From: Bdellovibrionales bacterium
Lineage (GTDB): Bacteria; Bdellovibrionota; UBA1018; CAIMNF01
DNA length: 64,000 bases
Direction of reading: 5' to 3'
Assembly (NCBI GenBank): GCA_947462765.1
Contig: CANHQK010000007.1
Span: forward strand, 1,438 to 65,437
The notes under the pieces were generated by a model. The model searched no databases. It worked only from the letters and a program-made list of their open reading frames with translations, and was not told the DNA's origin. The position numbers were made by a program, and so were the translations under genes. Positions within the stretch are counted from its first letter, which is position 1, and every line of letters begins with the position of its first letter. Positions 1 through 64,000 of the stretch are shown here, in pieces.

Positions 1-42
1 GACCCTGCTCAGCGTAATTTTTGCCCCTCACACCTGAGGGGC

Positions 43-2025
43 ATGAAGGTTGCTTCGTGTCCGGCCGTGCAATTCATCAATCGTCACGAAGCGGGTGTTC
101 TCTTGGCGCGTCAGATTCCTGGCGCTAAATTCGAAAAACAAAAAACGCGGGTGCTCGCGCTCCCACGGGGTGGGGTTCCTGTTGCAGCACCCATTGCCAG
201 GAAACTCAGAGTTCCTTTGGAGCTGTGTTTGGTCCGGAAAATCGGCTCGCCCAGGAATCCGGAGTTCGCAGTCGGGGCGCTCGTGGAGGACGGGACCCTG
301 TTCCTCAATCCGGGATGGGAGGTGGCGATCAGCGCTCCGGAGCTCAGAGATGAGCGTGATCGTGAGAACGCCAGAATTGAAGAGCAAAAAAAGCTTTACC
401 GTTCCGGGGGAGGTTTACCCGATTGTCTCGGTTACACAGTGGTTCTGGTGGATGACGGTATGGCTACGGGCGCGACCATGTGCGCGGCTGTTCGCGCGTT
501 GAAACAACTCGGGGCTCTCGAGGTCGTGGTTGCTGTACCGGTTTGTTCAGATGCGGCGGGCGATGCCGTCCGATCGGAAGGCGCCGGACTGATTGCATTG
601 GTCGAATCGGATCACTTGATGTCGGTCGGACAGTGGTACCGCGACTTCTCGCAAGTCGAGGATGAGGAGGTGGTGTCCCTGCTCGAGTCCGAACCGCCAC
701 CGCCACCCTCGAGCCATCCCGGGAACGGATTGAGGAAGATGGTTCACACCCTGGCCGACCTTCTGCAACCCATGGAGCGGGATGAGGACCTTGCGCCGCT
801 GGTCCATCATTTTCGCGACCGGAAGATCGTCATGCTCGGAGAGAGCACTCATGGAACTTCGGAGTTCTACCGGATTCGTGATCGCTTGACGCGGATCCTG
901 ATCGGCCTGGAGGGGTTCTCATTCGTGGCATTCGAGGGCGACTGGCCCGAACTCGCCCGACTCCACCGCTATGTCCGACAAGGAAAGGGCCGGAGTGCCC
1001 GGGCCGTCATGCAAGGATTCAAGCGTTGGCCGAATTGGATGTGGGCCAACCGCGAGATGGCTGATTTCGTAGAGGGGCTCCGCAATTCGGACGCCTTGAG
1101 GTCTGCGGGAGTCCACGGACTCGACCTCTATTCACTCTTCGAGTCGATGGATCGTGTTTTGGATTATGTGAAATCGGTGAACCCCTTCCTCGCGAATGCA
1201 TTGAAAAGACGCTACGCCTGCTTCGATCCGTATGAGCGCGATGAGATCGCTTACGCCCGTTCGCTCAGGAGGATACCGGAAGGCTGTGCGGCAGAGGCGG
1301 TGGCGAATCTCGAAGATGTGCTCAAAATGCGACTTCAAGACATTGAACGGGACGAGGACTGGTTCGATGCGACCCAGAATGCAAGGATTGTCGTCAATGC
1401 GGAGAACTATTACCGGGCGTTGTTGAACGGGGATGCGGCTTCTTGGAACGTGCGGGACTCCCATATGGTCGACACCCTCGATCTTCTGATCGAAAAGAGC
1501 GAGCAGGACGGGCGGGGAGGAAAGGGGGTGGTCTGGGCGCACAACACTCACGTAGGGGATTATCGTGCGACAGACATGGAGGACGAGGGCTATGTCAATC
1601 TCGGCGGACTTGCACGCAGACTGTATGGAGATTCCGCGGTGGGGCTCATTGGCATCGGAACCTGGTCCGGGAAGACCCTTGCCGCCTCGACCTGGGGAGG
1701 ACGGGAACAGGCGGTCTCCCTGCCTCCCGCCCCTCATGGCACCCTCGAAGCTTGCTTTCACGAGGCGTTGAAGATTCGGAGAATGAGACAAGGGTTCGTC
1801 ATTCCCGGACCCGCGGAGCGCGAAGCGCTTGCAGAGGTGATCGGTCACCGTGCAGTCGGTGTGGTGGCGCCGCCTCATCAGGAGGGACGATCGACCTATG
1901 TGCCCACTTCTTTTTCCCGACGCTACGACGCGTTCATTTTCATCGACGAAACCACCGCGCTGAATTCCTTGCATGCCCCTGTCGGGACCGGATTGTTTCC
2001 CGGAACCTGGCCCGCGGGAACCTGA
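43..2025 (+). CDS. Fusion protein: N-terminal phosphoribosyltransferase-like domain plus C-terminal erythromycin-esterase-family (Ere/ChaN-like) domain
   Basis: 660-aa ORF. N-terminus has a PRTase type-I signature (VVLVDDGMATGATM) and the 'LALPRGGVPVAA' pattern of small predicted PRTases. C-terminal half has Ere-family motifs (VVWAHNTHVGDY, DLYSLFESMDRV). Confidence 0.6.
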   Translation: MKVASCPAVQFINRHEAGVLLARQIPGAKFEKQKTRVLALPRGGVPVAAPIARKLRVPLELCLVRKIGSPRNPEFAVGALVEDGTLFLNPGWEVAISAPELRDERDRENARIEEQKKLYRSGGGLPDCLGYTVVLVDDGMATGATMCAAVRALKQLGALEVVVAVPVCSDAAGDAVRSEGAGLIALVESDHLMSVGQWYRDFSQVEDEEVVSLLESEPPPPPSSHPGNGLRKMVHTLADLLQPMERDEDLAPLVHHFRDRKIVMLGESTHGTSEFYRIRDRLTRILIGLEGFSFVAFEGDWPELARLHRYVRQGKGRSARAVMQGFKRWPNWMWANREMADFVEGLRNSDALRSAGVHGLDLYSLFESMDRVLDYVKSVNPFLANALKRRYACFDPYERDEIAYARSLRRIPEGCAAEAVANLEDVLKMRLQDIERDEDWFDATQNARIVVNAENYYRALLNGDAASWNVRDSHMVDTLDLLIEKSEQDGRGGKGVVWAHNTHVGDYRATDMEDEGYVNLGGLARRLYGDSAVGLIGIGTWSGKTLAASTWGGREQAVSLPPAPHGTLEACFHEALKIRRMRQGFVIPGPAEREALAEVIGHRAVGVVAPPHQEGRSTYVPTSFSRRYDAFIFIDETTALNSLHAPVGTGLFPGTWPAGT

Positions 2026-2923
2026 GGGGCGCCGGATCCCGCAGAATGCCGGGATTGTCCCGGACTGGCGGCTCAAGTCGATTACCCTCGCCGGAGAGCC
2101 CGGCATGGAAACTGCTCTAAGGAGATCACCGGCGCCGAAAGGCGAAGGTAGAAAGGAAGCGACACCCGATTCGAACTCCAGTGGGTGGAAGTCCCATCGC
2201 AGAGGTTGTCCAGTGACTGCGAAGCAGTGTCCGGTTCGGACGGAGGTGACTCCGGGACGGGTCGGCCATCAAAAAGGTCCCGCCGGGTTCCGATGCGGAA
2301 TCCGCAATGCAAACAGGGGATCAGCGCAAGTCCAGGTTGCAGCGTAAGCGAACTTCAAATGAAACCCATCAAGGTCACCCGGTCCCGCAAGGCCGATGTG
2401 ATCAGAAGTGCCGAACGGAGCCTGAAACTCCGTGAAGGCCATACTCCGGATGAGAGGACTGGATGATTGCAGTCCGGAGACTTCAAGATGGCGGATGAAG
2501 GCGACATGGCTTGAAGGAGTGAGAACCAAGGTGCGGAACGACTTGAGGACGGTTTGGGGGGCTTCCCTCCATTCCTATGCTTCAAGCCGGACAGCGAGGT
2601 CGAAAAGCGTCGAGGGCCGGCCCAGCAAAAGCCGGTCGGAGCGAGGACCTCAGGAGCAGTCGGAAAGACAGGGTCGCACTCCCTGATATCAGGAGTGTAG
2701 ACGGAGCGCGCCAACCGTGATGGACCCGGGGTATGCCGGAAGCCGGCTTAAGCCGGGGAAAGTCACGGGAATGCGGTTCCATCGAAATGACCAGCTCCCG
2801 GTGCCGTAACGGGGAAAACCCGATGTGCGGTCGAAAAACAGGCGGGGGGTGGAAACGGCGACGAAAGTCGCACGCGCCACCCCCTTCCCTCCTAGGCTGA
2901 TTCAGGGTAGATTGACCCCACTT

Positions 2924-4480
2924 ATGACTCAGCCTTCCACGACCGTTCTGAAAGAGCGTTCCCGTCTTGCCGAACTTGGCGGGGGACAAGCCCGGATCGA
3001 GAAACAGCACCAATCCGGAAAACTCACCGCCCGGGAACGGATCGATCTCTTACTCGATCCCGGAAGTTTCGTGGAGCTCGACAAATTCGTCACCCACCGC
3101 TGCACAGACTTCGGGATGCAGGACCAGAAGTTTCTCGGGGACGGTGTCGTCACCGGCTACGGAACCATCGCAGGCCGCAAGGTTTGTGTATTCTCCCAAG
3201 ACTTCACTGTTTTCGGAGGTTCTCTTTCGGGTGCCCATGCTGCGAAGATCTGCAAGGTCATGGATCTCGCTCTCAAGACCGGAGTGCCCCTGATCGGTCT
3301 CAATGATTCCGGCGGAGCCCGGATCCAAGAAGGGGTGGAGTCCCTCGGTGGATATGCCGAGATCTTCTGGCGTAACGTCCAGGCCAGCGGGGTGATTCCG
3401 CAAATCAGCCTCATTCTCGGACCCTGTGCCGGCGGCGCCGTTTACTCTCCCGCGATGACCGATTTCATCGCCATGGTCGAGGGCTCATCCTACATGTTTG
3501 TGACGGGTCCCGATGTCATCAAGACCGTCACCCACGAGGAAGTCACCAAAGAAGACCTCGGTGGTGCCGAGACCCATGCCTCCACGAGTGGCGTGTGTCA
3601 GTTGGTTTATCCGGATGAGCGGGCCATGTTCGAGGGTGCGCGCCGTCTACTCGGCTTCCTGCCATCGAACAATCTTGATCCAGCTCCGCGCAAAAAGTCG
3701 AATGACGCGAACGACCGGATCTGTGCGCGTATCCGTGAGGTCCTTCCCGATGTCTCGACCAAACCCTACGACATGAGGAATATCATCGAAGACGTCGTCG
3801 ATTATGGCGAATTCCTCGAAGTGCATGCGACCTATGCTGCCAATATCGTCGTCGGATTCGCCCGTCTCGGCGGTCAGTCGGTCGGGATTGTCGGCAATCA
3901 GCCTGCCCATCTTGCCGGATGTCTCGATATCGCCGCATCATCGAAAGCGGCCCGATTCGTTCGCTTCTGTGATGCCTTCAATATTCCGCTCGTGACTTTC
4001 GTCGATGTCCCCGGGTTTCTTCCCGGTACTGCCCAGGAGTACGGCGGGATCATCCGTCACGGCGCCAAGCTCCTTTATGCTTTTGCCGAGGCGACTGTTC
4101 CGAAGCTCACGGTGATCACCCGCAAGGCCTATGGCGGGGCTTATGATGTGATGGCATCGAAGCACATTCGCGCCGATCTGAATCTGGCCTTTCCCGATGC
4201 CGAGATCGCAGTGATGGGCCCTGAAGGGGCGATCAATATCCTCTACCGCAAGGAAATCCAGGAGGCGGAGTCCAAGGGGACTCTCGAGTCCACTCGCGCA
4301 GGGCTGGTGGCTCACTATAAAGAGACCTTCGCCAATCCTTACAAGGCAGCCGAGCTCGGCTACCTTGACGAGGTGATCGAGCCCGAGCTGACCCGAACCC
4401 GGTTGATCCAGGGCCTGTCATTGTTGGCCGGGAAGCGCGAAGCGGGTCCGAAGCGCAAACACGGCAACATTCCGCTCTGA
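2924..4480 (+). CDS. pccB: Acyl-CoA carboxylase carboxyltransferase subunit (propionyl-CoA carboxylase beta chain / methylmalonyl-CoA carboxyltransferase)
   Basis: Strong family signature in translation ([20 protein letters not shown], two carboxyltransferase halves, ends KRKHGNIPL). Start moved to the internal ATG at 2924 (MTQPSTTV); the upstream 100 nt of the ORF is Arg-rich leader. Confidence 0.9.
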
Positions 4481-4493
4481 ACGGGAGGCATCG

Positions 4494-6041
4494 ATGAAAT
4501 TCCAGGTAAAACCCAGGGACCCAGTTCTTATTGCCAATCGGGGAGAGATCGCCATCCGGATCGCCCGGACTGCGCGCATGCTCGGATTTCCGACCGTGGC
4601 GGTGTATTCCGAAGCTGACCGGTATTCCGAGCACGTGAAGGCCTGCGACCGTGCGGAGTTCATCGGAGCTCCCGAGCCGAAGTCGAGTTACCTCGTGGCA
4701 GATAAAATCATCGCAGCCGCAAAGAAGCACGGAGCGAAGTACATCCATCCAGGTTACGGATTTCTCTCCGAACGTCCCCACTTTGTTGAAGCAGTGGAAG
4801 CGGCAGGGCTCGTTTTTGTCGGACCTTCGGCCGAATGCATGCGCGTGATGGGTGACAAGATCGAAGCCCGGAGAACCGTGGATCGTCTCGGCGTGCCTCG
4901 AGTGCCCGGCAGCCCCGGTGCGGTGAAGAATGCCGAGGAGGCCCTCGCCTTCGCCGAGAAGGTGAAGTTCCCCGTATTGCTGAAGGCTGCAGCCGGTGGT
5001 GGGGGCAAGGGCATGCGTCGGGTCGACAGCGCTCCTGAGCTGATGGCGGCTTTCGAGTCCGCCTCGCGCGAGGCATTGAGCGCATTCGGCGATGGCTCGA
5101 TGTATGTCGAAAAATACATCCTTGAGCCACACCATGTGGAGATCCAGGTGTTCGGCGACGGCAAGGGCGGAGGCATCCACCTCGGGGAACGCGAGTGTTC
5201 CATTCAACGTCGGCATCAAAAAGTGTGGGAGGAGTCCCCGGCTCCGATTCTCGAGACCCATCCCGAAACCCGCGCCAAGATGTTCGAGTGTGCGGTCAGG
5301 ATCACCCGTGAAATCCGCTATGCGGGAGCTGGAACTTTTGAATTCATCGTCGATGGGGAAGGCGAGTTCTACTTTTTGGAGATGAACACCCGCCTTCAGG
5401 TGGAGCATCCCGTGACCGAGTGGGTGACCGGTCTCGATTTGGTGGGGATGCAATTGTTGCTCGCCTCCGGGGAGCTCGAGCTCCCGAAGCAGGACTCCAT
5501 CACCCGGAACGGTTCCGCCATCGAAGTCCGCATTTATGCCGAGGATCCGGAGACCTTTCTTCCGGCACCCGGGAAAATGGGCCGGATTGTCCAGCCGAAC
5601 GGTCCCTTTCTCCGGTGGGACTCCGCTTTTGAGACCCAAGGAGAAGTGGCGATGTTCTACGATCCGATGATCGCCAAGCTTTCGGTTTGGGGACGCAATC
5701 GCGATGAAGCGGTCGCTCGCATGCGGGTGGCCCTCGATGAATTGTCGATCGAGGCTCCGAAGAGCTCCTCGGGCGAACTCAAGGGTTCTCTCAGAACCAA
5801 TGTCACCTTTCTTCAACGATTGGTCCGGTGTGCCGATGTGATCGCAGGTCGGACCACCACCGACTTGATTCCGCGGAATCCGAATTTGACCCGGCCTCAG
5901 GAAGATGGAGAGACCGACCTGGACACCGCTCTTGCGCTCGCGCTCTTGCGTCTGACCGAAGGGAGCGATTCGGTTGAGCCGGCTTCGGGTGAGGGTTCAG
6001 GAGCCTGGAATATGCGCTCCAAATGGGAGGCGCTCAGATGA
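4494..6041 (+). CDS. accC: Biotin carboxylase subunit of acyl-CoA carboxylase
   Basis: MKFQVKPRDPVLIANRGEIAIRIARTARMLG opening, ATP-grasp motifs and a biotin carboxylase C-terminal domain (MIAKLSVWGRNRDEA). 515 aa with a C-terminal linker. Confidence 0.9.
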   Translation: MKFQVKPRDPVLIANRGEIAIRIARTARMLGFPTVAVYSEADRYSEHVKACDRAEFIGAPEPKSSYLVADKIIAAAKKHGAKYIHPGYGFLSERPHFVEAVEAAGLVFVGPSAECMRVMGDKIEARRTVDRLGVPRVPGSPGAVKNAEEALAFAEKVKFPVLLKAAAGGGGKGMRRVDSAPELMAAFESASREALSAFGDGSMYVEKYILEPHHVEIQVFGDGKGGGIHLGERECSIQRRHQKVWEESPAPILETHPETRAKMFECAVRITREIRYAGAGTFEFIVDGEGEFYFLEMNTRLQVEHPVTEWVTGLDLVGMQLLLASGELELPKQDSITRNGSAIEVRIYAEDPETFLPAPGKMGRIVQPNGPFLRWDSAFETQGEVAMFYDPMIAKLSVWGRNRDEAVARMRVALDELSIEAPKSSSGELKGSLRTNVTFLQRLVRCADVIAGRTTTDLIPRNPNLTRPQEDGETDLDTALALALLRLTEGSDSVEPASGEGSGAWNMRSKWEALR

Positions 6042-6559
6042 TCAAGGGACGCGTCGGTAATTTGAGCTTGGAGTTTTTGGGCAGTCCGACCGGACGATCC
6101 GGGGAGGCGGAACTCCGCCTTGAGAACGGAACCGTAGAGCGAGTCTCCTGGTTGCGTGATGATCAGGGGATCTGGATCGAGACTGCACGGGGATGTTACG
6201 GTTTTGATGTCCGGAAAACCCCGCAGGAGGACGGCCCGCCCAGGTACGAGGTCCTCAATCGACGGAGGGCCCGGGTGGTCTCCGGCTTGGCTTTTTTGCG
6301 AACCGGAGAAACCGTGGATGCGGCGGGCGGCCAGAAAAAGAAAAAAGGCGCTCGCCTCAAGTCCCAGATGCCGGGCAAGATCGTTCGGGTGCTGGTGAAA
6401 GCCGGTGAGCCGGTGAAGAAGGGACAGCCCCTCCTTGTCATGGAAGCCATGAAAATGGAGAACGAGATCAAATCGCCCCAGGATGGTGCTGTTCGTGAAG
6501 TCCGCGTGACAGAAGGTCAGGCGGTCGAGACCGGCGCCGAATTGCTCAGTTTCGTTTGA
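6038..6559 (+). CDS. Biotin carboxyl carrier protein (biotinyl/lipoyl domain)
   Basis: C-terminal biotinylation motif EAMKMENEI. Start is ATGA-overlapped with the accC stop (cagATGAtc), so this is a separate coupled gene, not a frameshift. Confidence 0.8.
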   Translation: MIKGRVGNLSLEFLGSPTGRSGEAELRLENGTVERVSWLRDDQGIWIETARGCYGFDVRKTPQEDGPPRYEVLNRRRARVVSGLAFLRTGETVDAAGGQKKKKGARLKSQMPGKIVRVLVKAGEPVKKGQPLLVMEAMKMENEIKSPQDGAVREVRVTEGQAVETGAELLSFV

Positions 6560-7229
6560 CGTTCGATAGAAGTATTTCGCGGTTCTCGATGACTTGGAAA
6601 CCCGGTACAGGATCGAAGATTTTTGAGACCATGAATCGGGCTAGGGCCTCGGCAGGTGTACCCCTGAGGCGGTGAAGCGGACCCCGAAGGAGGGGCGTGA
6701 GGAGCGGTAAGGTCAATTGTCCCAGTCGCTCAGCCGGGCGAAAATCCTTCCGTGCTCCCAACAGTAACCCAGGTCGGAACACGGTGACTGATGGAATCCC
6801 GATCTCTTTGAGCGCCGCCTCTGTCTCCCCTTTTGTCCGGAGATAGAAGTTGATCGATCCTGGATCTGCACCCGAACTCGAGATCAGGATCAAACGAGGC
6901 ACTCCCCGTTTTTTTGCCCAGTTCGCGAGATCGAGTATGGCGTCGCGATCAATGTCTTGAAACGCCTCGCGGCTTCCCGCTTTTTTGATTGTGGTGCCCA
7001 AGCAACACAGGACGGCATCGCAGGAAAATTCGGGAAGGTGATCGAAACGGGGAAACTCGGGCCGCCAGGGATGCAGATGGAGCCTCGGATGTTCGATCGA
7101 TGGACGCCCCCGCAGGGGAGCGTGGACTTCCCGGAATCGCTGATCAGCCAGGAGGATGCGTAGGACGGCCTGACCGGTCAGACCGCTCCCCCCGACCAAA
7201 AGTACGCGGAGCTCACTGACCGAGAACAT
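6546..7229 (-). CDS. NAD(P)-binding domain protein (atypical SDR / HTATIP2-YraR-like)
   Basis: Rossmann motif VLLVGGSGLTGQAV near the N-terminus. Start chosen at internal Met (MFSVSELR). Confidence 0.6.
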   Translation of the reverse strand: MFSVSELRVLLVGGSGLTGQAVLRILLADQRFREVHAPLRGRPSIEHPRLHLHPWRPEFPRFDHLPEFSCDAVLCCLGTTIKKAGSREAFQDIDRDAILDLANWAKKRGVPRLILISSSGADPGSINFYLRTKGETEAALKEIGIPSVTVFRPGLLLGARKDFRPAERLGQLTLPLLTPLLRGPLHRLRGTPAEALARFMVSKIFDPVPGFQVIENREILLSNVKRN

Positions 7230-8112
7230 CGCTATTGTGGATCGGCACGCCAAGGTTCCTCGGGTGCAGTCGACAAGGATCGGCAGGATGACAGAGGGCA
7301 TGCCGCGCTTGTTCCGCGGCATTTTTCATCAAATCTCCAGTGGCCATCGAAGGCAGGTAGCCTCCCCACTGAATCTCGGACACACATCCTGTACTGGCCC
7401 GGCTGTAAGGATTGAGAGGCCAACCCCCGGACCCGTGCCAGGTCCCTGCTCGGGTCTGGAAATAATAGTCACAGAAGCAGTGTGGGCAATGAGGGCGGGC
7501 ATGGACCAGTCGACAGGAGCCGATTCCGTTTCTCATCAGCACCGAGTTGAGTTCTGAATCGTCCAGCACCAGGGCCTGATCCCGCATGCGCCGATACTCC
7601 GCTTCCGATCCGTCATTCGGACCGAGCGGGAGCTCACGTGCCAAGTCGGGATTGAAACGGGCGCAAGATGCAGGGACCGCCTGAGGAAGGGGTGTCGGGG
7701 TCTGTGCCGGAGGAGAGGGTTGAGGCGTTGGAGTCGGCTTGGGTGCTGAAGGAGAAATGCCCACAGAGCCGCCGTTCTTACACGGCTTGCTCGGATCTTC
7801 CCGATCACGGTCGTTGCAACCCATATCTCTGATACCGCGATCTTCCGGTCCTTTCGGGTCGGTCGAGGCGGGGCTACGCGGAGGCGCTGCGGGCTGTGGT
7901 GCTGGCTGAGCCACAATTGGAAGGGCTGCCGGCTTGGAAGGCTGAGGAGCGGGTGCCCTCGTTCCGGACGAAACCGCCTGACCGCTCTTTTGAACGGAGG
8001 CCTTACCCCGCCTCAGTGACATTCCGTGAGAATCGATGGCCAAAACAGCGAGCAGGATACCGATGATTGTCCCCATAACCCCGAACCTTTCCTCCTGAAC
8101 AGGATAAGACAT
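7213..8112 (-). CDS. Hypothetical membrane-anchored protein with Pro-rich linker and Cys-rich C-terminal domain
   Basis: N-terminal TM helix (GVMGTIIGILLAVLAI), long PxP/TPTP linker and a C-terminal domain with roughly 10 Cys. AT-rich promoter region upstream. No recognisable family. Confidence 0.4.
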   Translation of the reverse strand: MSYPVQEERFGVMGTIIGILLAVLAIDSHGMSLRRGKASVQKSGQAVSSGTRAPAPQPSKPAALPIVAQPAPQPAAPPRSPASTDPKGPEDRGIRDMGCNDRDREDPSKPCKNGGSVGISPSAPKPTPTPQPSPPAQTPTPLPQAVPASCARFNPDLARELPLGPNDGSEAEYRRMRDQALVLDDSELNSVLMRNGIGSCRLVHARPHCPHCFCDYYFQTRAGTWHGSGGWPLNPYSRASTGCVSEIQWGGYLPSMATGDLMKNAAEQARHALCHPADPCRLHPRNLGVPIHNSDVLGQ

Positions 8113-8224
8113 CTGGGGCCGGAACGGGAGTGACGACCCATTAATCCTTGAAAATCTACCGGGGTCATTGAGTTGATAATATTTATTGATTTTTTATGTA
8201 ATTAATCGTAATGTCCGCACCACT

Positions 8225-8617
8225 ATGAAATATAAAACAAATGCTTTCTGGGTTTTTGTAGCCCTTCCCTTGCTCGCCACCGAGGCGAACGCTTATCGAT
8301 TGCAGTGTTCCGGTACCGAGCCCTTTTGGGGCATCCAGGTCGAGGAGAAATCCATCGCTGTGAATCTGGGCGTTGATAAAAGTGTCCGCTATTTTGGACT
8401 GAAAACCCGCGAATCTGCAGGGATGAGTGCGGGTTACTCCTTCAAGATCGAGGCCTCCCGTGGGCGGGGAGCTCAGCGCGTTTCATTGGCCATTCTTCGT
8501 GATTCTGCGGATCAATGCAGTGATGGGATGAGCGACCGGGCCTATCCGTATCATATTCAAGCTGATGTGGACGGCATGCTCCTCACGGGTTGCTGTTCGA
8601 TCAGCGAGACCAAGTGA
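8225..8617 (+). CDS. Small secreted hypothetical protein
   Basis: Signal peptide MKYKTNAFWVFVALPLLATEANA. Divergent from the 7213-8112 gene across an AT-rich spacer. Confidence 0.5.
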   Translation: MKYKTNAFWVFVALPLLATEANAYRLQCSGTEPFWGIQVEEKSIAVNLGVDKSVRYFGLKTRESAGMSAGYSFKIEASRGRGAQRVSLAILRDSADQCSDGMSDRAYPYHIQADVDGMLLTGCCSISETK

Positions 8618-8624
8618 TTCTGAT

Positions 8625-9560
8625 TTATTCTGATTCCTGAAACCGCTCGGTCCCGAACACGGGGATCTGGCGGTTTCCTTTTCTACCGGGATGGAGTTCC
8701 CATTGGTGTGCACAGTTTTTAGAGCAGGTCAGTCCTTTTACCGGACTGGCTGAGCATTCAGGGCAGATCGTCATGGGGTGGTCGCATCTGGCGCACTCGA
8801 TTTTTACGTCTGCCGGCTGTCCGCAATGAGGGCAAAGCGTATAGGTTTTTGATGGTTTCAGGTTCTGGTCCACCGCGACCCGCTGATCAAATACAAAACA
8901 CTCCCCCTCGAATTTTTCATTAGGATGGCGCTCGAGGTAGTTCAGAATCCCTCCTTCGAGTTGATAGACATTCGAATACCCGTCACGCTCGAGGTCGAGA
9001 ATCCCTTTTTCACAGCGGATTCCACCTGTGCAGAATATGAGCATTTTCTGATCTTTTCTGATCCCTTGCTTCTCGATGTAGTCAGGAAAATCAGTGAATT
9101 TTTCGATGTTCGGATTCAGGGCTCCTCGAAAGGTCCCGATCCGGTACTCGTACCAGTTCCGGGTATCGATCAGAACGGCATCTGGTTCCTCCTCTAAGAC
9201 ACGATTCCATTCTTCGGGTGACAGGTGGCGGTTCCTTCCGTTGGGTGGCATCATGCCCGGAATCCCGGTCGTGCAGATCTCCTCGCGCACCTTGACCTTG
9301 TAACGTCGGAAAGGGGGGTGCTCGCTTTCTGAGTCCTTGAAACGGATTCCCGGACAATTGAACCGTTCGATGATCCACTGCTTGAATCGGTTGAGGTTTT
9401 CAACGGAGGGAGAAGAACAGGTGGTGTTGATGCCCTCGGGGCCGAGAATGAGCAAACCTTGGATTCCAAGTTCTTTGGCCCGGTTCTCAATCTCGAGTTT
9501 CAGGGTGTCGAGTCCGGTGAGAGGCATGAAATGGTAAAAGGCTGAAATAGAATGGGGCAT
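8625..9560 (-). CDS. trhO: Rhodanese-domain tRNA U34 hydroxylase (YceA/TrhO family) with C-terminal Cys-rich zinc-ribbon tail
   Basis: SAFYHF...LGPEGIN...CTGGIRCEKG rhodanese active-site loop. C-terminus has CPHCG...CARCDHPMTICPEC. Start set at MPHSISAFYHF. Confidence 0.8.
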   Translation of the reverse strand: MPHSISAFYHFMPLTGLDTLKLEIENRAKELGIQGLLILGPEGINTTCSSPSVENLNRFKQWIIERFNCPGIRFKDSESEHPPFRRYKVKVREEICTTGIPGMMPPNGRNRHLSPEEWNRVLEEEPDAVLIDTRNWYEYRIGTFRGALNPNIEKFTDFPDYIEKQGIRKDQKMLIFCTGGIRCEKGILDLERDGYSNVYQLEGGILNYLERHPNEKFEGECFVFDQRVAVDQNLKPSKTYTLCPHCGQPADVKIECARCDHPMTICPECSASPVKGLTCSKNCAHQWELHPGRKGNRQIPVFGTERFQESE

Positions 9561-9716
9561 GGAACACTCCTCTCCGGGCTCCAAACCCGGTGGTTGGTTT
9601 CAAGCCCTGCAATATGCCGGAGTTTTCTAGGTGGATCCAGGGTTTTTGCGAAATGCCGACCAAAACAGTCTGTCTTAAAGGTCTTCAGTCCTGCCTGAAT
9701 GCCTCCGACACGACAA

Positions 9717-10160
9717 ATGATGAAGATCCTGACTTTGCTGATGGTGAGTTCTGTTGTGTTGGCCTGGTTTGTGACCCCCGCTCGGGCGAGCTCTGTGGAT
9801 GTAAAATCCTGTCTGAGGCAAGCCCTTTCAAAAGAGCACCCTCTTTATCAAGTGCCAGAGTTCGAGGGCAAGGATGGTTACTCCAGGTACCTGGTACTCC
9901 TCTGTAATGGAACCGCGGCCAAGGATCTTTACTCGGCAATCAAGGACCCGGCGGCCCCCGGGGAGTGGTCGGGAAAGACCCGGGGCGAGGTGAAGTTTTT
10001 TGGTGAGACGGGCGGGGATTCAGCCTGCTACCACATCACGCGGAATCAAGAAGGCGATCCGGTGAGCGAGTACAATTGCTCGATCCGACTCAGTATCGCC
10101 ACACGGCTCCTCGGAAAGACCCAGACCGGAGAGATGACTTCCTTCAGAGTGAAGGAGTGA
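9717..10160 (+). CDS. Secreted hypothetical protein
   Basis: Signal peptide MMKILTLLMVSSVVLAWFVTPARA, mature domain of about 125 aa with 4 Cys. Confidence 0.5.
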   Translation: MMKILTLLMVSSVVLAWFVTPARASSVDVKSCLRQALSKEHPLYQVPEFEGKDGYSRYLVLLCNGTAAKDLYSAIKDPAAPGEWSGKTRGEVKFFGETGGDSACYHITRNQEGDPVSEYNCSIRLSIATRLLGKTQTGEMTSFRVKE

Positions 10161-11352
10161 GGCGGATTTTCTTCCGCATCTTCACCTGACCGTTGACGTC
10201 ACGGGCTTGAAGTTCCCAATGGCTTCCTGTCTTTTCAAGCATGGTGAACCCGAATCCCGGGATCAGGGTGGATTCCTTGAGAAGGGTTCCGTCCACTTCG
10301 GTTCCCGTCGGAGTTTGTCTCGGGTTCTTGATCAGCTCTGTTCCACTGTTTCCAACGACCACTTGGAGTGCCCGTCCGTCCTCGAATGAGGAGAGGTGGA
10401 AAAGATGCCAGTGCCCGGCGAAAATCAGCTTCACACCGGGTACAGGACCGACTGGATCATGGGTTTCCTCGCCCCAAAGTGGACGATGGGTCAAAAGCAC
10501 ATCGGAATTCAGTTTGAGGGATCTCAAGGCCCGTAGCCTCTCTGCTTGGACCTGTTTGAGTGATGTATCGAGCACAGCCAATCGCAGAGTGGAGAAGGGA
10601 ATCAGATAGGGCTCAGGCTCTTCGATGCAAACAGGATTGTAGGGATTCGGATCCAGAAGGCGGAAAAACCCCTCTCCCGCACGGGTGCAGGACTCGTGGT
10701 TCCCTCGGACGAAAATCCAAGGCGCCCGGGTCAGCAGTGCTCTCGCCGGAGTCAGAAAGTCCGCGTTCCAGGAGGCGAAGGTGTCGCCTGATGGAAAACT
10801 CTCACAACCCTTGGCGCCGTTCGGACAGGCCGACTCGCGGTACAAGTAGTCTCCGGTGTGGATGACGAGGTCCGGATTCAGTCGTGCAGCGGCTTCTGCG
10901 ATCTTCTGGAATGGCCACGCGTCCGGATTCGAGCAGTCCTGGATCCAGGCCGGATTGCCCTTCTTGGTTTTGACCCGGCATCCGGTATCCCCGATGATCA
11001 CAATCCTCTCCGGCGTGTTCATGGGCAGTGAAAGCAATTGCCCGTCGATTTCCGCCTTCCGGACAGAGCGATCAAGAACCGTCTCACAAATTCGGATTTC
11101 GAACTCCGGACGATCCTGGTGTCCGATCCTGGCCTGGAGGGGAACCTCCTTCGAATCCGCTTTCAAAACGGGGCAGGATGGATCCCGGGTCAGGTGACGG
11201 ACGACCACCGTCCCGTTCGGACCCAGTGCGACCCAGCTGAGAGGCTGTCCCAGATCCGATTCGGAGGACTTTCGAACACTCGCACAAGAGAGAATCAGTG
11301 AAACCATTGGAACAAGGACGAGAGTGCGTAAGGAGATCATCTGTACTTTCAT
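10144..11352 (-). CDS. Calcineurin-like metallophosphoesterase lipoprotein
   Basis: Motifs VIHTGDYLY and FVRGNHES. Lipobox LILSC after signal peptide MKVQMISLRTLVLVPMVS. Start trimmed from the long ORF to that Met. Confidence 0.8.
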   Translation of the reverse strand: MKVQMISLRTLVLVPMVSLILSCASVRKSSESDLGQPLSWVALGPNGTVVVRHLTRDPSCPVLKADSKEVPLQARIGHQDRPEFEIRICETVLDRSVRKAEIDGQLLSLPMNTPERIVIIGDTGCRVKTKKGNPAWIQDCSNPDAWPFQKIAEAAARLNPDLVIHTGDYLYRESACPNGAKGCESFPSGDTFASWNADFLTPARALLTRAPWIFVRGNHESCTRAGEGFFRLLDPNPYNPVCIEEPEPYLIPFSTLRLAVLDTSLKQVQAERLRALRSLKLNSDVLLTHRPLWGEETHDPVGPVPGVKLIFAGHWHLFHLSSFEDGRALQVVVGNSGTELIKNPRQTPTGTEVDGTLLKESTLIPGFGFTMLEKTGSHWELQARDVNGQVKMRKKIRLTPSL

Positions 11353-11387
11353 GGGCCCACCCATCGTATCGGAATCCCGGGAAGGGG

Positions 11388-12323
11388 TCATCTGGAGTTT
11401 CTTTCTTTGAAGACGCCGCCAGCGATGCCCTGGATCGGATCTCCCGGACGGGCCTGGAGCAGGCGCTTCTGTGCGATGAGGCAATATTCGGGGTGACGCT
11501 CGATTCCGATGAAGTCCCGCTTGAGTTTCCGGCACACGACCGCAGTGGTACCGCTCCCCAGAAAGGGATCGAGCACGAGTTGTCCTTCTTCACTGCTCGC
11601 CAGAATCAATTTCGCGAGCAGTTTCTCGCTCTTCTGTGTTGGATGATCCGTGTTTTCGGGCATGGACCAAAAAGGGATCGTGATGTCGGTCCAGAGGTTC
11701 GAAGGAGCGGTGTCACGGAAACTCCCCTCGGCACCAGATTCCCAGTCTTTCGGTGCACCTGATCCGTCCCGGTAGGGAGCCACCACCCTCCGACGGAGCC
11801 TGACTCGTTCCGGATGGAACGTGTACCGGTCCGAAACCGTGCAAAACCAGATGTCCTCACTGCAGTTCTTCCAGTTGCCTTGGGCCCCTCGACCCTTCTC
11901 TCTCTCCCAGGTGATCCGGTTCCGGATGCGGAAATGCTTCCCTGCGATCGAGGGAATCGACACGGAGGTTTTCCAGTCCCCGCAGATGTAAACAGTCGCT
12001 GATGGTTTCAGTTTTGGAATCAGGGCGCTGATCACCTCATCGAGGTAGTGGGCATAATCATCGATCGACCGCTCTTTGAAGGTCCATCCACCGAAGTTCT
12101 TGTCGAGGTTGTAGGGAGGGTCCAGAAAAAGCAGATCCACAGCGCCGTCAGCGATTCCCTTCAGCGCAGACTCGAAATCACCCAGGACTATGCGGTTCCG
12201 GTGGGAGGACTTCAGACGCGAGGCGGAAATCAAGCCCCTCTTCAGACGAGGAATTTCGTCGGATTCCACGAAGAGCGTTCGATTCCGGGGCGCGCGGGTT
12301 TTCTGGTGGTTTCTCATTCCCAT
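11388..12323 (-). CDS. Beta-class DNA amino-methyltransferase (N6-adenine or N4-cytosine), solitary
   Basis: Motif IV DPPY near the N-terminus followed later by motif I (DPFLGSGTT), the beta-class order. No restriction endonuclease candidate nearby. Confidence 0.85.
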   Translation of the reverse strand: MGMRNHQKTRAPRNRTLFVESDEIPRLKRGLISASRLKSSHRNRIVLGDFESALKGIADGAVDLLFLDPPYNLDKNFGGWTFKERSIDDYAHYLDEVISALIPKLKPSATVYICGDWKTSVSIPSIAGKHFRIRNRITWEREKGRGAQGNWKNCSEDIWFCTVSDRYTFHPERVRLRRRVVAPYRDGSGAPKDWESGAEGSFRDTAPSNLWTDITIPFWSMPENTDHPTQKSEKLLAKLILASSEEGQLVLDPFLGSGTTAVVCRKLKRDFIGIERHPEYCLIAQKRLLQARPGDPIQGIAGGVFKERNSR

Positions 12324-13891
12324 TCGATCGTCGCGGGGGGCTTGGAGGTGATGTCGTAAGTCACTCGATTGATACCCCGTACCTCATTGCAAATCCGGGT
12401 CGAAACACGTCCGAGAAATCCGAGATCGAAGGGATAGAAATCCGCGGTCATTCCATCCTGGCTCGTGACAGCGCGGAGGGCCACGACCTTGGCATGGGTC
12501 CGACCGTCGCCCTGCACGCCGACGGTTTTCACCGGAAGCAAAACGGCCATGGCCTGCCAGATCTTGGGATAGAGGCCTTCTTCCCGTAGCATCTGGATGA
12601 AAATCTCATCTGCAGCACGGAGGAGATCGGCGTTCTCTTTGTTCACTTCACCGATGATCCGGACGGCCAATCCCGGCCCGGGAAAAGGATGCCGGGAGAT
12701 GAAGCTTTCCGGAACTCCGAGCGTGCGTCCGATTTCCCTGACCTCATCCTTGAACAGGTCCCGGAAGGGCTCGATGAGCTGGAATCGCAGGTCCTTCGGC
12801 AGCCCCCCCACATTGTGGTGGGACTTGATGGTGTGCGAGTGGGAGGTTCCAGTGCCTGACTGTGGGGCGGGAGAGCTTTCAATGACATCCGGATAAAGTG
12901 TGCCTTGAACGAGAAAGGCGGGCTTCACGCCGATGAGGCTCTCAATTTCGGTGGCTGCATCATCAAAGACTCCGATGAACTCGGCTCCGATGATTTTGCG
13001 CTTTTTCTCCGGATCCTCGACCCCTGCGAGTTTCTTAAGAAAACGCTCTTCCGCATTCACCCGCATCACGGGCAAATGCAGTCCTTCGGTGAATAGCTTC
13101 ATCACCCGATCGCCTTCTTGATAACGGAGCAGCCCGGTGTCGACAAAAACGCAGTGGAGCCGGTCGCCGATCGCACGATGAACCAAAGTGGCGGCCACAG
13201 TCGAATCCACCCCGCCCGAAAGGGCACAGAGCACGTGGGCGTCTTCGGGCACATTCGCCCGGATTTTGGCAATCTGCTCTTCGATCACGGAACTCATCTT
13301 CCAGTCGGCCTCCAGTCGGGCACAGCCTTGCAAAAAATTGCGCAGGATTTGAATCCCATGTTCGGTGTGGGTCACTTCAGGGTGCAGTTGGAGTCCATGC
13401 CAAGCGCGGGACTCATGAGAGATCCCTGCAACCGCTCCCTCGACGCTTTCAGCAGACAGACGATAACCGGCCGGAAGGCGCGTGGTCTCATCACCATGGG
13501 ACATCCAGGCTTCGAACTCACGGATTCCCGAGAACAATGGGGATTCGCCGAGCGTGCGCACTTTCATCCGTCCGTATTCGCGTTTGTGAGCCGGGCGGAT
13601 CTCACCATGTCCCTGTTGGACCATGAGCTGCATCCCGTAACAGATCCCGAGCATGGGTAAGTTCGATTCCGCGATATAGTCGAAGAATCCCTCAGCGGGT
13701 TGCGGGCTTCCCGTTTCATAGACCGAGGCGGGGCCACCGGACAGGATCACGGCCTGGGGCCCAAATTCACGGATTCTCGAAAGCGGGGCGCTCCCCGGCA
13801 ATACGAAGGAGTAGTATCCGAGCTCCCGCATCCTGCGGGCAATGAGCTGGGTGAACTGGGAGCCGAAATCGAGAATCAGGATTTTGTTCAT
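12314..13891 (-). CDS. guaA: GMP synthase (glutamine-hydrolysing)
   Basis: MNKILILDFGSQFTQLIARR opening, GATase plus ATP-pyrophosphatase domains, ends EWE. Confidence 0.95.
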   Translation of the reverse strand: MNKILILDFGSQFTQLIARRMRELGYYSFVLPGSAPLSRIREFGPQAVILSGGPASVYETGSPQPAEGFFDYIAESNLPMLGICYGMQLMVQQGHGEIRPAHKREYGRMKVRTLGESPLFSGIREFEAWMSHGDETTRLPAGYRLSAESVEGAVAGISHESRAWHGLQLHPEVTHTEHGIQILRNFLQGCARLEADWKMSSVIEEQIAKIRANVPEDAHVLCALSGGVDSTVAATLVHRAIGDRLHCVFVDTGLLRYQEGDRVMKLFTEGLHLPVMRVNAEERFLKKLAGVEDPEKKRKIIGAEFIGVFDDAATEIESLIGVKPAFLVQGTLYPDVIESSPAPQSGTGTSHSHTIKSHHNVGGLPKDLRFQLIEPFRDLFKDEVREIGRTLGVPESFISRHPFPGPGLAVRIIGEVNKENADLLRAADEIFIQMLREEGLYPKIWQAMAVLLPVKTVGVQGDGRTHAKVVALRAVTSQDGMTADFYPFDLGFLGRVSTRICNEVRGINRVTYDITSKPPATIEWE

Positions 13892-13898
13892 GCGTTCC

Positions 13899-15380
13899 TC
13901 AGCTGTTGGTCCGGTAGTTCGGGGCTTCTTTGGTGATCACGATGTCGTGCGGATGGGACTCAGCGAGCCCGGAATTCGAAATGCGGACCATTCTCGCCTT
14001 TTGCCAGAGATCAGGGATCGAGGCCGCGCCCACATATCCCATTCCGGAGCGGAGTCCCCCCATCATCTGATGGACGTTGAAGGAGAGGCTGCCCCGGTAA
14101 GGAACCCGCCCTTCGATTCCCTCAGGCACGAGTTTTCCGGCATCCTCCACACTGGCTTGGAAATAACGGTCCTTGGATCCGTGCGCTTGAGCCATGGCTC
14201 CGAGAGAGCCCATGCCCCGGTACATTTTGAAGGAGCGCCCTTGGAAGTGCAGAATCTCACCCGGCGACTCGTCCGTTCCCGCGAACAGGGATCCGATCAT
14301 CACAGCCGAGGCACCGCACGCCAGGGCCTTGGTGACATCGCCCGAAAGCTTGATTCCACCGTCTGCAATGATGGTGGCACCTTTTTCTTTCGCCGCTTTC
14401 GCACATTCCTGGATGGCATAGAGCTGGGGAACTCCGACTCCCGAAACCACCCGGGTGGTACAGATCGAACCCGGACCGATGCCGACTTTCACCACATCCG
14501 CACCGGCCTCCAGCAGGGCCAGGGTTCCCTCGCGGGTTGCGACATTGCCTCCGATGATCTCGATGCGATCGCCATACCGGTCACGGAAGTGTTTCACTGC
14601 GGTGAGTACGCCCTTGGAGTGTCCGTGTGCGGAGTCCACACAAAGGAGGTCCACACCGGCTTCCACAAGAGCATCAGCCCGACGAAAAGCCTCTTCTCCG
14701 ACGCCTACCGCAGCACCGACCACGAGGCGCCCGTACCGGTCTTTGTTCGCTTGCGGGTAATCGCGTTGTTTTTGAATGTCTTTGATGGTGATCAAGCCCT
14801 TCAAAAATCCGTTTCCGTCAACCACAGGGAGTTTCTCAACCCGGTGTTTGCGGAGGATTTCTTTGGCCTCAGCCAGGGTGGTTCCTTCAGGTGCGGTGAT
14901 GAGTGGAGCTCGGGTCATCCGGCTGCCCACCGAGGCGGTAAAGTCCTCCTCAAAGCGGAGGTCGCGGTTGGTCAGGATACCGAGCAACTGCTTTCCCTGA
15001 GGGGTGGTTCGCGTGACCGGAACCCCGGAGATCTTGTAGAGGGACATGAGCTCGCGCACCCGGGATAGGGGTTCGTCCTCACCGATCGTGATCGGATCGA
15101 GGATCATGCCCCATTCGCTCTTCTTGACTTTCTCGACCTCGAAAGCCTGGTCCTGGATGGTGAGATTCTTATGGAGTATGCCCAGCCCGCCCTCTTGGGC
15201 CATGACGATCGCGGTCCGGCTCTCGGTCACCGTATCCATTGCAGCGGATAGGATGGGGATGTTCAGGGTGATCTTCGGAGTGAAGGGGACGCGTGTGGAC
15301 ACTTGCGAAGGAAGCACCTCCGAGTAGCCGGGAAGCAAAAGCACGTCATCGAAAGTCAGGGCTTCAATGGGAGAAAGCAT
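13899..15380 (-). CDS. guaB: IMP dehydrogenase
   Basis: [25 protein letters not shown] opening, CBS pair and catalytic [11 protein letters not shown] loop. Confidence 0.95.
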
Positions 15381-15488
15381 AGGACTCCTTGGTGGGGGGT
15401 GAGGTGGCTCAAACAGTAGCAGAAAAGTCCGGTTTTGTTAATCCGAAACCGTTGGAAAGAGGGGGGTGCGCGTGTATGCTGAGCCGGC

Positions 15489-17072
15489 ATGAAATCCTTC
15501 GTCACGCGCTCAAAAATTCCGGTCAAAGAATTCTATGGTCCCGAGGATTTGCCAGCCGATCTCTCGGCGCGACTGGCGGCACCCGGCCAGTACCCGTTCA
15601 CCCGGGGGGTCCAGAAAACAATGTACCGCGGACGGCTTTGGACGATGCGCCAATACGCCGGGTTCGGAACGGCGGAGGAGTCGAACCGCCGCTATCACTA
15701 CCTTTTATCCCAAGGAACCATGGGATTGTCGGTCGCTTTCGATCTGCCGACCCAGTTGGGATATGATCCGGACCATGCACGATCCAAGGGTGAGGTCGGG
15801 AAAGTCGGAGTTTCCATCTCCACTCTCGACGAGATGCGCACCCTGTTCAAAGGGATTCCGCTTGCGGACGTATCGACTTCCATGACGATCAATGCGACCG
15901 CTCCGATCCTCCTTGCGTTCTACACGGTACTGGCCGAGGAGCAAGGGGCGAAAATCGATGGGTTGCGTGGGACCGTCCAGAATGATGTCTTGAAGGAATA
16001 CATCGCGCGGGGGAATTACATTTATCCGCCTCAAGGCGCGCTCCGGATCATCACCGACATGTTCGATTGGTGTTCGAAAAACACCCCCAAGTGGAATCCG
16101 ATCAGTATTTCGGGTTACCACATCCGTGAGGCCGGATCGGACGCGATCCAGGAGTTGGCATTCACGTTTGCCAATGCCATCGCTTATGTCGAGTCGGCTG
16201 TGAAAGCGGGTCTTGATGTCGATGCCTTCGCGGGCCAGCTCAGTTTCTTTTTCAATGTGCACAATGACTTTTTCGAGGAGATCGCAAAGTTCCGTGCTGC
16301 CCGAAGGATTTGGGCCCGCCTCATGCAAGAGCGTTTCGGCGCAAAAGATCCTCGTTCCCAGATGCTCCGATTTCATTCCCAGACGGCCGGCTCGACCCTG
16401 ACCGCTCAGCAGCCCGAGAATAACGTGGTACGGGTTGCGGTTCAGGCCCTTGCTTCGGTACTGGGGGGCACTCAGTCGCTCCACACCAACTCCATGGATG
16501 AAGCGCTTGCGCTTCCGAGCGAGTCGGCTGCTCTGATCGCACTCCGGACCCAGCAGGTCATCGCTTCTGAAACCAATGTCACCCAGACTGTGGATCCATT
16601 GGCAGGAAGTTACTTTGTCGAGTCTCTCACTGCACGGATCGAAGAGGGGGTCTGGAAGTACCTTTCCGAAATTGAGGCCAAGGGTGGAACGGTTTCCTGC
16701 ATTGAAAGTGGCTACATTCAGAATGAGATCCTGAACTCGGCCTACGATGATCAAAAGCGAATGGATTCGAAAGAGCTCGAGGTGGTGGGGGTGAACGTCC
16801 ACCAGGAATCCGGGTCCTCGAAAAAAATCGAGATTCTCAAGGTCCCCGCCGAGCTCGAGACCAGGGCGATCGAGCGCATTCGTGCGTACCGGGCAAAGCG
16901 TTCTGAAGGGCGGGTCCGTGATGCGCTACGTTCTCTGTCGGATGGTGCCAAAGGTGAAGCGAACCTCATGGCTCTCGTCCATCAATGCGTGAAGAGCGAA
17001 TGCACGCTGGGTGAGATTTCGGACGCGCTCCGCGGAGTATTCGGTGAATATCAGGAGTATTCGGGGTTCTGA
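15489..17072 (+). CDS. Methylmalonyl-CoA mutase family, catalytic (N-terminal TIM-barrel) subunit without B12-binding domain
   Basis: FTRGVQKTMYRGRLWTMRQYAGFGTAEESNRRYHYLLSQGTMGLSVAFDLPTQLGYDPDH. 527 aa, ends before the cobalamin-binding domain. Confidence 0.85.
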   Translation: MKSFVTRSKIPVKEFYGPEDLPADLSARLAAPGQYPFTRGVQKTMYRGRLWTMRQYAGFGTAEESNRRYHYLLSQGTMGLSVAFDLPTQLGYDPDHARSKGEVGKVGVSISTLDEMRTLFKGIPLADVSTSMTINATAPILLAFYTVLAEEQGAKIDGLRGTVQNDVLKEYIARGNYIYPPQGALRIITDMFDWCSKNTPKWNPISISGYHIREAGSDAIQELAFTFANAIAYVESAVKAGLDVDAFAGQLSFFFNVHNDFFEEIAKFRAARRIWARLMQERFGAKDPRSQMLRFHSQTAGSTLTAQQPENNVVRVAVQALASVLGGTQSLHTNSMDEALALPSESAALIALRTQQVIASETNVTQTVDPLAGSYFVESLTARIEEGVWKYLSEIEAKGGTVSCIESGYIQNEILNSAYDDQKRMDSKELEVVGVNVHQESGSSKKIEILKVPAELETRAIERIRAYRAKRSEGRVRDALRSLSDGAKGEANLMALVHQCVKSECTLGEISDALRGVFGEYQEYSGF

Positions 17073-17512
17073 TGAGCAAGCCGGGGCCGAAGCCATTCTA
17101 TCATGAGGGAATTCGTTTCGAGTGTCAGGGGTCGGGCAAGTGTTGCACCTCCCGAGGCTCCTACGGTTATGTTTACCTCACTCTCGAGGATCGCAAGCGT
17201 TTCGCCGAGTACTTCGGTCTTTCGACCTCCCAGTTCACCCGGCAGTATTGCGATACCAAGGACGGGCACTTCTTTTTGAAAGATCCTCCCGAGGCTTCGG
17301 GTGATTGTATCTTCCTGGTGGACGGCAATCGCTGTGGCACCTACGAAGCGCGCCCGGGACAGTGCCGGACCTGGCCCTTCTGGCCCGAGAATATGAAGGC
17401 CAAAATCTGGCGTCGGGAGATCGCTGCATTCTGTCCGGGGGTCGGAAAAGGCAAGCTTCACACCCGCGAAGAAATCGAGGAAATCCTCAAGCAGTCCAAT
17501 CCTGAGGAGTGA
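17072..17512 (+). CDS. YkgJ-family (UPF0153) Cys-cluster protein
   Basis: CQGSGKCCTSRGSYGYVYL...C. Start overlaps the mutase stop (TGATG). Confidence 0.6.
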   Translation: MSKPGPKPFYHEGIRFECQGSGKCCTSRGSYGYVYLTLEDRKRFAEYFGLSTSQFTRQYCDTKDGHFFLKDPPEASGDCIFLVDGNRCGTYEARPGQCRTWPFWPENMKAKIWRREIAAFCPGVGKGKLHTREEIEEILKQSNPEE

Positions 17513-17825
17513 GCGGAGCGAGCCCGTAGCGGGCCCTGGCCTGATCACACCGGGGATTCGGTTCTCCGTTCTCGAAGGACGCGGTGAAGTCCCGACAGGG
17601 TGTGGGGCGGCTTTCATAAATGGTGCATCCCACTTCTTTTCCGATCTCGCCCCCGAGCGCGATGCATCGGGGACGTTCCGGATCGGGAGCATGCTTCATG
17701 TTTGCGCGGAAATCATTGAGACGCTCGGTGTATTGCTCGGGAACAGGCTCGGCCCAATAGAACGAAACCCTGAAGGTTCCGCAACAGGCGCCACAGGTCA
17801 GACAAGGGTGGGGAGTCGGGCTCAT
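17487..17825 (-). CDS. YkgJ-family (UPF0153) Cys-cluster protein, second paralog
   Basis: CLTCGACCGTFRVSFYW motif. Convergent with and overlapping the 3' end of the previous gene. Confidence 0.5.
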   Translation of the reverse strand: MSPTPHPCLTCGACCGTFRVSFYWAEPVPEQYTERLNDFRANMKHAPDPERPRCIALGGEIGKEVGCTIYESRPTPCRDFTASFENGEPNPRCDQARARYGLAPLTPQDWTA

Positions 17826-17828
17826 GGT

Positions 17829-18911
17829 TCAATTGAAGCGATCTTGGATGAATCGGGCGGTTTCCGGGGCTCCGATCCTGGCTAAGCGTTCTTTCGGGCT
17901 CAGGCTCTCGGAAGCGAGTCGGATGCGTTGACGGGCGGCTCGAATCCTATCGATGGACGGTGTCAGAGCTTCGGGCTTCATTCGTCCGTCTTTCAAGGCC
18001 TTCCGGATCGATTCCATGGCAATCAAAGCGGCTGACTCGGAACGGTAGCAGAGGATATCGCAGCCCGCTTCGAGGGCGCGGAGAGGTGCCTCTTCAGCGC
18101 CGTAATTTTTGGTGATGGCTCCCATTTCCATGTCATCGCTCGTAATGATGCCGGTATAGCCGATTTCCTCGCGCAAGTACCGTTTGAGAAAAGTCGGAGA
18201 GAGCGTTCCCGGATTCACCGGGTCAAGATGGGGAAGGAGAATGTGTGCACTCATGAGAAAGCGACATCCCGCGAGGATCGCTTCACGGAACGGATGCCAC
18301 TCGCGCTCACGCAAGGTCTCGAGCGGGGTGTGGACAGTCGGAAGCGATTCATGCGAATCCAGGTGGGTGTCACCGTGCCCCGGAAAATGCTTGATACAGG
18401 GCTCGACCCCTTCTTCAAGGTGGCCTCGAACCACGGCGCATGCCATTCGTGTCACCCGGTCGGGGGTGTCGCCGTACGCGCGATCACCGATCACAGGATT
18501 GGCGGGGTTGGTGTTCACGTCACAAACAGGGGAGAAATTGAGTTGCAGGCCCGCCGCATGGAGCTCCCGGGCTTGCATCCGGGTGAGCTCATGGGCAAGT
18601 TCCGGGGAGTCCCGTTCTCCCACCTTGCGGGCCGTAGGAAGCAGGGTGAAGCCGCTGCGGAACCTCTGAACCCGACCGCCTTCCTGATCGACAGAGATCA
18701 GCGCCGGCGCTGTGAGTCCCGCTTCGCGGGTGCGAGCCTGGATTTCATCGGTCAAAGCGAGGAGCTGCTCGGGAGACTCGTAGTTCTGGGCAAAAAAGAT
18801 GAAAAGCGAGGGACGCTCGGTCCGGATCGTGGCCAAGGTCTCGGAAGAAATTGTCTTTCCGGCGAAGCCCATCATCACCAGTTCTGATACATCAAATTCA
18901 GCGGAATGCAT
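17829..18911 (-). CDS. nagZ: Beta-N-acetylhexosaminidase (GH3)
   Basis: GH3 motifs including KHFPGHGDT. Start placed at MHSAEFDV. Confidence 0.85.
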   Translation of the reverse strand: MHSAEFDVSELVMMGFAGKTISSETLATIRTERPSLFIFFAQNYESPEQLLALTDEIQARTREAGLTAPALISVDQEGGRVQRFRSGFTLLPTARKVGERDSPELAHELTRMQARELHAAGLQLNFSPVCDVNTNPANPVIGDRAYGDTPDRVTRMACAVVRGHLEEGVEPCIKHFPGHGDTHLDSHESLPTVHTPLETLREREWHPFREAILAGCRFLMSAHILLPHLDPVNPGTLSPTFLKRYLREEIGYTGIITSDDMEMGAITKNYGAEEAPLRALEAGCDILCYRSESAALIAMESIRKALKDGRMKPEALTPSIDRIRAARQRIRLASESLSPKERLARIGAPETARFIQDRFN

Positions 18912-18921
18912 GGTTCCCAGT

Positions 18922-19683
18922 TTATTGAGGTTCCTCACGGCTTAGCAAGTGGAATGACAAGAGTGTCAGCGCCAGGGGGGTGGCCCCCCAAAACAGGATC
19001 CAGGGCGCCTCGAGAAGATAATCTTTTCCTTGTTGGAGCAATCGGCCCCAGGTCTCGTGTTCAGGCGCGGGCTGGAGTCCGAGAAAACTCAAGGACGTCT
19101 CGAGCAAAATGAGTCTCAGGGCCAGAAATGGCAGAATCGCCCGGAGCATTCGGAGCAGTTCCGGTTGGTAGTGCCGGAACCAGAGATGATAGGGGCCCGC
19201 CCCCAGGGCCACTGCCGACAGAATATAGGGTTCGAAGCGCAGATGGCGGAGTTGGCTCTCGAAGAAGCGGGTCAAAGTCGGTACCGCCAGTAAAAGTGCG
19301 CCGATGAGGAAGGTTCCGGATGTATCCGGCAGGAAGATTCCGAGAGCAAGGGCGATCAGGAATCCCGGAATTGACCCGAGAAAGTCGAGAAATGCACGCA
19401 ATGCGAATTCCAATCTGGAGCTTTTCAGTAGTGCGACTGAAGACAAGATCAGCGATAGCAGGATGCAGAAGAGACCCACCGGGAGCATGATGCGGACCGA
19501 TTGTCCGGCGGCCACTGCGACCAGTTCTCGGCAGGAGCGCCCGAATGCATCGAATCCGGGTGAAAGGGCCACCTCCAGCCTGTGGACTTCGATCCGGTCA
19601 CGCTGAAGAAAGGCCAAACAAGCCGATGAGCCGAAAGTCGAGAGCCAGATCCATGAGGATACCCGGAGCGGTTCCAGTTTCAC
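18922..19683 (-). CDS. ABC transporter permease (DppC/OppC-like)
   Basis: Multi-TM, EAA-type loop. GTG start at 19683 overlaps the upstream permease stop (GTGA). The annotated longer ORF is an N-terminal over-extension. Confidence 0.7.
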   Translation of the reverse strand: MKLEPLRVSSWIWLSTFGSSACLAFLQRDRIEVHRLEVALSPGFDAFGRSCRELVAVAAGQSVRIMLPVGLFCILLSLILSSVALLKSSRLEFALRAFLDFLGSIPGFLIALALGIFLPDTSGTFLIGALLLAVPTLTRFFESQLRHLRFEPYILSAVALGAGPYHLWFRHYQPELLRMLRAILPFLALRLILLETSLSFLGLQPAPEHETWGRLLQQGKDYLLEAPWILFWGATPLALTLLSFHLLSREEPQ

Positions 19684-20513
19684 TTGTGTCTTGGCTCCCA
19701 CAGGTTTTGCAGCCACATGCCGAGTTGTTGCGAGAGCAGGGTCAGTAAGGTGGCTGTTAGGATGCAGGCTTCGATGACCGGGTAGTCCCGGCTCAATATG
19801 GAATCCGCGAGGAGACTTCCTATACCCCTCCATTGAAACAGCACCTCTACGATCAGACTTCCGTTCAGCAAAGTCCCGAGTTGAGTCCCGAAGTAAAGCA
19901 GAAGAGAGCCGGAGACGGGGGCTAATAATGCCCTGAAAAAGACACGATCTTCGGGAAAACCGAGCGCGCGCGCGCCAGCCACCGGACTCCTCGGAAGGAA
20001 TCCGTCTAGCTTTCTCGAGACCGCACGGTACCAGAAGCCGGACAGGTGAAAGGATAGGGTCAGAGCAGGGAGAAAGGGGTTCGGTAGGGGCAGATTGCGT
20101 AGCAGGACAGGTCCGATCACGAACAAAGGCAGGGATGCCGACAGCAGAGAGAAGCCTTGGGTGAACCGGCGACTGGACGGATGACGGAAGTGCAGATAGG
20201 CCAGTCCGAGCGCCCAAGGTATGCTCAGGAACAGGGTCAGGAGTGTCAGAGAACCCGACTTTCCGATTGCCTCAAAGAGGAGGGTTCCGAGAGGTGGCTG
20301 CTTCACGAGGGATTGCATCGAGGGTTTGGAAAAGATCCTGTCCCAGGGGGTCCCGTTCAGATCCATTCTGGTGCGCAACTCCACAGGATCGATTTTCACC
20401 AGGGACTCGTGAACAAGAAAGTCCACTGGGTCTCCCGGTAAAAGATAAATCGCTGATCGCGAAACGCCCCACACGAGTGCAATCACGATCAGGATCCTGA
20501 AAAAAGCACTCAT
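19680..20513 (-). CDS. ABC transporter permease (DppB/OppB-like)
   Basis: MSAFFRILIVIALVWGVSRSAIYLLPGDPVDF opening, EAA loop (PRSPVAGARALGFPEDRV). Confidence 0.8.
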   Translation of the reverse strand: MSAFFRILIVIALVWGVSRSAIYLLPGDPVDFLVHESLVKIDPVELRTRMDLNGTPWDRIFSKPSMQSLVKQPPLGTLLFEAIGKSGSLTLLTLFLSIPWALGLAYLHFRHPSSRRFTQGFSLLSASLPLFVIGPVLLRNLPLPNPFLPALTLSFHLSGFWYRAVSRKLDGFLPRSPVAGARALGFPEDRVFFRALLAPVSGSLLLYFGTQLGTLLNGSLIVEVLFQWRGIGSLLADSILSRDYPVIEACILTATLLTLLSQQLGMWLQNLWEPRHK

Positions 20514-21223
20514 GGTTGGAGCGAGGCCTCCGCTTTTTCACGCGTAGTCAGGAGTACCGTTTTGCCGAGAGCGGGAACCTCGACCTTGACCGCGTCACCT
20601 TTCGGAGTCACCCACCAGAACGCGATGATGCGGTTGAATTCGATCCGCAGTTTCCGAGTCTTCGTTTCTTTTGCGAACTCGTCCGGTTTCATCTCGTAGG
20701 CGCTTCCACGGAACACTGGGATTTGGTCATCCACCTGGTCCTCGACAATCGACTGGAACTCGATCGGTTGGACCCCCGAGATCCGCTTGGCATTCTTGTG
20801 GATCCAGACCGGAAAAAAGGAGGAGAAAAAAAGCTTGGGGACCATTTCAGCCCGGAGGGGGCGGTTCTGCCGGATCCCCACTTTCGATTTGATCGAGAAC
20901 ACCTTCCCGTTGGAGGAGACCGTCCCGTCGATGATCTTTTCCTCACCGTTCACCTGGGTCCGGAAGTTGTAGAAAAGGGGCTCGAGAAGTGGCGAATTTT
21001 TGGCGGTCGCGCCGAGGTTCTCGCTCCGGATGCGCTTCCCCTCCCGGATCCACTTATTCACTTGAATTTTGGCCCGATCTCCCTTCGTTTCGGCTTTTTC
21101 GTTATAGTAAGACTGTGGGGTGCCGCCTTCCGACTCGATGTACCAATTGTCCCAGAGCACATCTGCATGAGCGGAAGTGAGGGGCAAAATCAGTGCGAGG
21201 AGAAGCTGGCGGGAAATTGACAT
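20510..21223 (-). CDS. Secreted hypothetical protein (first gene of the permease operon)
   Basis: Signal peptide MSISRQLLLALILPLTSAHA. Stop overlaps the permease start (ATGA). Confidence 0.5.
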   Translation of the reverse strand: MSISRQLLLALILPLTSAHADVLWDNWYIESEGGTPQSYYNEKAETKGDRAKIQVNKWIREGKRIRSENLGATAKNSPLLEPLFYNFRTQVNGEEKIIDGTVSSNGKVFSIKSKVGIRQNRPLRAEMVPKLFFSSFFPVWIHKNAKRISGVQPIEFQSIVEDQVDDQIPVFRGSAYEMKPDEFAKETKTRKLRIEFNRIIAFWWVTPKGDAVKVEVPALGKTVLLTTREKAEASLQP

Positions 21224-21305
21224 GGGGAGCCTCCGGGGGAGTGGTTTCCGGTTCAGGCTAACTCATTTCAGTTATTAAGGAAAGATGCCGAAGAGCTGAC
21301 GGGAG

Positions 21306-22235
21306 ATGCACATGAATGCGTTGATCGAGTACCGCACATTGGTTCTGTATGCCGGCTACGCCTTGATCGGTTTAGCGACCTTCATCCTCGGGAACATGTT
21401 GCTTTCCGAGCAGGAGAACATGAATGCGAGCGAGAATCTCCGTCAACTCGACGGTAAGAAAACCTCGAACGACTTCGTACGGCTCACTCGCCCGTTTTTC
21501 TCGCAATACATCGTCCCGGCGATCCGGAGCAAATCTAGATTCGACGAAGCGAGGCTGAAATACAGGCGTAAAATCATTAGTGGCGGGCTGAAGGATGAAC
21601 TCACTGCCGACGAATTCATCGCGTTCAAGATCATGCTCGTGGTGGTATTTCCCATCGTGGGAGGGTTTGTTCGTGCGCTCGACCTCGCTGACATTCCGAA
21701 CTATGTGATGATCTTCCTCCCCGTCATCGGTTACTTCTATCCTGACTTCTGGGTGAACGGCCGGATCAAGGTCCGTCATGCCCAAGTGATCAAGTCCATG
21801 CCCTTCGTCGTGGATCTGCTCGCCTTGTCTACCGAAGCGGGCCTGGACTTCATCGGAGCGATCCAGAAAGTGGTCGAAAAAGCCGCACCCGGTCCATTCA
21901 TCGATGAGATGGAACAGGTTCTGAAGGAGATCAAGGTCGGGTCATCCCGCTCGGAGGCTCTTCGGGAGATGGCCTTCCGGATCAATCTCCAGGAGGTCAA
22001 TTCTTTTGTCGCGGTCCTCTGTTCGGCCGATCAAATGGGGGCATCGATCGGCAAAGTTCTTCGCCAGCAGTCGGATCAGATCCGGACCCTTCGTTTCGTG
22101 CGAGCCGAGAAGGCGGGTGCGCTTGCCACACAAAAACTGATGTTTCCGACCTTTGCACTGATTCTACCTGCGATTCTCATCATGATGCTGATGCCGTTCG
22201 GACTGCAGGCCTACATGAACGGGGGAGGCGGCTGA
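21306..22235 (+). CDS. Tad/Flp pilus assembly inner-membrane platform protein (TadB/TadC-like, T2SS-F domain)
   Basis: GspF-like domain (FVVDLLALSTEAGLDFIGAIQKV...SRSEALREMA) with TM segments at both ends. Confidence 0.75.
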   Translation: MHMNALIEYRTLVLYAGYALIGLATFILGNMLLSEQENMNASENLRQLDGKKTSNDFVRLTRPFFSQYIVPAIRSKSRFDEARLKYRRKIISGGLKDELTADEFIAFKIMLVVVFPIVGGFVRALDLADIPNYVMIFLPVIGYFYPDFWVNGRIKVRHAQVIKSMPFVVDLLALSTEAGLDFIGAIQKVVEKAAPGPFIDEMEQVLKEIKVGSSRSEALREMAFRINLQEVNSFVAVLCSADQMGASIGKVLRQQSDQIRTLRFVRAEKAGALATQKLMFPTFALILPAILIMMLMPFGLQAYMNGGGG

Positions 22236-22600
22236 TGCGCGTACTCCGGATCGTCCGCCAGCAAGATGGAGCGGTGGTGGCCCACCGGGCCCGCATCGCG
22301 GACGGTTTCTTGAGTCGTTTGAGAGGTCTGATCGGAACCACGAGGTTTACCGAGGGGGAAGGTTTGCTCTTTCCCCGGTGTAACAGCATTCATATGTGGA
22401 TGATGAGCATCCCGATCGATGCTGTTTTTCTGGGTAAGTGTGAGGCGGGTTGGAGAGTGCTCAGTACTCATCCGAGTCTGAAGCCCTGGAAGATCCTTCC
22501 AGTGGGTAATGGTAAAGCGGAGGATGTTCTCGAACTTCCTGTCGGGACCGTCGAGCGCCTCAAGATCCGTCACGGGGAGGTGTTATGCATCGTCTCGTGA
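22235..22600 (+). CDS. DUF192 (COG1430) family protein
   Basis: CNSIHMWMMSIPIDAVFL...VLELPVGT matches the DUF192 core (SIHTFGM.F.IDv.FLd). Overlaps the upstream stop. Confidence 0.55.
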   Translation: MRVLRIVRQQDGAVVAHRARIADGFLSRLRGLIGTTRFTEGEGLLFPRCNSIHMWMMSIPIDAVFLGKCEAGWRVLSTHPSLKPWKILPVGNGKAEDVLELPVGTVERLKIRHGEVLCIVS

Positions 22601-24252
22601 TTGTTGCAGGTCCGAACCGCGGGAGTGCATTCTCTCTGATCGAGGGAGAGAACACGATCGGCCGCCAGATGGATAACCATATCGTGCTCACCTCTTCGAA
22701 AGTATCCAAGCGGCACTGCGCGCTACTGGTTACCACGCAAGAGGTCATTTTGAGAGATGAGGGAAGCACCAACGGGACTTTTGTCAATGGTGCACTCTCC
22801 CGACGGCACACCATGAAACCCGGTGACAAGCTCGGTGTCGGAGAGTTTGTTCTGGAACTCGTACGTTCCGGGGTGCCCGCCCAGGTCTCGACGGGGCAGA
22901 CCGGATCGTTTTCCAATCCGCTCGACAGCGGGATGCTCCCTTCGAATCCGTTTGATCTCTCCGGTGGAGCCGGAGCCCTGGCTCTGCCGGGAGCCGCAAC
23001 CGCTCCGCTGAGATCCGGACCGGCTAACCTTCAGGAAGCCACTTTCGATGATCTCGCTCCGAAACAGGAGCTGCCCGAGGACCTTCCTGGCAAGCTCAAA
23101 TTCCTGTTCGAGGGCAAGATCATGCCCACATTCTATGGCATGCTGATGAAGAGTGAGCTCGGCAATATCCTCGCCGGCTTGCTCGGTATTGCCCTTTTGA
23201 TCTCTGTGTTCGCGTCGGTGATGCCCATGGAGAACATGGCCGAGCAGGGGATCCAGCGGGAAGCCAAAATACGCGGAACCGTCCTGGCTCGCGAGGTAGC
23301 GGATCGTTACGCTCCCCATTTCGTCAACCATACCGAATCACAAATCGATTTTTCGCTCCTCACGCAAGAGGAGAGCATCAAGATCGTCGCGCTCCTCAAC
23401 ATGGACCTCAACATCGTGGCTCCCCAGGCCCGTCTGGGGCAGTTGTTTTCAGTCGGTGGGGAGGCTGCCTTCGCCCGGAAAATGGTCAAGGAATACCGCG
23501 AGGGCCGTGAAAAAGGCGGCGGTATGTTTCTCGATGCCCACACCTATGTGCACATCGAGCCCATCAAGGCAGCGGATCCCCGGACCTACGCCAATGAGGT
23601 GGTCGCCCTTGCGCTCGTATCCATCGATTTTTCGCGCAATATGGTCACCGCTGGAGGCCTCGAAATCGCCTATGGCTCGGCCATCATTTATACGGCCATC
23701 ATCGGCCTGATTTTTTACTTCATCCTGTTGCGTCTGATCCAGAAGCCCTACGAGGTCATGAACGATGACCTCGACCAGGTGTTGAGGGGAGAGATTCCGA
23801 GGGTCACCAAGGAGTTCAAGCTGGGTCATCTCGAGAAGCTCTGGGACAACGTCAATGCCGCTGTTCAGAGGATGGGAAAGGGAGACTCCTCTGTAGAGGA
23901 GGGGACCGTGCTTTGGGATCAGGAATTCGCACCCTGGTTGGCGGTCGCGGAAGCCGGTCAAATGGGACTGATCGGCTTTGACGCCAATCTGATCATGGTG
24001 ACCGTGAACCCGTTTTTTTCGGATTTAAGTGGCATCCGAGGTGATTCGGTGGGGCAGACCCTGTCCCAAGTCGGTGATCAAGCCATGATTTCACTGGTGA
24101 CCGAGATGAAAAGCGGTGCGGAGCGCTCCGGTAGCCGGACCACTTCCGATAAGTTCGAGTTTCAGGGGATCGACTATTCGGTCGTCGCCACCCTGGTCGG
24201 TCCGAAAGACCAGGCCGGGATCGCCCTCCTGTTCAGAAAGAAGGAGTCCTGA
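22585..24252 (+). CDS. FHA-domain membrane protein (N-terminal FHA, Pro/Ala linker, TM helix, extracytoplasmic domain)
   Basis: FHA motif GRQMDNHIVL...SKRHCALL...LRDEGSTNGTFVNG. TM segment GLLGIALLISVFASV. Confidence 0.8.
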   Translation: MHRLVIVAGPNRGSAFSLIEGENTIGRQMDNHIVLTSSKVSKRHCALLVTTQEVILRDEGSTNGTFVNGALSRRHTMKPGDKLGVGEFVLELVRSGVPAQVSTGQTGSFSNPLDSGMLPSNPFDLSGGAGALALPGAATAPLRSGPANLQEATFDDLAPKQELPEDLPGKLKFLFEGKIMPTFYGMLMKSELGNILAGLLGIALLISVFASVMPMENMAEQGIQREAKIRGTVLAREVADRYAPHFVNHTESQIDFSLLTQEESIKIVALLNMDLNIVAPQARLGQLFSVGGEAAFARKMVKEYREGREKGGGMFLDAHTYVHIEPIKAADPRTYANEVVALALVSIDFSRNMVTAGGLEIAYGSAIIYTAIIGLIFYFILLRLIQKPYEVMNDDLDQVLRGEIPRVTKEFKLGHLEKLWDNVNAAVQRMGKGDSSVEEGTVLWDQEFAPWLAVAEAGQMGLIGFDANLIMVTVNPFFSDLSGIRGDSVGQTLSQVGDQAMISLVTEMKSGAERSGSRTTSDKFEFQGIDYSVVATLVGPKDQAGIALLFRKKES

Positions 24253-24255
24253 TCC

Positions 24256-25311
24256 ATGATCCGCGACAAGGTCTTCCGATTCAATAAAGCCGAGGTTCCC
24301 CGCCAAGCGGGCGAATTCGCGCGCTTGCGAGTCGTCAAGGGCCCGGATCTCGGAGCGACCTTCGTGGTGAAGGAGTCCTCGTTCACGGTAGGGCGCGGCG
24401 AGACGGTCGACATCATCCTGGCCGACCCGAAAGCCTCGCGGAGTCATGCTCGGATTGAGTTCACCCACGAGGGGTGGTTGGTGAGCGACCTGGGTTCGGC
24501 AAACGGCGTCTTTTTCTCGGGAGAGTTCGTCCGGAAGTTCAAATTGAAGAGCGGGGACCACTTCACCATAGGTGACAGCGTCCTCGAGTTCCTGATGAGT
24601 CGCGAGTCGGATCGCGCTCTCATGGCCCCTGTCAAAGAGAATCAAGATATCGAGCGTCTTGATGTGGCCCTCGCGCAACAGAAGGTCAGGGTCAAGAACA
24701 TTTCGAAGCCGGTTGCCGGGGTTCAGAAAAAAAAGCAGGAAAAGCGTAGTCCGTTGCTTCTCGTGGTGATCGGTCTCGGTGTCGCGGGCTACCTTTATCC
24801 TGATGAGGCGAGGCCACTCCTTGAGGATTTCGGTCTCGGCATGGTGGCGGATTTTCTTCCGGAAACTCCCAAGTCGAAATCCGGTAAGGCGAAAAAAGCA
24901 GGCAAGGATGGCGAGAAAAAAGATGCCGAGGTCCGCGAGGTCGCCTCATTGGCCCCTTCTGAAGTGTCCCGTGAGGTCGAAAAAACCGCCGACCAACACT
25001 TCGCGCTCGGCTTCAGGGAGTATACGGCTGGAAACTACGTCCGCGCCAAAGAAGCCTTCGAACTCGCCCTTCAGGTCAACCCTCACCATGGCCGCGCAAG
25101 GTATTACCTGATGCATTCCGAGCACGAGAACCGCGAGGAGATTCGGAAGATCATCGAGTCGGCGCGAATCGCCCGGGAATTCGGCAGGACCAGAAAGGCC
25201 ATCGGTCTTTATGAAACAGCCATCCGGCATCTTTATTTCGACAGGGAAAACCCGTTGTATATCGAATGTGAGGCAGCCTTGAAAGAGCTGAAGAAGGTGG
25301 AGTCTCAATGA
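24256..25311 (+). CDS. FHA-domain membrane protein with C-terminal TPR-like region
   Basis: FHA motif GRGETVDIIL...SRSHARIEF...VSDLGSANGVFFSG. TM segment LLLVVIGLGVAGYLY. Lys-rich segment and a helical TPR-like tail. Confidence 0.8.
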   Translation: MIRDKVFRFNKAEVPRQAGEFARLRVVKGPDLGATFVVKESSFTVGRGETVDIILADPKASRSHARIEFTHEGWLVSDLGSANGVFFSGEFVRKFKLKSGDHFTIGDSVLEFLMSRESDRALMAPVKENQDIERLDVALAQQKVRVKNISKPVAGVQKKKQEKRSPLLLVVIGLGVAGYLYPDEARPLLEDFGLGMVADFLPETPKSKSGKAKKAGKDGEKKDAEVREVASLAPSEVSREVEKTADQHFALGFREYTAGNYVRAKEAFELALQVNPHHGRARYYLMHSEHENREEIRKIIESARIAREFGRTRKAIGLYETAIRHLYFDRENPLYIECEAALKELKKVESQ

Positions 25312-27563
25312 GCGGGTCTTTACGTTTGGAAGTATTTCAAAATGGCGAGCTCCTCCGGACCATCCCTTTCGACGGACAGGAGCTCTGGTTCGGGCGTGAC
25401 GAGGATTGCTCAGTCCGGCTGGATGATCGAGCGATTTCGCGTAAGCACGCGCTGATCCGTTCCACATCGAACGGGATTGAATTCGAGAAGAAATCGAAAT
25501 TCGGCATGGTCCGACTGAACGGCAAGGAGACCGATCATGCCCTGATCCAGGGGGGCGAACGTCTGGAGCTCGGCTCCTTTGAGATCCGTTTTGTCAAAGA
25601 GGGTGCCGTTCTTACGAAGCAAGTCCAGGAGGTTCAGACAACAGCTGCGGTGGCGATGACTGAGCCTGCTCTCACCGAGCCGGTGATCACCGAACCGGAA
25701 GCCGAAGAAGCTTCCGCTCCCGCCGAAAACGATCCTTTCGCAACCCCTGCCTCACAAGAGGATGGATTTCAAGCCGAGACGGCGGATCCGTTCCAGACGC
25801 CTGAGAGTGAGCCAGTCTCCTCGGGCGCCACCCGTAGTTTTGATTTCGCCGAAGTCGATCAGGATGGCGCCACCCGCGTCTTTAAGAGTCCCTCGAGGAC
25901 CATGAAGCCGATCCTCGAGTTCGGCGATGGAACGGCCAGTATGGGCTTTTACGAGATCGCCGATCCCGAGATCGCGATTGGTCGATCCCAAAAGTGCCAT
26001 GTGGTGCTCGAAGACAAGCGCTCTTCCCGCAAGCATGCGTTGATCATTGAGCGAGGGAAAAAGTATTTCCTGAAGGACCTCGGCTCGGCCAACGGTACCC
26101 TGCTCAATGGAGAGCGGGTGGATGAGCAGGAGCTACACAGTGGAGATGTCATCCGGATCGGTGACACCCAGTTCACCTTCAAGATGGTCCAAAGCGACTA
26201 TGAGCAGAAAAAAGCGGAGTTTTTCCAGGTTCCTCAAGAGCCCGAGCCCCCCGTGATGGCGGATGGATTTCCAGCTGCAGTTTCGCAGGCGCCTGTAGCT
26301 ACCATGTCTTCTCCGGCCATGGGAGGGATGTTCCCGGCATATTCCCAGGAAGTGTCGCATTCCGGGCCTGAAATTGCCGAGCCCATCGCAACCCCGGACT
26401 TCACCGTTCCCGAGGAGGAGACCCAAAGCATTCTCGGGAAACTCATCCAGCGGTACCGGATGCTCAATACCAAGCAGCAGGTGATCTACGGCCTGGTGGT
26501 TTTGGCGGGGATTTATTTTATTTTTGACGAGCCTCCCCCTGCGGTCAAAGCGGTAGACCCGGTGGCGGAGCAAAAAAAGGCTCAGAAGAAAGCCGAGAAA
26601 AAGCCAGGGGGTGGAGTCACCTACGAGATGTTGACCAAGGACCAGAAGGACTATGTCGATGCCCAGTATGATCTCGCCTTCGAACATTACAAGAATCGGG
26701 ATTATGATAAATCCCTTTTCGAGCTCGACAAGATTTTCAAGATCGTTCAGGAGCACAAGCGGGCGCGTGAAATTGAAACCTATGCCCGGGAGGCCAAGAG
26801 GAGGCTGGAAGCGCAGGAAGAGGACCGGAAGCGGAAGGAGCAGGAGCGCCAGGCCCGCCTCAAACTCGAAGAGCTACTGAGCCGTTCTGGAAGTCTGATG
26901 GACGAGGGTCGATACAAAGAGGCGGAGGAATTGTTCCCAGAAATTGAGATTCTCGAGCCCGAGAACGCGGCGGTATCGGCATGGAGGAAAAAGATCCTCG
27001 AAGAATCGGAGAAAAAGAAAGCCGAAGAGGAGATCCGGCAACGGCTCGGGGCCATCCTTGCCAAAGCCAAGGTAGACGCGGAAACCGCCGAGGGTCTTTT
27101 CAAGGAAAAGCGCTATGTGGATGCACTCGAAATCCTGGATGAGGTGGTCGAGCGTCAGGATCTGGACCCGAAATTCGTCAAGTCGATTGAGGGCAGGATC
27201 AAGGATATCGAGAAAGTCATGGCATCCGAACGCGATCCCCATATCGAAAACGGCAAGCGTCTTGAGGCAGATGGAAAGCTGGGAGAGGCGCATCGTGAAT
27301 ATAAAATGGCGATTTCCATCGATCCATCCGACAGCGAAGGTCCTGCCGGAATCAAGAGGATCCAAGGACAATTGAATTCGATGGCCAAGGCGATCTATTC
27401 TGACGGAGTGATCGCCGAGGGTTTCGGGGATTACGACGTCGCCGAAAAGAAGTACAGAGAGGTCATCGAAACGGTGCCCAGTGATAACTCTTATCACGTC
27501 AAAGCCAAGGCGAGGCTGAAGGTGTTCTCAACCCTGCGCAAGGTGCAGGAGGGCGGACGATGA
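25308..27563 (+). CDS. Tandem-FHA membrane protein with coiled-coil/TPR C-terminus
   Basis: Two FHA domains (GRDEDCSVRL..SRKHALI and GRSQKCHVVL..SRKHALI..DLGSANGTLLNG). TM segment VIYGLVVLAGIYFIF. Long Glu/Lys coiled coil. Start overlaps the previous stop. Confidence 0.8.
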   Translation: MSGSLRLEVFQNGELLRTIPFDGQELWFGRDEDCSVRLDDRAISRKHALIRSTSNGIEFEKKSKFGMVRLNGKETDHALIQGGERLELGSFEIRFVKEGAVLTKQVQEVQTTAAVAMTEPALTEPVITEPEAEEASAPAENDPFATPASQEDGFQAETADPFQTPESEPVSSGATRSFDFAEVDQDGATRVFKSPSRTMKPILEFGDGTASMGFYEIADPEIAIGRSQKCHVVLEDKRSSRKHALIIERGKKYFLKDLGSANGTLLNGERVDEQELHSGDVIRIGDTQFTFKMVQSDYEQKKAEFFQVPQEPEPPVMADGFPAAVSQAPVATMSSPAMGGMFPAYSQEVSHSGPEIAEPIATPDFTVPEEETQSILGKLIQRYRMLNTKQQVIYGLVVLAGIYFIFDEPPPAVKAVDPVAEQKKAQKKAEKKPGGGVTYEMLTKDQKDYVDAQYDLAFEHYKNRDYDKSLFELDKIFKIVQEHKRAREIETYAREAKRRLEAQEEDRKRKEQERQARLKLEELLSRSGSLMDEGRYKEAEELFPEIEILEPENAAVSAWRKKILEESEKKKAEEEIRQRLGAILAKAKVDAETAEGLFKEKRYVDALEILDEVVERQDLDPKFVKSIEGRIKDIEKVMASERDPHIENGKRLEADGKLGEAHREYKMAISIDPSDSEGPAGIKRIQGQLNSMAKAIYSDGVIAEGFGDYDVAEKKYREVIETVPSDNSYHVKAKARLKVFSTLRKVQEGGR

Positions 27564-28288
27564 CAGCTGGAAGCCGTTCGCGGATTCCGCTCAGCTTTGC
27601 CGAGGGGTTTCAGACTCAGGGGGATACGCCTGTACAAGAGGACTACTTCGAGTTGAATCCTGAGAGAGGAATTTACATCTTGGCTGACGGGTTCGGCGGA
27701 TCCCTCGGTGCACGAGCGGCTGAAACCGTGGTGAAATCCGTTCGTCAGTACCTCGAGCATGAAGCAGGGGACCTCGATGCAACCATGCCTTTTGAGCTTC
27801 GTCCCTATTATTCCCTGGCCGGCAACGTGCTGTTCAATGCGGTCGCATTTGCAAACCAGAAAATCATGGAGATGAATCGGGGTCGGAACTGGCAGGACTC
27901 GGGGGGTGCTAGTTTGGTGGCAGGCTACCTCGAAGGCCGACTGCTGTCGGTGGCTCGCGTGGGCGCTTGTCGCTTGAGGCTCAAGCGGGGCGGCCAGGTG
28001 AAAGAGCTGATTCCCGCGAGGAGTCTTCTCAGGCAAACCGATCCGATGAGTGAGGAAGGTCCGGGCGATTCCGTGCCACTGATGAGTTTCGGCACATCCC
28101 GGTCGCTCGAGCCCGAGATGACAGAACTCGAGCTCAGGTCCGGAGATCAAGTGTTCTTTGAGACCGGTGGTGTACGTCAAGCCTGGCGTCAAAAGATCCA
28201 CGCCCTCAATGATCCTCATGGACTCAAAGGGCTTCTGGATTCCCTTGAATCCCCGGGGAATGCGTCGATGATTTGGCTCGGCTTTTAA
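27560..28288 (+). CDS. PP2C-family (PPM) Ser/Thr protein phosphatase
   Basis: Metal-binding motif GIYILADGFGGSLGARAAE. Overlaps the previous stop (ATGA). Confidence 0.8.
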   Translation: MTAGSRSRIPLSFAEGFQTQGDTPVQEDYFELNPERGIYILADGFGGSLGARAAETVVKSVRQYLEHEAGDLDATMPFELRPYYSLAGNVLFNAVAFANQKIMEMNRGRNWQDSGGASLVAGYLEGRLLSVARVGACRLRLKRGGQVKELIPARSLLRQTDPMSEEGPGDSVPLMSFGTSRSLEPEMTELELRSGDQVFFETGGVRQAWRQKIHALNDPHGLKGLLDSLESPGNASMIWLGF

Positions 28289-28309
28289 TTATACGAACCC
28301 TGTGTAACA

Positions 28310-28519
28310 ATGTACACAGGGGGTCTCTTGAGCCAGAAAAGGAAGTCCGGACAAGCAGTCGTCGAATACATCGTGCTCCTGACCATGGTTGTCGGGATCA
28401 TGGTCGCTTTTTTGCGGGCAGTGAACGGTTCTTTCAATAAAGCGGTGCCGAGGATGGGGGGAGCCATCGAGCGGCAATTGCGTACCGGGGCCGCTTCTGC
28501 AGGAGTGTGGAGAAAGTGA
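28310..28519 (+). CDS. Flp-family type IVb prepilin
   Basis: Short leader, then G|QAVVEYIVLLTMVVGIMVA (Glu+5/Tyr+6 after the predicted cleavage). 69 aa. Confidence 0.6.
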   Translation: MYTGGLLSQKRKSGQAVVEYIVLLTMVVGIMVAFLRAVNGSFNKAVPRMGGAIERQLRTGAASAGVWRK

Positions 28520-28794
28520 AGAGGAGCGACCTGGGGCAGGCCGTGGTCGAGTACATCATCCTGCTAGCAATCCTGGTCGGGCTTTACGGAGCGATGATTC
28601 GTCAGCTGGGTGAACGGGAAGTGTTCAAAAAGATGCAAAAGCCCCTGACGAAGGACTTTGCTGCGACTTACCGTTACGGACATCCGAAGGCGAAAGGAAT
28701 GGACGACGGGGGACCTGTCAACATTCCGACGGTTCAGAGCAAAGGCTACGATGACCAGAACTTCAGGATTTTTTACAATCCGACGATAGAGTGA
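28507..28794 (+). CDS. Flp-like prepilin, second copy
   Basis: G|QAVVEYIILLAILVGLYGAM leader/hydrophobic segment. 95 aa. Confidence 0.6.
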   Translation: MEKVKRSDLGQAVVEYIILLAILVGLYGAMIRQLGEREVFKKMQKPLTKDFAATYRYGHPKAKGMDDGGPVNIPTVQSKGYDDQNFRIFYNPTIE

Positions 28795-29336
28795 GTGAGA
28801 TGAAGCGCGAAAACATTCAGAAAAACAAGGAGGGACAGGCGGTGATCGAGTTCATTCTCGGACTCTTGATCGTCATCTCTTTTTTCTTTTTCTATGTCAG
28901 ATTGAGTGCTGTTTTCGCGATCTCGAATTACATCCAGTATGCCACCTTCATGTCCGCGAGAACGCTCGCCTCCTCTGCAAAAGACCAAATGGTCCAGGAG
29001 GAGAACGCCAAACAGGTCCTCCAGTCGATGGTGAGTGGGAAGTTCAAAGGCCTGATCAAGCCCAAGTCTGGAGACGGGTTGTTTGTCGGAGCAGGGAACT
29101 ATTTCAACAGTCTCGGGCCCATTGAAGAGTGGAATCATGGAGCCTCTTATCAGTTTTCAGCCAAACTTTCATTCTATCCTTTCAGTGCGAACGACCAAGC
29201 GGTTCTGTTGGACCTGACCAGTGAGAGCTGGATGCCCCGCGACCGGAGCGAGGATGAGTGTGAGCGTGCCAAATCGAAGATCGAGGCTATGACCGGAGTT
29301 CAGAATGTCAAAGTGGAGTGGGACAATGGATGCTGA
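28791..29336 (+). CDS. TadE-like pseudopilin
   Basis: G|QAVIEFILGLLIVISFFFF class-III signal plus hydrophobic N-terminus. 181 aa. Confidence 0.6.
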   Translation: MSEMKRENIQKNKEGQAVIEFILGLLIVISFFFFYVRLSAVFAISNYIQYATFMSARTLASSAKDQMVQEENAKQVLQSMVSGKFKGLIKPKSGDGLFVGAGNYFNSLGPIEEWNHGASYQFSAKLSFYPFSANDQAVLLDLTSESWMPRDRSEDECERAKSKIEAMTGVQNVKVEWDNGC

Positions 29337-29850
29337 AGAAGGTCAGAGCATTTTGGAAGTCATCCTGTTCCTGCCGTTTTTGTTCATCCTGGTGGGGCTC
29401 TTGATCCGCATGAACACTGGCATCCAGATGGCCATCAATAATGCCCGTTATGCCAGAGCCCAGCTTTTTGTTCTGACCAACAACTCTCCCGAGTATCCGC
29501 GTCTCCAGCTTAGGAACAATCGTCTCGTGAAAAACGCGCACGACATGCTGGTCGTGGGAGTGTCCGATCCTGAGGCGATTGAGGAAGCGGCCTCTGACGG
29601 GGATATGCCGGCGATTCCCCAGGTCCAATCGATTGCCAACAAGAAGGCGCGTGGGAGCAGTGAACGGGGTGAAGTTAAGTCGCGGACGGAAATCCGGATC
29701 CGTGGAACCGCAGCGATCTGCACCCAGAGCAATTCGGTGACCAAGGGTACGCCGATCGACTCGTTGCAGGTCACGGCATTGGCAAACAAACGTTGGCCGT
29801 TCGGAAAAATGGCCTGTCAGTATGACGGGTCCTGGATCGGAGATCAGTGA
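29305..29850 (+). CDS. TadE/TadF-like pseudopilin
   Basis: G|QSILEVILFLPFLFILVGLL class-III signal. 181 aa. Confidence 0.55.
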   Translation: MSKWSGTMDAEEGQSILEVILFLPFLFILVGLLIRMNTGIQMAINNARYARAQLFVLTNNSPEYPRLQLRNNRLVKNAHDMLVVGVSDPEAIEEAASDGDMPAIPQVQSIANKKARGSSERGEVKSRTEIRIRGTAAICTQSNSVTKGTPIDSLQVTALANKRWPFGKMACQYDGSWIGDQ

Positions 29851-30710
29851 TGAATAGCAGGGCGATGACATTATCGTTGGTGATGGCCGGGATTGCGGTA
29901 TTCTTCGTGATGAGTTCCGTGTCGAGCATCGAGCAGAATGCCACCATGAAGTATGGCGACGAAGTGACCGTGCTCGTGGCAAAGCAAGATATCAGGGAAA
30001 TGGGAACGATTCTCGACTCCATGGTCGAGGCGAAATCCGTGCCGAGAAACTTCGTTGAGCCGACCGCGGTCAAGTTCGACGGAAAACTCGATGTCGAGTC
30101 GCCCGAGGGTGCTAGTGCCTATTCGGTTCAGTCCAAGCGGATTGTTGGAAACGTGGCGATTGTCGCAATCAAGAAGGGCGAGCAACTGACCCTGAATAAA
30201 ATCACCGAGCCGAGCATGAGGACCGGGTTGGCGCCCCAGGTGACACCCGGGAAGCGCGCTATTGCTGTTCCGATCGATGAGTCCACCAGTGTGGCCAAGC
30301 TGGTCAAGCCAGGTGACCGTGTAGATGTGATCGCCGTGGTCCAGTCGCCGGGCGTCGGTGGTAGGGAAGTGAAAACTGCCAAGACTGTTTTCCAGGATGT
30401 CGTGATTCTTGCAGTAGGTCGGTCGATTGCGAACAATGTCGCTCGCCGCGTTGATGTCGACATGTCCGGAACCGCCAGGGTCCGCTCCCTCACCGAATAC
30501 GACGGTTATAGTTCCATCACACTAGAGCTCGACCCTGCCCAGGCCCAGTTGGTGGCAGCCATCTATACTGACAATTCCAACCGTCTTATCCTGTCGCTCC
30601 GGAATAATGACGACGCGGACCGGGTGGCCATCAGCGCTCCTTCCAGGGCAACCGATGTGTTGACGGACAGCCAGCGTTTGCCGGCAAGCAACAGTGGAGG
30701 GCTGAAGTAA
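29847..30710 (+). CDS. cpaB: Flp pilus assembly protein CpaB/RcpC (SAF domain)
   Basis: N-terminal TM segment, then SAF-like VTVLVAKQDI...GNVAIVAIKKGEQLT. Confidence 0.75.
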   Translation: MMNSRAMTLSLVMAGIAVFFVMSSVSSIEQNATMKYGDEVTVLVAKQDIREMGTILDSMVEAKSVPRNFVEPTAVKFDGKLDVESPEGASAYSVQSKRIVGNVAIVAIKKGEQLTLNKITEPSMRTGLAPQVTPGKRAIAVPIDESTSVAKLVKPGDRVDVIAVVQSPGVGGREVKTAKTVFQDVVILAVGRSIANNVARRVDVDMSGTARVRSLTEYDGYSSITLELDPAQAQLVAAIYTDNSNRLILSLRNNDDADRVAISAPSRATDVLTDSQRLPASNSGGLK

Positions 30711-30711
30711 C

Positions 30712-32406
30712 ATGCTGAATGCTTCCGTTTGTCTTCTCCTCAGTTTGCTTTCATTCCCGGTCGATGCAATCGCCCAGCAGGAAGCGGTGTCCCCCACACC
30801 GGCTGAGGGCGAAGGTGAGGAAAAAAAAGAACGGAAGCGTCGGCGGGCGCCTGAAGAAAGGGCTGCATATACGCGCTCGAGGTATTCCGCCGACAGGAGT
30901 GAGGCCGAGGCCGACCGACGAGCCTTGCTGCTGACTGCAGGGGTCGACAAAACAGTCGATCTGGAGGCCTCACTGAAGATCACCGGAGACACGAGCCAAA
31001 AAGTCCTGATCGGGAATGTCTCGGTGGTGAAAGTCCTTCCTGTGATTATCGGAGATCGGAAGCAATTGATTTTCAAACCGGAAGGGGTCGGAGAGACCAA
31101 CGTCACGATCCGGGATGATTCCGGCAATGTCAGACTCATCTTCGAGGTGATCGTCGCACAGGCCAACCAGATCCGGAACCTCGAGCGGCTACGAGAGAAT
31201 CTGAAGGAAGTCGAAGGAATCACGATCAATATCGAGGAAAAGAACATCGTGCTCCGCGGGGAGGTGCTCACCACGTCTGATTTTAGCATGGTGAACAATG
31301 AGTTGTCGGGTGATCTCTACGGAAAAGAGGTCATCAACAAGGTGAGAATGTCACCGGTTACACTCAACTTTCTTGCCAAGAGGATTGAGCAGGACATCCA
31401 GGTTTTCGCTCCCACAGTGAGGGCCTCGGTCATCAACGGTAAAATCATTCTCGAAGGCACGGTCGATAGCGAAGGCATCAAACAGCGCGCTTACAACCGA
31501 GCCTACTATTATCTGCCCATGGTCCGATTCAAAGAAAACGTCGGGTCCGATCAGAACGTGATTGAAATGGAGCAGGATAAGAAAACCTTCATTCTCCAGT
31601 CTGATATCACTGTTCAGACCCCCCCTCCAAAAAGAGAGAGCAAGCTCGTCAGGATGACCGTGTATTTCGTCGAGTTGGGCAAGGACTTTTTGAAAGCTTT
31701 CGGTTTCAAGTGGCAGCCCGGTTTCGCATCGGACCCCAGTATCAGCGTCGGGCAGACTGCGACGGGTGGAGTGGGGACCAGCGGAGGAGGGTTCACATTC
31801 AGTGGTACGCTGACGTCACTGTTTCCGACCATCAGCGCCCCGCCCTCTAATGCGTCCTATGGAAGGATCATGAAGTCTGCGACCGTCATTGTGAAGAACC
31901 GTGAGGAGGGAGAAGTCCGTGACCAGGTCCAGGTGCCTACTCAGGCCTTGGGGCAGGGTGGGACTCAGGGTAACGGACCAGCAGTTCAGGTCGGCTTCCA
32001 CATCAAGATGACGCCTTCCATTCTTGAGGGGCAGGATGTCGACGTGAACGTGGATATCGAGCAGAGCAATCAGGTGGGAAAGGGTGTGAACGGCACCCCG
32101 ATCGTGGCCACTCACAAGGTAAAGACCCGGCTCTATCTCAAGTCCGGCGAGACGGCCGCATTGACCGCTGTGAACAAACAGGACGTCGCCACTTCCTTCA
32201 ATCGGGATGACGCCGCTCCCGGAGCATTCCAGCAATCACAAGGGGGGGCCCAGACCAAGCCCCTGTTCAGTTTTCAACGGTCTAAGAACATGTCGAAGTC
32301 GAGGGGACAGTTTGTGATCTTCGTGAACCCGCAAGTGATCGACAACGCCTCAGAGGGCACAGAGGATTTGAAGAAGAATTTCCGTATGACATCGAGCACT
32401 CGCTGA
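30712..32406 (+). CDS. cpaC: Tad secretin CpaC/RcpA
   Basis: Signal peptide, BON-like N-terminal repeats, C-terminal secretin domain ending GQFVIFVNPQVID. Confidence 0.85.
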   Translation: MLNASVCLLLSLLSFPVDAIAQQEAVSPTPAEGEGEEKKERKRRRAPEERAAYTRSRYSADRSEAEADRRALLLTAGVDKTVDLEASLKITGDTSQKVLIGNVSVVKVLPVIIGDRKQLIFKPEGVGETNVTIRDDSGNVRLIFEVIVAQANQIRNLERLRENLKEVEGITINIEEKNIVLRGEVLTTSDFSMVNNELSGDLYGKEVINKVRMSPVTLNFLAKRIEQDIQVFAPTVRASVINGKIILEGTVDSEGIKQRAYNRAYYYLPMVRFKENVGSDQNVIEMEQDKKTFILQSDITVQTPPPKRESKLVRMTVYFVELGKDFLKAFGFKWQPGFASDPSISVGQTATGGVGTSGGGFTFSGTLTSLFPTISAPPSNASYGRIMKSATVIVKNREEGEVRDQVQVPTQALGQGGTQGNGPAVQVGFHIKMTPSILEGQDVDVNVDIEQSNQVGKGVNGTPIVATHKVKTRLYLKSGETAALTAVNKQDVATSFNRDDAAPGAFQQSQGGAQTKPLFSFQRSKNMSKSRGQFVIFVNPQVIDNASEGTEDLKKNFRMTSSTR

Positions 32407-32424
32407 AGAAGGGACGGACGGAGC

Positions 32425-34578
32425 ATGGGACACATCATCGCAGTGGTGGGAGGAAAAGGAGGGGTCGGGAAAAGTGTTTTCGCCGCGAACCTCGCGATCG
32501 CCTATCAGATGAACTTCAAGCAGCGTTCCTTGATTCTCGATCTCGACTTCCAGAGTCTCGGTGATCAGAACATCATTCTCGGATTGAATCCCCCGAAGAC
32601 AATCGTGGATGTCAGCAAGGCCCAGGTCGGCACCTGGGATCCGAAGGCCATGACTCCTTTCCTTGCCAATTCACCGCAGGGCTTCAGCTTCATCGGTGCG
32701 CCCCGGGAAGCTGCGCTTGCCAAGGACATCGATCTGGATGGACTCGGAAAGTTTCTCAAAGCCGCAGTGGGTGTTTTTCCGTGGGTGGTGATTGATTGCG
32801 GCAACGGAACAGAACCCCATGCCCTGAAGGCCATGGAGCAGGCGAGTCTGATTTTCGTCGTGACCACTCCGGACGTGATCGTTCTCAACCAGACGCGAAG
32901 GATTCTCGGCAAGGTCCAGGAGCTTCTTTTTCCACAAGAAATGGTACAGGTGGTGGTGAACCGCTATTCACCTAACAATGTGATCAATCCCCAGATGATC
33001 CAGAAGAGCATCAATAAGGCACCCTATTTTGCCATTCCCGAGGATGCAGCCACCTGTGAAGCATCGCTGACCAAGAGTCAGCCTTTCACCATGGTCAATC
33101 CGGGGGCGGCTATTTCGAGAGCTTTCTCGGATTTGGTTCGTCGGATGGATCAGAGCAAAATGCTTGATCAGCTGGCTAAACTGAACAAGCCCACCGGGGT
33201 GGCGCAGAAGGTCGGTGCGGCAGCGGTGGCGCCGACCGATGGAGGCGGAGAAAGCGGAGGCGGTTTGCTGGCCCGCTCAAAGTCGGCTCCCACGGATCCC
33301 TGGACCAACATGAAGCTCAGGATTCACAAGGCACTCATCGATGTCGTGGACATGAAGAAGATGAATGCGGATGTTGCGGATGCCAAGCAACGCGAGGTAT
33401 TGCGCGAAAAAACTCAAAAAGCGATTCTCGATGTACTGGCAAAAGAGGATGTGTCGACCCTTTGTCCGACACGTGAACTCAGAGCCCAGCTTGTAAAGGA
33501 AGTTCTCGACGAAGCCTTGGGGCTCGGACCGCTCGAGGATCTTCTCGCGGATGAAACGGTGACTGAGATCATGGTCAATGCTCGGGACCAGATCTACGTG
33601 GAACAAGGCGGAAAGCCTGGCTTATCCAAAACAACTTTTTCGAGTGAGCAGCAGATGATGAATGTGATCGAGCGGATCGTCACGCCGCTCGGCAGACGGG
33701 TCGATGAAAAGACACCGTATGTGGATGCCCGACTTGCGGATGGCTCGCGGGTTCACGTGATCATCCCTCCGCTAGCGCTCAGGGGCCCCACCATCACAAT
33801 CCGAAAATTTCCCAAGAAAAGAATCGTGTCTGCGGACTTGGTGAAGTTCGGTTCGATGACACAGGAGATCGCGGATTTTCTGCGGGCTTGCGTCGAAGCC
33901 AAACTGAATATCGTGGTTTCGGGCGGAACGGGATCCGGTAAAACCACTTTGCTCAATGTTTTATCCAACTTCATTCCAGCGACCGAGCGGATCATCACCG
34001 TCGAGGATGCAGCCGAACTCCAGCTCGGGCAGGAGCACGTGGTCCGGCTCGAGACCCGTCCCAAAAACATCGAGGGCGAGGGTGAGGTATCCATCAGGGA
34101 TCTGATCAAGTGTTGTCTCCGGATGCGGCCTGACCGGATTGTGGTCGGGGAGTGTCGGGGTGGCGAAGCCCTCGACATGTTGCAGGCTATGAACACGGGT
34201 CACTCCGGCTCGTTGACCACGGTGCACGCCAACAATCCCAGGGAGTGTATCGGACGTCTTGAAACGCTGGTGATGATGGCCGGGATGGGACTTCCCCTCA
34301 AGGCCATCCGGGAAACCGTGGCCAGTGCGGTCAATCTGATCATTCAGCAGTCGCGTCTGACGGATGGTTCGCGGAAGGTGACCTATGTATCGGAGGTGCT
34401 CGGGATGCAGGGCGAAACCGTTACCATCCAGGACATCTTCATCTACAAGCAGGAAGGCTTGGACAAGAACCGTAAGATTATTGGCAGGTTCGTGCCGACT
34501 GGTTTCATTCCTAAATTCGTCGAAGAAATGGAAGCAAAAGGCATGAAAATCTCACGGGGACTTTTCGCGGTCAAATAA
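32425..34578 (+). CDS. Fused CpaE/TadZ-like MinD-type ATPase domain plus CpaF/TadA secretion ATPase
   Basis: N-terminal deviant Walker A AVVGGKGGVGKS (ParA/MinD/CpaE type). C-terminal TadA ATPase (VSGGTGSGKTTLLNVL, Asp/His boxes). 717 aa. Confidence 0.85.
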   Translation: MGHIIAVVGGKGGVGKSVFAANLAIAYQMNFKQRSLILDLDFQSLGDQNIILGLNPPKTIVDVSKAQVGTWDPKAMTPFLANSPQGFSFIGAPREAALAKDIDLDGLGKFLKAAVGVFPWVVIDCGNGTEPHALKAMEQASLIFVVTTPDVIVLNQTRRILGKVQELLFPQEMVQVVVNRYSPNNVINPQMIQKSINKAPYFAIPEDAATCEASLTKSQPFTMVNPGAAISRAFSDLVRRMDQSKMLDQLAKLNKPTGVAQKVGAAAVAPTDGGGESGGGLLARSKSAPTDPWTNMKLRIHKALIDVVDMKKMNADVADAKQREVLREKTQKAILDVLAKEDVSTLCPTRELRAQLVKEVLDEALGLGPLEDLLADETVTEIMVNARDQIYVEQGGKPGLSKTTFSSEQQMMNVIERIVTPLGRRVDEKTPYVDARLADGSRVHVIIPPLALRGPTITIRKFPKKRIVSADLVKFGSMTQEIADFLRACVEAKLNIVVSGGTGSGKTTLLNVLSNFIPATERIITVEDAAELQLGQEHVVRLETRPKNIEGEGEVSIRDLIKCCLRMRPDRIVVGECRGGEALDMLQAMNTGHSGSLTTVHANNPRECIGRLETLVMMAGMGLPLKAIRETVASAVNLIIQQSRLTDGSRKVTYVSEVLGMQGETVTIQDIFIYKQEGLDKNRKIIGRFVPTGFIPKFVEEMEAKGMKISRGLFAVK

Positions 34579-34596
34579 CCCCAGTATCATGGAGGA

Positions 34597-35472
34597 ATGA
34601 GTTTCGCGATTCCTCACTGGCTGCTCGGCCTCGTCGTGTTTGTCTCGGCGTTGCTGGTTGCTTATCAGTTTTCAGGACGGATTCTCGACTGGGTGAGATT
34701 CCACTCGATCGGAACGCGGGACTACATCGCCGACAAGCTCAAGCTGATGATGATCGATCTTCCACTCGAGAAGATCCTCATGTACCAGGTCGGGTTTTCA
34801 TTCGGTCTTGCCGGGCTCGTGTTTCTGGCTTGTTTACCGAATTTAAAGGCTGGCGGGGCATTGGGCGCGGTTGTCGCTGTTGCTGCTTGGTTTCTCCCCA
34901 AGCCGATCGTGAATGTCCTGTATCAGAAGCGCGTGGACCGTTTTGTCGAACAAATGGTGGATGGACTCGGTCTCATGTCGAACGGGATGCGATCGGGTCT
35001 CTCGGTCTCCCAAGCGATGGGTCTGGTGGCCCAGGAAATGCCCGATCCCATCAAATCCGAGTTCGAGTTGGTGCTCAATCAGAACAAGCTCGGTTCCTCT
35101 CTTGAATCGGCCTTCATCGATCTTTCGAAACGCGTGGTGGCGGACGAGGTCGAGATGTTCGTGACTTCCGTGGTCATTCTCAAGGAGACCGGGGGAAATT
35201 TGGCGGAAACCTTCGACACCATCACCACCTTGATCCGTGAAAGGATCAAAGTCGAGAACAAGATCAAGGCCATGACGGCATCCGCCTTTTGGCAAGGGAT
35301 GATCCTACTCGGAGTACCGCCATTCATGGGATTGACGCTTTCCCAGTCCGATCCCGAACTCATGAGGCCGATGTTCGAGACCTGGCTTGGCTGGGTCGGC
35401 CTCTCTACCGTGGCAATTTTGATGTTGGTAGCTTATTTTGTAATCAAGAAGGTGACAAAAATCGATGTCTGA
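34597..35472 (+). CDS. Tad/Flp pilus assembly platform protein (TadB/TadC-like)
   Basis: T2SS-F domain with 3-4 TM helices. Confidence 0.75.
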   Translation: MSFAIPHWLLGLVVFVSALLVAYQFSGRILDWVRFHSIGTRDYIADKLKLMMIDLPLEKILMYQVGFSFGLAGLVFLACLPNLKAGGALGAVVAVAAWFLPKPIVNVLYQKRVDRFVEQMVDGLGLMSNGMRSGLSVSQAMGLVAQEMPDPIKSEFELVLNQNKLGSSLESAFIDLSKRVVADEVEMFVTSVVILKETGGNLAETFDTITTLIRERIKVENKIKAMTASAFWQGMILLGVPPFMGLTLSQSDPELMRPMFETWLGWVGLSTVAILMLVAYFVIKKVTKIDV

Positions 35473-37174
35473 GGTGAGAAGAATGACCAGAGTCTTGATC
35501 TTGTTGGGCGCATTGTTGTCGGTATCCAGTGCTTTTGCACGGGCTGATGTGAGTCTTCGGAACGGTAATTTTTTTGTTTCTTTGAGAGACATTTCTTTTC
35601 CGGGAGGGATCGAGCCCAAGATTGAACGGGTCTACAATTCAAAGTCCGACTTCCACGGGATGTTCGGTTACAGCTGGGGAACTGAGTACGAAACGCGCCT
35701 TGGCTTCGATCCTGACGGCAGTCTGTTATTGACCGAGTACGGAGGGGGCGCGAATATCCGTTTCGTTCCAAAGACCTTCACGGCCAAAGATGTTGAGGAT
35801 GGGATCAAGAGTGTGGTCGAGTCCGCACAGAAGGCGGGGATGGTCACCAGTGCGAAGGGCCTGGAAGACTATCGTAAACGTCTGAGAGAGAGTTCTGAAT
35901 TCCGAGCCAAGCAATACGCGATTTTTGTCAATAAGGGGAGTCTCCAGAGAAAAGTGATCGCGGAGAATACCCAGTTCATTTCCACTGACTATCAGTATCA
36001 GTATCTGACCCGCGTGAAGGGCGGATATACCCGGGTGATGGAAGCGGGCATGATTCAGAAATTCAACGAAGCCGGACGCTTGGTGCAGATCATGGATCGG
36101 AACCGGAACTTCGTCAATTTCTCATACGATTCGAATGGGAAGATCGCCCAGATGATCGACAACCAGAATCGCAAGATGGTTTTCTCCTACAATCAGTTCG
36201 GCCTGGTCGAGCGGATCGTGGGTGAGAGCGGAAAGAAAGCCGAATTCAAGTATTCAAAAGAGGGATTTCTGGTCTACAGCAAAGATGATGCAGGCGTGGA
36301 GAATACGTTTAAGTACACCGCCGACCAGTACCGCAATCTTTCCGAGATCGGTTATCCCAATGATCGGAATGCCAAGGGCGAACCCAAGCGGATGGTGGTC
36401 GGTTATTATGGTCCGGAGAAGAACTCCAGCGTGAAGTCGGTGGTGAATCTGGATGGTACAGTGAACGAATATGAGTACGAACTCGCGGGGAAGACCCCGG
36501 GTTATTATTCGGTCCGTGTGGTGTTGAAAGACGCCTCCGGAGCGAAACTCAATGATTCGAAGTACGAGTATTTTTACAAAACGAAGCCCAGTGGCGAGGA
36601 GTTCACTTCCCGGATGGTGACCACCGTGGACGGCGAGAAAACCGAGACCGTCTACGACGAGAAGCTCGGCTATCCCTTGAAGATCACAGCCAACGGAAAA
36701 ACCACGACCATGGAATATGACTTGAAGGGCCGGATGACCCGTAAGGTCACCCCTCTTCACACCACCACGCTCACTTATGATCCGGTGGTGGGAAAGGTGT
36801 CCAAGGTTGTCAAAAAAGTGGCGAGCGGAACCGTGATCTGGAGCGAATTTGAATACGATAAAACCACGGGGAACCTCTTGGTGGCCCGGAATAGCGATAA
36901 AAAACTGGTGAAGCTGATCTATGATTCACAGGGGCGGATCAGCGCTCTCGTGGACCAGGCGGGCCGACAGCTCACCTTCAAGTACAACGAGCTCTCCAAG
37001 CCGGTCGAAATCCGGGATGCCAAGCTCGGAACGGTGCGATTCACCTATAAAAACAGTGGCGAAGTCGACAAGGTGGACAGCAACGGGGGTGCGGGGGTGT
37101 CGGTGGAGGTGATGCGCGCATTGCAAAGCCTGATCGATATCACCGCTCCAGCTGGTGTCACCATGTCGATTTGA
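35465..37174 (+). CDS. Secreted YD-repeat (RHS-repeat) protein
   Basis: Signal peptide MTRVLILLGALLSVSSAFA. Many YD-type repeats (e.g. GRLVQIMDRNRNFVNFSYDSNGKIAQMID, KMVFSYNQFGLVERIVGESGKK, TTTMEYDLKGRMTRKV). Start overlaps the upstream platform gene. Confidence 0.7.
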   Translation: MSEVRRMTRVLILLGALLSVSSAFARADVSLRNGNFFVSLRDISFPGGIEPKIERVYNSKSDFHGMFGYSWGTEYETRLGFDPDGSLLLTEYGGGANIRFVPKTFTAKDVEDGIKSVVESAQKAGMVTSAKGLEDYRKRLRESSEFRAKQYAIFVNKGSLQRKVIAENTQFISTDYQYQYLTRVKGGYTRVMEAGMIQKFNEAGRLVQIMDRNRNFVNFSYDSNGKIAQMIDNQNRKMVFSYNQFGLVERIVGESGKKAEFKYSKEGFLVYSKDDAGVENTFKYTADQYRNLSEIGYPNDRNAKGEPKRMVVGYYGPEKNSSVKSVVNLDGTVNEYEYELAGKTPGYYSVRVVLKDASGAKLNDSKYEYFYKTKPSGEEFTSRMVTTVDGEKTETVYDEKLGYPLKITANGKTTTMEYDLKGRMTRKVTPLHTTTLTYDPVVGKVSKVVKKVASGTVIWSEFEYDKTTGNLLVARNSDKKLVKLIYDSQGRISALVDQAGRQLTFKYNELSKPVEIRDAKLGTVRFTYKNSGEVDKVDSNGGAGVSVEVMRALQSLIDITAPAGVTMSI

Positions 37175-37194
37175 TCAACCGATTTTGTTTAATA

Positions 37195-37223
37195 TTGACC
37201 TCCGTTCTTGCGGCTGGTTAAAC
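37195..37223 (+). promoter_or_regulatory. Candidate sigma-70-type promoter (TTGACC-17 bp-TTAAAC)
   Basis: Hexamers with 17-bp spacing, about 20 nt upstream of the small peptide gene's RBS and ATG. Confidence 0.3.
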
Positions 37224-37245
37224 TGTGTGGAGAGGTAAGGTTTTC

Positions 37246-37458
37246 ATGAAACTGATTCTGGCTTTGAGCTTCCTTCTGGTCGGTACTCATTCGGCATTGG
37301 CTGCAGCAAACGCTGAGAACAAGTCGAGTACTTGTTGCAAGACCTGTGCGGTGGATCAGGGTGGCTGCTCACCGGATGCCGGCAATACGCCTGATCAGGC
37401 CGTGGTTCAGGCGGCTGACAAGGTTCAGATGCCAGGCGATTCCAGCGAGGGTAAGTGA
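37246..37458 (+). CDS. Small secreted Cys-containing peptide (70 aa)
   Basis: Signal peptide MKLILALSFLLVGTHSALA. Mature region has the CCKTC..C motif. Confidence 0.4.
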   Translation: MKLILALSFLLVGTHSALAAANAENKSSTCCKTCAVDQGGCSPDAGNTPDQAVVQAADKVQMPGDSSEGK

Positions 37459-37536
37459 GCTTTAGCCTCGTTTTTCGTTGAGTGACGCATGTGGTCTCCG
37501 CTAGGATAAGGGGGATTTCCCTAAATCTAGTGCGGA

Positions 37537-38505
37537 GTGTTGATGACGTCCAAGCTTGCCGAGTCCCGTTCTGATCAAGAGCGCCCCTTGCTTCCCTCTG
37601 AAGCGAGGCAGATTGCTCCCTTGCGGAAGCCCGAGTGGCTGAAGATCCGGCCCCCGGCCGGTGAGAATTATACCAAGATCAAGGGGCTTCTTAGGGAACG
37701 GGGTCTTCATACGGTTTGCGAGGAGGCTCATTGTCCGAACGTGGCCGAGTGTTGGGCGAGTGGTACCGCCACCTTCATGCTCGGGACCGAAGTCTGCACC
37801 CGGGCCTGCAGGTTCTGCGCTGTGAAGACTGCTCGGAGGCCTCCTCCTCTGGATCCCGAAGAGCCGTTCAAGATCGCTGAAGCGGTTGCAGCTTTGAAGT
37901 TGAAGTACGTGGTGCTCACCTCTGTGGACCGGGATGACCTGCCGGATGGCGGCGCTTCCCACTTTGCAACCACGATCCGGGAATTGAAGCGACTCGACTC
38001 AGGCCTCCTGGTGGAGGCTCTGGTTCCTGATTTTCGTGGAAATGGGGCGGATGTGGCCACCATCGTCGAGTCCGGATTGGACGTCTACGCTCACAATATC
38101 GAGACCGTGTACCGCTTGCAGTACCGGGTTCGCGATCCGCGCGCCGGATATGCGCAGAGTCTCGAAACGCTCCGCCTGGCCAAAGCCCATGCCGCATCCC
38201 GGGGGCAGGTGCTTCATACCAAAAGTGCGATCATGCTGGGACTCGGAGAAGAAGAACAGGAGATCCTGAAGGCGTTTTCCGACTTGCGTGAAGCAGGTGT
38301 GGATGTGCTCACTCTGGGGCAATACCTTCGCCCTTCATTGAGTCACTTGCCGGTCGAGCGCTACTATTCGCCTGAAGAGTTCGCCGCGCTTGAAAAACAG
38401 GCTCAAGCGGCCGGCTTCCTTTACGTGGCAGCGGGGCCCATGGTTCGCTCGAGCTATAAAGCCGCAGAGTTGTTCCTCGAAGGTTTGATCAGACAGAACA
38501 AATAA
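37537..38505 (+). CDS. lipA: Lipoyl synthase
   Basis: CPNVAECW and radical-SAM CRFCAV motifs. Confidence 0.9.
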
Positions 38506-38529
38506 GACCGGAAACACAAGGAGAGAAAC

Positions 38530-39738
38530 ATGGAATTCAGACTACCCGAACTTGGTGAAGGCGTGAACGAAGGTGAGTTGGTGAAGTGGAGAGTCAAGGA
38601 AGGGGAGACCGTCCGGGACGACCAGCCACTTTGCGAAGTCATGACCGACAAAGCCACCATCGAAATCCCCTCTCCGTTTTCGGGCACCATCCGCCAACTG
38701 GTGGCAAAAGAGGGTGAGGTGGTCAAAGTCCACCAACTGATGCTCGTGGCAGAAGTGAGCGGGGCGAAAGCCGCAGCTCCTGCTGCTGCCCATGCGCCCG
38801 CGCCGGCCGCAACTCCGGCTAAGCCCGCGAATCCGGCTCCGGTCGCGCCTGTCGCATCGAGCGAGGTACTGGCTTCGCCTGCCACCCGTAAAGCAGCACG
38901 TGAGAAGGGAATCGATCTCGGACGTGTCCGGGGCACTGGTCCTCATGGCCGGGTGCTTTTGGCGGATCTGGAGCAGTCTCTCTCTGCCGCTCCGGGCTCT
39001 TCCGGCAAGTCTTTCGTCGCCGGATCTGTCGAGCGGACCCCGATCCGCGGGATGCGGAAAAAGATCTCCGAGAAAATGCGCCAATCGAAAGACAAGGCCG
39101 CGCATTTCACCTATGTTGAAGAAGCCGATGCCACCGAGCTCGTCAAGTTGCGTGCGAAGGCCAAGCTGATTGCCGAGAAAAAAGGCATCAAGCTGACCTA
39201 TCTGCCGTTCATCCTGAAGGCCATGGTTGCGGCCCTGAAGCAACATCCCCGGATCAATTCCACCGTGGATGAGGCCGCTCAGGAGATCCTGACCCACCAC
39301 ACTTACAACATCTCTCTCTCGGTGCAAACCGAGGACGGTCTTACTGTCCCGGTGATCAAGCATGTCGAGCAGAAATCGATTTTCGAGCTCGCGCGCGAAA
39401 TCGCAGAGGTGGTGGATCGTGCACGCAAGAAGAAGCTCACCATGGAGGACTTCCAAGGGAGTACGATCACCCTGACCAATGCCGGTTCGATCGGTGGACT
39501 TTTTGCGACCCCGGTGATCAATCATCCGGAAGTTGCCATTCTGGGATTTAACAAGATTTTCCGCAAACCCGTGGTAGTGAACCGGAATGGTCGTGAGCGC
39601 CTGGCCATTCGCGACTGGACTTATTTTTCGATGAGTCTCGACCATCGGATCATCGACGGGGCGGAGGCGGCCGAGTTCATGAAGACCTTCATCGAGTACA
39701 TCGAAAATCCGGGGCTTTTGCTCCTTGAAACGCTCTGA
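38530..39738 (+). CDS. Dihydrolipoamide acyltransferase (E2) of a 2-oxoacid dehydrogenase complex
   Basis: Lipoyl domain (EVMTDKATIEIPS), Ala/Pro linker, E3-binding domain, catalytic DHRIIDGAEAAEF. Confidence 0.9.
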   Translation: MEFRLPELGEGVNEGELVKWRVKEGETVRDDQPLCEVMTDKATIEIPSPFSGTIRQLVAKEGEVVKVHQLMLVAEVSGAKAAAPAAAHAPAPAATPAKPANPAPVAPVASSEVLASPATRKAAREKGIDLGRVRGTGPHGRVLLADLEQSLSAAPGSSGKSFVAGSVERTPIRGMRKKISEKMRQSKDKAAHFTYVEEADATELVKLRAKAKLIAEKKGIKLTYLPFILKAMVAALKQHPRINSTVDEAAQEILTHHTYNISLSVQTEDGLTVPVIKHVEQKSIFELAREIAEVVDRARKKKLTMEDFQGSTITLTNAGSIGGLFATPVINHPEVAILGFNKIFRKPVVVNRNGRERLAIRDWTYFSMSLDHRIIDGAEAAEFMKTFIEYIENPGLLLLETL

Positions 39739-39755
39739 TCGGTCGGGAGACAAAA

Positions 39756-41168
39756 ATGAAAAATCATGATTGTGATGTGGTGGTCATCGGTGCTGGCCCT
39801 GCGGGGTATGTTTGCGCGATCCGGCTCGCCCAGCTCGGGAAAAAGGTTGTCGTGGTGGAACGGGCCCAGGTCGGAGGGGTTTGCCTCAATGTGGGCTGTA
39901 TTCCATCGAAAGCACTCATCCATGCGGGGAGCACCTTTGACAAGATCCGACACGCCGGCTCCATGGGAATCAGCGGGACCGATGCTGCCAAGCTCGACAT
40001 GAAGCAACTTCAGGGCTGGAAGGGTGAAGTGGTCAAGAAGCTCACAGGCGGTGTGGCGCAGCTTCTGAAGGCCAACGGCTGCAATCTGGTAGCCGGCGAT
40101 GCACGCTTTCTGTCTTCTTCCGAACTTTCCGTGAAAACGCCGGAAGGTGAGGATAGAGTCCGCTTCAAACAAGCCGTCATCGCCACGGGTTCGCGTCCGG
40201 CTGAGATCCCCGGTTTCGAAGTCGACCAGAAGCTTGTGCTCGACTCCACAGGCGGATTGGCACAGGATGCGGTGCCCGAAAGCCTCCTCTGCGTGGGCGG
40301 AGGATACATCGGTTTGGAGCTTGGAACCTTCTACGCGAAGGTCGGATCGAAGGTGACCGTTGTGGAAGCGGGACCTGCACTTCTCGGAATCGTTGATCCG
40401 GATCTGGTCAGAGTGGTTCAGAAGGGGCTCGAGAAGCGCGGAGTGAAGATCCAGACCTCCACTACAGTGAAGTCTGTAAAGAAGCTCCAGAACTCGGTGG
40501 AGGTGGTGTTTGCTTCTTCTTCGGGTGAGGTGAAAGAAAAGTTCGATCGGGTGCTCGTGACCATCGGGCGCACTCCCAATACTGCCGGGTTGGCTCTGGA
40601 AAAAGCCGGGGTGAAGATGGACTCCAAAGGCTTCATTCCGGTCGATGCCCAACGCCGGACTTCAGTCCCGAATATTTATGCTATCGGAGATGTCGCGGGA
40701 CAGCCGTTGCTCGCACACAAGGGCTCAAAAGAAGGAATGGTCGCTGCCGAGGCGATCGGAGGCATGAAAACGGTGTACGACGTTCGGGCAATGCCGGCAG
40801 TGATCTTCACTGATCCGGAGATCGCAACGGTCGGACTGACCGAGGTTGAGGCCAAGGCCAAGGGAATCGCTGTGAATGTTGGAGTCTTCCCGTTCGCTGC
40901 AAACGGACGGGCCCTTTCGGTCGGGGAGCCTGACGGGATGGTCAAGCTGGTGAGCGACGCAAAGAAGGGCACCTTGCTTGGGTGTCACATCGTCGGAGCT
41001 GAAGCTTCGAATCTCATTGCTGAGGCGACTCTCGCTATCGAGATGGGTGCACATGTCGAAGATCTGGCCCTGACAGTTCACGCTCATCCCACGCTTCCTG
41101 AAACCATCATGGAAGCGGCAGAGGTTGCCCTCGGACACCCGATCCATATTTTCAAGCCCAAGAAATGA
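39756..41168 (+). CDS. lpdA: Dihydrolipoyl dehydrogenase (E3)
   Basis: FAD motif VVVIGAGPAGY, redox disulfide GGVCLNVGCIPSK. Confidence 0.9.
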   Translation: MKNHDCDVVVIGAGPAGYVCAIRLAQLGKKVVVVERAQVGGVCLNVGCIPSKALIHAGSTFDKIRHAGSMGISGTDAAKLDMKQLQGWKGEVVKKLTGGVAQLLKANGCNLVAGDARFLSSSELSVKTPEGEDRVRFKQAVIATGSRPAEIPGFEVDQKLVLDSTGGLAQDAVPESLLCVGGGYIGLELGTFYAKVGSKVTVVEAGPALLGIVDPDLVRVVQKGLEKRGVKIQTSTTVKSVKKLQNSVEVVFASSSGEVKEKFDRVLVTIGRTPNTAGLALEKAGVKMDSKGFIPVDAQRRTSVPNIYAIGDVAGQPLLAHKGSKEGMVAAEAIGGMKTVYDVRAMPAVIFTDPEIATVGLTEVEAKAKGIAVNVGVFPFAANGRALSVGEPDGMVKLVSDAKKGTLLGCHIVGAEASNLIAEATLAIEMGAHVEDLALTVHAHPTLPETIMEAAEVALGHPIHIFKPKK

Positions 41169-41869
41169 GCGGTTTTGAGGTCTTGTCCCTTCCGGGCATC
41201 CGGAAGTTCTCCGAGGTGCATCGGCTGATGCTCGATCTCGTGGATCAACGGATTCGAGGGGAGATCCAGGATACTTTCATTTTTTGCGAACACCATCCGG
41301 TGATCACCCGCGGTCGTGGTTTGCAGTGGTCTTCCGCCAGGACTGAGCGTGCCATGCCTCCGCCTCTCGTACCCGCGGGAACGGACTACCTCGAGATCGA
41401 GAGGGGTGGGGATTTGACCTGGCACGGTCCAGGGCAGCTCGTGGTGTATCCGGTCATCGCACTCGGGGGAGAGGGACGATGGGGCGCTCTACTCGGGCGC
41501 GATATTGAAAAGTACGTGAGATTCCTGGAGGAGTGGTGGATCAGGGTTTTGGCTCAGGAAGGGATTGCCGCTCGAAGGGACCCGGCAGGTAGCGGGGTTT
41601 GGTCAGGTCGTCGCAAGCTTGCGTCGGTGGGGGTCGCAGTCAGGAAGTGGGTCACCTACCACGGCCTTGCAATGAATGTGGTGAACGAACTGGCTCCGTT
41701 CCGGGATTTTTCGCCTTGCGGATTCGGGGGTGAGGTGATGTCCCGAGTCGCTGATTTTCGAGGAATCGACCCGGGGCTCACCGGTTCGGATTGGCGTCAG
41801 TCTTGGGAGTCCCGATTGATCAGGGAACTTGAGGTCTGGGACGGAACCATCGATCAGCCAACCAAGTGA
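41165..41869 (+). CDS. lipB: Lipoyl(octanoyl) transferase
   Basis: FCEHHPVITRGRG motif. Overlaps the lpdA stop. Confidence 0.85.
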   Translation: MSGFEVLSLPGIRKFSEVHRLMLDLVDQRIRGEIQDTFIFCEHHPVITRGRGLQWSSARTERAMPPPLVPAGTDYLEIERGGDLTWHGPGQLVVYPVIALGGEGRWGALLGRDIEKYVRFLEEWWIRVLAQEGIAARRDPAGSGVWSGRRKLASVGVAVRKWVTYHGLAMNVVNELAPFRDFSPCGFGGEVMSRVADFRGIDPGLTGSDWRQSWESRLIRELEVWDGTIDQPTK

Positions 41870-42419
41870 GAATTGCTCCTCCGAGGACATCCCATACATA
41901 GTGTTGCTTGGTGGTCAGGGTCGAGAGGCAAATCAGGATGGCCCAACCAAAAAAAATCAAAAAGGCCCTTGGCCGGTCCCGGAACAGTAAGGTTGAGGTC
42001 AGCACCGAGCCTACGTGTAGACTCGGAAAACAGTTCAAGGGGGAGTCCCCGGTTCTTTGGAGCTCGAAAAGAAACCGGCTGAACGGATCAAGTTCCGGTG
42101 GCAATGGGAATCGGTCTCTGGGGTAAGTGGTCGGGTAGAGAATGAAAATGAGAGCGCTGGCAAGAAGCACCGCCAGGATGGATTTCACGTAGCGGTTCAA
42201 TGCCTCAGGGTGTCGGGTAAGGACGAAAGCCGAGATCAGCAAGGGGTATTCGCTCAGATAAATCCATATCGTTTCAGGGACGAAGGGAATGATTGAGTCG
42301 ATCCGGGTCAGCGGTAATTCGACGGGAGTGAATACGGGGTAATGATTGGGAATCAGGTAGAGGGGGGCGGCCAATCCGAACAGGGATAGCCCCCAGACTG
42401 CCTTGGTCCGAGTTTGCAT
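41820..42419 (-). CDS. PAP2-family membrane phosphatase
   Basis: PAP2 motifs SLHV and KQHYVWDVLGG, multi-TM. Confidence 0.7.
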   Translation of the reverse strand: MQTRTKAVWGLSLFGLAAPLYLIPNHYPVFTPVELPLTRIDSIIPFVPETIWIYLSEYPLLISAFVLTRHPEALNRYVKSILAVLLASALIFILYPTTYPRDRFPLPPELDPFSRFLFELQRTGDSPLNCFPSLHVGSVLTSTLLFRDRPRAFLIFFGWAILICLSTLTTKQHYVWDVLGGAILTWLADRWFRPRPQVP

Positions 42420-42599
42420 GTCTCATTACCCTATGCGGTTTTTTCTCCGGTCGCGACTGAAATTCTGTCTGGATTTTGGACAGCTGTCAGGTTCCATCGG
42501 AGGTGGGAAGTCGACCGTTGCGGAGGAGTTCCCCCATCGTGCAGGCGTTTCTCGAGAGGTGTCGGGGAGTTGCTGGGGTTCTGACTGCGGTGCTCGCCT

Positions 42600-42615
42600 T
42601 GGCACATCCTCTGCA
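42600..42615 (+). promoter_or_regulatory. Sigma-54 (-24/-12) promoter candidate: TGGCAC-N5-CTGCA
   Basis: TGGCACatcctCTGCA has exact consensus GG/GC spacing. It sits 64 nt upstream of the ATG at 42679; RBS GGAGGA at 42671. Confidence 0.5.
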
Positions 42616-42678
42616 AGGTTAGGAGGCAAGCGGTACGTCGAGTGGAAGTTGAGAGAATGAGAACAGTTCGGAGGACGT

Positions 42679-42864
42679 ATGAAAATCATCACTATTTTGG
42701 CCCTTTTTACAGCATTTGCATCTCCTGCCATCGGAGGGGTGGTTTCCAGTAAGCAATCTGGAAAAGCTCACTGCACCAAGAATGAACAGGATCAGCATTT
42801 CAAGTTGGCCGCAGGGTCGGGTGCTCAAGTGACCAAAGCGACCCATTCAGGGTCAGGCCGCTGA
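42679..42864 (+). CDS. Small secreted peptide (61 aa), paralog A
   Basis: Signal peptide MKIITILALFTAFASPAIG. Mature region ...SKQSGKAHCTKNEQD...GSGR. Good RBS. Confidence 0.45.
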   Translation: MKIITILALFTAFASPAIGGVVSSKQSGKAHCTKNEQDQHFKLAAGSGAQVTKATHSGSGR

Positions 42865-43036
42865 ACGACCAATCTTTAAGACAAGTCCATTGAGGTTTGG
42901 ATCGGGAAGTCGCCTGTCAAAAGCTTAGACAGCCGTCGGCTTCCCGGCTTCCTTTTTCTGAGTCTATTCAATGCGTTGAGCTGGTTAAGTGATTGTTATC
43001 AATAAACAATTAAGTGAGCCCACTCAAAACTGTGGT

Positions 43037-43052
43037 TGGCATGCTCTCTGCA
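43037..43052 (+). promoter_or_regulatory. Sigma-54 (-24/-12) promoter candidate: TGGCAT-N5-CTGCA
   Basis: TGGCATgctctCTGCA. Same spacing and same distance to the conserved downstream motif as the 42600 element. Confidence 0.5.
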
Positions 43053-43118
43053 AACTATCCGGGTAAGCGGTACGTTGAGCGAGAACGGGGATTTCCCCAC
43101 ACCACCCTTGGAGTGAAT

Positions 43119-43298
43119 ATGAAACTCATGACTTTGATCGCACTCTTGACCGCTTTCGCATCTCCCGCTTCGGCAGCCATCGTGGCGAGCAAACAATCCG
43201 GGAAAGCGCTCTGTTCGAAGAATCTCGCAGACCGGGTTCTGGCCTCGCTTGCTCCGGCCAAGGCCCGGGCGATTCAAAATGCAGGCTCCGGCCGGTAA
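43119..43298 (+). CDS. Small secreted peptide (59 aa), paralog B
   Basis: Signal peptide MKLMTLIALLTAFASPASA. Mature region ...SKQSGKALCSKNLAD...GSGR. Start taken at the internal ATG after RBS GGAGTG. Confidence 0.45.
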   Translation: MKLMTLIALLTAFASPASAAIVASKQSGKALCSKNLADRVLASLAPAKARAIQNAGSGR

Positions 43299-43311
43299 TG
43301 GCCGGGCAGGG

Positions 43312-43602
43312 TCATTTTTTCTGCTCTGAGCGCTCGATGATCTGCCTGAGGGCTTTCTGATCTTCCGGACTGATGTCCGCATCCAACTTGTGAAGTTCCT
43401 TCATGCGGGCTTCGAAACTGGCCTTGTACTCATCAGTGAGCAGTTTTGCCTGTTTCTCCGGATGGTACACTCCGGCAACCTTCACCCATTTCTCCACGTG
43501 ACGTGAGACCGTCACTCCTTGGATCTCGATCACATGGGAGAGCACCAGAACGATCAAAGCAAAAAGCGAGTATTTGAATACAGCCGAGATCAACGAGAAC
43601 AT
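43312..43602 (-). CDS. Small membrane protein, hypothetical
   Basis: N-terminal TM helix SLFALIVLVLSHVI followed by a charged helical tail. Confidence 0.4.
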   Translation of the reverse strand: MFSLISAVFKYSLFALIVLVLSHVIEIQGVTVSRHVEKWVKVAGVYHPEKQAKLLTDEYKASFEARMKELHKLDADISPEDQKALRQIIERSEQKK

Positions 43603-43611
43603 TCAAGGACC

Positions 43612-44022
43612 TCAGGCGGCTCCGCCGGCTTCCGATGGCTGGACAGTGGAAGTCACCAGGCTCTCGTGCAAGACCCGCATCACCTCATCTGTCTGGAAGG
43701 GCTTCACCACGTAATCTTTGGCTCCTGCCTGGATGGCTTCGGTCACCAGGTTTTCCTGGGTCATGGCTGATAGAATGACGATCCGCGCCTCGGGGTCGCG
43801 CTTCAGGATCACCCGTGTGGCGTCGATGCCATTCATTTTCGGCATCACCAGATCCATGATGACCAGATCCGGACGCGTCTCGAAATAGAGGCGGACGGCA
43901 TCATCGCCGTTTTCGGCCTCGCCCACCACCCGGTAGCCACGATTCTGAAGGATCTGCTTCAGCGTCTTGCGCACATAAGGAATATCATCGGCGATCAGAA
44001 CGGTTTTGAATGCATCCTTCAT
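43612..44022 (-). CDS. Single-domain response regulator (CheY-like receiver)
   Basis: VLIADDIPYVRK...DLVIMDLVMPKMNG...KPF. Start at MKDAFK. Confidence 0.85.
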   Translation of the reverse strand: MKDAFKTVLIADDIPYVRKTLKQILQNRGYRVVGEAENGDDAVRLYFETRPDLVIMDLVMPKMNGIDATRVILKRDPEARIVILSAMTQENLVTEAIQAGAKDYVVKPFQTDEVMRVLHESLVTSTVQPSEAGGAA

Positions 44023-44050
44023 TCGGCACCCCTCATTTATCATTGTAGGC

Positions 44051-45316
44051 TCATGAGGGGATTCTTTCAATGCTGACACTCTCGATTCTCCGTCGTGTCG
44101 CATCTTTGACGGTAAAACGAAGATTTCCGGCAGGAGTCTCAAAGTACAACTCATCTCCGGGTTCCGGGATGCGGGAAAATTGACGCAATAGGAAGCCGCC
44201 CAGGGTATCGTAGTCCCCCTCGGGGATCTCCAGTTGCAGTTCCTCGTTGATCTGAGTGATGGTCGCCCTGGCCTTGATGATCCAGGAGGTCTCGGAACTG
44301 GCTCGGATCAATTTCTTCTCCAGATCGTCCTCGTCTTCGAGATCTCCGACAATCTGCTCGAAAATATCCTCACGGGTCAGGATTCCGATAGCACCCCCGT
44401 ACTCATCCACCACGACCACCAGCTGAAAATCCTCTTCGATCATCCGGTTCAGGATCTCTTCAAGCTTCTGGTTTTCTGCGACATAGATGGCCGGCTTGAT
44501 GAATCGATCGATTCTCTGCCTGAGATCGGTTTGCCTGAAAATGGTGTGCAGTTCCAGCACCCCGATGATGTTGTCAATCCGCTCATCAAAAACAGGGATC
44601 CGGGAATGCTTTTTCTCCCGGTAGAGCTCGAAGGCTTCGAGGAGAGAACTTTGTTTCTCAATCGCATCCACTTGGACCAATGGAACCAGGCCGTCTTTGG
44701 CAATTCGATCACGGAACCGCAAGATCTTCCGGATCAGCCGTTTTTCATTCGACTTGATCTGGGTATCCCCCGAGTCCGAGGTGAGGAGTCCATGCAACTC
44801 GTCTTTCACGCTTTGCTTTTTCCCACTCCAGACCAGCTCCATGGGAGTGACGATCCGTGTGATCTGGGAAGTATAGAGCGTCATCAAGCGGATCAAGGGC
44901 GAAAGGATCTTCTGGGTGAGGAAAATCGGATAGGCTACTTTCGGAACGAGGATGTCCGCAAAACGCCGGTACATGAACTTGGGGATCAACTCTCCGAATA
45001 TGATCACAAGCAGGGAGCCGATCGCAGCTGCGTAGGCTTCACCGTGTTCGCCCATGAGTCTTCGGAACTCCAGCGTGAGGACGACAGAGGTGCCCATCAC
45101 GCAAGTGCTGGTCATAAGCAGGGTTGATGAGAGAATCCGATCCGGAGACTTGAGCAGTCGGAGGGCCAATTGTGCCCCCTTGTTTCCTTGCTTGCCTTTC
45201 CTTTTCAGTGCGAGCTTGTCTATCGAGAGAAGCGCCAGTTCGCTTCCTGAGTAAAATCCCTCGATCAGGATGAACATCAAAACGAGGGCAATGGTCGCGG
45301 GCGATAGTGCGATCAT
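44051..45316 (-). CDS. CNNM/CorC-HlyC family transporter (DUF21 + CBS pair + CorC_HlyC)
   Basis: N-terminal 4-TM DUF21, CBS pair, C-terminal CorC/HlyC domain. Confidence 0.85.
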   Translation of the reverse strand: MIALSPATIALVLMFILIEGFYSGSELALLSIDKLALKRKGKQGNKGAQLALRLLKSPDRILSSTLLMTSTCVMGTSVVLTLEFRRLMGEHGEAYAAAIGSLLVIIFGELIPKFMYRRFADILVPKVAYPIFLTQKILSPLIRLMTLYTSQITRIVTPMELVWSGKKQSVKDELHGLLTSDSGDTQIKSNEKRLIRKILRFRDRIAKDGLVPLVQVDAIEKQSSLLEAFELYREKKHSRIPVFDERIDNIIGVLELHTIFRQTDLRQRIDRFIKPAIYVAENQKLEEILNRMIEEDFQLVVVVDEYGGAIGILTREDIFEQIVGDLEDEDDLEKKLIRASSETSWIIKARATITQINEELQLEIPEGDYDTLGGFLLRQFSRIPEPGDELYFETPAGNLRFTVKDATRRRIESVSIERIPS

Positions 45317-46290
45317 TCCTCGAAGGCCTCCTCAATCAGAGTGTCGAGAATATCCTGGAGTGTGATCATGCCCGCGATCTTGCCATTCGCCCCGCGGGTG
45401 AAGGCCACCTGGATTTTCTTTGACTTCATTTTCCTGAAGAGCGCATCAATGGTGAGAGTCCCGGCCACCGTAAGGGGTTCATTGGCAAGTGTCATCACGT
45501 TCTCGCTCCGCATTTCAGGACGGACTTTGAGTTCGGCGAGATCTTTGGAGTTGATGACCCCGATAATGTCGTCTTTGGATTTGTCGTAGATGGGGATTCT
45601 CGAGTAGATCCTGTCTTTCAGGATGGTCATGGACGCTTGCTCGAGTGTGGCGCTCGACGGAACCGTGATGATCTTCCTGATTGGTGTTGCCAATTGCTCG
45701 ACGCGTGTGTCGTCCATTTCGAATACATTTTTAATCAGTTCGAGTTCGGTCTCGTGCAAATGACCGGTCTCGGCCTGTTCTTCGGCAATCACGATGAAGT
45801 CTTCCTCGTGCAATTGATGGAGTTCCTTGACCGGAGTAGCCGGGATGAAGAATCGGATGATTGCAACTACCGGGCGCATGAGGAGGTAGAGGGGATATAC
45901 GAGGGGAAGAAAGGTGGAAATGATCATCTGGTTCGCCTTGCTGGCGATCACTTTCGGGGTCAATTCACAAGCGATCAGCATGACCGGAGTCGTAATCAGG
46001 ATCCCGAGAAGCGTACTCATCTTCCAGTCGAGCTTCATCGGTTCCACAATCCGAGTGGTCAGAATGGTGGCAAGGGAGATGTTGACGATCTCGTTGAATA
46101 GCAAAATCGTGATCAGGAGTCCCATGGAGTCCTGGATCAGCGTCCGGATCCGCCGGAAGAGGGGTTCGGATTCGTCTTTGATCCGTTTGAGCTGGACGCG
46201 CGAAAGTGAAAAGAGTGCGATCTCACTCGAGGAGAGCACAAAGGAGCAACTGACCAAGAAAAAGCAAATGAGAGTGCTGGAAAGCGTCAT
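45313..46290 (-). CDS. CNNM family protein (DUF21 + CBS pair)
   Basis: Paralog of the adjacent gene but lacking the C-terminal CorC_HlyC domain. Stop/start overlap suggests an operon. Confidence 0.8.
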   Translation of the reverse strand: MTLSSTLICFFLVSCSFVLSSSEIALFSLSRVQLKRIKDESEPLFRRIRTLIQDSMGLLITILLFNEIVNISLATILTTRIVEPMKLDWKMSTLLGILITTPVMLIACELTPKVIASKANQMIISTFLPLVYPLYLLMRPVVAIIRFFIPATPVKELHQLHEEDFIVIAEEQAETGHLHETELELIKNVFEMDDTRVEQLATPIRKIITVPSSATLEQASMTILKDRIYSRIPIYDKSKDDIIGVINSKDLAELKVRPEMRSENVMTLANEPLTVAGTLTIDALFRKMKSKKIQVAFTRGANGKIAGMITLQDILDTLIEEAFEE

Positions 46291-46314
46291 GTTCCGGTTT
46301 TGTCATGAGGAAAG

Positions 46315-46339
46315 CCCGGGTCAATACGATTGACCCGGG
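46315..46339 (-). terminator. Hairpin downstream of lon (11-bp perfect stem CCCGGGTCAAT / ATTGACCCGGG, 3-nt loop)
   Basis: Located 30 nt after the lon stop on the minus strand. Followed by CUUUCCU rather than a clean U-run. Confidence 0.45.
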
Positions 46340-46368
46340 CTCCCTGGATTGAGTACAACCTGCCGGTT

Positions 46369-48849
46369 TTAAGCGGCACGCTTCGAGGATTTGGCAACCG
46401 CAGGTTCGGCTGCGGCAACCGGTTTCTGTTTCTTTGCTTTTACCGGGCGGGTCTCGTGAGTCTCGCCACCTGCACCGGGGAGGTTCCCTTCGATCGGGAA
46501 AACCTTTTCGGTCAAGGCCACTTCGAGCACTTCGTCGATGGATTTCACCGGAACGAAGTTGAGGTGCTTGCGGTACTCTTCGGGGATCTCTTCCAGATCT
46601 TTCCGGTTTTTCTCCGGAATGATGATGGTCTTGATTCCGTGTCTCATCGCGGCGAGGGATTTCTCCTTCAGTCCGCCGATCGGGAGTACCCGGCCGGTCA
46701 GGGTGATCTCACCGGTCATCGCCACATCCTTACGGACCGGGATTCCAGTCAAACGGGAGATCATGGCGGTGGCCATGGTGATCCCGGCTGAAGGGCCGTC
46801 CTTGGGGATGGCGCCCTGAGGGAAGTGGACATGGATGTCGGTTTCGCTCAGAACATCGGAGTTGATTCCGAAGTCCGCTGCGCGCCACCGGATCAGGCCG
46901 AGAGCGGCCTGGGCCGATTCCTTCATCACATCGCCGAGCTGGCCGGTGAGGAGCATGCCTCCCTTACCGCGGGTGGTTGCGGTCTCCACATAGAGGATTT
47001 CGCCACCTACCGAGGTCCAGGCGAGTCCGGTCGAAATGCCGACCTCATCCTTTTCCTGCTCGTCTTCGCGGGAGTAAACCGCTGGTCCGAGGAATTTGGC
47101 AACCAGTGCGGGATCGATCACGGTGGTGTCGGTCTTGCCTTCGGCCACCAGGCGAGCGGTTTTCCGGCAAACGGTTCCCACCAGGCGCTCGAGGTTCCGC
47201 AGCCCGGCTTCACGGGTGTAGTTCTCGACAATCGCACTGATCCCTGCATCGGTGAACTCGATTTGATCCGAGGTCAGACCATTCTCAAGGATCTGCTTTT
47301 CGATCAAATACTTGCGGGAAATGAAGTACTTCTCTTCCTGCGTGTATCCGGAAAGCTGGATCACTTCCATCCGGTCACGGAGGGGTGCCGGAATCTGCTC
47401 GAGTGCGTTACAAGTGGTGATGAACATGACATTGGTCAGGTCGATCGGCACATTGAGGTAGTGGTCGCGGAACGCGTAGTTCTGTTCCGGATCGAGAACC
47501 TCAAGCAATGCAGCCGAAGGATCGCCTTTGTAGTCGGTTCCCATTTTGTCGAGCTCGTCCAGGATGAAGACCGGGTTGTTGGTTCCCGCTTGCTTCAAGC
47601 CTTGAATGATACGACCGGGAAGTGCGCCCACATAGGTGCGGCGATGCCCGCGGATCTCGGCTTCATCCTTCACGCCCCCGAGGGAGATCCGGACGAATTC
47701 ACGTCCGAGCGCCTTGGCGATGGACTTACCGAGCGAGGTCTTACCGACACCCGGAGGACCCGAGAAGCACAGGATCGGCCCCTTCATGTTGTCCTTTTTC
47801 AGTTTACGGACCGCGAGGAATTCGATGATCCGTTCTTTGATCTTGTCGAGCTTGTAATGGTCGTCATCCAGGATCTCCATGGCGTGGTCGAGATCGAGAT
47901 TATCGACAGAGGCCTTACCCCAAGGGGTATCGGTCATCCACTCGATGTAAGTCCGCATCATGGAAGCTTCAGAACTCTCCGGATGCATGCGCTCGAGACG
48001 CTGAAGCTGTTTCATGGCTTCTTGCTCGACGTTCGCCGGCATCTTGGCGTTCATGATCTTCTCGCGAAGCTCGTTGATTTCTTCCGCTTTCGGATCGTTA
48101 TCGCCGAGTTCACTCTTGATCTGCTTCATCTGTTCGCGGAGGAAGTACTCCTTCTGCGATTTGCTGATCTCATCCTTGGTCTGAGACCGGATTTTGGCCT
48201 GAATGCTCAGGACTTCGGTCTCCTTGGTGAGGATCTCGTTGATCTTCTGGAGCTTCACGAATGGATCGTGGATTTCGAGCACATCCTGGGCCGTGCTGAC
48301 CTTCAGTCCGAGGTTGGAGGCGACGAGGTCCGCCATACGGCTTGGCTCGGTGATGTTCTCGAGAACCATCATGATGTCAGGGGCAAGAACCTTGCCGAGG
48401 CTGATCATCCGCTCGATCTGCTCCTTGATGGTGCGCATGAGGGCTTCGGACTCGGCCTTCTTTTCGTTGGCGACTTCCTGAACCTGTTCCACTTGCACTT
48501 CGTAAAACGGAGCGGTCTGGGTGAATTTTTTGACACGGGCTTTGCACAGGCCCTGGGTCAGGATTTTGATCCGACCGTCGGGGAGCTTGCGCATGCGCAT
48601 GATCATGGCGACGGTTCCGGTTTCGTAGATTCCGTCCGGAGTCGGTTGTTCGTCCGCGATGTTCTTCTGTGAAGAAAGAAAAATCAGGCGGTCGGTTTTG
48701 GAAAGCGCTTCTTCCACGCTACGGATGGAAGAATCACGACCCACGAATAAAGGAATGATCATATAGGGAAATACAACAATATCCCGTACAGGAAGCATCG
48801 GTAGTGTTTGTGGGATTTCAATCTGTTCGCCGTCGTAGTTAGTTACCAT
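46369..48849 (-). CDS. lon: ATP-dependent Lon protease
   Basis: LON N-terminal domain, AAA+ module (GPPGVGKTS), Ser-Lys protease domain (DGPSAG). Confidence 0.95.
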
Positions 48850-48943
48850 TTACCCTCCAACAGGTTGTACTCAAGGAACAGTTCGGAGAGCCGGGAGGAA
48901 TGCTTTAGGGATTTGTTTTTACTTTGTTTTTAAACCAAATCAG

Positions 48944-49951
48944 TCAAGTATTCTGATGGGCGGTGAGGTGATCCGCCAAGGCTTGCAGGGCCGGCGGGAG
49001 GGGGGCTTCAAAGCGGAGCTCCACACCCGTAACCGGATGCCGGAATCCGAGAATACGGGCGTGCAGGGCCTGCCCGGGAAGGGCTTTTACTGCGCGCTGG
49101 ATTTCGAGAGGGAGTTGCTTCCATTTGGCTTGAGTATCGGTGGGTGTCCCGTATACCGGGTCACCCAGCAAGGAATGGTGAAGGTGAGTGAGGTGGACGC
49201 GCACCTGATGCGTCCTCCCGGTCATGAGTCGGGCCTCGATCCAGCTGGCATAGGGGGATTTTCCCGCAACCGAATACTCGCTGATCTTTCGGAAAATCGA
49301 TACGGATTTTCGTCCATTTTCAACATTCACAGCCATTTTTTTGCGATCTTGCTGGCTTCTACCGATTGTCGATTCGAAGCGGAAATCCCCTTCCCAGCGT
49401 GGAGATCCGTAGCAGAATGCCCAATACCGTCTTTCGATATCGTGACGGGCGAAGAGAGCGGCGAGTCCCGAATGGGCAGCGTCTGTCTTACTGACCACCA
49501 GAGCTCCGCTCGTGTCCTTGTCGATCCGATGAACGATGCCCGGACGGAGCACTCCCCCGATGCCGCTCAGGTCCTTGATCCGGTACAGGAGCGCGTTCAC
49601 CAGCGTGCCTGACCCCTGGGTCTCCGAAGGGTGGACGGTGAGTCCGGGCTGCTTGTTCACGACCAGCAGATGTTCGTCTTCGAACAGGACGTCGAGGGGA
49701 ATGTTTTCCGGGAGGACATCCAAAGGGGCGGGTTCCGGGATCTCGATGATGATTTGAGTGCCGGGCTCCAGGCGGTCTTTGCCCCGTACGGGAATTCCAT
49801 TCGAGACCACCCGGTCGGATTCCATGAGTCGCTGGAGTTGCGAACGGGAGAGCGAAGGGGCCCCTTCCTCCTCTTCGAGGAGTGAAATCAGGGCTTTGTC
49901 AGCCCGTTCCGTCAGGTTCTCCGGGACGGTAATAGTCCACTTTCGACTCAT
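48944..49951 (-). CDS. rluD: RluA-family pseudouridine synthase with S4 domain (RluD-like)
   Basis: HRIDKDTSGALVVSKTD catalytic motif. Confidence 0.85.
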   Translation of the reverse strand: MSRKWTITVPENLTERADKALISLLEEEEGAPSLSRSQLQRLMESDRVVSNGIPVRGKDRLEPGTQIIIEIPEPAPLDVLPENIPLDVLFEDEHLLVVNKQPGLTVHPSETQGSGTLVNALLYRIKDLSGIGGVLRPGIVHRIDKDTSGALVVSKTDAAHSGLAALFARHDIERRYWAFCYGSPRWEGDFRFESTIGRSQQDRKKMAVNVENGRKSVSIFRKISEYSVAGKSPYASWIEARLMTGRTHQVRVHLTHLHHSLLGDPVYGTPTDTQAKWKQLPLEIQRAVKALPGQALHARILGFRHPVTGVELRFEAPLPPALQALADHLTAHQNT

Positions 49952-49953
49952 TT

Positions 49954-50640
49954 TCAGACTTTTTCGGGAGCAGAAGCTTTCATCCGGTCAAGGTAGTGAC
50001 GGGTCACCTGGTCGACGGGAAGTTTGAGTCGTTTACTGATTTGCTGTAAAAAGCCCCGAACATAAACAACGGCGGGGAGCTTGGTGAAGTTCTCTTCCTC
50101 AAGTGCATGCAGATAGGACCTTGAAATCCGGGTATAATCCGAAAGGTCTTCGAGCGTGATCCTCCGGGATTCCCGGATCTTCCTGAGCGCTGGGCCTGTC
50201 CAGGTTTCTTCGGGGCCGATCACCGCCACCTGCTCCGAGGCTACCGGTTCCCTGGTAGGGGTCACGGTTGCGGGACGTTCTCCACGGTTCAGGGTAAGAG
50301 AGGCCAGGCTCGCACTGGTGGACGCACTTGTCGGATTCGGCCAGTGGTCGGACACGGGATCGGACGAAGGTACCGGTGCGGTCGGGATTCCCTGGCTCAG
50401 TCCGTGCCCCTGATCGTAAGCACGCCGCTTCTCCGGATTGGAGAGCACGAGGTAGGCGTTCTCCACGTTCTTCAGCATCTGCTCGGTCTCGTCTCTCGAG
50501 AACACGCCATAATGAGCGATATTGTCCTTACCGTAAGCCGATTTCAACCGGAGGTAGGCGGAACGGATTTCCTGCGGAGTCGCGTCCGGTGTCAGCTCCA
50601 GAAGGTCATACAGGCTGAGGGGATCCTCGTTGAGGTGCAT
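49954..50640 (-). CDS. Hypothetical protein with J-domain-like N-terminus and C-terminal HTH (RodZ/DUF4115-like)
   Basis: LYDLLELTPDATPQEIRSAYLRLKSAY...EKRRAYDQ (J-like but lacking a clear HPD). C-terminal RITLEDLSDYTRISRSYLHALE. Confidence 0.45.
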   Translation of the reverse strand: MHLNEDPLSLYDLLELTPDATPQEIRSAYLRLKSAYGKDNIAHYGVFSRDETEQMLKNVENAYLVLSNPEKRRAYDQGHGLSQGIPTAPVPSSDPVSDHWPNPTSASTSASLASLTLNRGERPATVTPTREPVASEQVAVIGPEETWTGPALRKIRESRRITLEDLSDYTRISRSYLHALEEENFTKLPAVVYVRGFLQQISKRLKLPVDQVTRHYLDRMKASAPEKV

Positions 50641-50642
50641 AT

Positions 50643-51698
50643 TTATTCTGCAAGGGTATGTTCAATCCTGGCTTGTTTCAACAGATAATTGACAATTCGG
50701 TCGATGTGAATCGCGATCCTGGAGTGGGGATATTCGGCCAGAATCGGGCGCATTTTTCGAACCGACTGCCAGACGTTCGGTTCATATTCGATATAGCCGA
50801 GGTAATCGAGATCGATCCCGAAATACTTCTTGGCCACGCTCTTCATGGAAAAACCGACGTCCACATCGGTCTGGCTCCGGGTCTGGTTGATCACCAGCTT
50901 GGGTCGGAAATTCTTGATGGCATTCCGCAACTCGACCGCAAGTGCAGGGTTCTGGAAGTTGGTCTCGGTGAGGAGTTGTTGGGGGGATTGGATCCCGAGT
51001 GGATGATTCGGAGTCATGGCCGCTTCAATCAATGGGCGGATTGCTTCGAAGCGCGGGATCTCGAGCAGGCGGCTGTAGTAGCTCGCTTTGATAAAACGGT
51101 ACGCGTTCTCGATCGAGGTGGGTTCAGGTAGCGCAGTAATGATCCCGATCTCCGCATGATTGAAAAACTCGAGAGTATAGGCGCTGGTTCCGGCTCCAAG
51201 GTCCAGGATGACGAAGTGATGGTTCATCCGGTCGAGTGCTGCGAGAATATCCCTGATTTTTTCCCTCGAAATTTGAGTGATTTTAAGGTCGTCCTTGGCT
51301 CCTGCGATCATCTGGAGGTTCTGGAACTGGGTCTGCACGATGCAGTCTTTGAGTTCTGAAGCGGACCCGTTCAAAAAATCGGAGAGACACTTGGCGGGAG
51401 GAGCCTGACCCAGCACCGTATGGAGATTCGCGCCCCCGAGGTCGAGGTCGACCACGAGAGTGCTGTAACCCATTCGGGCCAAAGTGAAGGCCAGTGAGGA
51501 AGAGAGAAGGCTTTTACCGACGCCGCCCTTTCCGCCACCGATCGCCCAGATCTGCTGTTTCAAAAACGGACTCCTGGAGTTGAGTTGAGCGGCATGGGTC
51601 ATGGAGCGTGGGTCTTTCAGTGACATGTTCGTTTCCATCCTAGAAACCACCTGTCCTTTAAGCCTAAAATACAAGGGGTGATTGTCAAGGAAATCCAT
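50643..51698 (-). CDS. MinD/ParA-family P-loop ATPase
   Basis: Deviant Walker A GGGKGGVGKS. Confidence 0.7.
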   Translation of the reverse strand: MDFLDNHPLYFRLKGQVVSRMETNMSLKDPRSMTHAAQLNSRSPFLKQQIWAIGGGKGGVGKSLLSSSLAFTLARMGYSTLVVDLDLGGANLHTVLGQAPPAKCLSDFLNGSASELKDCIVQTQFQNLQMIAGAKDDLKITQISREKIRDILAALDRMNHHFVILDLGAGTSAYTLEFFNHAEIGIITALPEPTSIENAYRFIKASYYSRLLEIPRFEAIRPLIEAAMTPNHPLGIQSPQQLLTETNFQNPALAVELRNAIKNFRPKLVINQTRSQTDVDVGFSMKSVAKKYFGIDLDYLGYIEYEPNVWQSVRKMRPILAEYPHSRIAIHIDRIVNYLLKQARIEHTLAE

Positions 51699-51716
51699 CC
51701 GTTATACGATCGGACC

Positions 51717-52376
51717 ATGCAGAACCGTCCCTCACTGTCACCCTCTTGGCGCCTGCGCCTCAGGAATGATCTCCACCTCGGTAGGAAGATCTGGCACTGC
51801 GGGATGGGCGTGTTCATGGCTCTGGTTTACGGACTGGGTACATCGAAAAGCGTTTGCGTCGGACTCTTGTCGGTGGGACTCGCTTTTTTTCTGGCCGGGG
51901 AATATGCCCGGCTCAGATCCCCGCGATTGAATGCGGTTGCCATCAAATTGATGGGGCCCATCATGCGTTCTAGTGAAGTGAACCGCGTCAGCGGGACTCC
52001 CTTTTATGTGGGGTCGGTTCTTCTCTCGGTGGCCATTTTCCCTAAGCCCATTGCCATCCTTTCGATCTTATTCCTCGCCATAGGAGATCCGGTCTCCTCT
52101 ATTTTCGGCATCACTTGGGGACACAAGGGCCCCCGCTTCTCGAATGGAAAGTCATTGATCGGTACGGCCGCCGGAATGGGGATTTGTGCGGTGATCGCCT
52201 TCTTTTACCTGGTCTTCACAGGTGTTCCCGCTCTCGCCTCGGCGCTCACCGCCCTGGCTGGAGGCTTGGCGGGCGGAGGAGCCGAGATGATCCCGCTGGA
52301 GATTGACGACAATTTCTCGATCCCTCTCGTCAGCGGATTGGCATTGTGGGTGGCCTTCACAGTTTTCGGGATTTGA
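51717..52376 (+). CDS. CTP-dependent polyprenol/dolichol-kinase-like membrane protein (CTP_transf_1 superfamily)
   Basis: Multi-TM with C-terminal conserved basic/aromatic patch. Family assignment is tentative. Confidence 0.45.
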   Translation: MQNRPSLSPSWRLRLRNDLHLGRKIWHCGMGVFMALVYGLGTSKSVCVGLLSVGLAFFLAGEYARLRSPRLNAVAIKLMGPIMRSSEVNRVSGTPFYVGSVLLSVAIFPKPIAILSILFLAIGDPVSSIFGITWGHKGPRFSNGKSLIGTAAGMGICAVIAFFYLVFTGVPALASALTALAGGLAGGGAEMIPLEIDDNFSIPLVSGLALWVAFTVFGI

Positions 52377-54338
52377 ATGGAGTTGTTGAAACAGACCTCT
52401 CTCATCCTCGGCCTGGCGGCGCTCACTCTCGGAGTATGGACCTTGTTCCGACACTGGCGGAACAGGATCTCGGTTCTGTTCTCTTTCCTGTGCTTCCTGG
52501 TTTCTGTTTGGGCGCTCAGTTTTGTTTCTCACGCAACCCTCTTCGGGCGCCTGTCCTACGATATCCATCTGTTTTGTAATGTACTGCTCGCACCCACCGG
52601 GGTCCTGCTCATGTCGAGCTTTTTAGTCCGTAAAGTCGACGCGATCAGCCGTTTCCTGTTCCTGGCATCTCTTGCCGGTGGCTCGGTCTTGTGTTTCCTC
52701 ATTGCCTTTTCCCTGGGACAGGGCGAGATATTCCGGCTTGCCACCGGATTCTGGCCTTCATTCATCTTGGTTGAATACGTCCACCTGCTGGTGCTCGAGG
52801 CTCGGTGGATCACCAGGGGGGATGCGGGTCACATTCCCCCGGGCAGGAAAATGGTGCTCTATCTCGGTCCCATCGTCTCACTTGCATTTTGCACCTTCGA
52901 CCATATTCCTTTGATGGGCACTGTGATTCCCTCCATCGGCAATCTGCTGTTCGCGGTGTATCTCGGATTCGCAAGCCAGATCATCAATCCTAGGAAGCTC
53001 TTCGGGCTGGATTCCCTGGTTTCGAGGTTCCTCGCGGTTCTCACTTTGTCCCTGATCCTGACCGGGTTTTTCGCTCTTCTGTACAACACTATCAGCCGCT
53101 CTTTTCCCTTGTTCCTGCTCAATTCGTTCTTGATTTCCTTTGCGGTGCTCGCGCTCTGGAGCCCCCTCGTGACCTTCTTCCGCTTCATGGGCCGGAAGAT
53201 CTTTCCGCGCAAGCAGGATGAGGCCCGCGAGACCGTCGACCGATTCCGGATCCTCCTTTCAGCAGTCACTTCCCTGGAGGATCTGAAAGAGGGACTGAGA
53301 CAGTTCTTCTTGAAGACCTACCGTGCAGAGCGGGTCGAGATCACCTTGGATCCTTCTGGGATCTTGCTTCCTGAAACTGTGGAAGCCTACTGTCTTGAAC
53401 TCAGAGAAAAGGGCCTGCCTCCTGTCCTGCACCGGGTGATTTTGGAACAGGAAAGAGATGCCCTGTACACAAAAGAGGGACGCCGGGCTCTCGAGTTGAT
53501 CCTGGAGTACCTCGATGCAGGAGGGTTCGATGTAGTCCTTCCCGCCCATGTTTCTGAAAAAGTGGTGGCGCTCATCAGGATCCGGCTTTCATCAGGTCAC
53601 GCGCTCTCTGAAACGGGTTTTTTCCCTTTTCCGGGTGCTCCCGAGTTGATTGCCGAGCTGGCAGAGGGTACGTGTCGTCTGGCGCGGATCGGTGAGGCTC
53701 GTGAGCGAGAAAGGCTGATGTTGCTGGGTGAAATGGCTGCGGGACTGGCTCATGAGATCCGGAATCCCTTGGGCGCCATTCGTGGAGCGGCGGACCTCTT
53801 GCGGGAGCCCGGCCCCTTCGTCGATGTCATTCGGGACGAAACAGCCCGCTTGAACCGTCTGGTGGGGCAGTTCCTTGATTTCTCCAGGAATCCGCAAGAC
53901 GGGCGTCAGTGGGTCGATCTGTGCACCCTTCTCCCTCGCGCAATCCAGAATACCAACTTTCTAGTCCCTCCGGCCATTCGCCTCAGATTCGAGGGGCGCG
54001 AACTGCCGGTGTCAGTCGAGGTGGTGCCGGACTCGATCCAACAGGTGCTCTCCAATCTCATTCAGAATTCCGTCAAGGCGCTGGAGGGGGTTCGTGATGC
54101 CGAAATCATCGTGCGGGTCGAGCAGCAGGGTTTCTCGGTGACGGACAATGGAATCGGTATGAGTGACTCGGTGAGGTCGAGAGTGTTGGAACCGTTTTTC
54201 ACCTCATCCGTGGGTGGAACCGGTCTCGGCCTTTCCATTTGCGAGCGACTCATCCGCTTTGACCGTGGCTGGCTCAAGCTCGAATCGACTCCGGGGCAGG
54301 GGACCCGCGTGGAAGTGGGGTACCCGGATGCGCGATAA
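52377..54338 (+). CDS. Sensor histidine kinase with N-terminal multi-TM (7TMR-like) sensor
   Basis: About 8 TM helices, then HisKA (LAHEIRNPLGAI) and HATPase_c (GTGLGLSI). Confidence 0.85.
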   Translation: MELLKQTSLILGLAALTLGVWTLFRHWRNRISVLFSFLCFLVSVWALSFVSHATLFGRLSYDIHLFCNVLLAPTGVLLMSSFLVRKVDAISRFLFLASLAGGSVLCFLIAFSLGQGEIFRLATGFWPSFILVEYVHLLVLEARWITRGDAGHIPPGRKMVLYLGPIVSLAFCTFDHIPLMGTVIPSIGNLLFAVYLGFASQIINPRKLFGLDSLVSRFLAVLTLSLILTGFFALLYNTISRSFPLFLLNSFLISFAVLALWSPLVTFFRFMGRKIFPRKQDEARETVDRFRILLSAVTSLEDLKEGLRQFFLKTYRAERVEITLDPSGILLPETVEAYCLELREKGLPPVLHRVILEQERDALYTKEGRRALELILEYLDAGGFDVVLPAHVSEKVVALIRIRLSSGHALSETGFFPFPGAPELIAELAEGTCRLARIGEARERERLMLLGEMAAGLAHEIRNPLGAIRGAADLLREPGPFVDVIRDETARLNRLVGQFLDFSRNPQDGRQWVDLCTLLPRAIQNTNFLVPPAIRLRFEGRELPVSVEVVPDSIQQVLSNLIQNSVKALEGVRDAEIIVRVEQQGFSVTDNGIGMSDSVRSRVLEPFFTSSVGGTGLGLSICERLIRFDRGWLKLESTPGQGTRVEVGYPDAR

Positions 54339-55500
54339 AGTCGTGATCATCGATGATGAGGCGAACCTCAGGATGATCCTCGAGGCGACCTTGGTGCGTG
54401 CGGGGTACGATGCTGTCGCATTTCCCGGATTGGAAGAGGCGAAGAGTGTCATCGACACGGAGGATCTGGCGGCAGTCCTGACCGACCTCCAGATGCCCTC
54501 CCATGACGGGATGGCGGTCCTGCAATATTGCCATCAGTACACCCCCGATCTGCCCGTGATCCTCCTGACCGCTTATGGAACGGTAGAGAGGGCGGTTGCA
54601 GCACTCAAGGCCGGTGCTTTCGACTTCGTGGTCAAACCTTTCGATCATGGCGACCTTCTCCGCACCCTTGAAAAAGCCTGTCAAAATCGCCGATTCCGTC
54701 GTCGGGAACCGGCGCTCGAGATCATGAGTGCGGTGGGTGTCGGTCCGGTTCCCGTCCCGCTATTCGGTCAGGAGCCTTCGACTGTGCGCTTGAGGGAGGA
54801 GGTCGAAAGGATAGCGAAGACGGACTCGGCTGTCTGGATGTCCGGAGAGGTTGGTACGGGCAAACGATCGGTGGCCTATGAGATTCACCGTAAGTCCGAT
54901 CGTTCGCGGCATCCCTTCGTCCAGGTGTCATGCGCCACCTTGCCCCCGGTCTTCCAGTTGACGGAGCTGTTCGGTGTCGAAAAGGGGGCTAGCCCTGTGA
55001 ATTTGTTCAGCAAGCCAGGGGTCTTCGAGTTGGCCCAGGGAGGAACGCTCTTCATCGAGGAGATCGACAGCCTGTCGATCGAAGCCCAGAACGCGTTTTT
55101 CACCTTGCTTGAGACCGAGAGGTTCTCGAGAGTCGGAGGGGTCCGCCTGTTTCCTGCCGACTTCAGGATCATTGCGACCAGCTCGAAAAATCTCGATCTC
55201 GAGGTCCGGGACGGGGCATTCCATGTCGAACTTTATTACAAACTCACCGCTTCGATGCTGGAGCTCCTGCCACTCCGGAGCCGCACGGCGGATATCGAGA
55301 CGGATCTTCTGCCCTATTTTCTTTCGCGTGCTTGCCGACGCAGGGGGGTTCCATTGATGAACATCACTCCCGAGGCATTGGATGTTCTTCTCGGTCGATC
55401 ATGGCCGGGAAATCTTGGCGAACTCGAGCGTGCGATTCAGAGAGCGGTGGATCATGCCCGGGGAGATACACTCGGGATTCAGGATTTCTCGAGAGATTGA
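54328..55500 (+). CDS. NtrC-family response regulator (receiver + AAA+ sigma-54-interaction-like domain) with degenerate GAFTGA and no C-terminal HTH
   Basis: Receiver domain (VVIIDDE...DLQMP), Walker A GEVGTGKR, ELFGVEKGASPVN in place of ESELFGHEKGAFTGA, and SWPGNLGELE. Start overlaps the kinase stop. Confidence 0.85.
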   Translation: MRDKVVIIDDEANLRMILEATLVRAGYDAVAFPGLEEAKSVIDTEDLAAVLTDLQMPSHDGMAVLQYCHQYTPDLPVILLTAYGTVERAVAALKAGAFDFVVKPFDHGDLLRTLEKACQNRRFRRREPALEIMSAVGVGPVPVPLFGQEPSTVRLREEVERIAKTDSAVWMSGEVGTGKRSVAYEIHRKSDRSRHPFVQVSCATLPPVFQLTELFGVEKGASPVNLFSKPGVFELAQGGTLFIEEIDSLSIEAQNAFFTLLETERFSRVGGVRLFPADFRIIATSSKNLDLEVRDGAFHVELYYKLTASMLELLPLRSRTADIETDLLPYFLSRACRRRGVPLMNITPEALDVLLGRSWPGNLGELERAIQRAVDHARGDTLGIQDFSRD

Positions 55501-56378
55501 ACCCGTATCCGTCCGGAAGGCTCGAGCCTGACCCGTCCTGATTCGACCGCTTCTTGTAAGGCACGGGAAAACGCATTCCAATCTCCCGGACTCCAGTGCT
55601 CCTGCAGCATCGGAAGTCGGCACTCCCCGAACTCCGATTCAAGTCGGACCACCAGCCGATCGAAGGGGTGTTCGGGCAGAAGCGGGAACAGGATCGCTTG
55701 GGGGTCGAGGAGGCGGGGCCAAGTGTCGAGGAGGCTTCGGACTCCGTAGAAGGGTGAAGCAAAGGGATGACGATCCGGTTGCTCGCGTGACAGGAGTTTC
55801 TCGTTGCCGCTGAAGCAAGGATCCCCCGGGAATGCCGGTGTGGCGTAGAGATCGCGATCCCATCGCGAGGCCCATTGAGCCGTATTCAAGGTCCCGGACA
55901 CCGCAGCCCCCTCCACCACCCACACGGCCCGGGCCAGTCGTGCGATCAGCTGATTGCGCTCGTGGAATTGTCCGGGAAGGGGAGGGCTGCCGTCTGAAAA
56001 TGGAGATAAGAGCATTCCTCCTGCTTCGACGATTTCACTTTTCAGGCGGCCGGAACCGACCGGGTAGTCCACGTCGATCCCTGAGCCGAGGATGGCAAGG
56101 GTGCGGAGGCCCGCACGAAGGGCTGCGCGGTGAGCGGCCTCGTCGATTCCGCGCGCCAGTCCGGAAATCACTGTCAGGCCGGTGCCCCTCAATCCGTCCA
56201 CGATCTCATCGACCAGGCGGAGCGAGCGTCCCTGGGGCTTGCGTGTTCCGACAATGGAAAAACCGGTATCCGGCAAGGTCCGTAACCAGGCTTCCGGATC
56301 ATCCAAGCACTGGATTCGCCAAAGGGGGCGGAGATGTGGAGTCACAAACGGGGTGTGGCAGTAGGTGATCGAATCCAT
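55479..56378 (-). CDS. dprA: DNA processing protein DprA (Smf)
   Basis: GLARGIDEAAHRAAL Rossmann-like DprA core. Confidence 0.85.
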   Translation of the reverse strand: MDSITYCHTPFVTPHLRPLWRIQCLDDPEAWLRTLPDTGFSIVGTRKPQGRSLRLVDEIVDGLRGTGLTVISGLARGIDEAAHRAALRAGLRTLAILGSGIDVDYPVGSGRLKSEIVEAGGMLLSPFSDGSPPLPGQFHERNQLIARLARAVWVVEGAAVSGTLNTAQWASRWDRDLYATPAFPGDPCFSGNEKLLSREQPDRHPFASPFYGVRSLLDTWPRLLDPQAILFPLLPEHPFDRLVVRLESEFGECRLPMLQEHWSPGDWNAFSRALQEAVESGRVRLEPSGRIRVQSLEKS

Positions 56379-56429
56379 GCCCCGCCAGGATTCAAGAGCT
56401 GTGCCGGAGTGATGGGCAATGCCTCAGAC

Positions 56430-57194
56430 TTAGTGACTCAGGATCTGGCCGAGAAAGGCCCGGGTCCGTTCTTCAGAGGGAGCCTTGAAAATCTTTTCGG
56501 GGGATCCCTCTTCAATGATCCTGCCCTGGTCAAAGAAAATGATCCGATCGGCTACCTCGCGGGCAAATCCCATCTCATGGGTGACCACGATCATGGTCAT
56601 TCCCGAAAGGGCCAGCTCTTTCATAACGGCCAGCACCTCGTTCACCATTTCAGGGTCGAGTGCGGAAGTCGGCTCGTCAAACAACATCACTTTGGGTTGC
56701 ATGGCCAGAGCGCGGGCGATGGCCACACGTTGCTGCTGTCCCCCGGACAGACTGCCGGGATATTTGTTCGCTTGTTCAACAATTCCCACTCTTTTCAGAA
56801 GGTCGAGGGCGAGACGCTCGGCTGCATCCGGTTCCAGTTTCCGGACCTTGACCGGGGCGAGGGTGATGTTTTGAAGAACCGTCAGATGTGGAAAAAGATT
56901 GAAGTTTTGGAAAACCATCCCGACTTCGCGTCGGATGGTGTCGAGGTTGGCCCCGTCCTCGAGGCGGATGCCATCGATGACGATCTCGCCACGGTCGAAA
57001 CCTTCCAAGCGGTTCAGGGTGCGGATGAAGGTGCTCTTTCCGGACCCGGAGGGTCCGATGATCACCACCACTTCGCCCTTTTTTACAGTGAGATTGACGC
57101 CCTTCAGCGCCTCGAAGCTCTCGAAGGTCTTGAAAATATCCCGAGCAACGACAATGTCGACAGTCCGGTCGATGTTGGATTCGAATGGCGGCAT
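56430..57194 (-). CDS. Polar amino-acid ABC transporter ATP-binding protein
   Basis: Walker [10 protein letters not shown], signature [15 protein letters not shown], Walker [12 protein letters not shown]. Confidence 0.85.
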
Positions 57195-57285
57195 GGCAGC
57201 GGAGTTATCGCTTTTTTTCACTGAAAGCACAAGCGGAATTTTTTTCAATCAATCAGATTGAATAATTGAAAATCCGACTTAAACT

Positions 57286-58743
57286 GTGGCCATGATTGAA
57301 CTCGCGCGTTTTTCAAATCCAGGTCTCGGCTTGGCTGCCCTGTTGGCCTATTTTGTAAGTCTGCTCATCCTTGCGTTTTACCGAGCCCGTTCGGCCACCC
57401 TGTCGGATTATTACATCGGGAGCCATGATTCGACCTGGTGGCTCATCACTCTCGGAATGATCAGCGATTCGGTCTCAGGAGTGACTTTCGTCTCAGTGCC
57501 TGGATCGGTTTTTTCCCAGGAGTATTCCTATTTTCAGATCGTGCTCGGTTATTTCCTCGGATACCTGGTCATCACCACAGTGCTTCTGCCGCTCTACTAC
57601 CGGAGGAATCTGATTTCCATCTACTCCTACCTCGGCGAGCGCTTCGGCGTTCCCGCCCAGAAGACCGCCTCCTTGCTCTTCATCGCCTCGCGGACTTTCG
57701 GTTCAGCGGCCCGTCTCTACATCTCGGTCATGATCCTGCACCAATGCCTGCTCGGCGGATTGGGCCTCAGTCCGACAGTTTCATTTGCACTCGCGATGGC
57801 CCTGATTGTTCTCTATACCTACAAGGGCGGCATCAAGAGTCTGGTCTGGACCGAGGCCTATCAGTCTGTCATCCTTCTCGGTTCCGTCCTCTTCTTGTTT
57901 GTTGCTCTTTGGAAGTTTTCACCCGATCCGATGAAAGCGATCACAGCACCCCGGATCTTCTCATGGGACCCGATCAAGCCCGATTTCTTCCTGAAGTCCC
58001 TTTTTGGCGGCATGCTGATCACCAGCTCCATGAACGGACTCGATCAGAACATCATGCAAATGAACCTAAGTTGCCGGAGCCTCAAGGAAGCACAGAAAAA
58101 CATGTTTACGCTCGCATTTGTCATGGTCGCGGTGAATTTCGTCTTCATGGCTCTCGGAGCACTGACCCGGGAAGCCTATGCGACTGGAAATCTGGTTATT
58201 CCCACCTTGCCGGGCGGAGGTGTGGCGGCCGACCAGGTTTTGCCGGCACTGGCTCTCGGTAGCCTCGGTACGGGTGCGGCGATGATGTTTCTGATCGGCC
58301 TATCTGCCGCGACCTTTAGCAGCGCCGGCACCATCCTCCCTGCGATCGCGTCCTCGATCGAAATCGATTTGCTTCCTGAGCGCTTGAAGGACCGGATTCC
58401 TGTCCGTCTGATTCATGTTCTGGCCGCCGTGGTCATCCTGCTCTTGATCCTCGTGATCCATGCACTCGAAACCCGCTCGCTCATCGATCTGGTGCTTCGT
58501 TGCTCCGGCTATACATACGGTCCCTTGATTGGACTGTACGGCATCGGGATTTTCACCGCTTGGAGGCTTGAGTCCCGCCGGGTTCCCGCACTCTGTCTCG
58601 GAGCGATCGCCTTGACAGCCATCCTTGATTTGAACAGTGCCAGTTGGTTCTCCGGATACCGTCTGGGCGTAGAGTTGATTGCCGTCAATGCCATGCTGTT
58701 CTTGACTCTCGCGTTGGCCTTCGGGAAAAAGCGGAGCGTTTAG
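57286..58743 (+). CDS. Sodium:solute symporter family transporter
   Basis: About 13 TM helices, SSF N-terminal pattern DYYIGSHDSTWW. Confidence 0.8.
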   Translation: MAMIELARFSNPGLGLAALLAYFVSLLILAFYRARSATLSDYYIGSHDSTWWLITLGMISDSVSGVTFVSVPGSVFSQEYSYFQIVLGYFLGYLVITTVLLPLYYRRNLISIYSYLGERFGVPAQKTASLLFIASRTFGSAARLYISVMILHQCLLGGLGLSPTVSFALAMALIVLYTYKGGIKSLVWTEAYQSVILLGSVLFLFVALWKFSPDPMKAITAPRIFSWDPIKPDFFLKSLFGGMLITSSMNGLDQNIMQMNLSCRSLKEAQKNMFTLAFVMVAVNFVFMALGALTREAYATGNLVIPTLPGGGVAADQVLPALALGSLGTGAAMMFLIGLSAATFSSAGTILPAIASSIEIDLLPERLKDRIPVRLIHVLAAVVILLLILVIHALETRSLIDLVLRCSGYTYGPLIGLYGIGIFTAWRLESRRVPALCLGAIALTAILDLNSASWFSGYRLGVELIAVNAMLFLTLALAFGKKRSV

Positions 58744-60431
58744 AGAGTCTTCAGGAATTCGATCAAATCACGTTTTTCGGAGGGCGTGAACTTCTCACTG
58801 CCGTCCTCACGGGTGAAGATTTTTCTGTAATGCCCTTCATTCGAAAGGCCCGGGCGGGTCGTGTCGAAGAGGTGCTCTTTCGAGTCTCGGGCGGTCCGCC
58901 AGGCTACGGGTGTTTTCGATCCCACCGGGTATCCGACGCATTCCGGATCAAAATCCCTCGAAGGATCTTTCACTTCGCCCGAGTAGTAGGTCCTCGGCCG
59001 GCTGGACGGAGGGGTCATGAGCGCACAAAGGTTCGGAATGGAGTTGTTGTGGAAGTAGGGGAAGCGGGCGAAGATTCCGTCGAGCGGTGGTGGAACATAG
59101 CCCGCTTGTTCTTCGATCACGATATCGTATTGCTGAGAGAACCGAAGCGGATTCAGCGCTCTGGCCAATTCTCTCATGCCCTGGCGACGTCCAGGATCGG
59201 TGCCCACATCCTTGACCTTGGTTCGGGTGGGATACCGGATTCCGACCGTGGATCCGGCATTCGGTCCTTGCCAGCTCTTGTCATAGTGCCCGTGGCATCC
59301 GGCGCAGGACTCACGGTACATCCGTTCTCCCCTTCGGGCCCTTTCGGTTTCGATGGGATAGGCGGCCAGGAATTCTTCCCATTTCGGCGATCGAGTGGCG
59401 AACACTGCAGTGGTGAGGTCCTCGATGATCTCGCGGTTTTGCTCCATCCAATCCACGAGTTCCGGCAGATCGGCCCCGCGACCGATCTCGTTCCATAGAA
59501 AATTGGTGAAAATCGGATTGCCGGAAATCACGCTTCCGTCGGATAGCCAGCGGGTCTTGTACTTCACCGTCCACCACGGAGCCGGCTTGCTGTCTGCGAC
59601 CTCGGTTTCGAGTGGATTGGGGCGTGGACGGGCTGCACTCACGGGGTCCCGTTCGGCCCAGGGGGTTTCGGCACGCCGAGCGAGTGACAGGGCTACCTGG
59701 GCTAAAGAAGTATCAAGCCCCAGGGTTTCGGGCATCTTGAGTCCGACAGAGTCAATCCGCTCCCGGGTCTCGGCGTACATCCTGACCTCTTTGCGATTCG
59801 CTCCGGTCATGGAGCGGAACAGTTCCGGACTGATCCAGCGGGTGGCTTGTTTGCCATGGATAAAAAATGAATTCGCACGGGGAAAACGGTTGGTGAGGCC
59901 AAGCACCGGGCGTCCGAATAGGCTCGCCGAGTGACAGGCAGCGCAACTCAGGGTGACTCCTCGGACGCCGTTCCGTTCAATGAGTGAGACACCCATCGGC
60001 TGTTCCGGCCGGACACCCTTCGGGAAAGGAATCTCGCCCTCCACTTCGGGATAATCATGGAGCCCGAGCCATTTCCAGAATCCTTTGAAGTCCTTGAACT
60101 CCGACCCGAGAGAAAGAATGGACTTCATGAGTCCGAAAAGCGGGTCTCCGGGCTTGGAATCGAGCACGCGCAAGGCTTGCCGTTCCGGAACGAGTAGGCC
60201 GGTGATCTCGAGTGGATACTGAAGTGCGTGGAGCTTTCCTTTGCGGACTTTCTCCTCGAAAACAGCGTCGGGCCAGCCGTAGGGGTTCGGGCGTCCCGAC
60301 GGATCGATCTGTGCATTCGAGGACCAGTCCGGTTCGGGAGTTCTGATGTCAGCATGGACAGCAGCCGTCCAAGCCATACCCAGTACGACCCACAGCGATC
60401 CGATTCGATTCATGAAGCGGCGCACAATCAA
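58740..60431 (-). CDS. Secreted di-haem c-type cytochrome (possible peroxidase/oxidase-like)
   Basis: Signal peptide and two CxxCH motifs (CAACH, CAGCH). Confidence 0.6.
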   Translation of the reverse strand: MIVRRFMNRIGSLWVVLGMAWTAAVHADIRTPEPDWSSNAQIDPSGRPNPYGWPDAVFEEKVRKGKLHALQYPLEITGLLVPERQALRVLDSKPGDPLFGLMKSILSLGSEFKDFKGFWKWLGLHDYPEVEGEIPFPKGVRPEQPMGVSLIERNGVRGVTLSCAACHSASLFGRPVLGLTNRFPRANSFFIHGKQATRWISPELFRSMTGANRKEVRMYAETRERIDSVGLKMPETLGLDTSLAQVALSLARRAETPWAERDPVSAARPRPNPLETEVADSKPAPWWTVKYKTRWLSDGSVISGNPIFTNFLWNEIGRGADLPELVDWMEQNREIIEDLTTAVFATRSPKWEEFLAAYPIETERARRGERMYRESCAGCHGHYDKSWQGPNAGSTVGIRYPTRTKVKDVGTDPGRRQGMRELARALNPLRFSQQYDIVIEEQAGYVPPPLDGIFARFPYFHNNSIPNLCALMTPPSSRPRTYYSGEVKDPSRDFDPECVGYPVGSKTPVAWRTARDSKEHLFDTTRPGLSNEGHYRKIFTREDGSEKFTPSEKRDLIEFLKTL

Positions 60432-60514
60432 CCCCCCGTCCCCAAGGTTTTCCTATGTCGAAAACCGATTGTCAATGTGGCAATTTGACGTGTTTTGAGA
60501 GAAAACGTGGAGAA

Positions 60515-61411
60515 ATGAAGATCAAGGTCCAGCGTCTCGGAATCATCATCAAGCATCACCACAACGAAGCCGCTGCCCTTGCGCTCGAACTCGCCGATTT
60601 GCTCCTGAATCGCGGGTATCAGGTTTTTTTCTGTGACGAGAGCGCCAAGGTGCTCCGAACCCTCGGGCCCGAGCGTCTTCGGAAATTGAAGGTCGTGAAA
60701 AAGTCCGCCTTGGCCCGCAAGGTCGATCTGATCGTGGTTCTCGGAGGGGATGGGACCTATCTGAGTGCCGCAAGGCTCATGAAAGATGTGAGCATTCCCA
60801 TCCTGGGAATCAACATGGGGACCCTTGGTTTCCTGACCGAAGTACGTAAGGATGAACTCCATGATGTCATCCACCGGATCCTGAATACGGGATCCATTTC
60901 GATTTCCGAACGGGTCATGCTCGAGGTGAGTGTTGTCCGGAAGGGGAAGACTGTACTGAAGGATCTCGTGGTGAACGACGCGGTGGTTTCGAAAGGGGCC
61001 ATTGCAAGGATCATCGGGGTCAAAATCAATGTGAACGGCGAATGGGCCAATACGGTACGTGCCGACGGAATGATCATCAGCACACCCACCGGATCGACGG
61101 CATACTCGCTCGCAGCCGGGGGACCGATTGTCATGCCTCATCTGGGTTGCATGTTGATCACCCCCATCTGTCCTCATGGCCTCACTCAGCGGACTCTCGT
61201 GCTTCCCGACGATGTGAATGTCGAAATGACCCTGGAGTCGATGCCCGGTCATGTCTACCTGACCCTCGACGGCCAGAACGGTCTCGACCTGAAAGACGGG
61301 GACTTGATACGGATTTCGAGGTTCAAGAAACATAAGCTCAAAATCGTGACCGCACCCAATCGTGATTATTTTTCCCTGCTCAGGGAAAAACTCAACTTCG
61401 GAGGCAAATGA
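60515..61411 (+). CDS. nadK: NAD(+) kinase
   Basis: GGDGT motif. Conserved nadK-recN adjacency. Confidence 0.9.
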   Translation: MKIKVQRLGIIIKHHHNEAAALALELADLLLNRGYQVFFCDESAKVLRTLGPERLRKLKVVKKSALARKVDLIVVLGGDGTYLSAARLMKDVSIPILGINMGTLGFLTEVRKDELHDVIHRILNTGSISISERVMLEVSVVRKGKTVLKDLVVNDAVVSKGAIARIIGVKINVNGEWANTVRADGMIISTPTGSTAYSLAAGGPIVMPHLGCMLITPICPHGLTQRTLVLPDDVNVEMTLESMPGHVYLTLDGQNGLDLKDGDLIRISRFKKHKLKIVTAPNRDYFSLLREKLNFGGK

Positions 61412-63087
61412 TGATCCAGACCATCAAGATCCGTAACTTCGCATTGATCGAGAACGCCGAGATCCCCTTCGAGCGGGGGTTGAACATCCTGTCCGGAGAA
61501 ACAGGTGCGGGAAAGTCGATTGTTCTCGAGGCGATCTCGCTCTTGCTCGGTGGTCGCGCCAATAGCGAGACGATCAGGTCGGGAGCTGATGAAGCGGTGG
61601 TCGAGGGTTTTTTCGATATCGAACAACTTCCGTGGTTGAAAACCAGGCTCCAGGAAGTCGGAATCGAATGCGAAGGAAGCGACTTGCTGATCAAGCGTAC
61701 GGTCAGCAGAAGCGGGAAAAACCGGATTTTTCTGAACGGTCAGTTGGCGACTCTGAACATGCTCTCGATGGTTTGCGAGGATCTGATCGATCTTTGCGGG
61801 CAACATGAACACCAATCGCTTTTCAAATCAGGCGTACAGATCGCGCTTCTCGATAGGTTCTCCGGCATCGAAGATCTACAAAAGAAGGCCTCTGCCCAAT
61901 ACCGGAATACCCTCGCATTGCTCGAGGAATGGGAGTCCTTGAAGAAAAAGGAAGAGGAGCGGGTCCAGCGTCTTGCATTTTTACAATTCCAGCTCGAAGA
62001 ACTCGAGGCAGCCGCCCTGGTTCCCGGAGAGGATGAAGCTCTTGCGACCGAAAAACGCCTCCTTCAGTCGGTAGGACAACGGATCTCGCTTGCGACCCAG
62101 GTTCATGATGCTTTGGACGGTGAAGAGGGTGCCTTGAACGCGTTACGGATCGCTGCTTCGAAGGTGAAGGCTCTGAGTCAGATGGATGAGGGAGTCGAGC
62201 CCCTTCAGGCCTCGATCGAGCGGGCTCTGGCAGAGGTGGAGGACGCGGCCCAAGCGTCGAGAGCGTATTCTTCCCGGGCCGATATGAGCCCTGATCGCCT
62301 CGAGCAGGTCCAGGAACGACTCAGTCTGATCACCAATCTCAAACGGAAGTACGGAAACCTCCTGGATGAAATCATCTCGTATCAATTGAAGCTTCGCGAA
62401 GAAATCGATCTACTGACCCATCTGTCCACTCGACTCGACTCGCTCGAGCAGGAATACGGGGAAGAGCGCAAGATCGCCCTCAAGTTTTCGAAAGAGCTTT
62501 TCGAAAAACGGAAAAAAGGCTCAGAGGGACTCAGTAAGGCGGTCTCCAAGGAGTTGAAGGAGCTCCGGATGCAGGATGCGGAGGTCGGATTCGAACTCGG
62601 TTTCTCAGACGATCTCGCCTCCTGGGGCGCGGATTCCCTCGGTACGGTTGCCGAACTTCTGGTCCGGACGAACTTGGGTGAGGAGAAAAAGCCGATCCAA
62701 AAGATCGTCTCGGGGGGGGAATTGTCACGCTTGATGCTCGCAATCCGACGAGTCATTGCGGACAAGGGAGGGATCGGAGTGTACCTCTTTGACGAGATTG
62801 ATGCGGGTCTGGGAGGACAAACAGCCTTCACTGTCGGAAAAAAATTGAAGTCTGTCGCCGGTTACAACCAAGTCCTCTGTATCACCCATGTTCCTCAGGT
62901 CGCTTGTTTTGCCGACCACCACCTCTCGATCAGCAAGCAGTCCTCGAAGGGGCGAACGGTAACAGAGGTGAGATGTCTGAGTGATGTCGAAAGGCGTGAC
63001 GAGATCGCGCGGATGCTGGGATCCGAAAAGCTCACGGCTGCAGCCCTCAAGAATGCCAAAGACCTGATCGAGAGTGCCCGCGCTTAA
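61408..63087 (+). CDS. recN: DNA repair protein RecN
   Basis: N-terminal Walker A GETGAGKS, coiled coil, C-terminal signature/Walker B (LFDEIDAGLGG). Confidence 0.9.
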   Translation: MMIQTIKIRNFALIENAEIPFERGLNILSGETGAGKSIVLEAISLLLGGRANSETIRSGADEAVVEGFFDIEQLPWLKTRLQEVGIECEGSDLLIKRTVSRSGKNRIFLNGQLATLNMLSMVCEDLIDLCGQHEHQSLFKSGVQIALLDRFSGIEDLQKKASAQYRNTLALLEEWESLKKKEEERVQRLAFLQFQLEELEAAALVPGEDEALATEKRLLQSVGQRISLATQVHDALDGEEGALNALRIAASKVKALSQMDEGVEPLQASIERALAEVEDAAQASRAYSSRADMSPDRLEQVQERLSLITNLKRKYGNLLDEIISYQLKLREEIDLLTHLSTRLDSLEQEYGEERKIALKFSKELFEKRKKGSEGLSKAVSKELKELRMQDAEVGFELGFSDDLASWGADSLGTVAELLVRTNLGEEKKPIQKIVSGGELSRLMLAIRRVIADKGGIGVYLFDEIDAGLGGQTAFTVGKKLKSVAGYNQVLCITHVPQVACFADHHLSISKQSSKGRTVTEVRCLSDVERRDEIARMLGSEKLTAAALKNAKDLIESARA

Positions 63088-64000
63088 GGACAGCGGTACC
63101 ACTCGATTCGTGGGAGGGATCGACCGGCCGGAGTCTTCCAGACCCAGGTCGAGAGCCATCCTGGCACCACCGCTTCTAAAAGACGACACGATCTCTGTTG
63201 AAGTAGCTGTTGAATCGGCTCGTGTGTCGGCTCATCGGCTTTTCCGTCGAGGAGAACCTGTACCGGACCCGGCTGGGAGAGGTGCGCCCCGAGCTCTCCG
63301 GGATTCCCGAAGACCGTCAAGCGGTGAACCGGAAAAGTATAGTAAGGTGGGTTTCCCCGGTAGTCCCGGCTAGCGAGGACTGGAATATCCGGGTCGAGAT
63401 TGCGATGAGCCAAGAAGGGTGCCCCGAGGGTCCGCAACGAAGCCCCGTGCAGAGTCGAAATGGCGAACGCTGAAAGATTGAGCACAGCGAAGGGGATCCA
63501 CCAGATCGGGCGTGCCAATTTAAATGTGAAGTCTCTGAAATAAATCAGGGCCATGAATGGAATCCAGTTCAGGATCGGAAACAGGAAGCGGTACTCTTTG
63601 TTGGTGATCAGACAGTGAAGAGCGAAAAACGACACCATGAAAGACGAAAGGATCCACCCGTCTTCTTCTTTGGACTTCTTGAAAAATCCGAGGCTCCCGA
63701 TGAATAAGGGGACAGAAACCAACGGATTCAGCTCGAGGATCCACCTGAAATACATCCACCAAGGATAAGGGTTGTAACGGGCCGCAACTCCATCCACCAG
63801 GTTCACCTTGAAGTAAAGGTAGGGGCTCAGCACCCAGTTGCCGTACCCGATCCGGTCGAGCAGGACTCCGAGGACCACGGGCAGGGTAAATCCTCCAAGC
63901 AGGGCCAAATGGCTCTTGTTGAGTCTACCCGTGCGGAAGAGCAGGGCGATTCCGAGCCCGGCGAGCCCGAGAGCAATCTGATAGCGGGCCAGGAAGGCGA
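63084..64000 (-). CDS. Multi-TM membrane protein, possibly GT-C-fold glycosyltransferase; 5' end runs off the window
   Basis: Hydrophobic helices and an aromatic-rich loop (YNPYPWWMYFRWILE). The ORF is open to the window edge. Confidence 0.4.
   Translation of the reverse strand, partial: AFLARYQIALGLAGLGIALLFRTGRLNKSHLALLGGFTLPVVLGVLLDRIGYGNWVLSPYLYFKVNLVDGVAARYNPYPWWMYFRWILELNPLVSVPLFIGSLGFFKKSKEEDGWILSSFMVSFFALHCLITNKEYRFLFPILNWIPFMALIYFRDFTFKLARPIWWIPFAVLNLSAFAISTLHGASLRTLGAPFLAHRNLDPDIPVLASRDYRGNPPYYTFPVHRLTVFGNPGELGAHLSQPGPVQVLLDGKADEPTHEPIQQLLQQRSCRLLEAVVPGWLSTWVWKTPAGRSLPRIEWYRCP

Follow-up and report, generated by a model that had tools for sequence, protein, structure and literature searches.

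Two paralogous genes for small, predicted exported peptides, each with a putative sigma-54 promoter and enhancer, in a Bdellovibrionales bacterium

In this study we describe two small genes, pepA and pepB, which are likely to be two independent sigma-54 transcription units derived by an old tandem duplication of one ancestral unit. They lie in the window, that is, the whole stretch of 64,000 nucleotides that was analysed, and they define an unannotated, clade-restricted family of predicted exported mini-proteins, about 35 clusters in size, for which neither Pfam nor NCBIfam holds a model. For these uncultured relatives of predatory bacteria, the comparison with related loci yields a comparatively validated cis-map that runs from putative enhancer and sigma-54 promoter through leader box to terminator, and what appears to be a clean case of a sigma-54 unit duplicated along with its enhancer. 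The combination of TGTC-N9-GACA, TGGCAY-N5-NTGCA and GCGGYACGT offers a handle for tracing the activator and the regulon that it would control, while the regulatory logic itself is canonical and leaves general principles unchanged.

Results

Two peptide genes behind sigma-54-type promoters

The features of the region are collected in Table 1. The sequence-only reading of this DNA had placed TGGCAC-N5-CTGCA and TGGCAT-N5-CTGCA, with -24/-12 spacing, ahead of two small genes and had taken them for sigma-54-type promoters. Both elements are present where it put them, and a search of both strands of the 64-kb window gives no other match to TGGCAY-N5-CTGCA, with 0.04 expected and none of 100 shuffles reaching two. 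A looser consensus with one mismatch allowed adds just four sites in the window, about chance level, and the one of these that was checked, at 48531, falls within the Lon gene. Across 207 kb, comprising the window and the related loci described below, the strict motif is confined to the upstream regions of peptide genes, and in the distant loci L014 and L015 the promoter of the peptide gene is the sole such site. The assignment to sigma-54 gains strong support from the wider comparison, since an element with GG at -24, GC at -12 and fixed spacing precedes 14 of 14 related genes as well as those of L014 and L015, that is, every family member examined, each time with an enhancer-like repeat upstream. 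A consensus scan of the + strand from 42300 to 43450, which is a weak test, found no sigma-70-like promoter. An ECF-type promoter (TGCAA...CGT) was also considered and is ruled out by its spacing, which ranges from 18 to 21 nt among the loci.

Table 1. Features of the pepA-pepB region (positions are those of the window)
Feature	Position	Strand	Basis
pepA putative enhancer (UAS): CTGTC-N9-GACAG followed directly by a third half-site CTGTC	42465-42488	+	conservation (see text)
pepA putative sigma-54 -24/-12 promoter, TGGCAC-N5-CTGCA (TGGCACATCCTCTGCA)	42600-42615	+	motif scan, conservation, no + strand sigma-70-like site
pepA leader, ~53 nt, GA-rich; box GCAAGCGGTACGT at 42626-42638; GGAG at 42670-42673	42626-42678	+	87% of columns invariant
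pepA, 61-aa precursor; signal peptide MKIITILALFTAFASPAIG; predicted mature peptide 42 aa, net charge +4, one Cys	42679-42864	+	
pepA terminator (reading): hairpin CGGGAAG...CTTCCCG at 42903-42946, T-run at 42953-42957	42903-42957	+	fold, conservation
pepB putative enhancer: CTGTC-N9-GACAG	42914-42932		
AT-rich tract between pepB enhancer and promoter; putative bending or IHF-like region	42986-43016		read from sequence; partly conserved
pepB putative sigma-54 -24/-12 promoter, TGGCAT-N5-CTGCA (TGGCATGCTCTCTGCA)	43037-43052	+	motif scan, conservation
pepB leader; box GTAAGCGGTACGT at 43063-43075; GGAG at 43110-43113	43063-43118	+	72% of columns invariant
pepB, 59-aa precursor; signal peptide MKLMTLIALLTAFASPASA; predicted mature peptide 40 aa, net charge +6, one Cys	43119-43298	+	
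Terminator-like hairpin and T-run past pepB, common to the convergent minus-strand operon	43297-43326	+	
Convergent neighbours: 96-aa single-pass membrane protein (TM96, 43312-43602) and stand-alone CheY-like receiver (43612-44019)	43312-44019	-	

Downstream of the promoters, the same reading had proposed 60-aa ORFs at a distance of about 65-80 nt. Their location is right, but the precursors have 61 and 59 residues, and the ATG lies 63 nt (pepA) and 66 nt (pepB) past the end of the motif, or 79 and 82 nt past its start. The mature length of 40 residues that it gave for both products applies to PepB, but not to PepA with its predicted 42, the predicted cleavage sites following AIG in PepA and ASA in PepB. 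Its description of the products as paralogous signal-peptide proteins that share SKQSGKAxCxKN and a C-terminal GSGR is borne out by our alignments: PepA and PepB are 51% identical (E = 2e-19), both carry the two motifs, and the two units align from promoter through stop codon. A 94-aa ORF starting with GTG at 43014 is an artefactual upstream extension of pepB, whose true ATG is at 43119.

The pattern of substitutions marks both ORFs as real genes. Codon positions 1, 2 and 3 are invariant at 85, 95 and 26% in pepA and at 80, 90 and 36% in pepB, and dN/dS against the orthologues is 0.03-0.08 for pepA and 0.09-0.14 for pepB. In the core of pepA the window differs from the orthologues by 0 non-synonymous and 11-12 synonymous changes, and even the variable tail has an omega of 0.08-0.21, so that selection, with the tail included, is purifying and not diversifying. 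Export of both products through Sec with cleavage by signal peptidase I is predicted by sequence rules.

Putative enhancers and the phylogenetic footprint

In its exact form the inverted repeat CTGTC-N9-GACAG has just two occurrences in the window (0.05 expected), one beginning 135 bp ahead of the promoter motif of pepA and the other 123 bp ahead of that of pepB. A more general form, CTGTN-N9-NACAS (equivalent to TGT-N11-ACA), is found upstream of all 14 related genes, beginning 120-146 bp before TGGCAY-N5-NTGCW, and the repeat of L014 and L015 begins 112 bp upstream of the promoter motif. These start-to-start distances are clustered at 112, 120-123, 132-135 and 145-146 bp, which are about one helical turn apart, and the single-copy loci have a second TGT-N11-ACA site 21 bp downstream of the first, a distance of two helical turns. 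From these arrangements we infer that the repeats are binding sites of a bacterial enhancer-binding protein (bEBP). A UAS-like match at L001:19640 falls within coding sequence, has no conserved counterpart in the window and is taken as chance. The AT-rich tract that separates the pepB promoter from its enhancer may serve as a bending or IHF-like region; of the 14 upstream regions, only those of L009 and L011a have an exact IHF consensus match, WATCAANNNNTTR, at the equivalent position.

When the intergenic region of four genomes was aligned and invariant columns were counted per segment, the enhancer-like repeats were invariant at 75-77% of columns, the -24/-12 elements at 58-79% and the leaders at 72-87%, against 9-20% in the spacers, 12-14% in the -11 to -1 stretch and 26-36% at third codon positions. 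The pepA enhancer alone reaches 77%, against 9% in the adjoining spacer. Such a footprint, in which the -24/-12 element is kept, positions -11 to -1 are free and the transcript is kept from about +1, matches in this alignment what a sigma-54 promoter predicts.

The pepA enhancer also overlaps a sigma-70-like promoter of a divergent PAP2 gene on the other strand (41820-42419), which some of these genomes have and others lack. This overlap could explain part of the conservation of the enhancer in the genomes that carry PAP2, but it cannot do so in L002 and L008-L012, because those loci lack the gene.

A conserved box at the start of the leader

The leaders of the peptide genes open with a conserved GYRWGCGGYACGT, and AAGCGGTACGT occurs exactly at 42628 and 43065, 12 nt past each promoter motif. 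The box GCGGYACGT is present in 13 of 14 genes at 29-33 nt past the start of the motif (27-31 nt when counted from its GYRW prefix), the gene L002A being one base off, and it is absent from L014 and L015. Across the 207 kb it is confined to the upstream regions of peptide genes. Its place is at, or a few bases from, the predicted transcription start; it might act as an operator or as a signal within the initially transcribed sequence, or be bound by a protein or small RNA. A scan of genome contigs for the composite TGGCAY-N5-YTGCW-N12-AAGCGGTACGT gave 0 matches; the pattern is too strict, and the result is uninformative on the regulon because in related MAGs the pepA spacing is 11 nt and pepB has GAGCGG. 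Further down the leader, 13 of the 14 genes have a GGAG placed 9-11 nt ahead of the ATG.

The pepA leader remains 87% invariant in the four genomes despite saturated synonymous sites, and this conservation is one of sequence rather than structure. As single sequences the leader RNAs fold no better than their shuffles (z = +0.8 and +1.2), an alignment of 12 leaders holds no consensus RNA pairs, and Rfam gives no match at E <= 1 over 41500-44500. A stem at the start codon, GUACGUC/GACGUAU, is found in pepA and is absent from pepB and the distant members; it is uninformative, since the stem sequence is invariant. An upstream ORF in the pepA leader (GTG at 42642) is ruled out by a 1-nt indel that shifts its frame between genomes.

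Related loci and a probable tandem duplication

DNA for 15 related loci was obtained from genome and metagenome scans and contig look-ups, the samples being from fresh water. The relatives include two pond MAGs labelled as Proteobacteria and one labelled Bdellovibrio sp. ZAP7 (Bdellovibrionota in the NCBI taxonomy). All loci share a housekeeping neighbourhood, in which lipA, E2, lpd and lipB on the + strand are followed by the peptide gene or genes, also on the + strand, and then on the minus strand, going outward, by the 96-aa membrane protein, the CheY-like receiver, two CNNM genes and Lon. Two tandem peptide genes are present in the window, L001-L003, L006, L011 and the P0007 contig, and a single gene occupies the same position in L008, L009, L010 and L012. 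This distribution points to an old tandem duplication in the subclade with products ending in GSGR, and the A/B pair has been retained as a pair in several genomes.

The single-copy genes end in canonical terminators. Past pepA lies a hairpin with a predicted stem of about 15 bp, a terminator-like site at 42935-42948 and 75% invariant columns, and the single-copy gene of L009 has a canonical terminator with this same outer stem, CGGGAAG/CTTCCCG. The pepB enhancer occupies the centre of the hairpin past pepA, which suggests that the duplication put the second enhancer inside the first terminator.

A family of small peptides with one cysteine

A word-indexed search returned 8 clusters, all of 60-61 aa, and two rounds of profile search, the first with HMMER over 1.84 billion representatives, enlarged the family to about 35 clusters, nearly all of 58-72 aa and none with a Pfam domain or an informative name. 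A 740-aa repeat protein, P0017, that also came up in the profile search is a low-complexity false positive. In 31 of 31 aligned members a rule-based inspection finds an n-h-c signal peptide, consisting of MK, 12-15 hydrophobic residues and (S)PA-x-A/G, in the same alignment column. The mature part of each has 39-44 residues and exactly one Cys, located inside a core of the form (G/A/E)VVSSK(Q/E)xGKA(H/L/F)CxK(N/M)xxD. The members are rich in Ala, Ser, Lys and Gly and have a net charge of 0 to +7; most end in K or R, the GSGR ending being limited to the two-copy subclade. The ORF, the GGAG and the signal peptide are kept down to about 35% identity.

None of the 31 members has a Pfam match at E < 0.01, and searches of NCBIfam and PDB gave no match. 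AlphaFold, run with the 31 sequences, gives a low-confidence model (pLDDT 58) in which the only helices are that of the signal peptide and a short one at residues 36-45, in keeping with a disordered peptide. The tail of the mature part is variable and cationic and is predicted to be disordered. A lipobox ([LVI][ASTVI][GAS]C) is absent, the Cys lying 13 residues past the predicted cleavage site in GKA[HLF]C (KAHC/KALC). Type IV pilin is a classic sigma-54/PilR target; the class III signal peptide of pilins, with the motif G↓F-T-L-x-E and a hydrophobic N-terminal helix, occurs in no member. The family is new and uncharacterised and is restricted to a clade of freshwater Bdellovibrio-like bacteria.

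Neighbouring genes and candidate regulators

TM96 and the receiver adjoin the peptide gene in all loci. L014 and L015 carry these three genes as an intact block whose orientation is reversed with respect to lpd and CNNM, and their peptide gene, of 67 aa, is a diverged family member (MKLLTILTVLASIGASPAIA followed by YDST...FCDKDKG...) that sits behind TGGCAT-N5-GTGCA and a GTGTA-N9-GACAG repeat. A functional link between the peptides and the TM96-receiver pair is possible, with adjacency counting as weak evidence because the whole region is collinear among the relatives and the inversion is a single event.

A motif search for GAFTGA and the RpoN box found neither rpoN nor a DNA-binding bEBP in the window or in the flanks of the related loci. 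The only nearby protein with a Sigma54_activat domain, a REC-AAA+ protein at 54214-55500, lacks an HTH and carries a degenerate GAFTGA loop (GASPVN), and is therefore unlikely to be the activator. In Bdellovibrio bacteriovorus HD100 an RpoN-like gene, bd0843, has been reported (PMC3464611).

Discussion

Our analysis favours pepA and pepB as two sigma-54 units, and from their sequence features we infer the active steps of the following mechanism. An NtrC-family protein with a DNA-binding domain, encoded outside the window, would bind CTGTC-N9-GACAG together with an adjacent half or full second site, starting 112-146 bp upstream of the promoter motif, and DNA looping, probably with the help of an AT-rich or IHF-like tract, would carry this activator to RNA polymerase-sigma-54. 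The polymerase would be waiting as a closed complex on TGGCAY-N5-xTGCA, and ATP hydrolysis would open the promoter. Transcription would start about 12 nt past the -12 GC and produce an unstructured, GA-rich leader of about 50 nt with GYRWGCGGYACGT as its first bases, and a GGAG 9-11 nt before the AUG would direct translation of a precursor of 59-61 aa. After export by Sec, signal peptidase I would cut behind A-x-A/G at residue 19 and release cationic, largely disordered peptides of 40-42 residues, rich in Ala, Ser, Lys and Gly, with an N-terminal VVSSKxxGKAxCxKNxxD core, whose single Cys could, in the periplasm, join two peptides through a disulfide or tether them to a partner. What the peptides do can be addressed only as speculation, and we speculate that they are signal-induced envelope peptides of the periplasm or the extracellular space, possibly modulators of a membrane sensor, and not toxins.

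Several other explanations deserve consideration. The earlier reading of this DNA had taken the peptides for a diversifying signal or bacteriocin-like pair, and a bacteriocin, microcin or peptide-pheromone pair under diversifying selection would fit products that are small, cationic and exported and paralogues that differ chiefly in their C-terminal half; the tail of pepB could even make an amphipathic helix. Like class II microcins and GG-leader bacteriocins, these are small precursors with cationic mature peptides rich in Gly, Ala and Ser. The comparison with orthologues and neighbours does not support that reading. Selection is purifying in all regions, tail included, and the A/B pair is old. 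The leader is of the Sec A-x-A type in all 31 members rather than a double-glycine leader, a GG at the cleavage site being seen in some A orthologues only. No C39-peptidase ABC (PCAT) exporter and no gene for immunity, modification or a quorum-sensing kinase was found within about 8-10 kb at some 10 loci, and the genes lie in a collinear housekeeping region rather than in a variable island. We therefore hold this explanation to be highly unlikely. The possibility that the motifs are chance matches, or that the transcripts are non-coding, as small RNAs or with untranslated ORFs, finds some support in a leader that is better conserved than the coding sequence and in the precedent of glmY and glmZ, paralogous sRNA genes with sigma-54 promoters and TGTC-N10-GACA sites (PMC3045617). 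Against it stand motif counts far above chance, a strong coding signature (dN/dS of 0.03-0.14 over both genes, next to the graded invariance of the codon positions, 85/95/26% in pepA), the persistence of ORF, ribosome-binding site and signal peptide in members down to about 35% identity, and the lack of an Rfam match or a consensus RNA structure, so that it can hardly be credited.

More room is left for a feedback modulator, in which the periplasmic peptides would act on a sensor kinase or on the TM96/CheY-like module with a logic like that of ZraP or CpxP, although this too we regard as unlikely. Small envelope proteins that act back on the sensor are a frequent target of sigma-54/bEBP systems, examples being ZraP with ZraSR and PspA with PspF. 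In every locus, including the inverted block of L014 and L015, the peptide gene adjoins and converges with the TM96-receiver pair, but these two genes belong to the CNNM/Lon transcription unit of the opposite strand rather than to those of the peptides, and the peptides have no similarity to ZraP, CpxP, Spy or any Pfam family. A more elaborate proposal makes the products Sec-exported signalling or effector peptides of a freshwater Bdellovibrionota clade, with a Cys-linked A-B dimer sensed by TM96/receiver and GCGGYACGT acting after initiation as a new kind of control site on sigma-54 transcripts; we judge this proposal quite improbable.

Among known systems, the closest architectural analogue is glmY/glmZ of the Enterobacteriaceae, whose sigma-54 promoters are activated by GlrR/QseF with IHF at TGTC-N10-GACA (PMC3045617). 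There, as here, two homologous small genes have their own sigma-54 promoters, with TGTC...GACA repeats more than 100 bp upstream and IHF-type sites between (PMC3045617). The enterobacterial genes differ in having N10 spacing, three sites and sRNA products, whereas the loci studied here all have N9, one or two sites and peptide products, and belong to a different phylum; pepA and pepB are not members of the GlrR/QseF regulon.

On the side of the products, ZraP, CpxP and Spy are likewise small Sec-exported envelope proteins, and of these ZraP, a sigma-54/ZraSR-dependent periplasmic protein, has a sigma-54 promoter. They are helical proteins of about 120-140 aa, in contrast to the predicted disordered peptides of about 40 aa described here; moreover, the pepA/pepB locus has no adjacent sensor/bEBP pair, and its products give no LTXXQ-family Pfam match. 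Entericidins A and B (ecnAB) resemble our pair in being tandem paralogous genes for very small exported peptides with their own promoters, but they are lipobox lipoproteins and are not sigma-54 dependent, whereas PepA and PepB carry no lipobox. PilR-type (C/G)TGTC repeats were considered as a further possible analogue of the enhancer repeats and were set aside.

Results and Discussion

The 5' ends of pepA and pepB, the tandem genes for small peptides with predicted export, show a conserved leader and low synonymous divergence in the first codons. The leader box GYRWGCGGYACGT is kept in 13 of the 14 genes, with L002A, a gene of a related locus, differing by one base, and it is lost at the distant locus L014. 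No RNA structure was predicted for the box, its spacing from the -12 element differs by a few nucleotides between loci, and to our knowledge it has no counterpart that could be named. In window-versus-orthologue pairs, dS is 0.35-0.74 in the signal-peptide codons (42679-42735 and 43119-43175), while the remainder of both genes is clearly above this range, with dS >1 or saturated. The low dS therefore suggests an extra constraint at the nucleotide level at the coding 5' end, which, as judged from sequence comparison, would run unbroken from the conserved leader in both pepA and pepB.

Public gene calls of pepB orthologues sometimes place the start too far upstream, across the promoter, as in the 85-aa P0026, a public protein cluster, and likewise in a 94-aa GTG ORF of the window (43014-43298). 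This upstream extension is an annotation artefact, and it masks the N-terminal signal peptide.

Only part of the relatives have the PAP2-family gene; neither L002 nor any of L008-L012 carries it. On the minus strand, the sigma-70-like promoter of this gene (CTGACA-17-CAGAAT, region 42462-42490) overlaps the putative enhancer repeat of pepA, so mutual interference between the divergent pair of units is possible.

In the more distant genome GCA_048222835.1, a block of three genes, encoding the CheY-like receiver, the 96-aa membrane protein and the small peptide, is inverted (L014 5579-6551; L015 1866-2838), turned as a whole with respect to lpd and CNNM, the genes that flank it. A 1060-aa gene stands there in place of lipB, and its product has no Pfam domains.

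Features of the window, with positions and strands
Feature	Position	Strand	Remark
Secretin/fused ATPase/T2SSF/RHS gene cluster	30712-37174	+	upstream of lipoate genes
555-aa protein gene	22585-24252	+	FHA/YscD-cytoplasmic-like domain at N-terminus
PAP2-family gene	41820-42419	-	divergent from pepA
Leader box GYRWGCGGYACGT	42626-42638, 43063-43075	+	at predicted transcript start of pepA, pepB
Histidine kinase gene	52377-54338	+	5' of NtrC-like response regulator gene
NtrC-like response regulator gene	54214-55500	+	after histidine kinase gene

The NtrC-like regulator, with the probable start MRDKVVIIDDE, comprises REC, Sigma54_activat and AAA-lid domains but lacks a DNA-binding HTH domain, and it carries a degenerate form of the GAFTGA loop, reading GVEKGASPVN. 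It is an atypical AAA+ regulator, possibly acting independently of sigma-54.

Elsewhere in the window, the 555-aa protein has no recognisable domain beyond its N-terminal one. The secretin cluster, which also encodes a 717-aa ATPase, a T2SSF protein and a DUF6531/RHS-repeat protein, is conserved. The ATPase is a fusion of two domains, one ParA/CbiA-like and the other of the T2SSE (CpaF-like) type, and both this ATPase and its RHS neighbour are kept in all relatives (L008, L009 and L012).

Follow-up and report, generated by a model that had tools for sequence, protein, structure and literature searches.

Introduction

Do the two ends of the lon mRNA pair with each other? The question is raised by an uncultured, Bdellovibrio-like member of the Bdellovibrionota, in which the gene for the Lon protease is bracketed by an inverted repeat. 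An earlier note on this DNA proposed that the repeat permits an end-to-end interaction in the mRNA that controls the translation or stability of a heat-shock protease. [quoted passage not shown] Each was found experimentally in one species and is poorly conserved. The lon repeat was analyzed within the window, which is the whole stretch of 64,000 nucleotides studied, and in a comparative set of about 25 Bdellovibrionota lon loci, out of several hundred in existence. We propose, with moderate confidence, that the two arms of the repeat are the strands of a selected long-range 5′UTR/3′UTR helix within the lon transcript, of the kind described for hbs and icaR.

Results

Organization of the lon locus

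The features of the locus, all on the minus strand of the window, are as follows.

46369..48849, minus strand: lon coding sequence, ATP-dependent Lon protease, 826 aa; it would form the 2.5-kb loop that the helix closes
48857..48874, minus strand: 5′ arm of the lon mRNA, TTGAGTACAACCTG (48874-48861) followed by a TTGG extension (48860-48857)
46349..46366, minus strand: 3′ arm of the lon mRNA, a CCGG extension (46366-46363) followed by CAGGTTGTACTCAA (46362-46349)
48858-48853, minus strand: Shine-Dalgarno (SD) sequence GGAGGG, 2 nt past the 14-mer; GGAGG in all relatives
46307..46340, minus strand: intrinsic terminator of lon, stem GCCCGGGTCAA / TTGACCCGGGC with a 5-nt loop (46340-46314), then TTTCCTC; z = -4.2
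48881..48908, minus strand: FliA (sigma-28)-type promoter-like element CTAAAG-N16-CCGAAC, a sequence match
48872, minus strand: predicted transcription start, a G that is the third base of the 5′ arm, placed by the +1 spacing of B. bacteriovorus promoters

The exact 14-nt inverted repeat described around lon is real, and TTGAGTACAACCTG is found twice in the window, on opposite strands. Two of the positions given for it needed correction. The 3′ copy, placed by the earlier note at 46348-46361, is located one base away, at 46349-46362, and the 12 nt taken as the distance between the 5′ arm and the ribosome binding site is the distance to the start codon, while the gap to the SD is 2 nt. The 14-mer of the 5′ arm ends 11 nt from the ATG (48849). 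Its helix has 14 Watson-Crick pairs and reaches 18 bp once the U-G, U-G, G-C and G-C pairs are added, as had been correctly described. The first two G residues of GGAGGG are the last two of the 5′ arm extension and lie, therefore, inside the 18-bp helix. On the other side of the gene, the 3′ arm starts 2-6 nt past the stop codon (the 6 nt stated before agree with a TAA at 46371-46369) and ends 8 nt ahead of the terminator stem, so that its placement before the hairpin also holds.

The lon terminator hairpin is G+C-rich and consists of 11 bp; a simple terminator scan missed it because its T run is weak. The relatives have a GCCCGGGTC-type hairpin at the end of lon with a U tail that is clearer than that in the window. 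The lon 3′UTR of the window is about 65 nt, and the distance from the 3′ segment to the terminator stem, 8 nt in the window, is 0-8 nt in the relatives. All Lon homologues carry the Pfam domains LON_substr_bdg, AAA, Lon_lid and Lon_C. The genes neighboring lon in the window code for ParA-like, DnaJ/HTH and RluD proteins and two CNNM proteins, and no terminator was seen in the sequence of the rluD-lon interval.

Predicted promoter and transcription start

Nearly all Bdellovibrionota relatives have a conserved CTAAAG-N16-CCGA(A/T) element ahead of lon. The lon element agrees with the consensus of the mapped attack-phase promoters of B. bacteriovorus, TTAAG-N16-CCGATA (PMC3627812). In 47 mapped B. 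bacteriovorus promoters of the FliA type, the +1 position is 8 nt after CCGAnn in 35 cases and 7 nt after it in nine, and it is a purine in 45. With this spacing, the predicted +1 falls on base 3 of the arm in the window and in locus L084 alike, and the lon mRNA is predicted to start GAGUACAACCUG. The predicted +1 also bounds the helix, which nowhere extends farther upstream. If transcription read through from rluD or began at a second promoter, the 5′ arm would be within a longer leader. The description of lon as a heat-shock gene was not supported at this locus, where the promoter is FliA (sigma-28)-like and not of the heat-shock type. A scan for sigma-70-like promoters gave none within lon or its 3′ region, and no antisense FliA-type promoter reading into the 3′ arm was seen in the sequence. 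The Lon protein of B. bacteriovorus is listed as Bd2144 in a published expression table.

Frequency of the repeat

Since the window contains 107 inverted pairs with a 12-nt seed, an inverted repeat is uninformative by itself, and the exceptional part is the placement. Other long inverted pairs that were checked, such as 10045-10065 with 13102-13122, are within coding regions and chance-like. Matches to TTGAGTACAACCTG with at most two mismatches number two in the window, compared with 0.17 expected, and two were reached in none of 100 shuffles. The complementarity of gene ends was then compared for the 55 open reading frames of the window, using the 60 nt before the start and the 60 nt after the stop. 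The value for lon is 14 Watson-Crick pairs, or 18 with G-U, while the 54 other genes have at most 8 Watson-Crick pairs, which rules out end complementarity as a general trait of the genes of this genome. Among 3000 non-cognate pairings of the flanks on the two sides of lon, taken from other genomes, the longest Watson-Crick run was 10.

Membership of the 14-mer in a dispersed repeat would have spoken against an interaction specific to lon. Two copies are present in the 64 kb, and in the 172 loci searched it is confined to the lon leader. A REP/MITE-like dispersed intergenic repeat was ruled out by these counts, which allow two mismatches in the 64 kb. The Rfam covariance models produced a sole match, at chance level and inside a coding sequence (E = 2.3). 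A CIRCE/HrcA operator was also rejected. The CIRCE consensus is an inverted repeat, TTAGCACTC-N9-GAGTGCTAA, located in the promoter or leader; GAGTAC-AA resembles one half-site only, and inspection revealed no partner 9 nt upstream.

Conservation in related lon loci

Among the relatives in the clade of the window, the 5′ arm is unchanged in L161-L164, L166, L167 and L169-L171, and in L165 it has a single A-to-G change that turns an A-U pair of the helix into a G-U pair. The 3′ arm is kept as CAGG-NN-GTACTCAA in L163-L167, L169 and L170. In L171 it reads CAGG-N7-GTACTCA, with a 7-nt insertion or loop between two retained half-helices. The 3′ arm is conserved in six lineages besides the window, with an identity of 0.88, or 0.97 without the two central bases. 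The sequence flanking it is at random level, with identities of 0.28 in the 8 nt before and 0.41 in the 6 nt after, and the fourfold-degenerate sites of lon are saturated (identity of 0.33-0.52 between lineages). The 3′ arm appears to be an island of conservation, under selection, in an otherwise randomized 3′UTR.

The form that is conserved is a two-part helix of 8 bp and 4-8 bp with an internal loop of 1-2 nt (once 2 × 7 nt). Its central pair is unpaired in five of the six lineages, conservation is strongest in the half-helix at the 5′ end rather than in the one proximal to the SD, and in most window-clade relatives the helix ends 1-3 nt short of the SD. L165 has an additional GGGU/GCCC stem that covers the SD. 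The claim of pairing between the mRNA ends is partly supported, in that the two arms appear to be a selected complementarity between the UTRs, but a perfect helix of 14/18 bp is found in this genome alone.

Covariation was scored on a fixed-frame alignment of the arms. The proportion of helix cells that are paired is 86%, compared with 28-43% when the partner is slid, and the pair adjoining the 14-mer covaries, being U-G, U-A or C-G in all six lineages. Since 10 of the 18 pairs of the window-clade helix are invariant and the shuffle control was not significant (198/500), the case in this clade rests mainly on conservation and less on covariation.

Not all relatives have both arms. The 3′ arm is absent in L161/L162, the closest relative (95% Lon identity), and in L168 and L089, although the 5′ element is retained; in these four loci, no second copy of the complement was found within 2-3 kb of lon. 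The comparison of orthologous loci suggested by the earlier note upholds the core of its proposal, with complementarity kept in six lineages, although the 3′ arm is missing from these others. The existence of relatives without a 3′ arm, the closest one included, indicates that the pairing is dispensable and that the 5′ element, which they retain, has a role of its own.

Two further clades flank lon with other complementary arms at the same places. In the first of them, the arms are TTGGTTTCGGTC / GACCGAAACCAA in L081 and TTAGTTTCGGTC / GACCGAAACTAA in L172, which is 98% identical to L081. Between these two loci, a G-C pair is replaced by A-U through compensatory changes in both arms, even though an indel of 11 nt adjoins the arm; in each of them, about 30 nt separate the arm from the SD downstream. 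In the second clade, represented by L084, the entire 5′UTR, SD included, can be zipped onto the entire 3′UTR, and the SD (AAGGAGG) is paired with CCU and AAGCC of the 3′UTR. The substitutions seen are of a type that RNA pairing tolerates. As to the covariation sought at related loci, the window clade offers a single covarying pair and a single shift from A-U to G-U, and L081 and L172 contribute the G-C to A-U change; against these stand the invariant pairs and the shuffle result described above.

Folding energies

The duplex formed by the arms only has an energy of -30.9 kcal/mol in the window, and the values across loci range from -16 to -32 kcal/mol. RNAalifold recovered the helix at -19.5 kcal/mol. 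Co-folding of the two UTR segments, as had been recommended, was evaluated as the energy gain relative to 300 shuffled 3′UTRs and complemented with ungapped helix scoring. The gain was -11 to -19 kcal/mol, compared with -4.4 to -6.5 kcal/mol (sd about 2.5) for the shuffled 3′UTRs, and 0-1 of the 300 shuffles attained the observed value for the window, L084, L081, L172 and L165. At the loci without arms, the gain was equal to the background. Global RNAduplex energies on 70 × 45 nt flanks were noisy because the G+C-rich terminators dominate, and they were not relied on.

Alternative explanations

The same complementarity could operate between molecules. In that case, some 60-70 nt from the 3′ end of lon, comprising the seed and the terminator, would serve as a 3′UTR-derived sRNA that pairs with the leader of other lon mRNAs, resulting in negative autoregulation like that of OppZ and CarZ. 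The comparative evidence for pairing suits action in trans as well as in cis, and the architecture of the lon 3′ end, with a seed and its own terminator and complementarity to its own initiation region, is compatible with the OppZ/CarZ type. The arrangement is the usual one for 3′UTR-derived sRNAs: a single-stranded 3′ arm is followed immediately by a strong terminator hairpin, which in most relatives has a U tail. The target adjoins the SD. Autoregulatory sRNAs of this origin are documented (Hoyos et al. 2020, summarized in PMC7821165; PMC7398697). However, the seed is located 0-6 nt past the stop codon, with scant room for a processing site, and the region has no detectable sigma-70-like promoter. 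Moreover, pairing from the exact predicted 5′-terminal nucleotide characterizes end protection more than it does sRNA targeting. We consider an sRNA acting in trans possible but doubtful.

A second alternative is a helix that acts in cis but is repressive or destructive. In the manner of icaR (PMC3868564), the 3′UTR would block the ribosome binding site and RNase III would cut the duplex; otherwise, the duplex would excise lon from a rluD-lon-CNNM transcript as rRNA processing stems do. The helix of the window enters 2 nt into the SD, the SD is covered by the extra stem in L165 and by CCU and AAGCC in L084, and no terminator is visible between rluD and lon. Nonetheless, the helix of most window-clade relatives stops before the SD, the arm of L081 and L172 is far upstream of it, there is no UCCCC-type anti-SD motif, and the best-conserved half-helix is the one at the 5′ end. 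In addition, helices of 12-18 bp broken by loops are short for RNase III. These observations make a repressive or destructive helix unlikely.

It is very unlikely that the repeat works as DNA, either as two sites for one protein or as the inverted repeats of an invertible lon cassette. The repeat does bracket the whole gene with its 5′ copy between promoter and ribosome binding site, and a "compensatory" change between the arms of an inverted repeat amounts equally to one substitution shared by both copies of a DNA site. However, the arm sequences are unrelated in three clades, the spacing of the half-motifs goes from 2 to 7 nt in L171, the arms of the relatives differ mutually by 1-2 mismatches, and there are G-U-type differences and covariation outside the conserved motif. 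A CIRCE operator had already been discarded. The possibility raised earlier that the repeat marks a cassette boundary did not survive comparison of the lon context: none of the genes nearby is a recombinase, and rluD-lon-CNNM has one orientation in every window-clade contig that reaches both neighbors. In L168 and L172, which are more distant, lon is preceded by different genes, and those called are on the lon strand. An inverton or DNA-binding site is thus largely refuted by arm spacing, mismatches, neighbors and constant orientation.

Finally, chance complementarity of a 3′ arm conserved for an unrelated function to an independently conserved 5′ leader would fit the retention of the 5′ element in relatives without a 3′ arm, the little covariation within the window clade and the multiple-testing issue that arises because many kinds of features were scanned in the earlier note, but it is highly improbable, since a 14-mer match in a 60 × 60 nt comparison is expected about 1e-5 times per gene and chance is hard to combine with an independently conserved 3′ island and two more clades with complementarity of their own.

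Discussion

Comparison with known systems

[quoted passage not shown] In hbs, two hairpins precede the 5′ segment within a structured leader, and the segment masks a site for RNase Y (PMC5737220). The lon helix has the same length (14 nt), the same place relative to the terminator and a similar energy, and neither the hbs nor the lon element is conserved in close relatives. Two traits of the hbs type, complementary UTR segments in one transcription unit and a 3′ segment just upstream of the terminator, are found at lon. The lon 5′ segment differs in that it is predicted to hold the 5′-terminal nucleotide and to adjoin the SD. The two cases also belong to different genes and phyla with different sets of RNases, and the lon pairing is proposed from comparative sequence.

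The icaR mRNA of Staphylococcus aureus pairs its 3′UTR with its own translation-initiation region (PMC3868564, Ruiz de los Mozos et al. 2013). In that mRNA, a UCCCC anti-SD motif is part of a 390-nt 3′UTR, and the duplex is a substrate of RNase III (PMC3868564). The motif is patchy among species, and S. epidermidis, which does not have it, uses an sRNA instead. The lon mRNA resembles icaR in the predicted pairing of the 3′UTR with its own initiation region and in the patchy distribution among relatives. It differs in the length of its 3′UTR and in that 0-2 bases of the SD are paired in the window clade; with respect to SD pairing, L084 is closer to icaR than the window clade is. The UCCCC motif is absent from the lon 3′UTR of the window, where SD pairing consists of two G residues with the CC at 46366-46365.

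In Vibrio cholerae, the sRNAs OppZ and CarZ have a seed by their own terminator that pairs with the initiation region of the same operon (Hoyos et al. 2020, PMC7398697); once RNase E has processed them, they act in trans with Hfq and bring about Rho termination inside the operon. The likeness is in the position of the lon 3′ seed, next to its own terminator and complementary to its own initiation region. The difference is that these sRNAs are processed and act in trans, traits of which the lon sequence gives no sign. A further parallel is offered by 5′-terminal stem-loops, such as that of the ompA leader, which stabilize bacterial mRNAs and leave few or no unpaired 5′ nucleotides. The lon helix would likewise have a base-paired 5′ terminus, but the ompA type is a local hairpin, whereas the partner strand in lon is 2.5 kb away in the 3′UTR.

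Proposed mechanism and significance

In the long-range helix that we favor, the 5′ strand would be the very start of the lon mRNA, with the predicted +1 at arm base 3, and the 3′ strand would follow the stop codon and precede the intrinsic terminator hairpin. Since relatives retain the end-to-end match, the lon mRNA probably closes on itself. Formation of the helix would close the 2.5-kb mRNA with its 5′-terminal nucleotide paired and with the helix running up to or into the SD and adjoining the terminator hairpin. The most likely consequence is that the closed state would hide the 5′ end from 5′-end-dependent decay and hinder 30S binding, and Lon synthesis would thereby be coupled to the lifetime of the lon mRNA. 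The control of translation or stability put forward in the earlier note may be exerted in this way. The 3′ strand begins 0-6 nt past the stop codon, within the stretch that a ribosome covers during termination, and translation should therefore open the helix; ribosomes on lon would separate the ends or open the helix much of the time. As to the direction of the effect, the sequence would fit a stabilizing action like that of hbs as well as a repressive or destabilizing one like that of icaR.

A more speculative extension, to which we assign a low probability, is that the attack-phase (FliA) lon mRNA of these predatory-type bacteria is a closed, nuclease-resistant and poorly translated stored message. 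The helix would then be a translation-sensing switch that arose repeatedly, or else co-evolved, in three Bdellovibrionota clades or more. The stored message would have its 5′-terminal nucleotide paired to the 3′UTR beside the terminator. Because the 3′ strand is in the footprint of the ribosome at the stop codon, each finished round of translation would reopen the 5′ end and the SD. Expression would be self-reinforcing after translation starts, and otherwise the message would be silent and stable.

The lon case would extend this kind of pairing for the first time to Bdellovibrionota and to Lon, the central quality-control protease. It adds natural comparative evidence, in the form of a conserved 3′UTR island, a compensatory G-C to A-U change and the differing arms of three clades. 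If the predicted start is right, the 5′-terminal nucleotide is in the helix, which would be a simple way to couple 5′-end protection, ribosome access and translation termination. A metagenome-wide screen of gene ends for conserved complementarity could uncover such interactions systematically.

Layout and specificity of the repeat

The perfect 14-nt inverted repeat that an earlier note had described around lon was located as follows:

48849-46369, minus strand: lon, 826 aa
48874-48861, read on the lon mRNA (minus) strand: 5′ arm, TTGAGTACAACCTG, in the lon leader
46362-46349, lon mRNA strand: 3′ arm, CAGGTTGTACTCAA, exact reverse complement of TTGAGTACAACCTG, between the lon stop codon and the terminator

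The 3′ copy had been placed one base off, but its distance of 6 nt from the lon TAA was given correctly. From its end, a gap of 8 nt leads to a G+C-rich hairpin of 11 bp, which is much more stable than its shuffles (z = -4.2). Downstream of the 5′ copy come TT, GGAGGG, GTAA and ATG, in that order, so that it ends 2 nt upstream of the Shine-Dalgarno sequence (SD) and 11 nt upstream of the start codon, not 12 nt upstream of the ribosome binding site as first reported. The extension of the helix by U-G, U-G, G-C and G-C was also found, giving 18 consecutive pairs; the energy of the duplex formed by the arms only is -30.9 kcal/mol.

Across the window there are 107 inverted pairs with a 12-nt seed. 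The inverted repeat by itself is not beyond chance, and its placement is the exceptional part. When the 60 nt before the start and the 60 nt after the stop of 55 crude ORF calls were compared, lon showed 14 Watson-Crick pairs (18 with G-U) and all other genes 8 or fewer; when lon 5′ flanks were matched 3000 times to 3′ flanks from other genomes, the maximum was 10. The second-highest value with G-U included, a run of 14 nt with only 6 Watson-Crick pairs, belongs to a minus-strand ORF of 101 aa (42426-42731). A dispersed repeat, which would have undermined the proposal, was rejected, as the window holds no third copy of the 14-mer even at two mismatches and the 14-mer is confined to lon leaders across 172 fetched loci. 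Another inverted pair, of 21 nt and 95% complementary, lies 3 kb apart at 10045-10065 and 13102-13122; it is probably due to chance, because both copies appear within long ORFs.

The nearest Lon proteins are from uncultured Bdellovibrionota, and the single-strand gene order (ParA-like ATPase, DnaJ/HTH protein, RluD, lon, two CNNM/CorC genes) is kept in relatives. Past the protease domain, Lon carries a Lys/Ala-rich tail of 40-50 residues (window codons 46372-46510; proteins P0001-P0120). The sequence ends in -AA in 63 of 120 homologues (KAA 26, RAA 14), an ending that recalls ssrA-like C-terminal degrons.

Conservation of the 3′ arm

The DNA of ten further lineages with 82-95% Lon identity was compared. 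Identity at fourfold-degenerate sites of lon is only 0.33-0.52 between lineages, and sequence free of constraint is thus essentially random. Hardly any change is seen in the leader between the -10 element and the ATG, and the 5′ arm is the same in all these relatives save the locus L165 (A7 to G). Between lineages, the 3′ arm has 0.88 identity (0.97 without two central positions), against 0.28 in the 8 nt before it and 0.41 in the 6 nt after it. These values mark the 3′ arm as an island of purifying selection, complementary in sequence to the leader. The perfect helix occurs in the window genome only; what is conserved is a helix in two parts, UUGAGUAC/GUACUCAA (8 bp) and CCUG/CAGG with 1-4 more pairs, separated by an internal loop.

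Arms in the 3′UTR of lon loci (L-numbers, loci fetched from other genomes or contigs)
Locus: 3′UTR arm
Window: CAGGTTGTACTCAA
L163, L164, L165: CAGGTCGTACTCAA
L166, L167: CAGGTGGTACTCCA
L169, L170: CAGGCAGTACTCAA
L171: CAGG-GATCATC-GTACTCA

The expectation that related loci share the pairing held for L163-L167 and L169-L171 but not for L161 and L162 (95% Lon identity; sister to the window in the Lon tree), L168 (90%) and L089 (85%). These four retain the leader element CTTGAGTACAAC, and no complement of it was found in their unrelated 3′UTRs or elsewhere within 2-3 kb of lon; in co-folding they do not rise above background. Complementarity is not above chance in most other Bdellovibrionota loci and in about 100 lon loci of other phyla. 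Given these loci, the putative end-to-end interaction is restricted to certain clades and open to loss. Beyond pairing, the leader element has its own role, at minimum as initial transcribed sequence.

Different arms in other clades

In L081 (76% Lon identity to the window) the arms differ, with TTGGTTTCGGTC in the leader and GACCGAAACCAA just ahead of the terminator. In L172, a relative 98% identical to it, they are TTAGTTTCGGTC and GACCGAAACTAA, a G-C to A-U double change whose G-U intermediate would still pair (-17.7 kcal/mol); the two 3′UTRs otherwise differ by an 11-nt indel and several substitutions. The leader of L084 (75%) starts at the same predicted transcription start (GAGUC...), and UUUGAGUC-A-AGCAC pairs with GUGUU-A-GACUCAGA immediately before the terminator. 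In this locus (Ga0207036_10096, about 2965-3000 and 5425-5460) the whole 5′UTR, SD included, can zip onto the whole 3′UTR, forming 25 pairs in five short helices (-32.5 kcal/mol), a version of the theme that resembles icaR. Co-folding of leader and 3′UTR supported the pairing proposed for the window and that of these loci.

Co-fold gain and number of 300 shuffles of the pre-terminator 3′UTR reaching it (shuffled 3′UTRs: mean -4.4 to -6.5 kcal/mol, sd about 2.5)
Window: -19.2 kcal/mol, 0/300
L084: -16.9 kcal/mol, 0/300
L165: -16.3 kcal/mol, 0/300
L081: -15.8 kcal/mol, 1/300
L172: -11.4 kcal/mol, 0/300

RNA pairing or DNA site

Several details of the alignment point to RNA pairing rather than a DNA site. 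The A-to-G change of L165 yields a G-U pair, and the pair adjoining the conserved 14-mer reads U-G, U-A or C-G in all six lineages, with C-G exactly where the leader carries C. Both half-helices are kept in L171 despite 5 extra intervening bases, an insertion that would wreck a two-part protein site and merely enlarge an RNA internal loop. RNAalifold recovered the helix at -19.5 kcal/mol, and paired cells amount to 86%, versus 28-43% with the partner strand slid by 1-3 columns. Within the window clade, 10 of the 18 pairs are invariant, the central pair is unpaired in five of six lineages, and the shuffle control was not significant (198/500). An inverton failed its test, since no recombinase or mobile-element gene was found near the window lon and gene order is conserved on one strand. 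The lon arms also failed the test for a CIRCE operator, and the element matched no Rfam family.

Promoter and predicted 5′ end

CTAAAG-N16-CCGA(A/T), a strongly conserved element, precedes lon in nearly every Bdellovibrionota relative (window 48908-48881, minus strand; L001, L002, L057, L081-L091, L116 and L161-L172). Mapped attack-phase promoters of Bdellovibrio bacteriovorus have the consensus TTAAG-N16-CCGATA, ascribed to sigma-28/FliA (PMC3627812). The heat-shock framing of the earlier note was therefore not sustained, as the lon element agrees with this consensus and not with a heat-shock promoter; the match suggests that lon is part of the FliA/attack-phase programme across Bdellovibrionota. 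Among 47 FliA-type promoters whose sequences end at the mapped start (Table S2 of PMC3627812), the start lies 8 nt past the CCGAnn hexamer in 35 and 7 nt past it in 9, and is a purine in 45. This spacing puts the expected start of lon transcription at G 48872, base 3 of the 5′ arm, so that the mRNA would begin GAGUACAACCUG. The complementarity continues upstream of the 5′ arm in no lineage, which fits the predicted start.

Another CTAAAG-N15-17-CCGAW match (58294-58319, minus strand) lies within a plus-strand ORF (57286-58743) and is probably due to chance. A second conserved stretch, 48912-48947 (minus strand), includes TTGACT overlapping the rluD stop codon and TAAAAACAAA about 20 nt further on. 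This stretch could be a regulator site or an additional promoter, and in the latter case the leader would be longer, with the 5′ arm inside it.

Possible function of the pairing

What these comparisons support best is selection that keeps the beginning of the lon transcript complementary to the stretch between stop codon and terminator. That the pairing is selected, whether it acts in cis or in trans, is highly probable. The UTR-UTR interaction first proposed is thus partly supported: the 3′ arm island and the independent arms of L081/L172 and L084 speak for selection, the 3′ arm is missing in L161, L162, L168 and L089, and a regulatory effect is putative.

An intramolecular helix between the transcript start and the segment before the terminator is favoured, because the arrangement is hbs-like, pairing runs from the predicted 5′-terminal nucleotide and both strands are on one RNA. 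Such a helix would mask the 5′ end and, since it ends 0-3 nt from the SD or 1-2 nt inside it, reduce 30S access. The footprint of a ribosome is large enough to reach a strand 0-6 nt past the stop codon, where the 3′ strand starts in the window clade, so that a terminating ribosome should unwind it.

[quoted passage not shown] It could instead be repressive and destabilising, as in icaR of Staphylococcus aureus (PMC3868564), from which the lon element differs in lacking the icaR-specific anti-SD motif. A further alternative to the intramolecular helix would be trans action of the lon 3′ end, as a 3′UTR-derived sRNA with autoregulatory function, of the kind represented by OppZ and CarZ of Vibrio cholerae.

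The lon element has the sequence-level features of a 5′UTR/3′UTR long-range interaction. Descriptions of such interactions between mRNA ends are few, and all come from Firmicutes; a search of part of the literature found no report for lon or Bdellovibrionota. On sequence grounds, the lon element is a putative addition to this known but rare kind of interaction. What sets it apart is that the pairing includes the predicted 5′ terminus, that the 3′ strand lies so near the stop codon and that three clades show the arrangement with sequences of their own.
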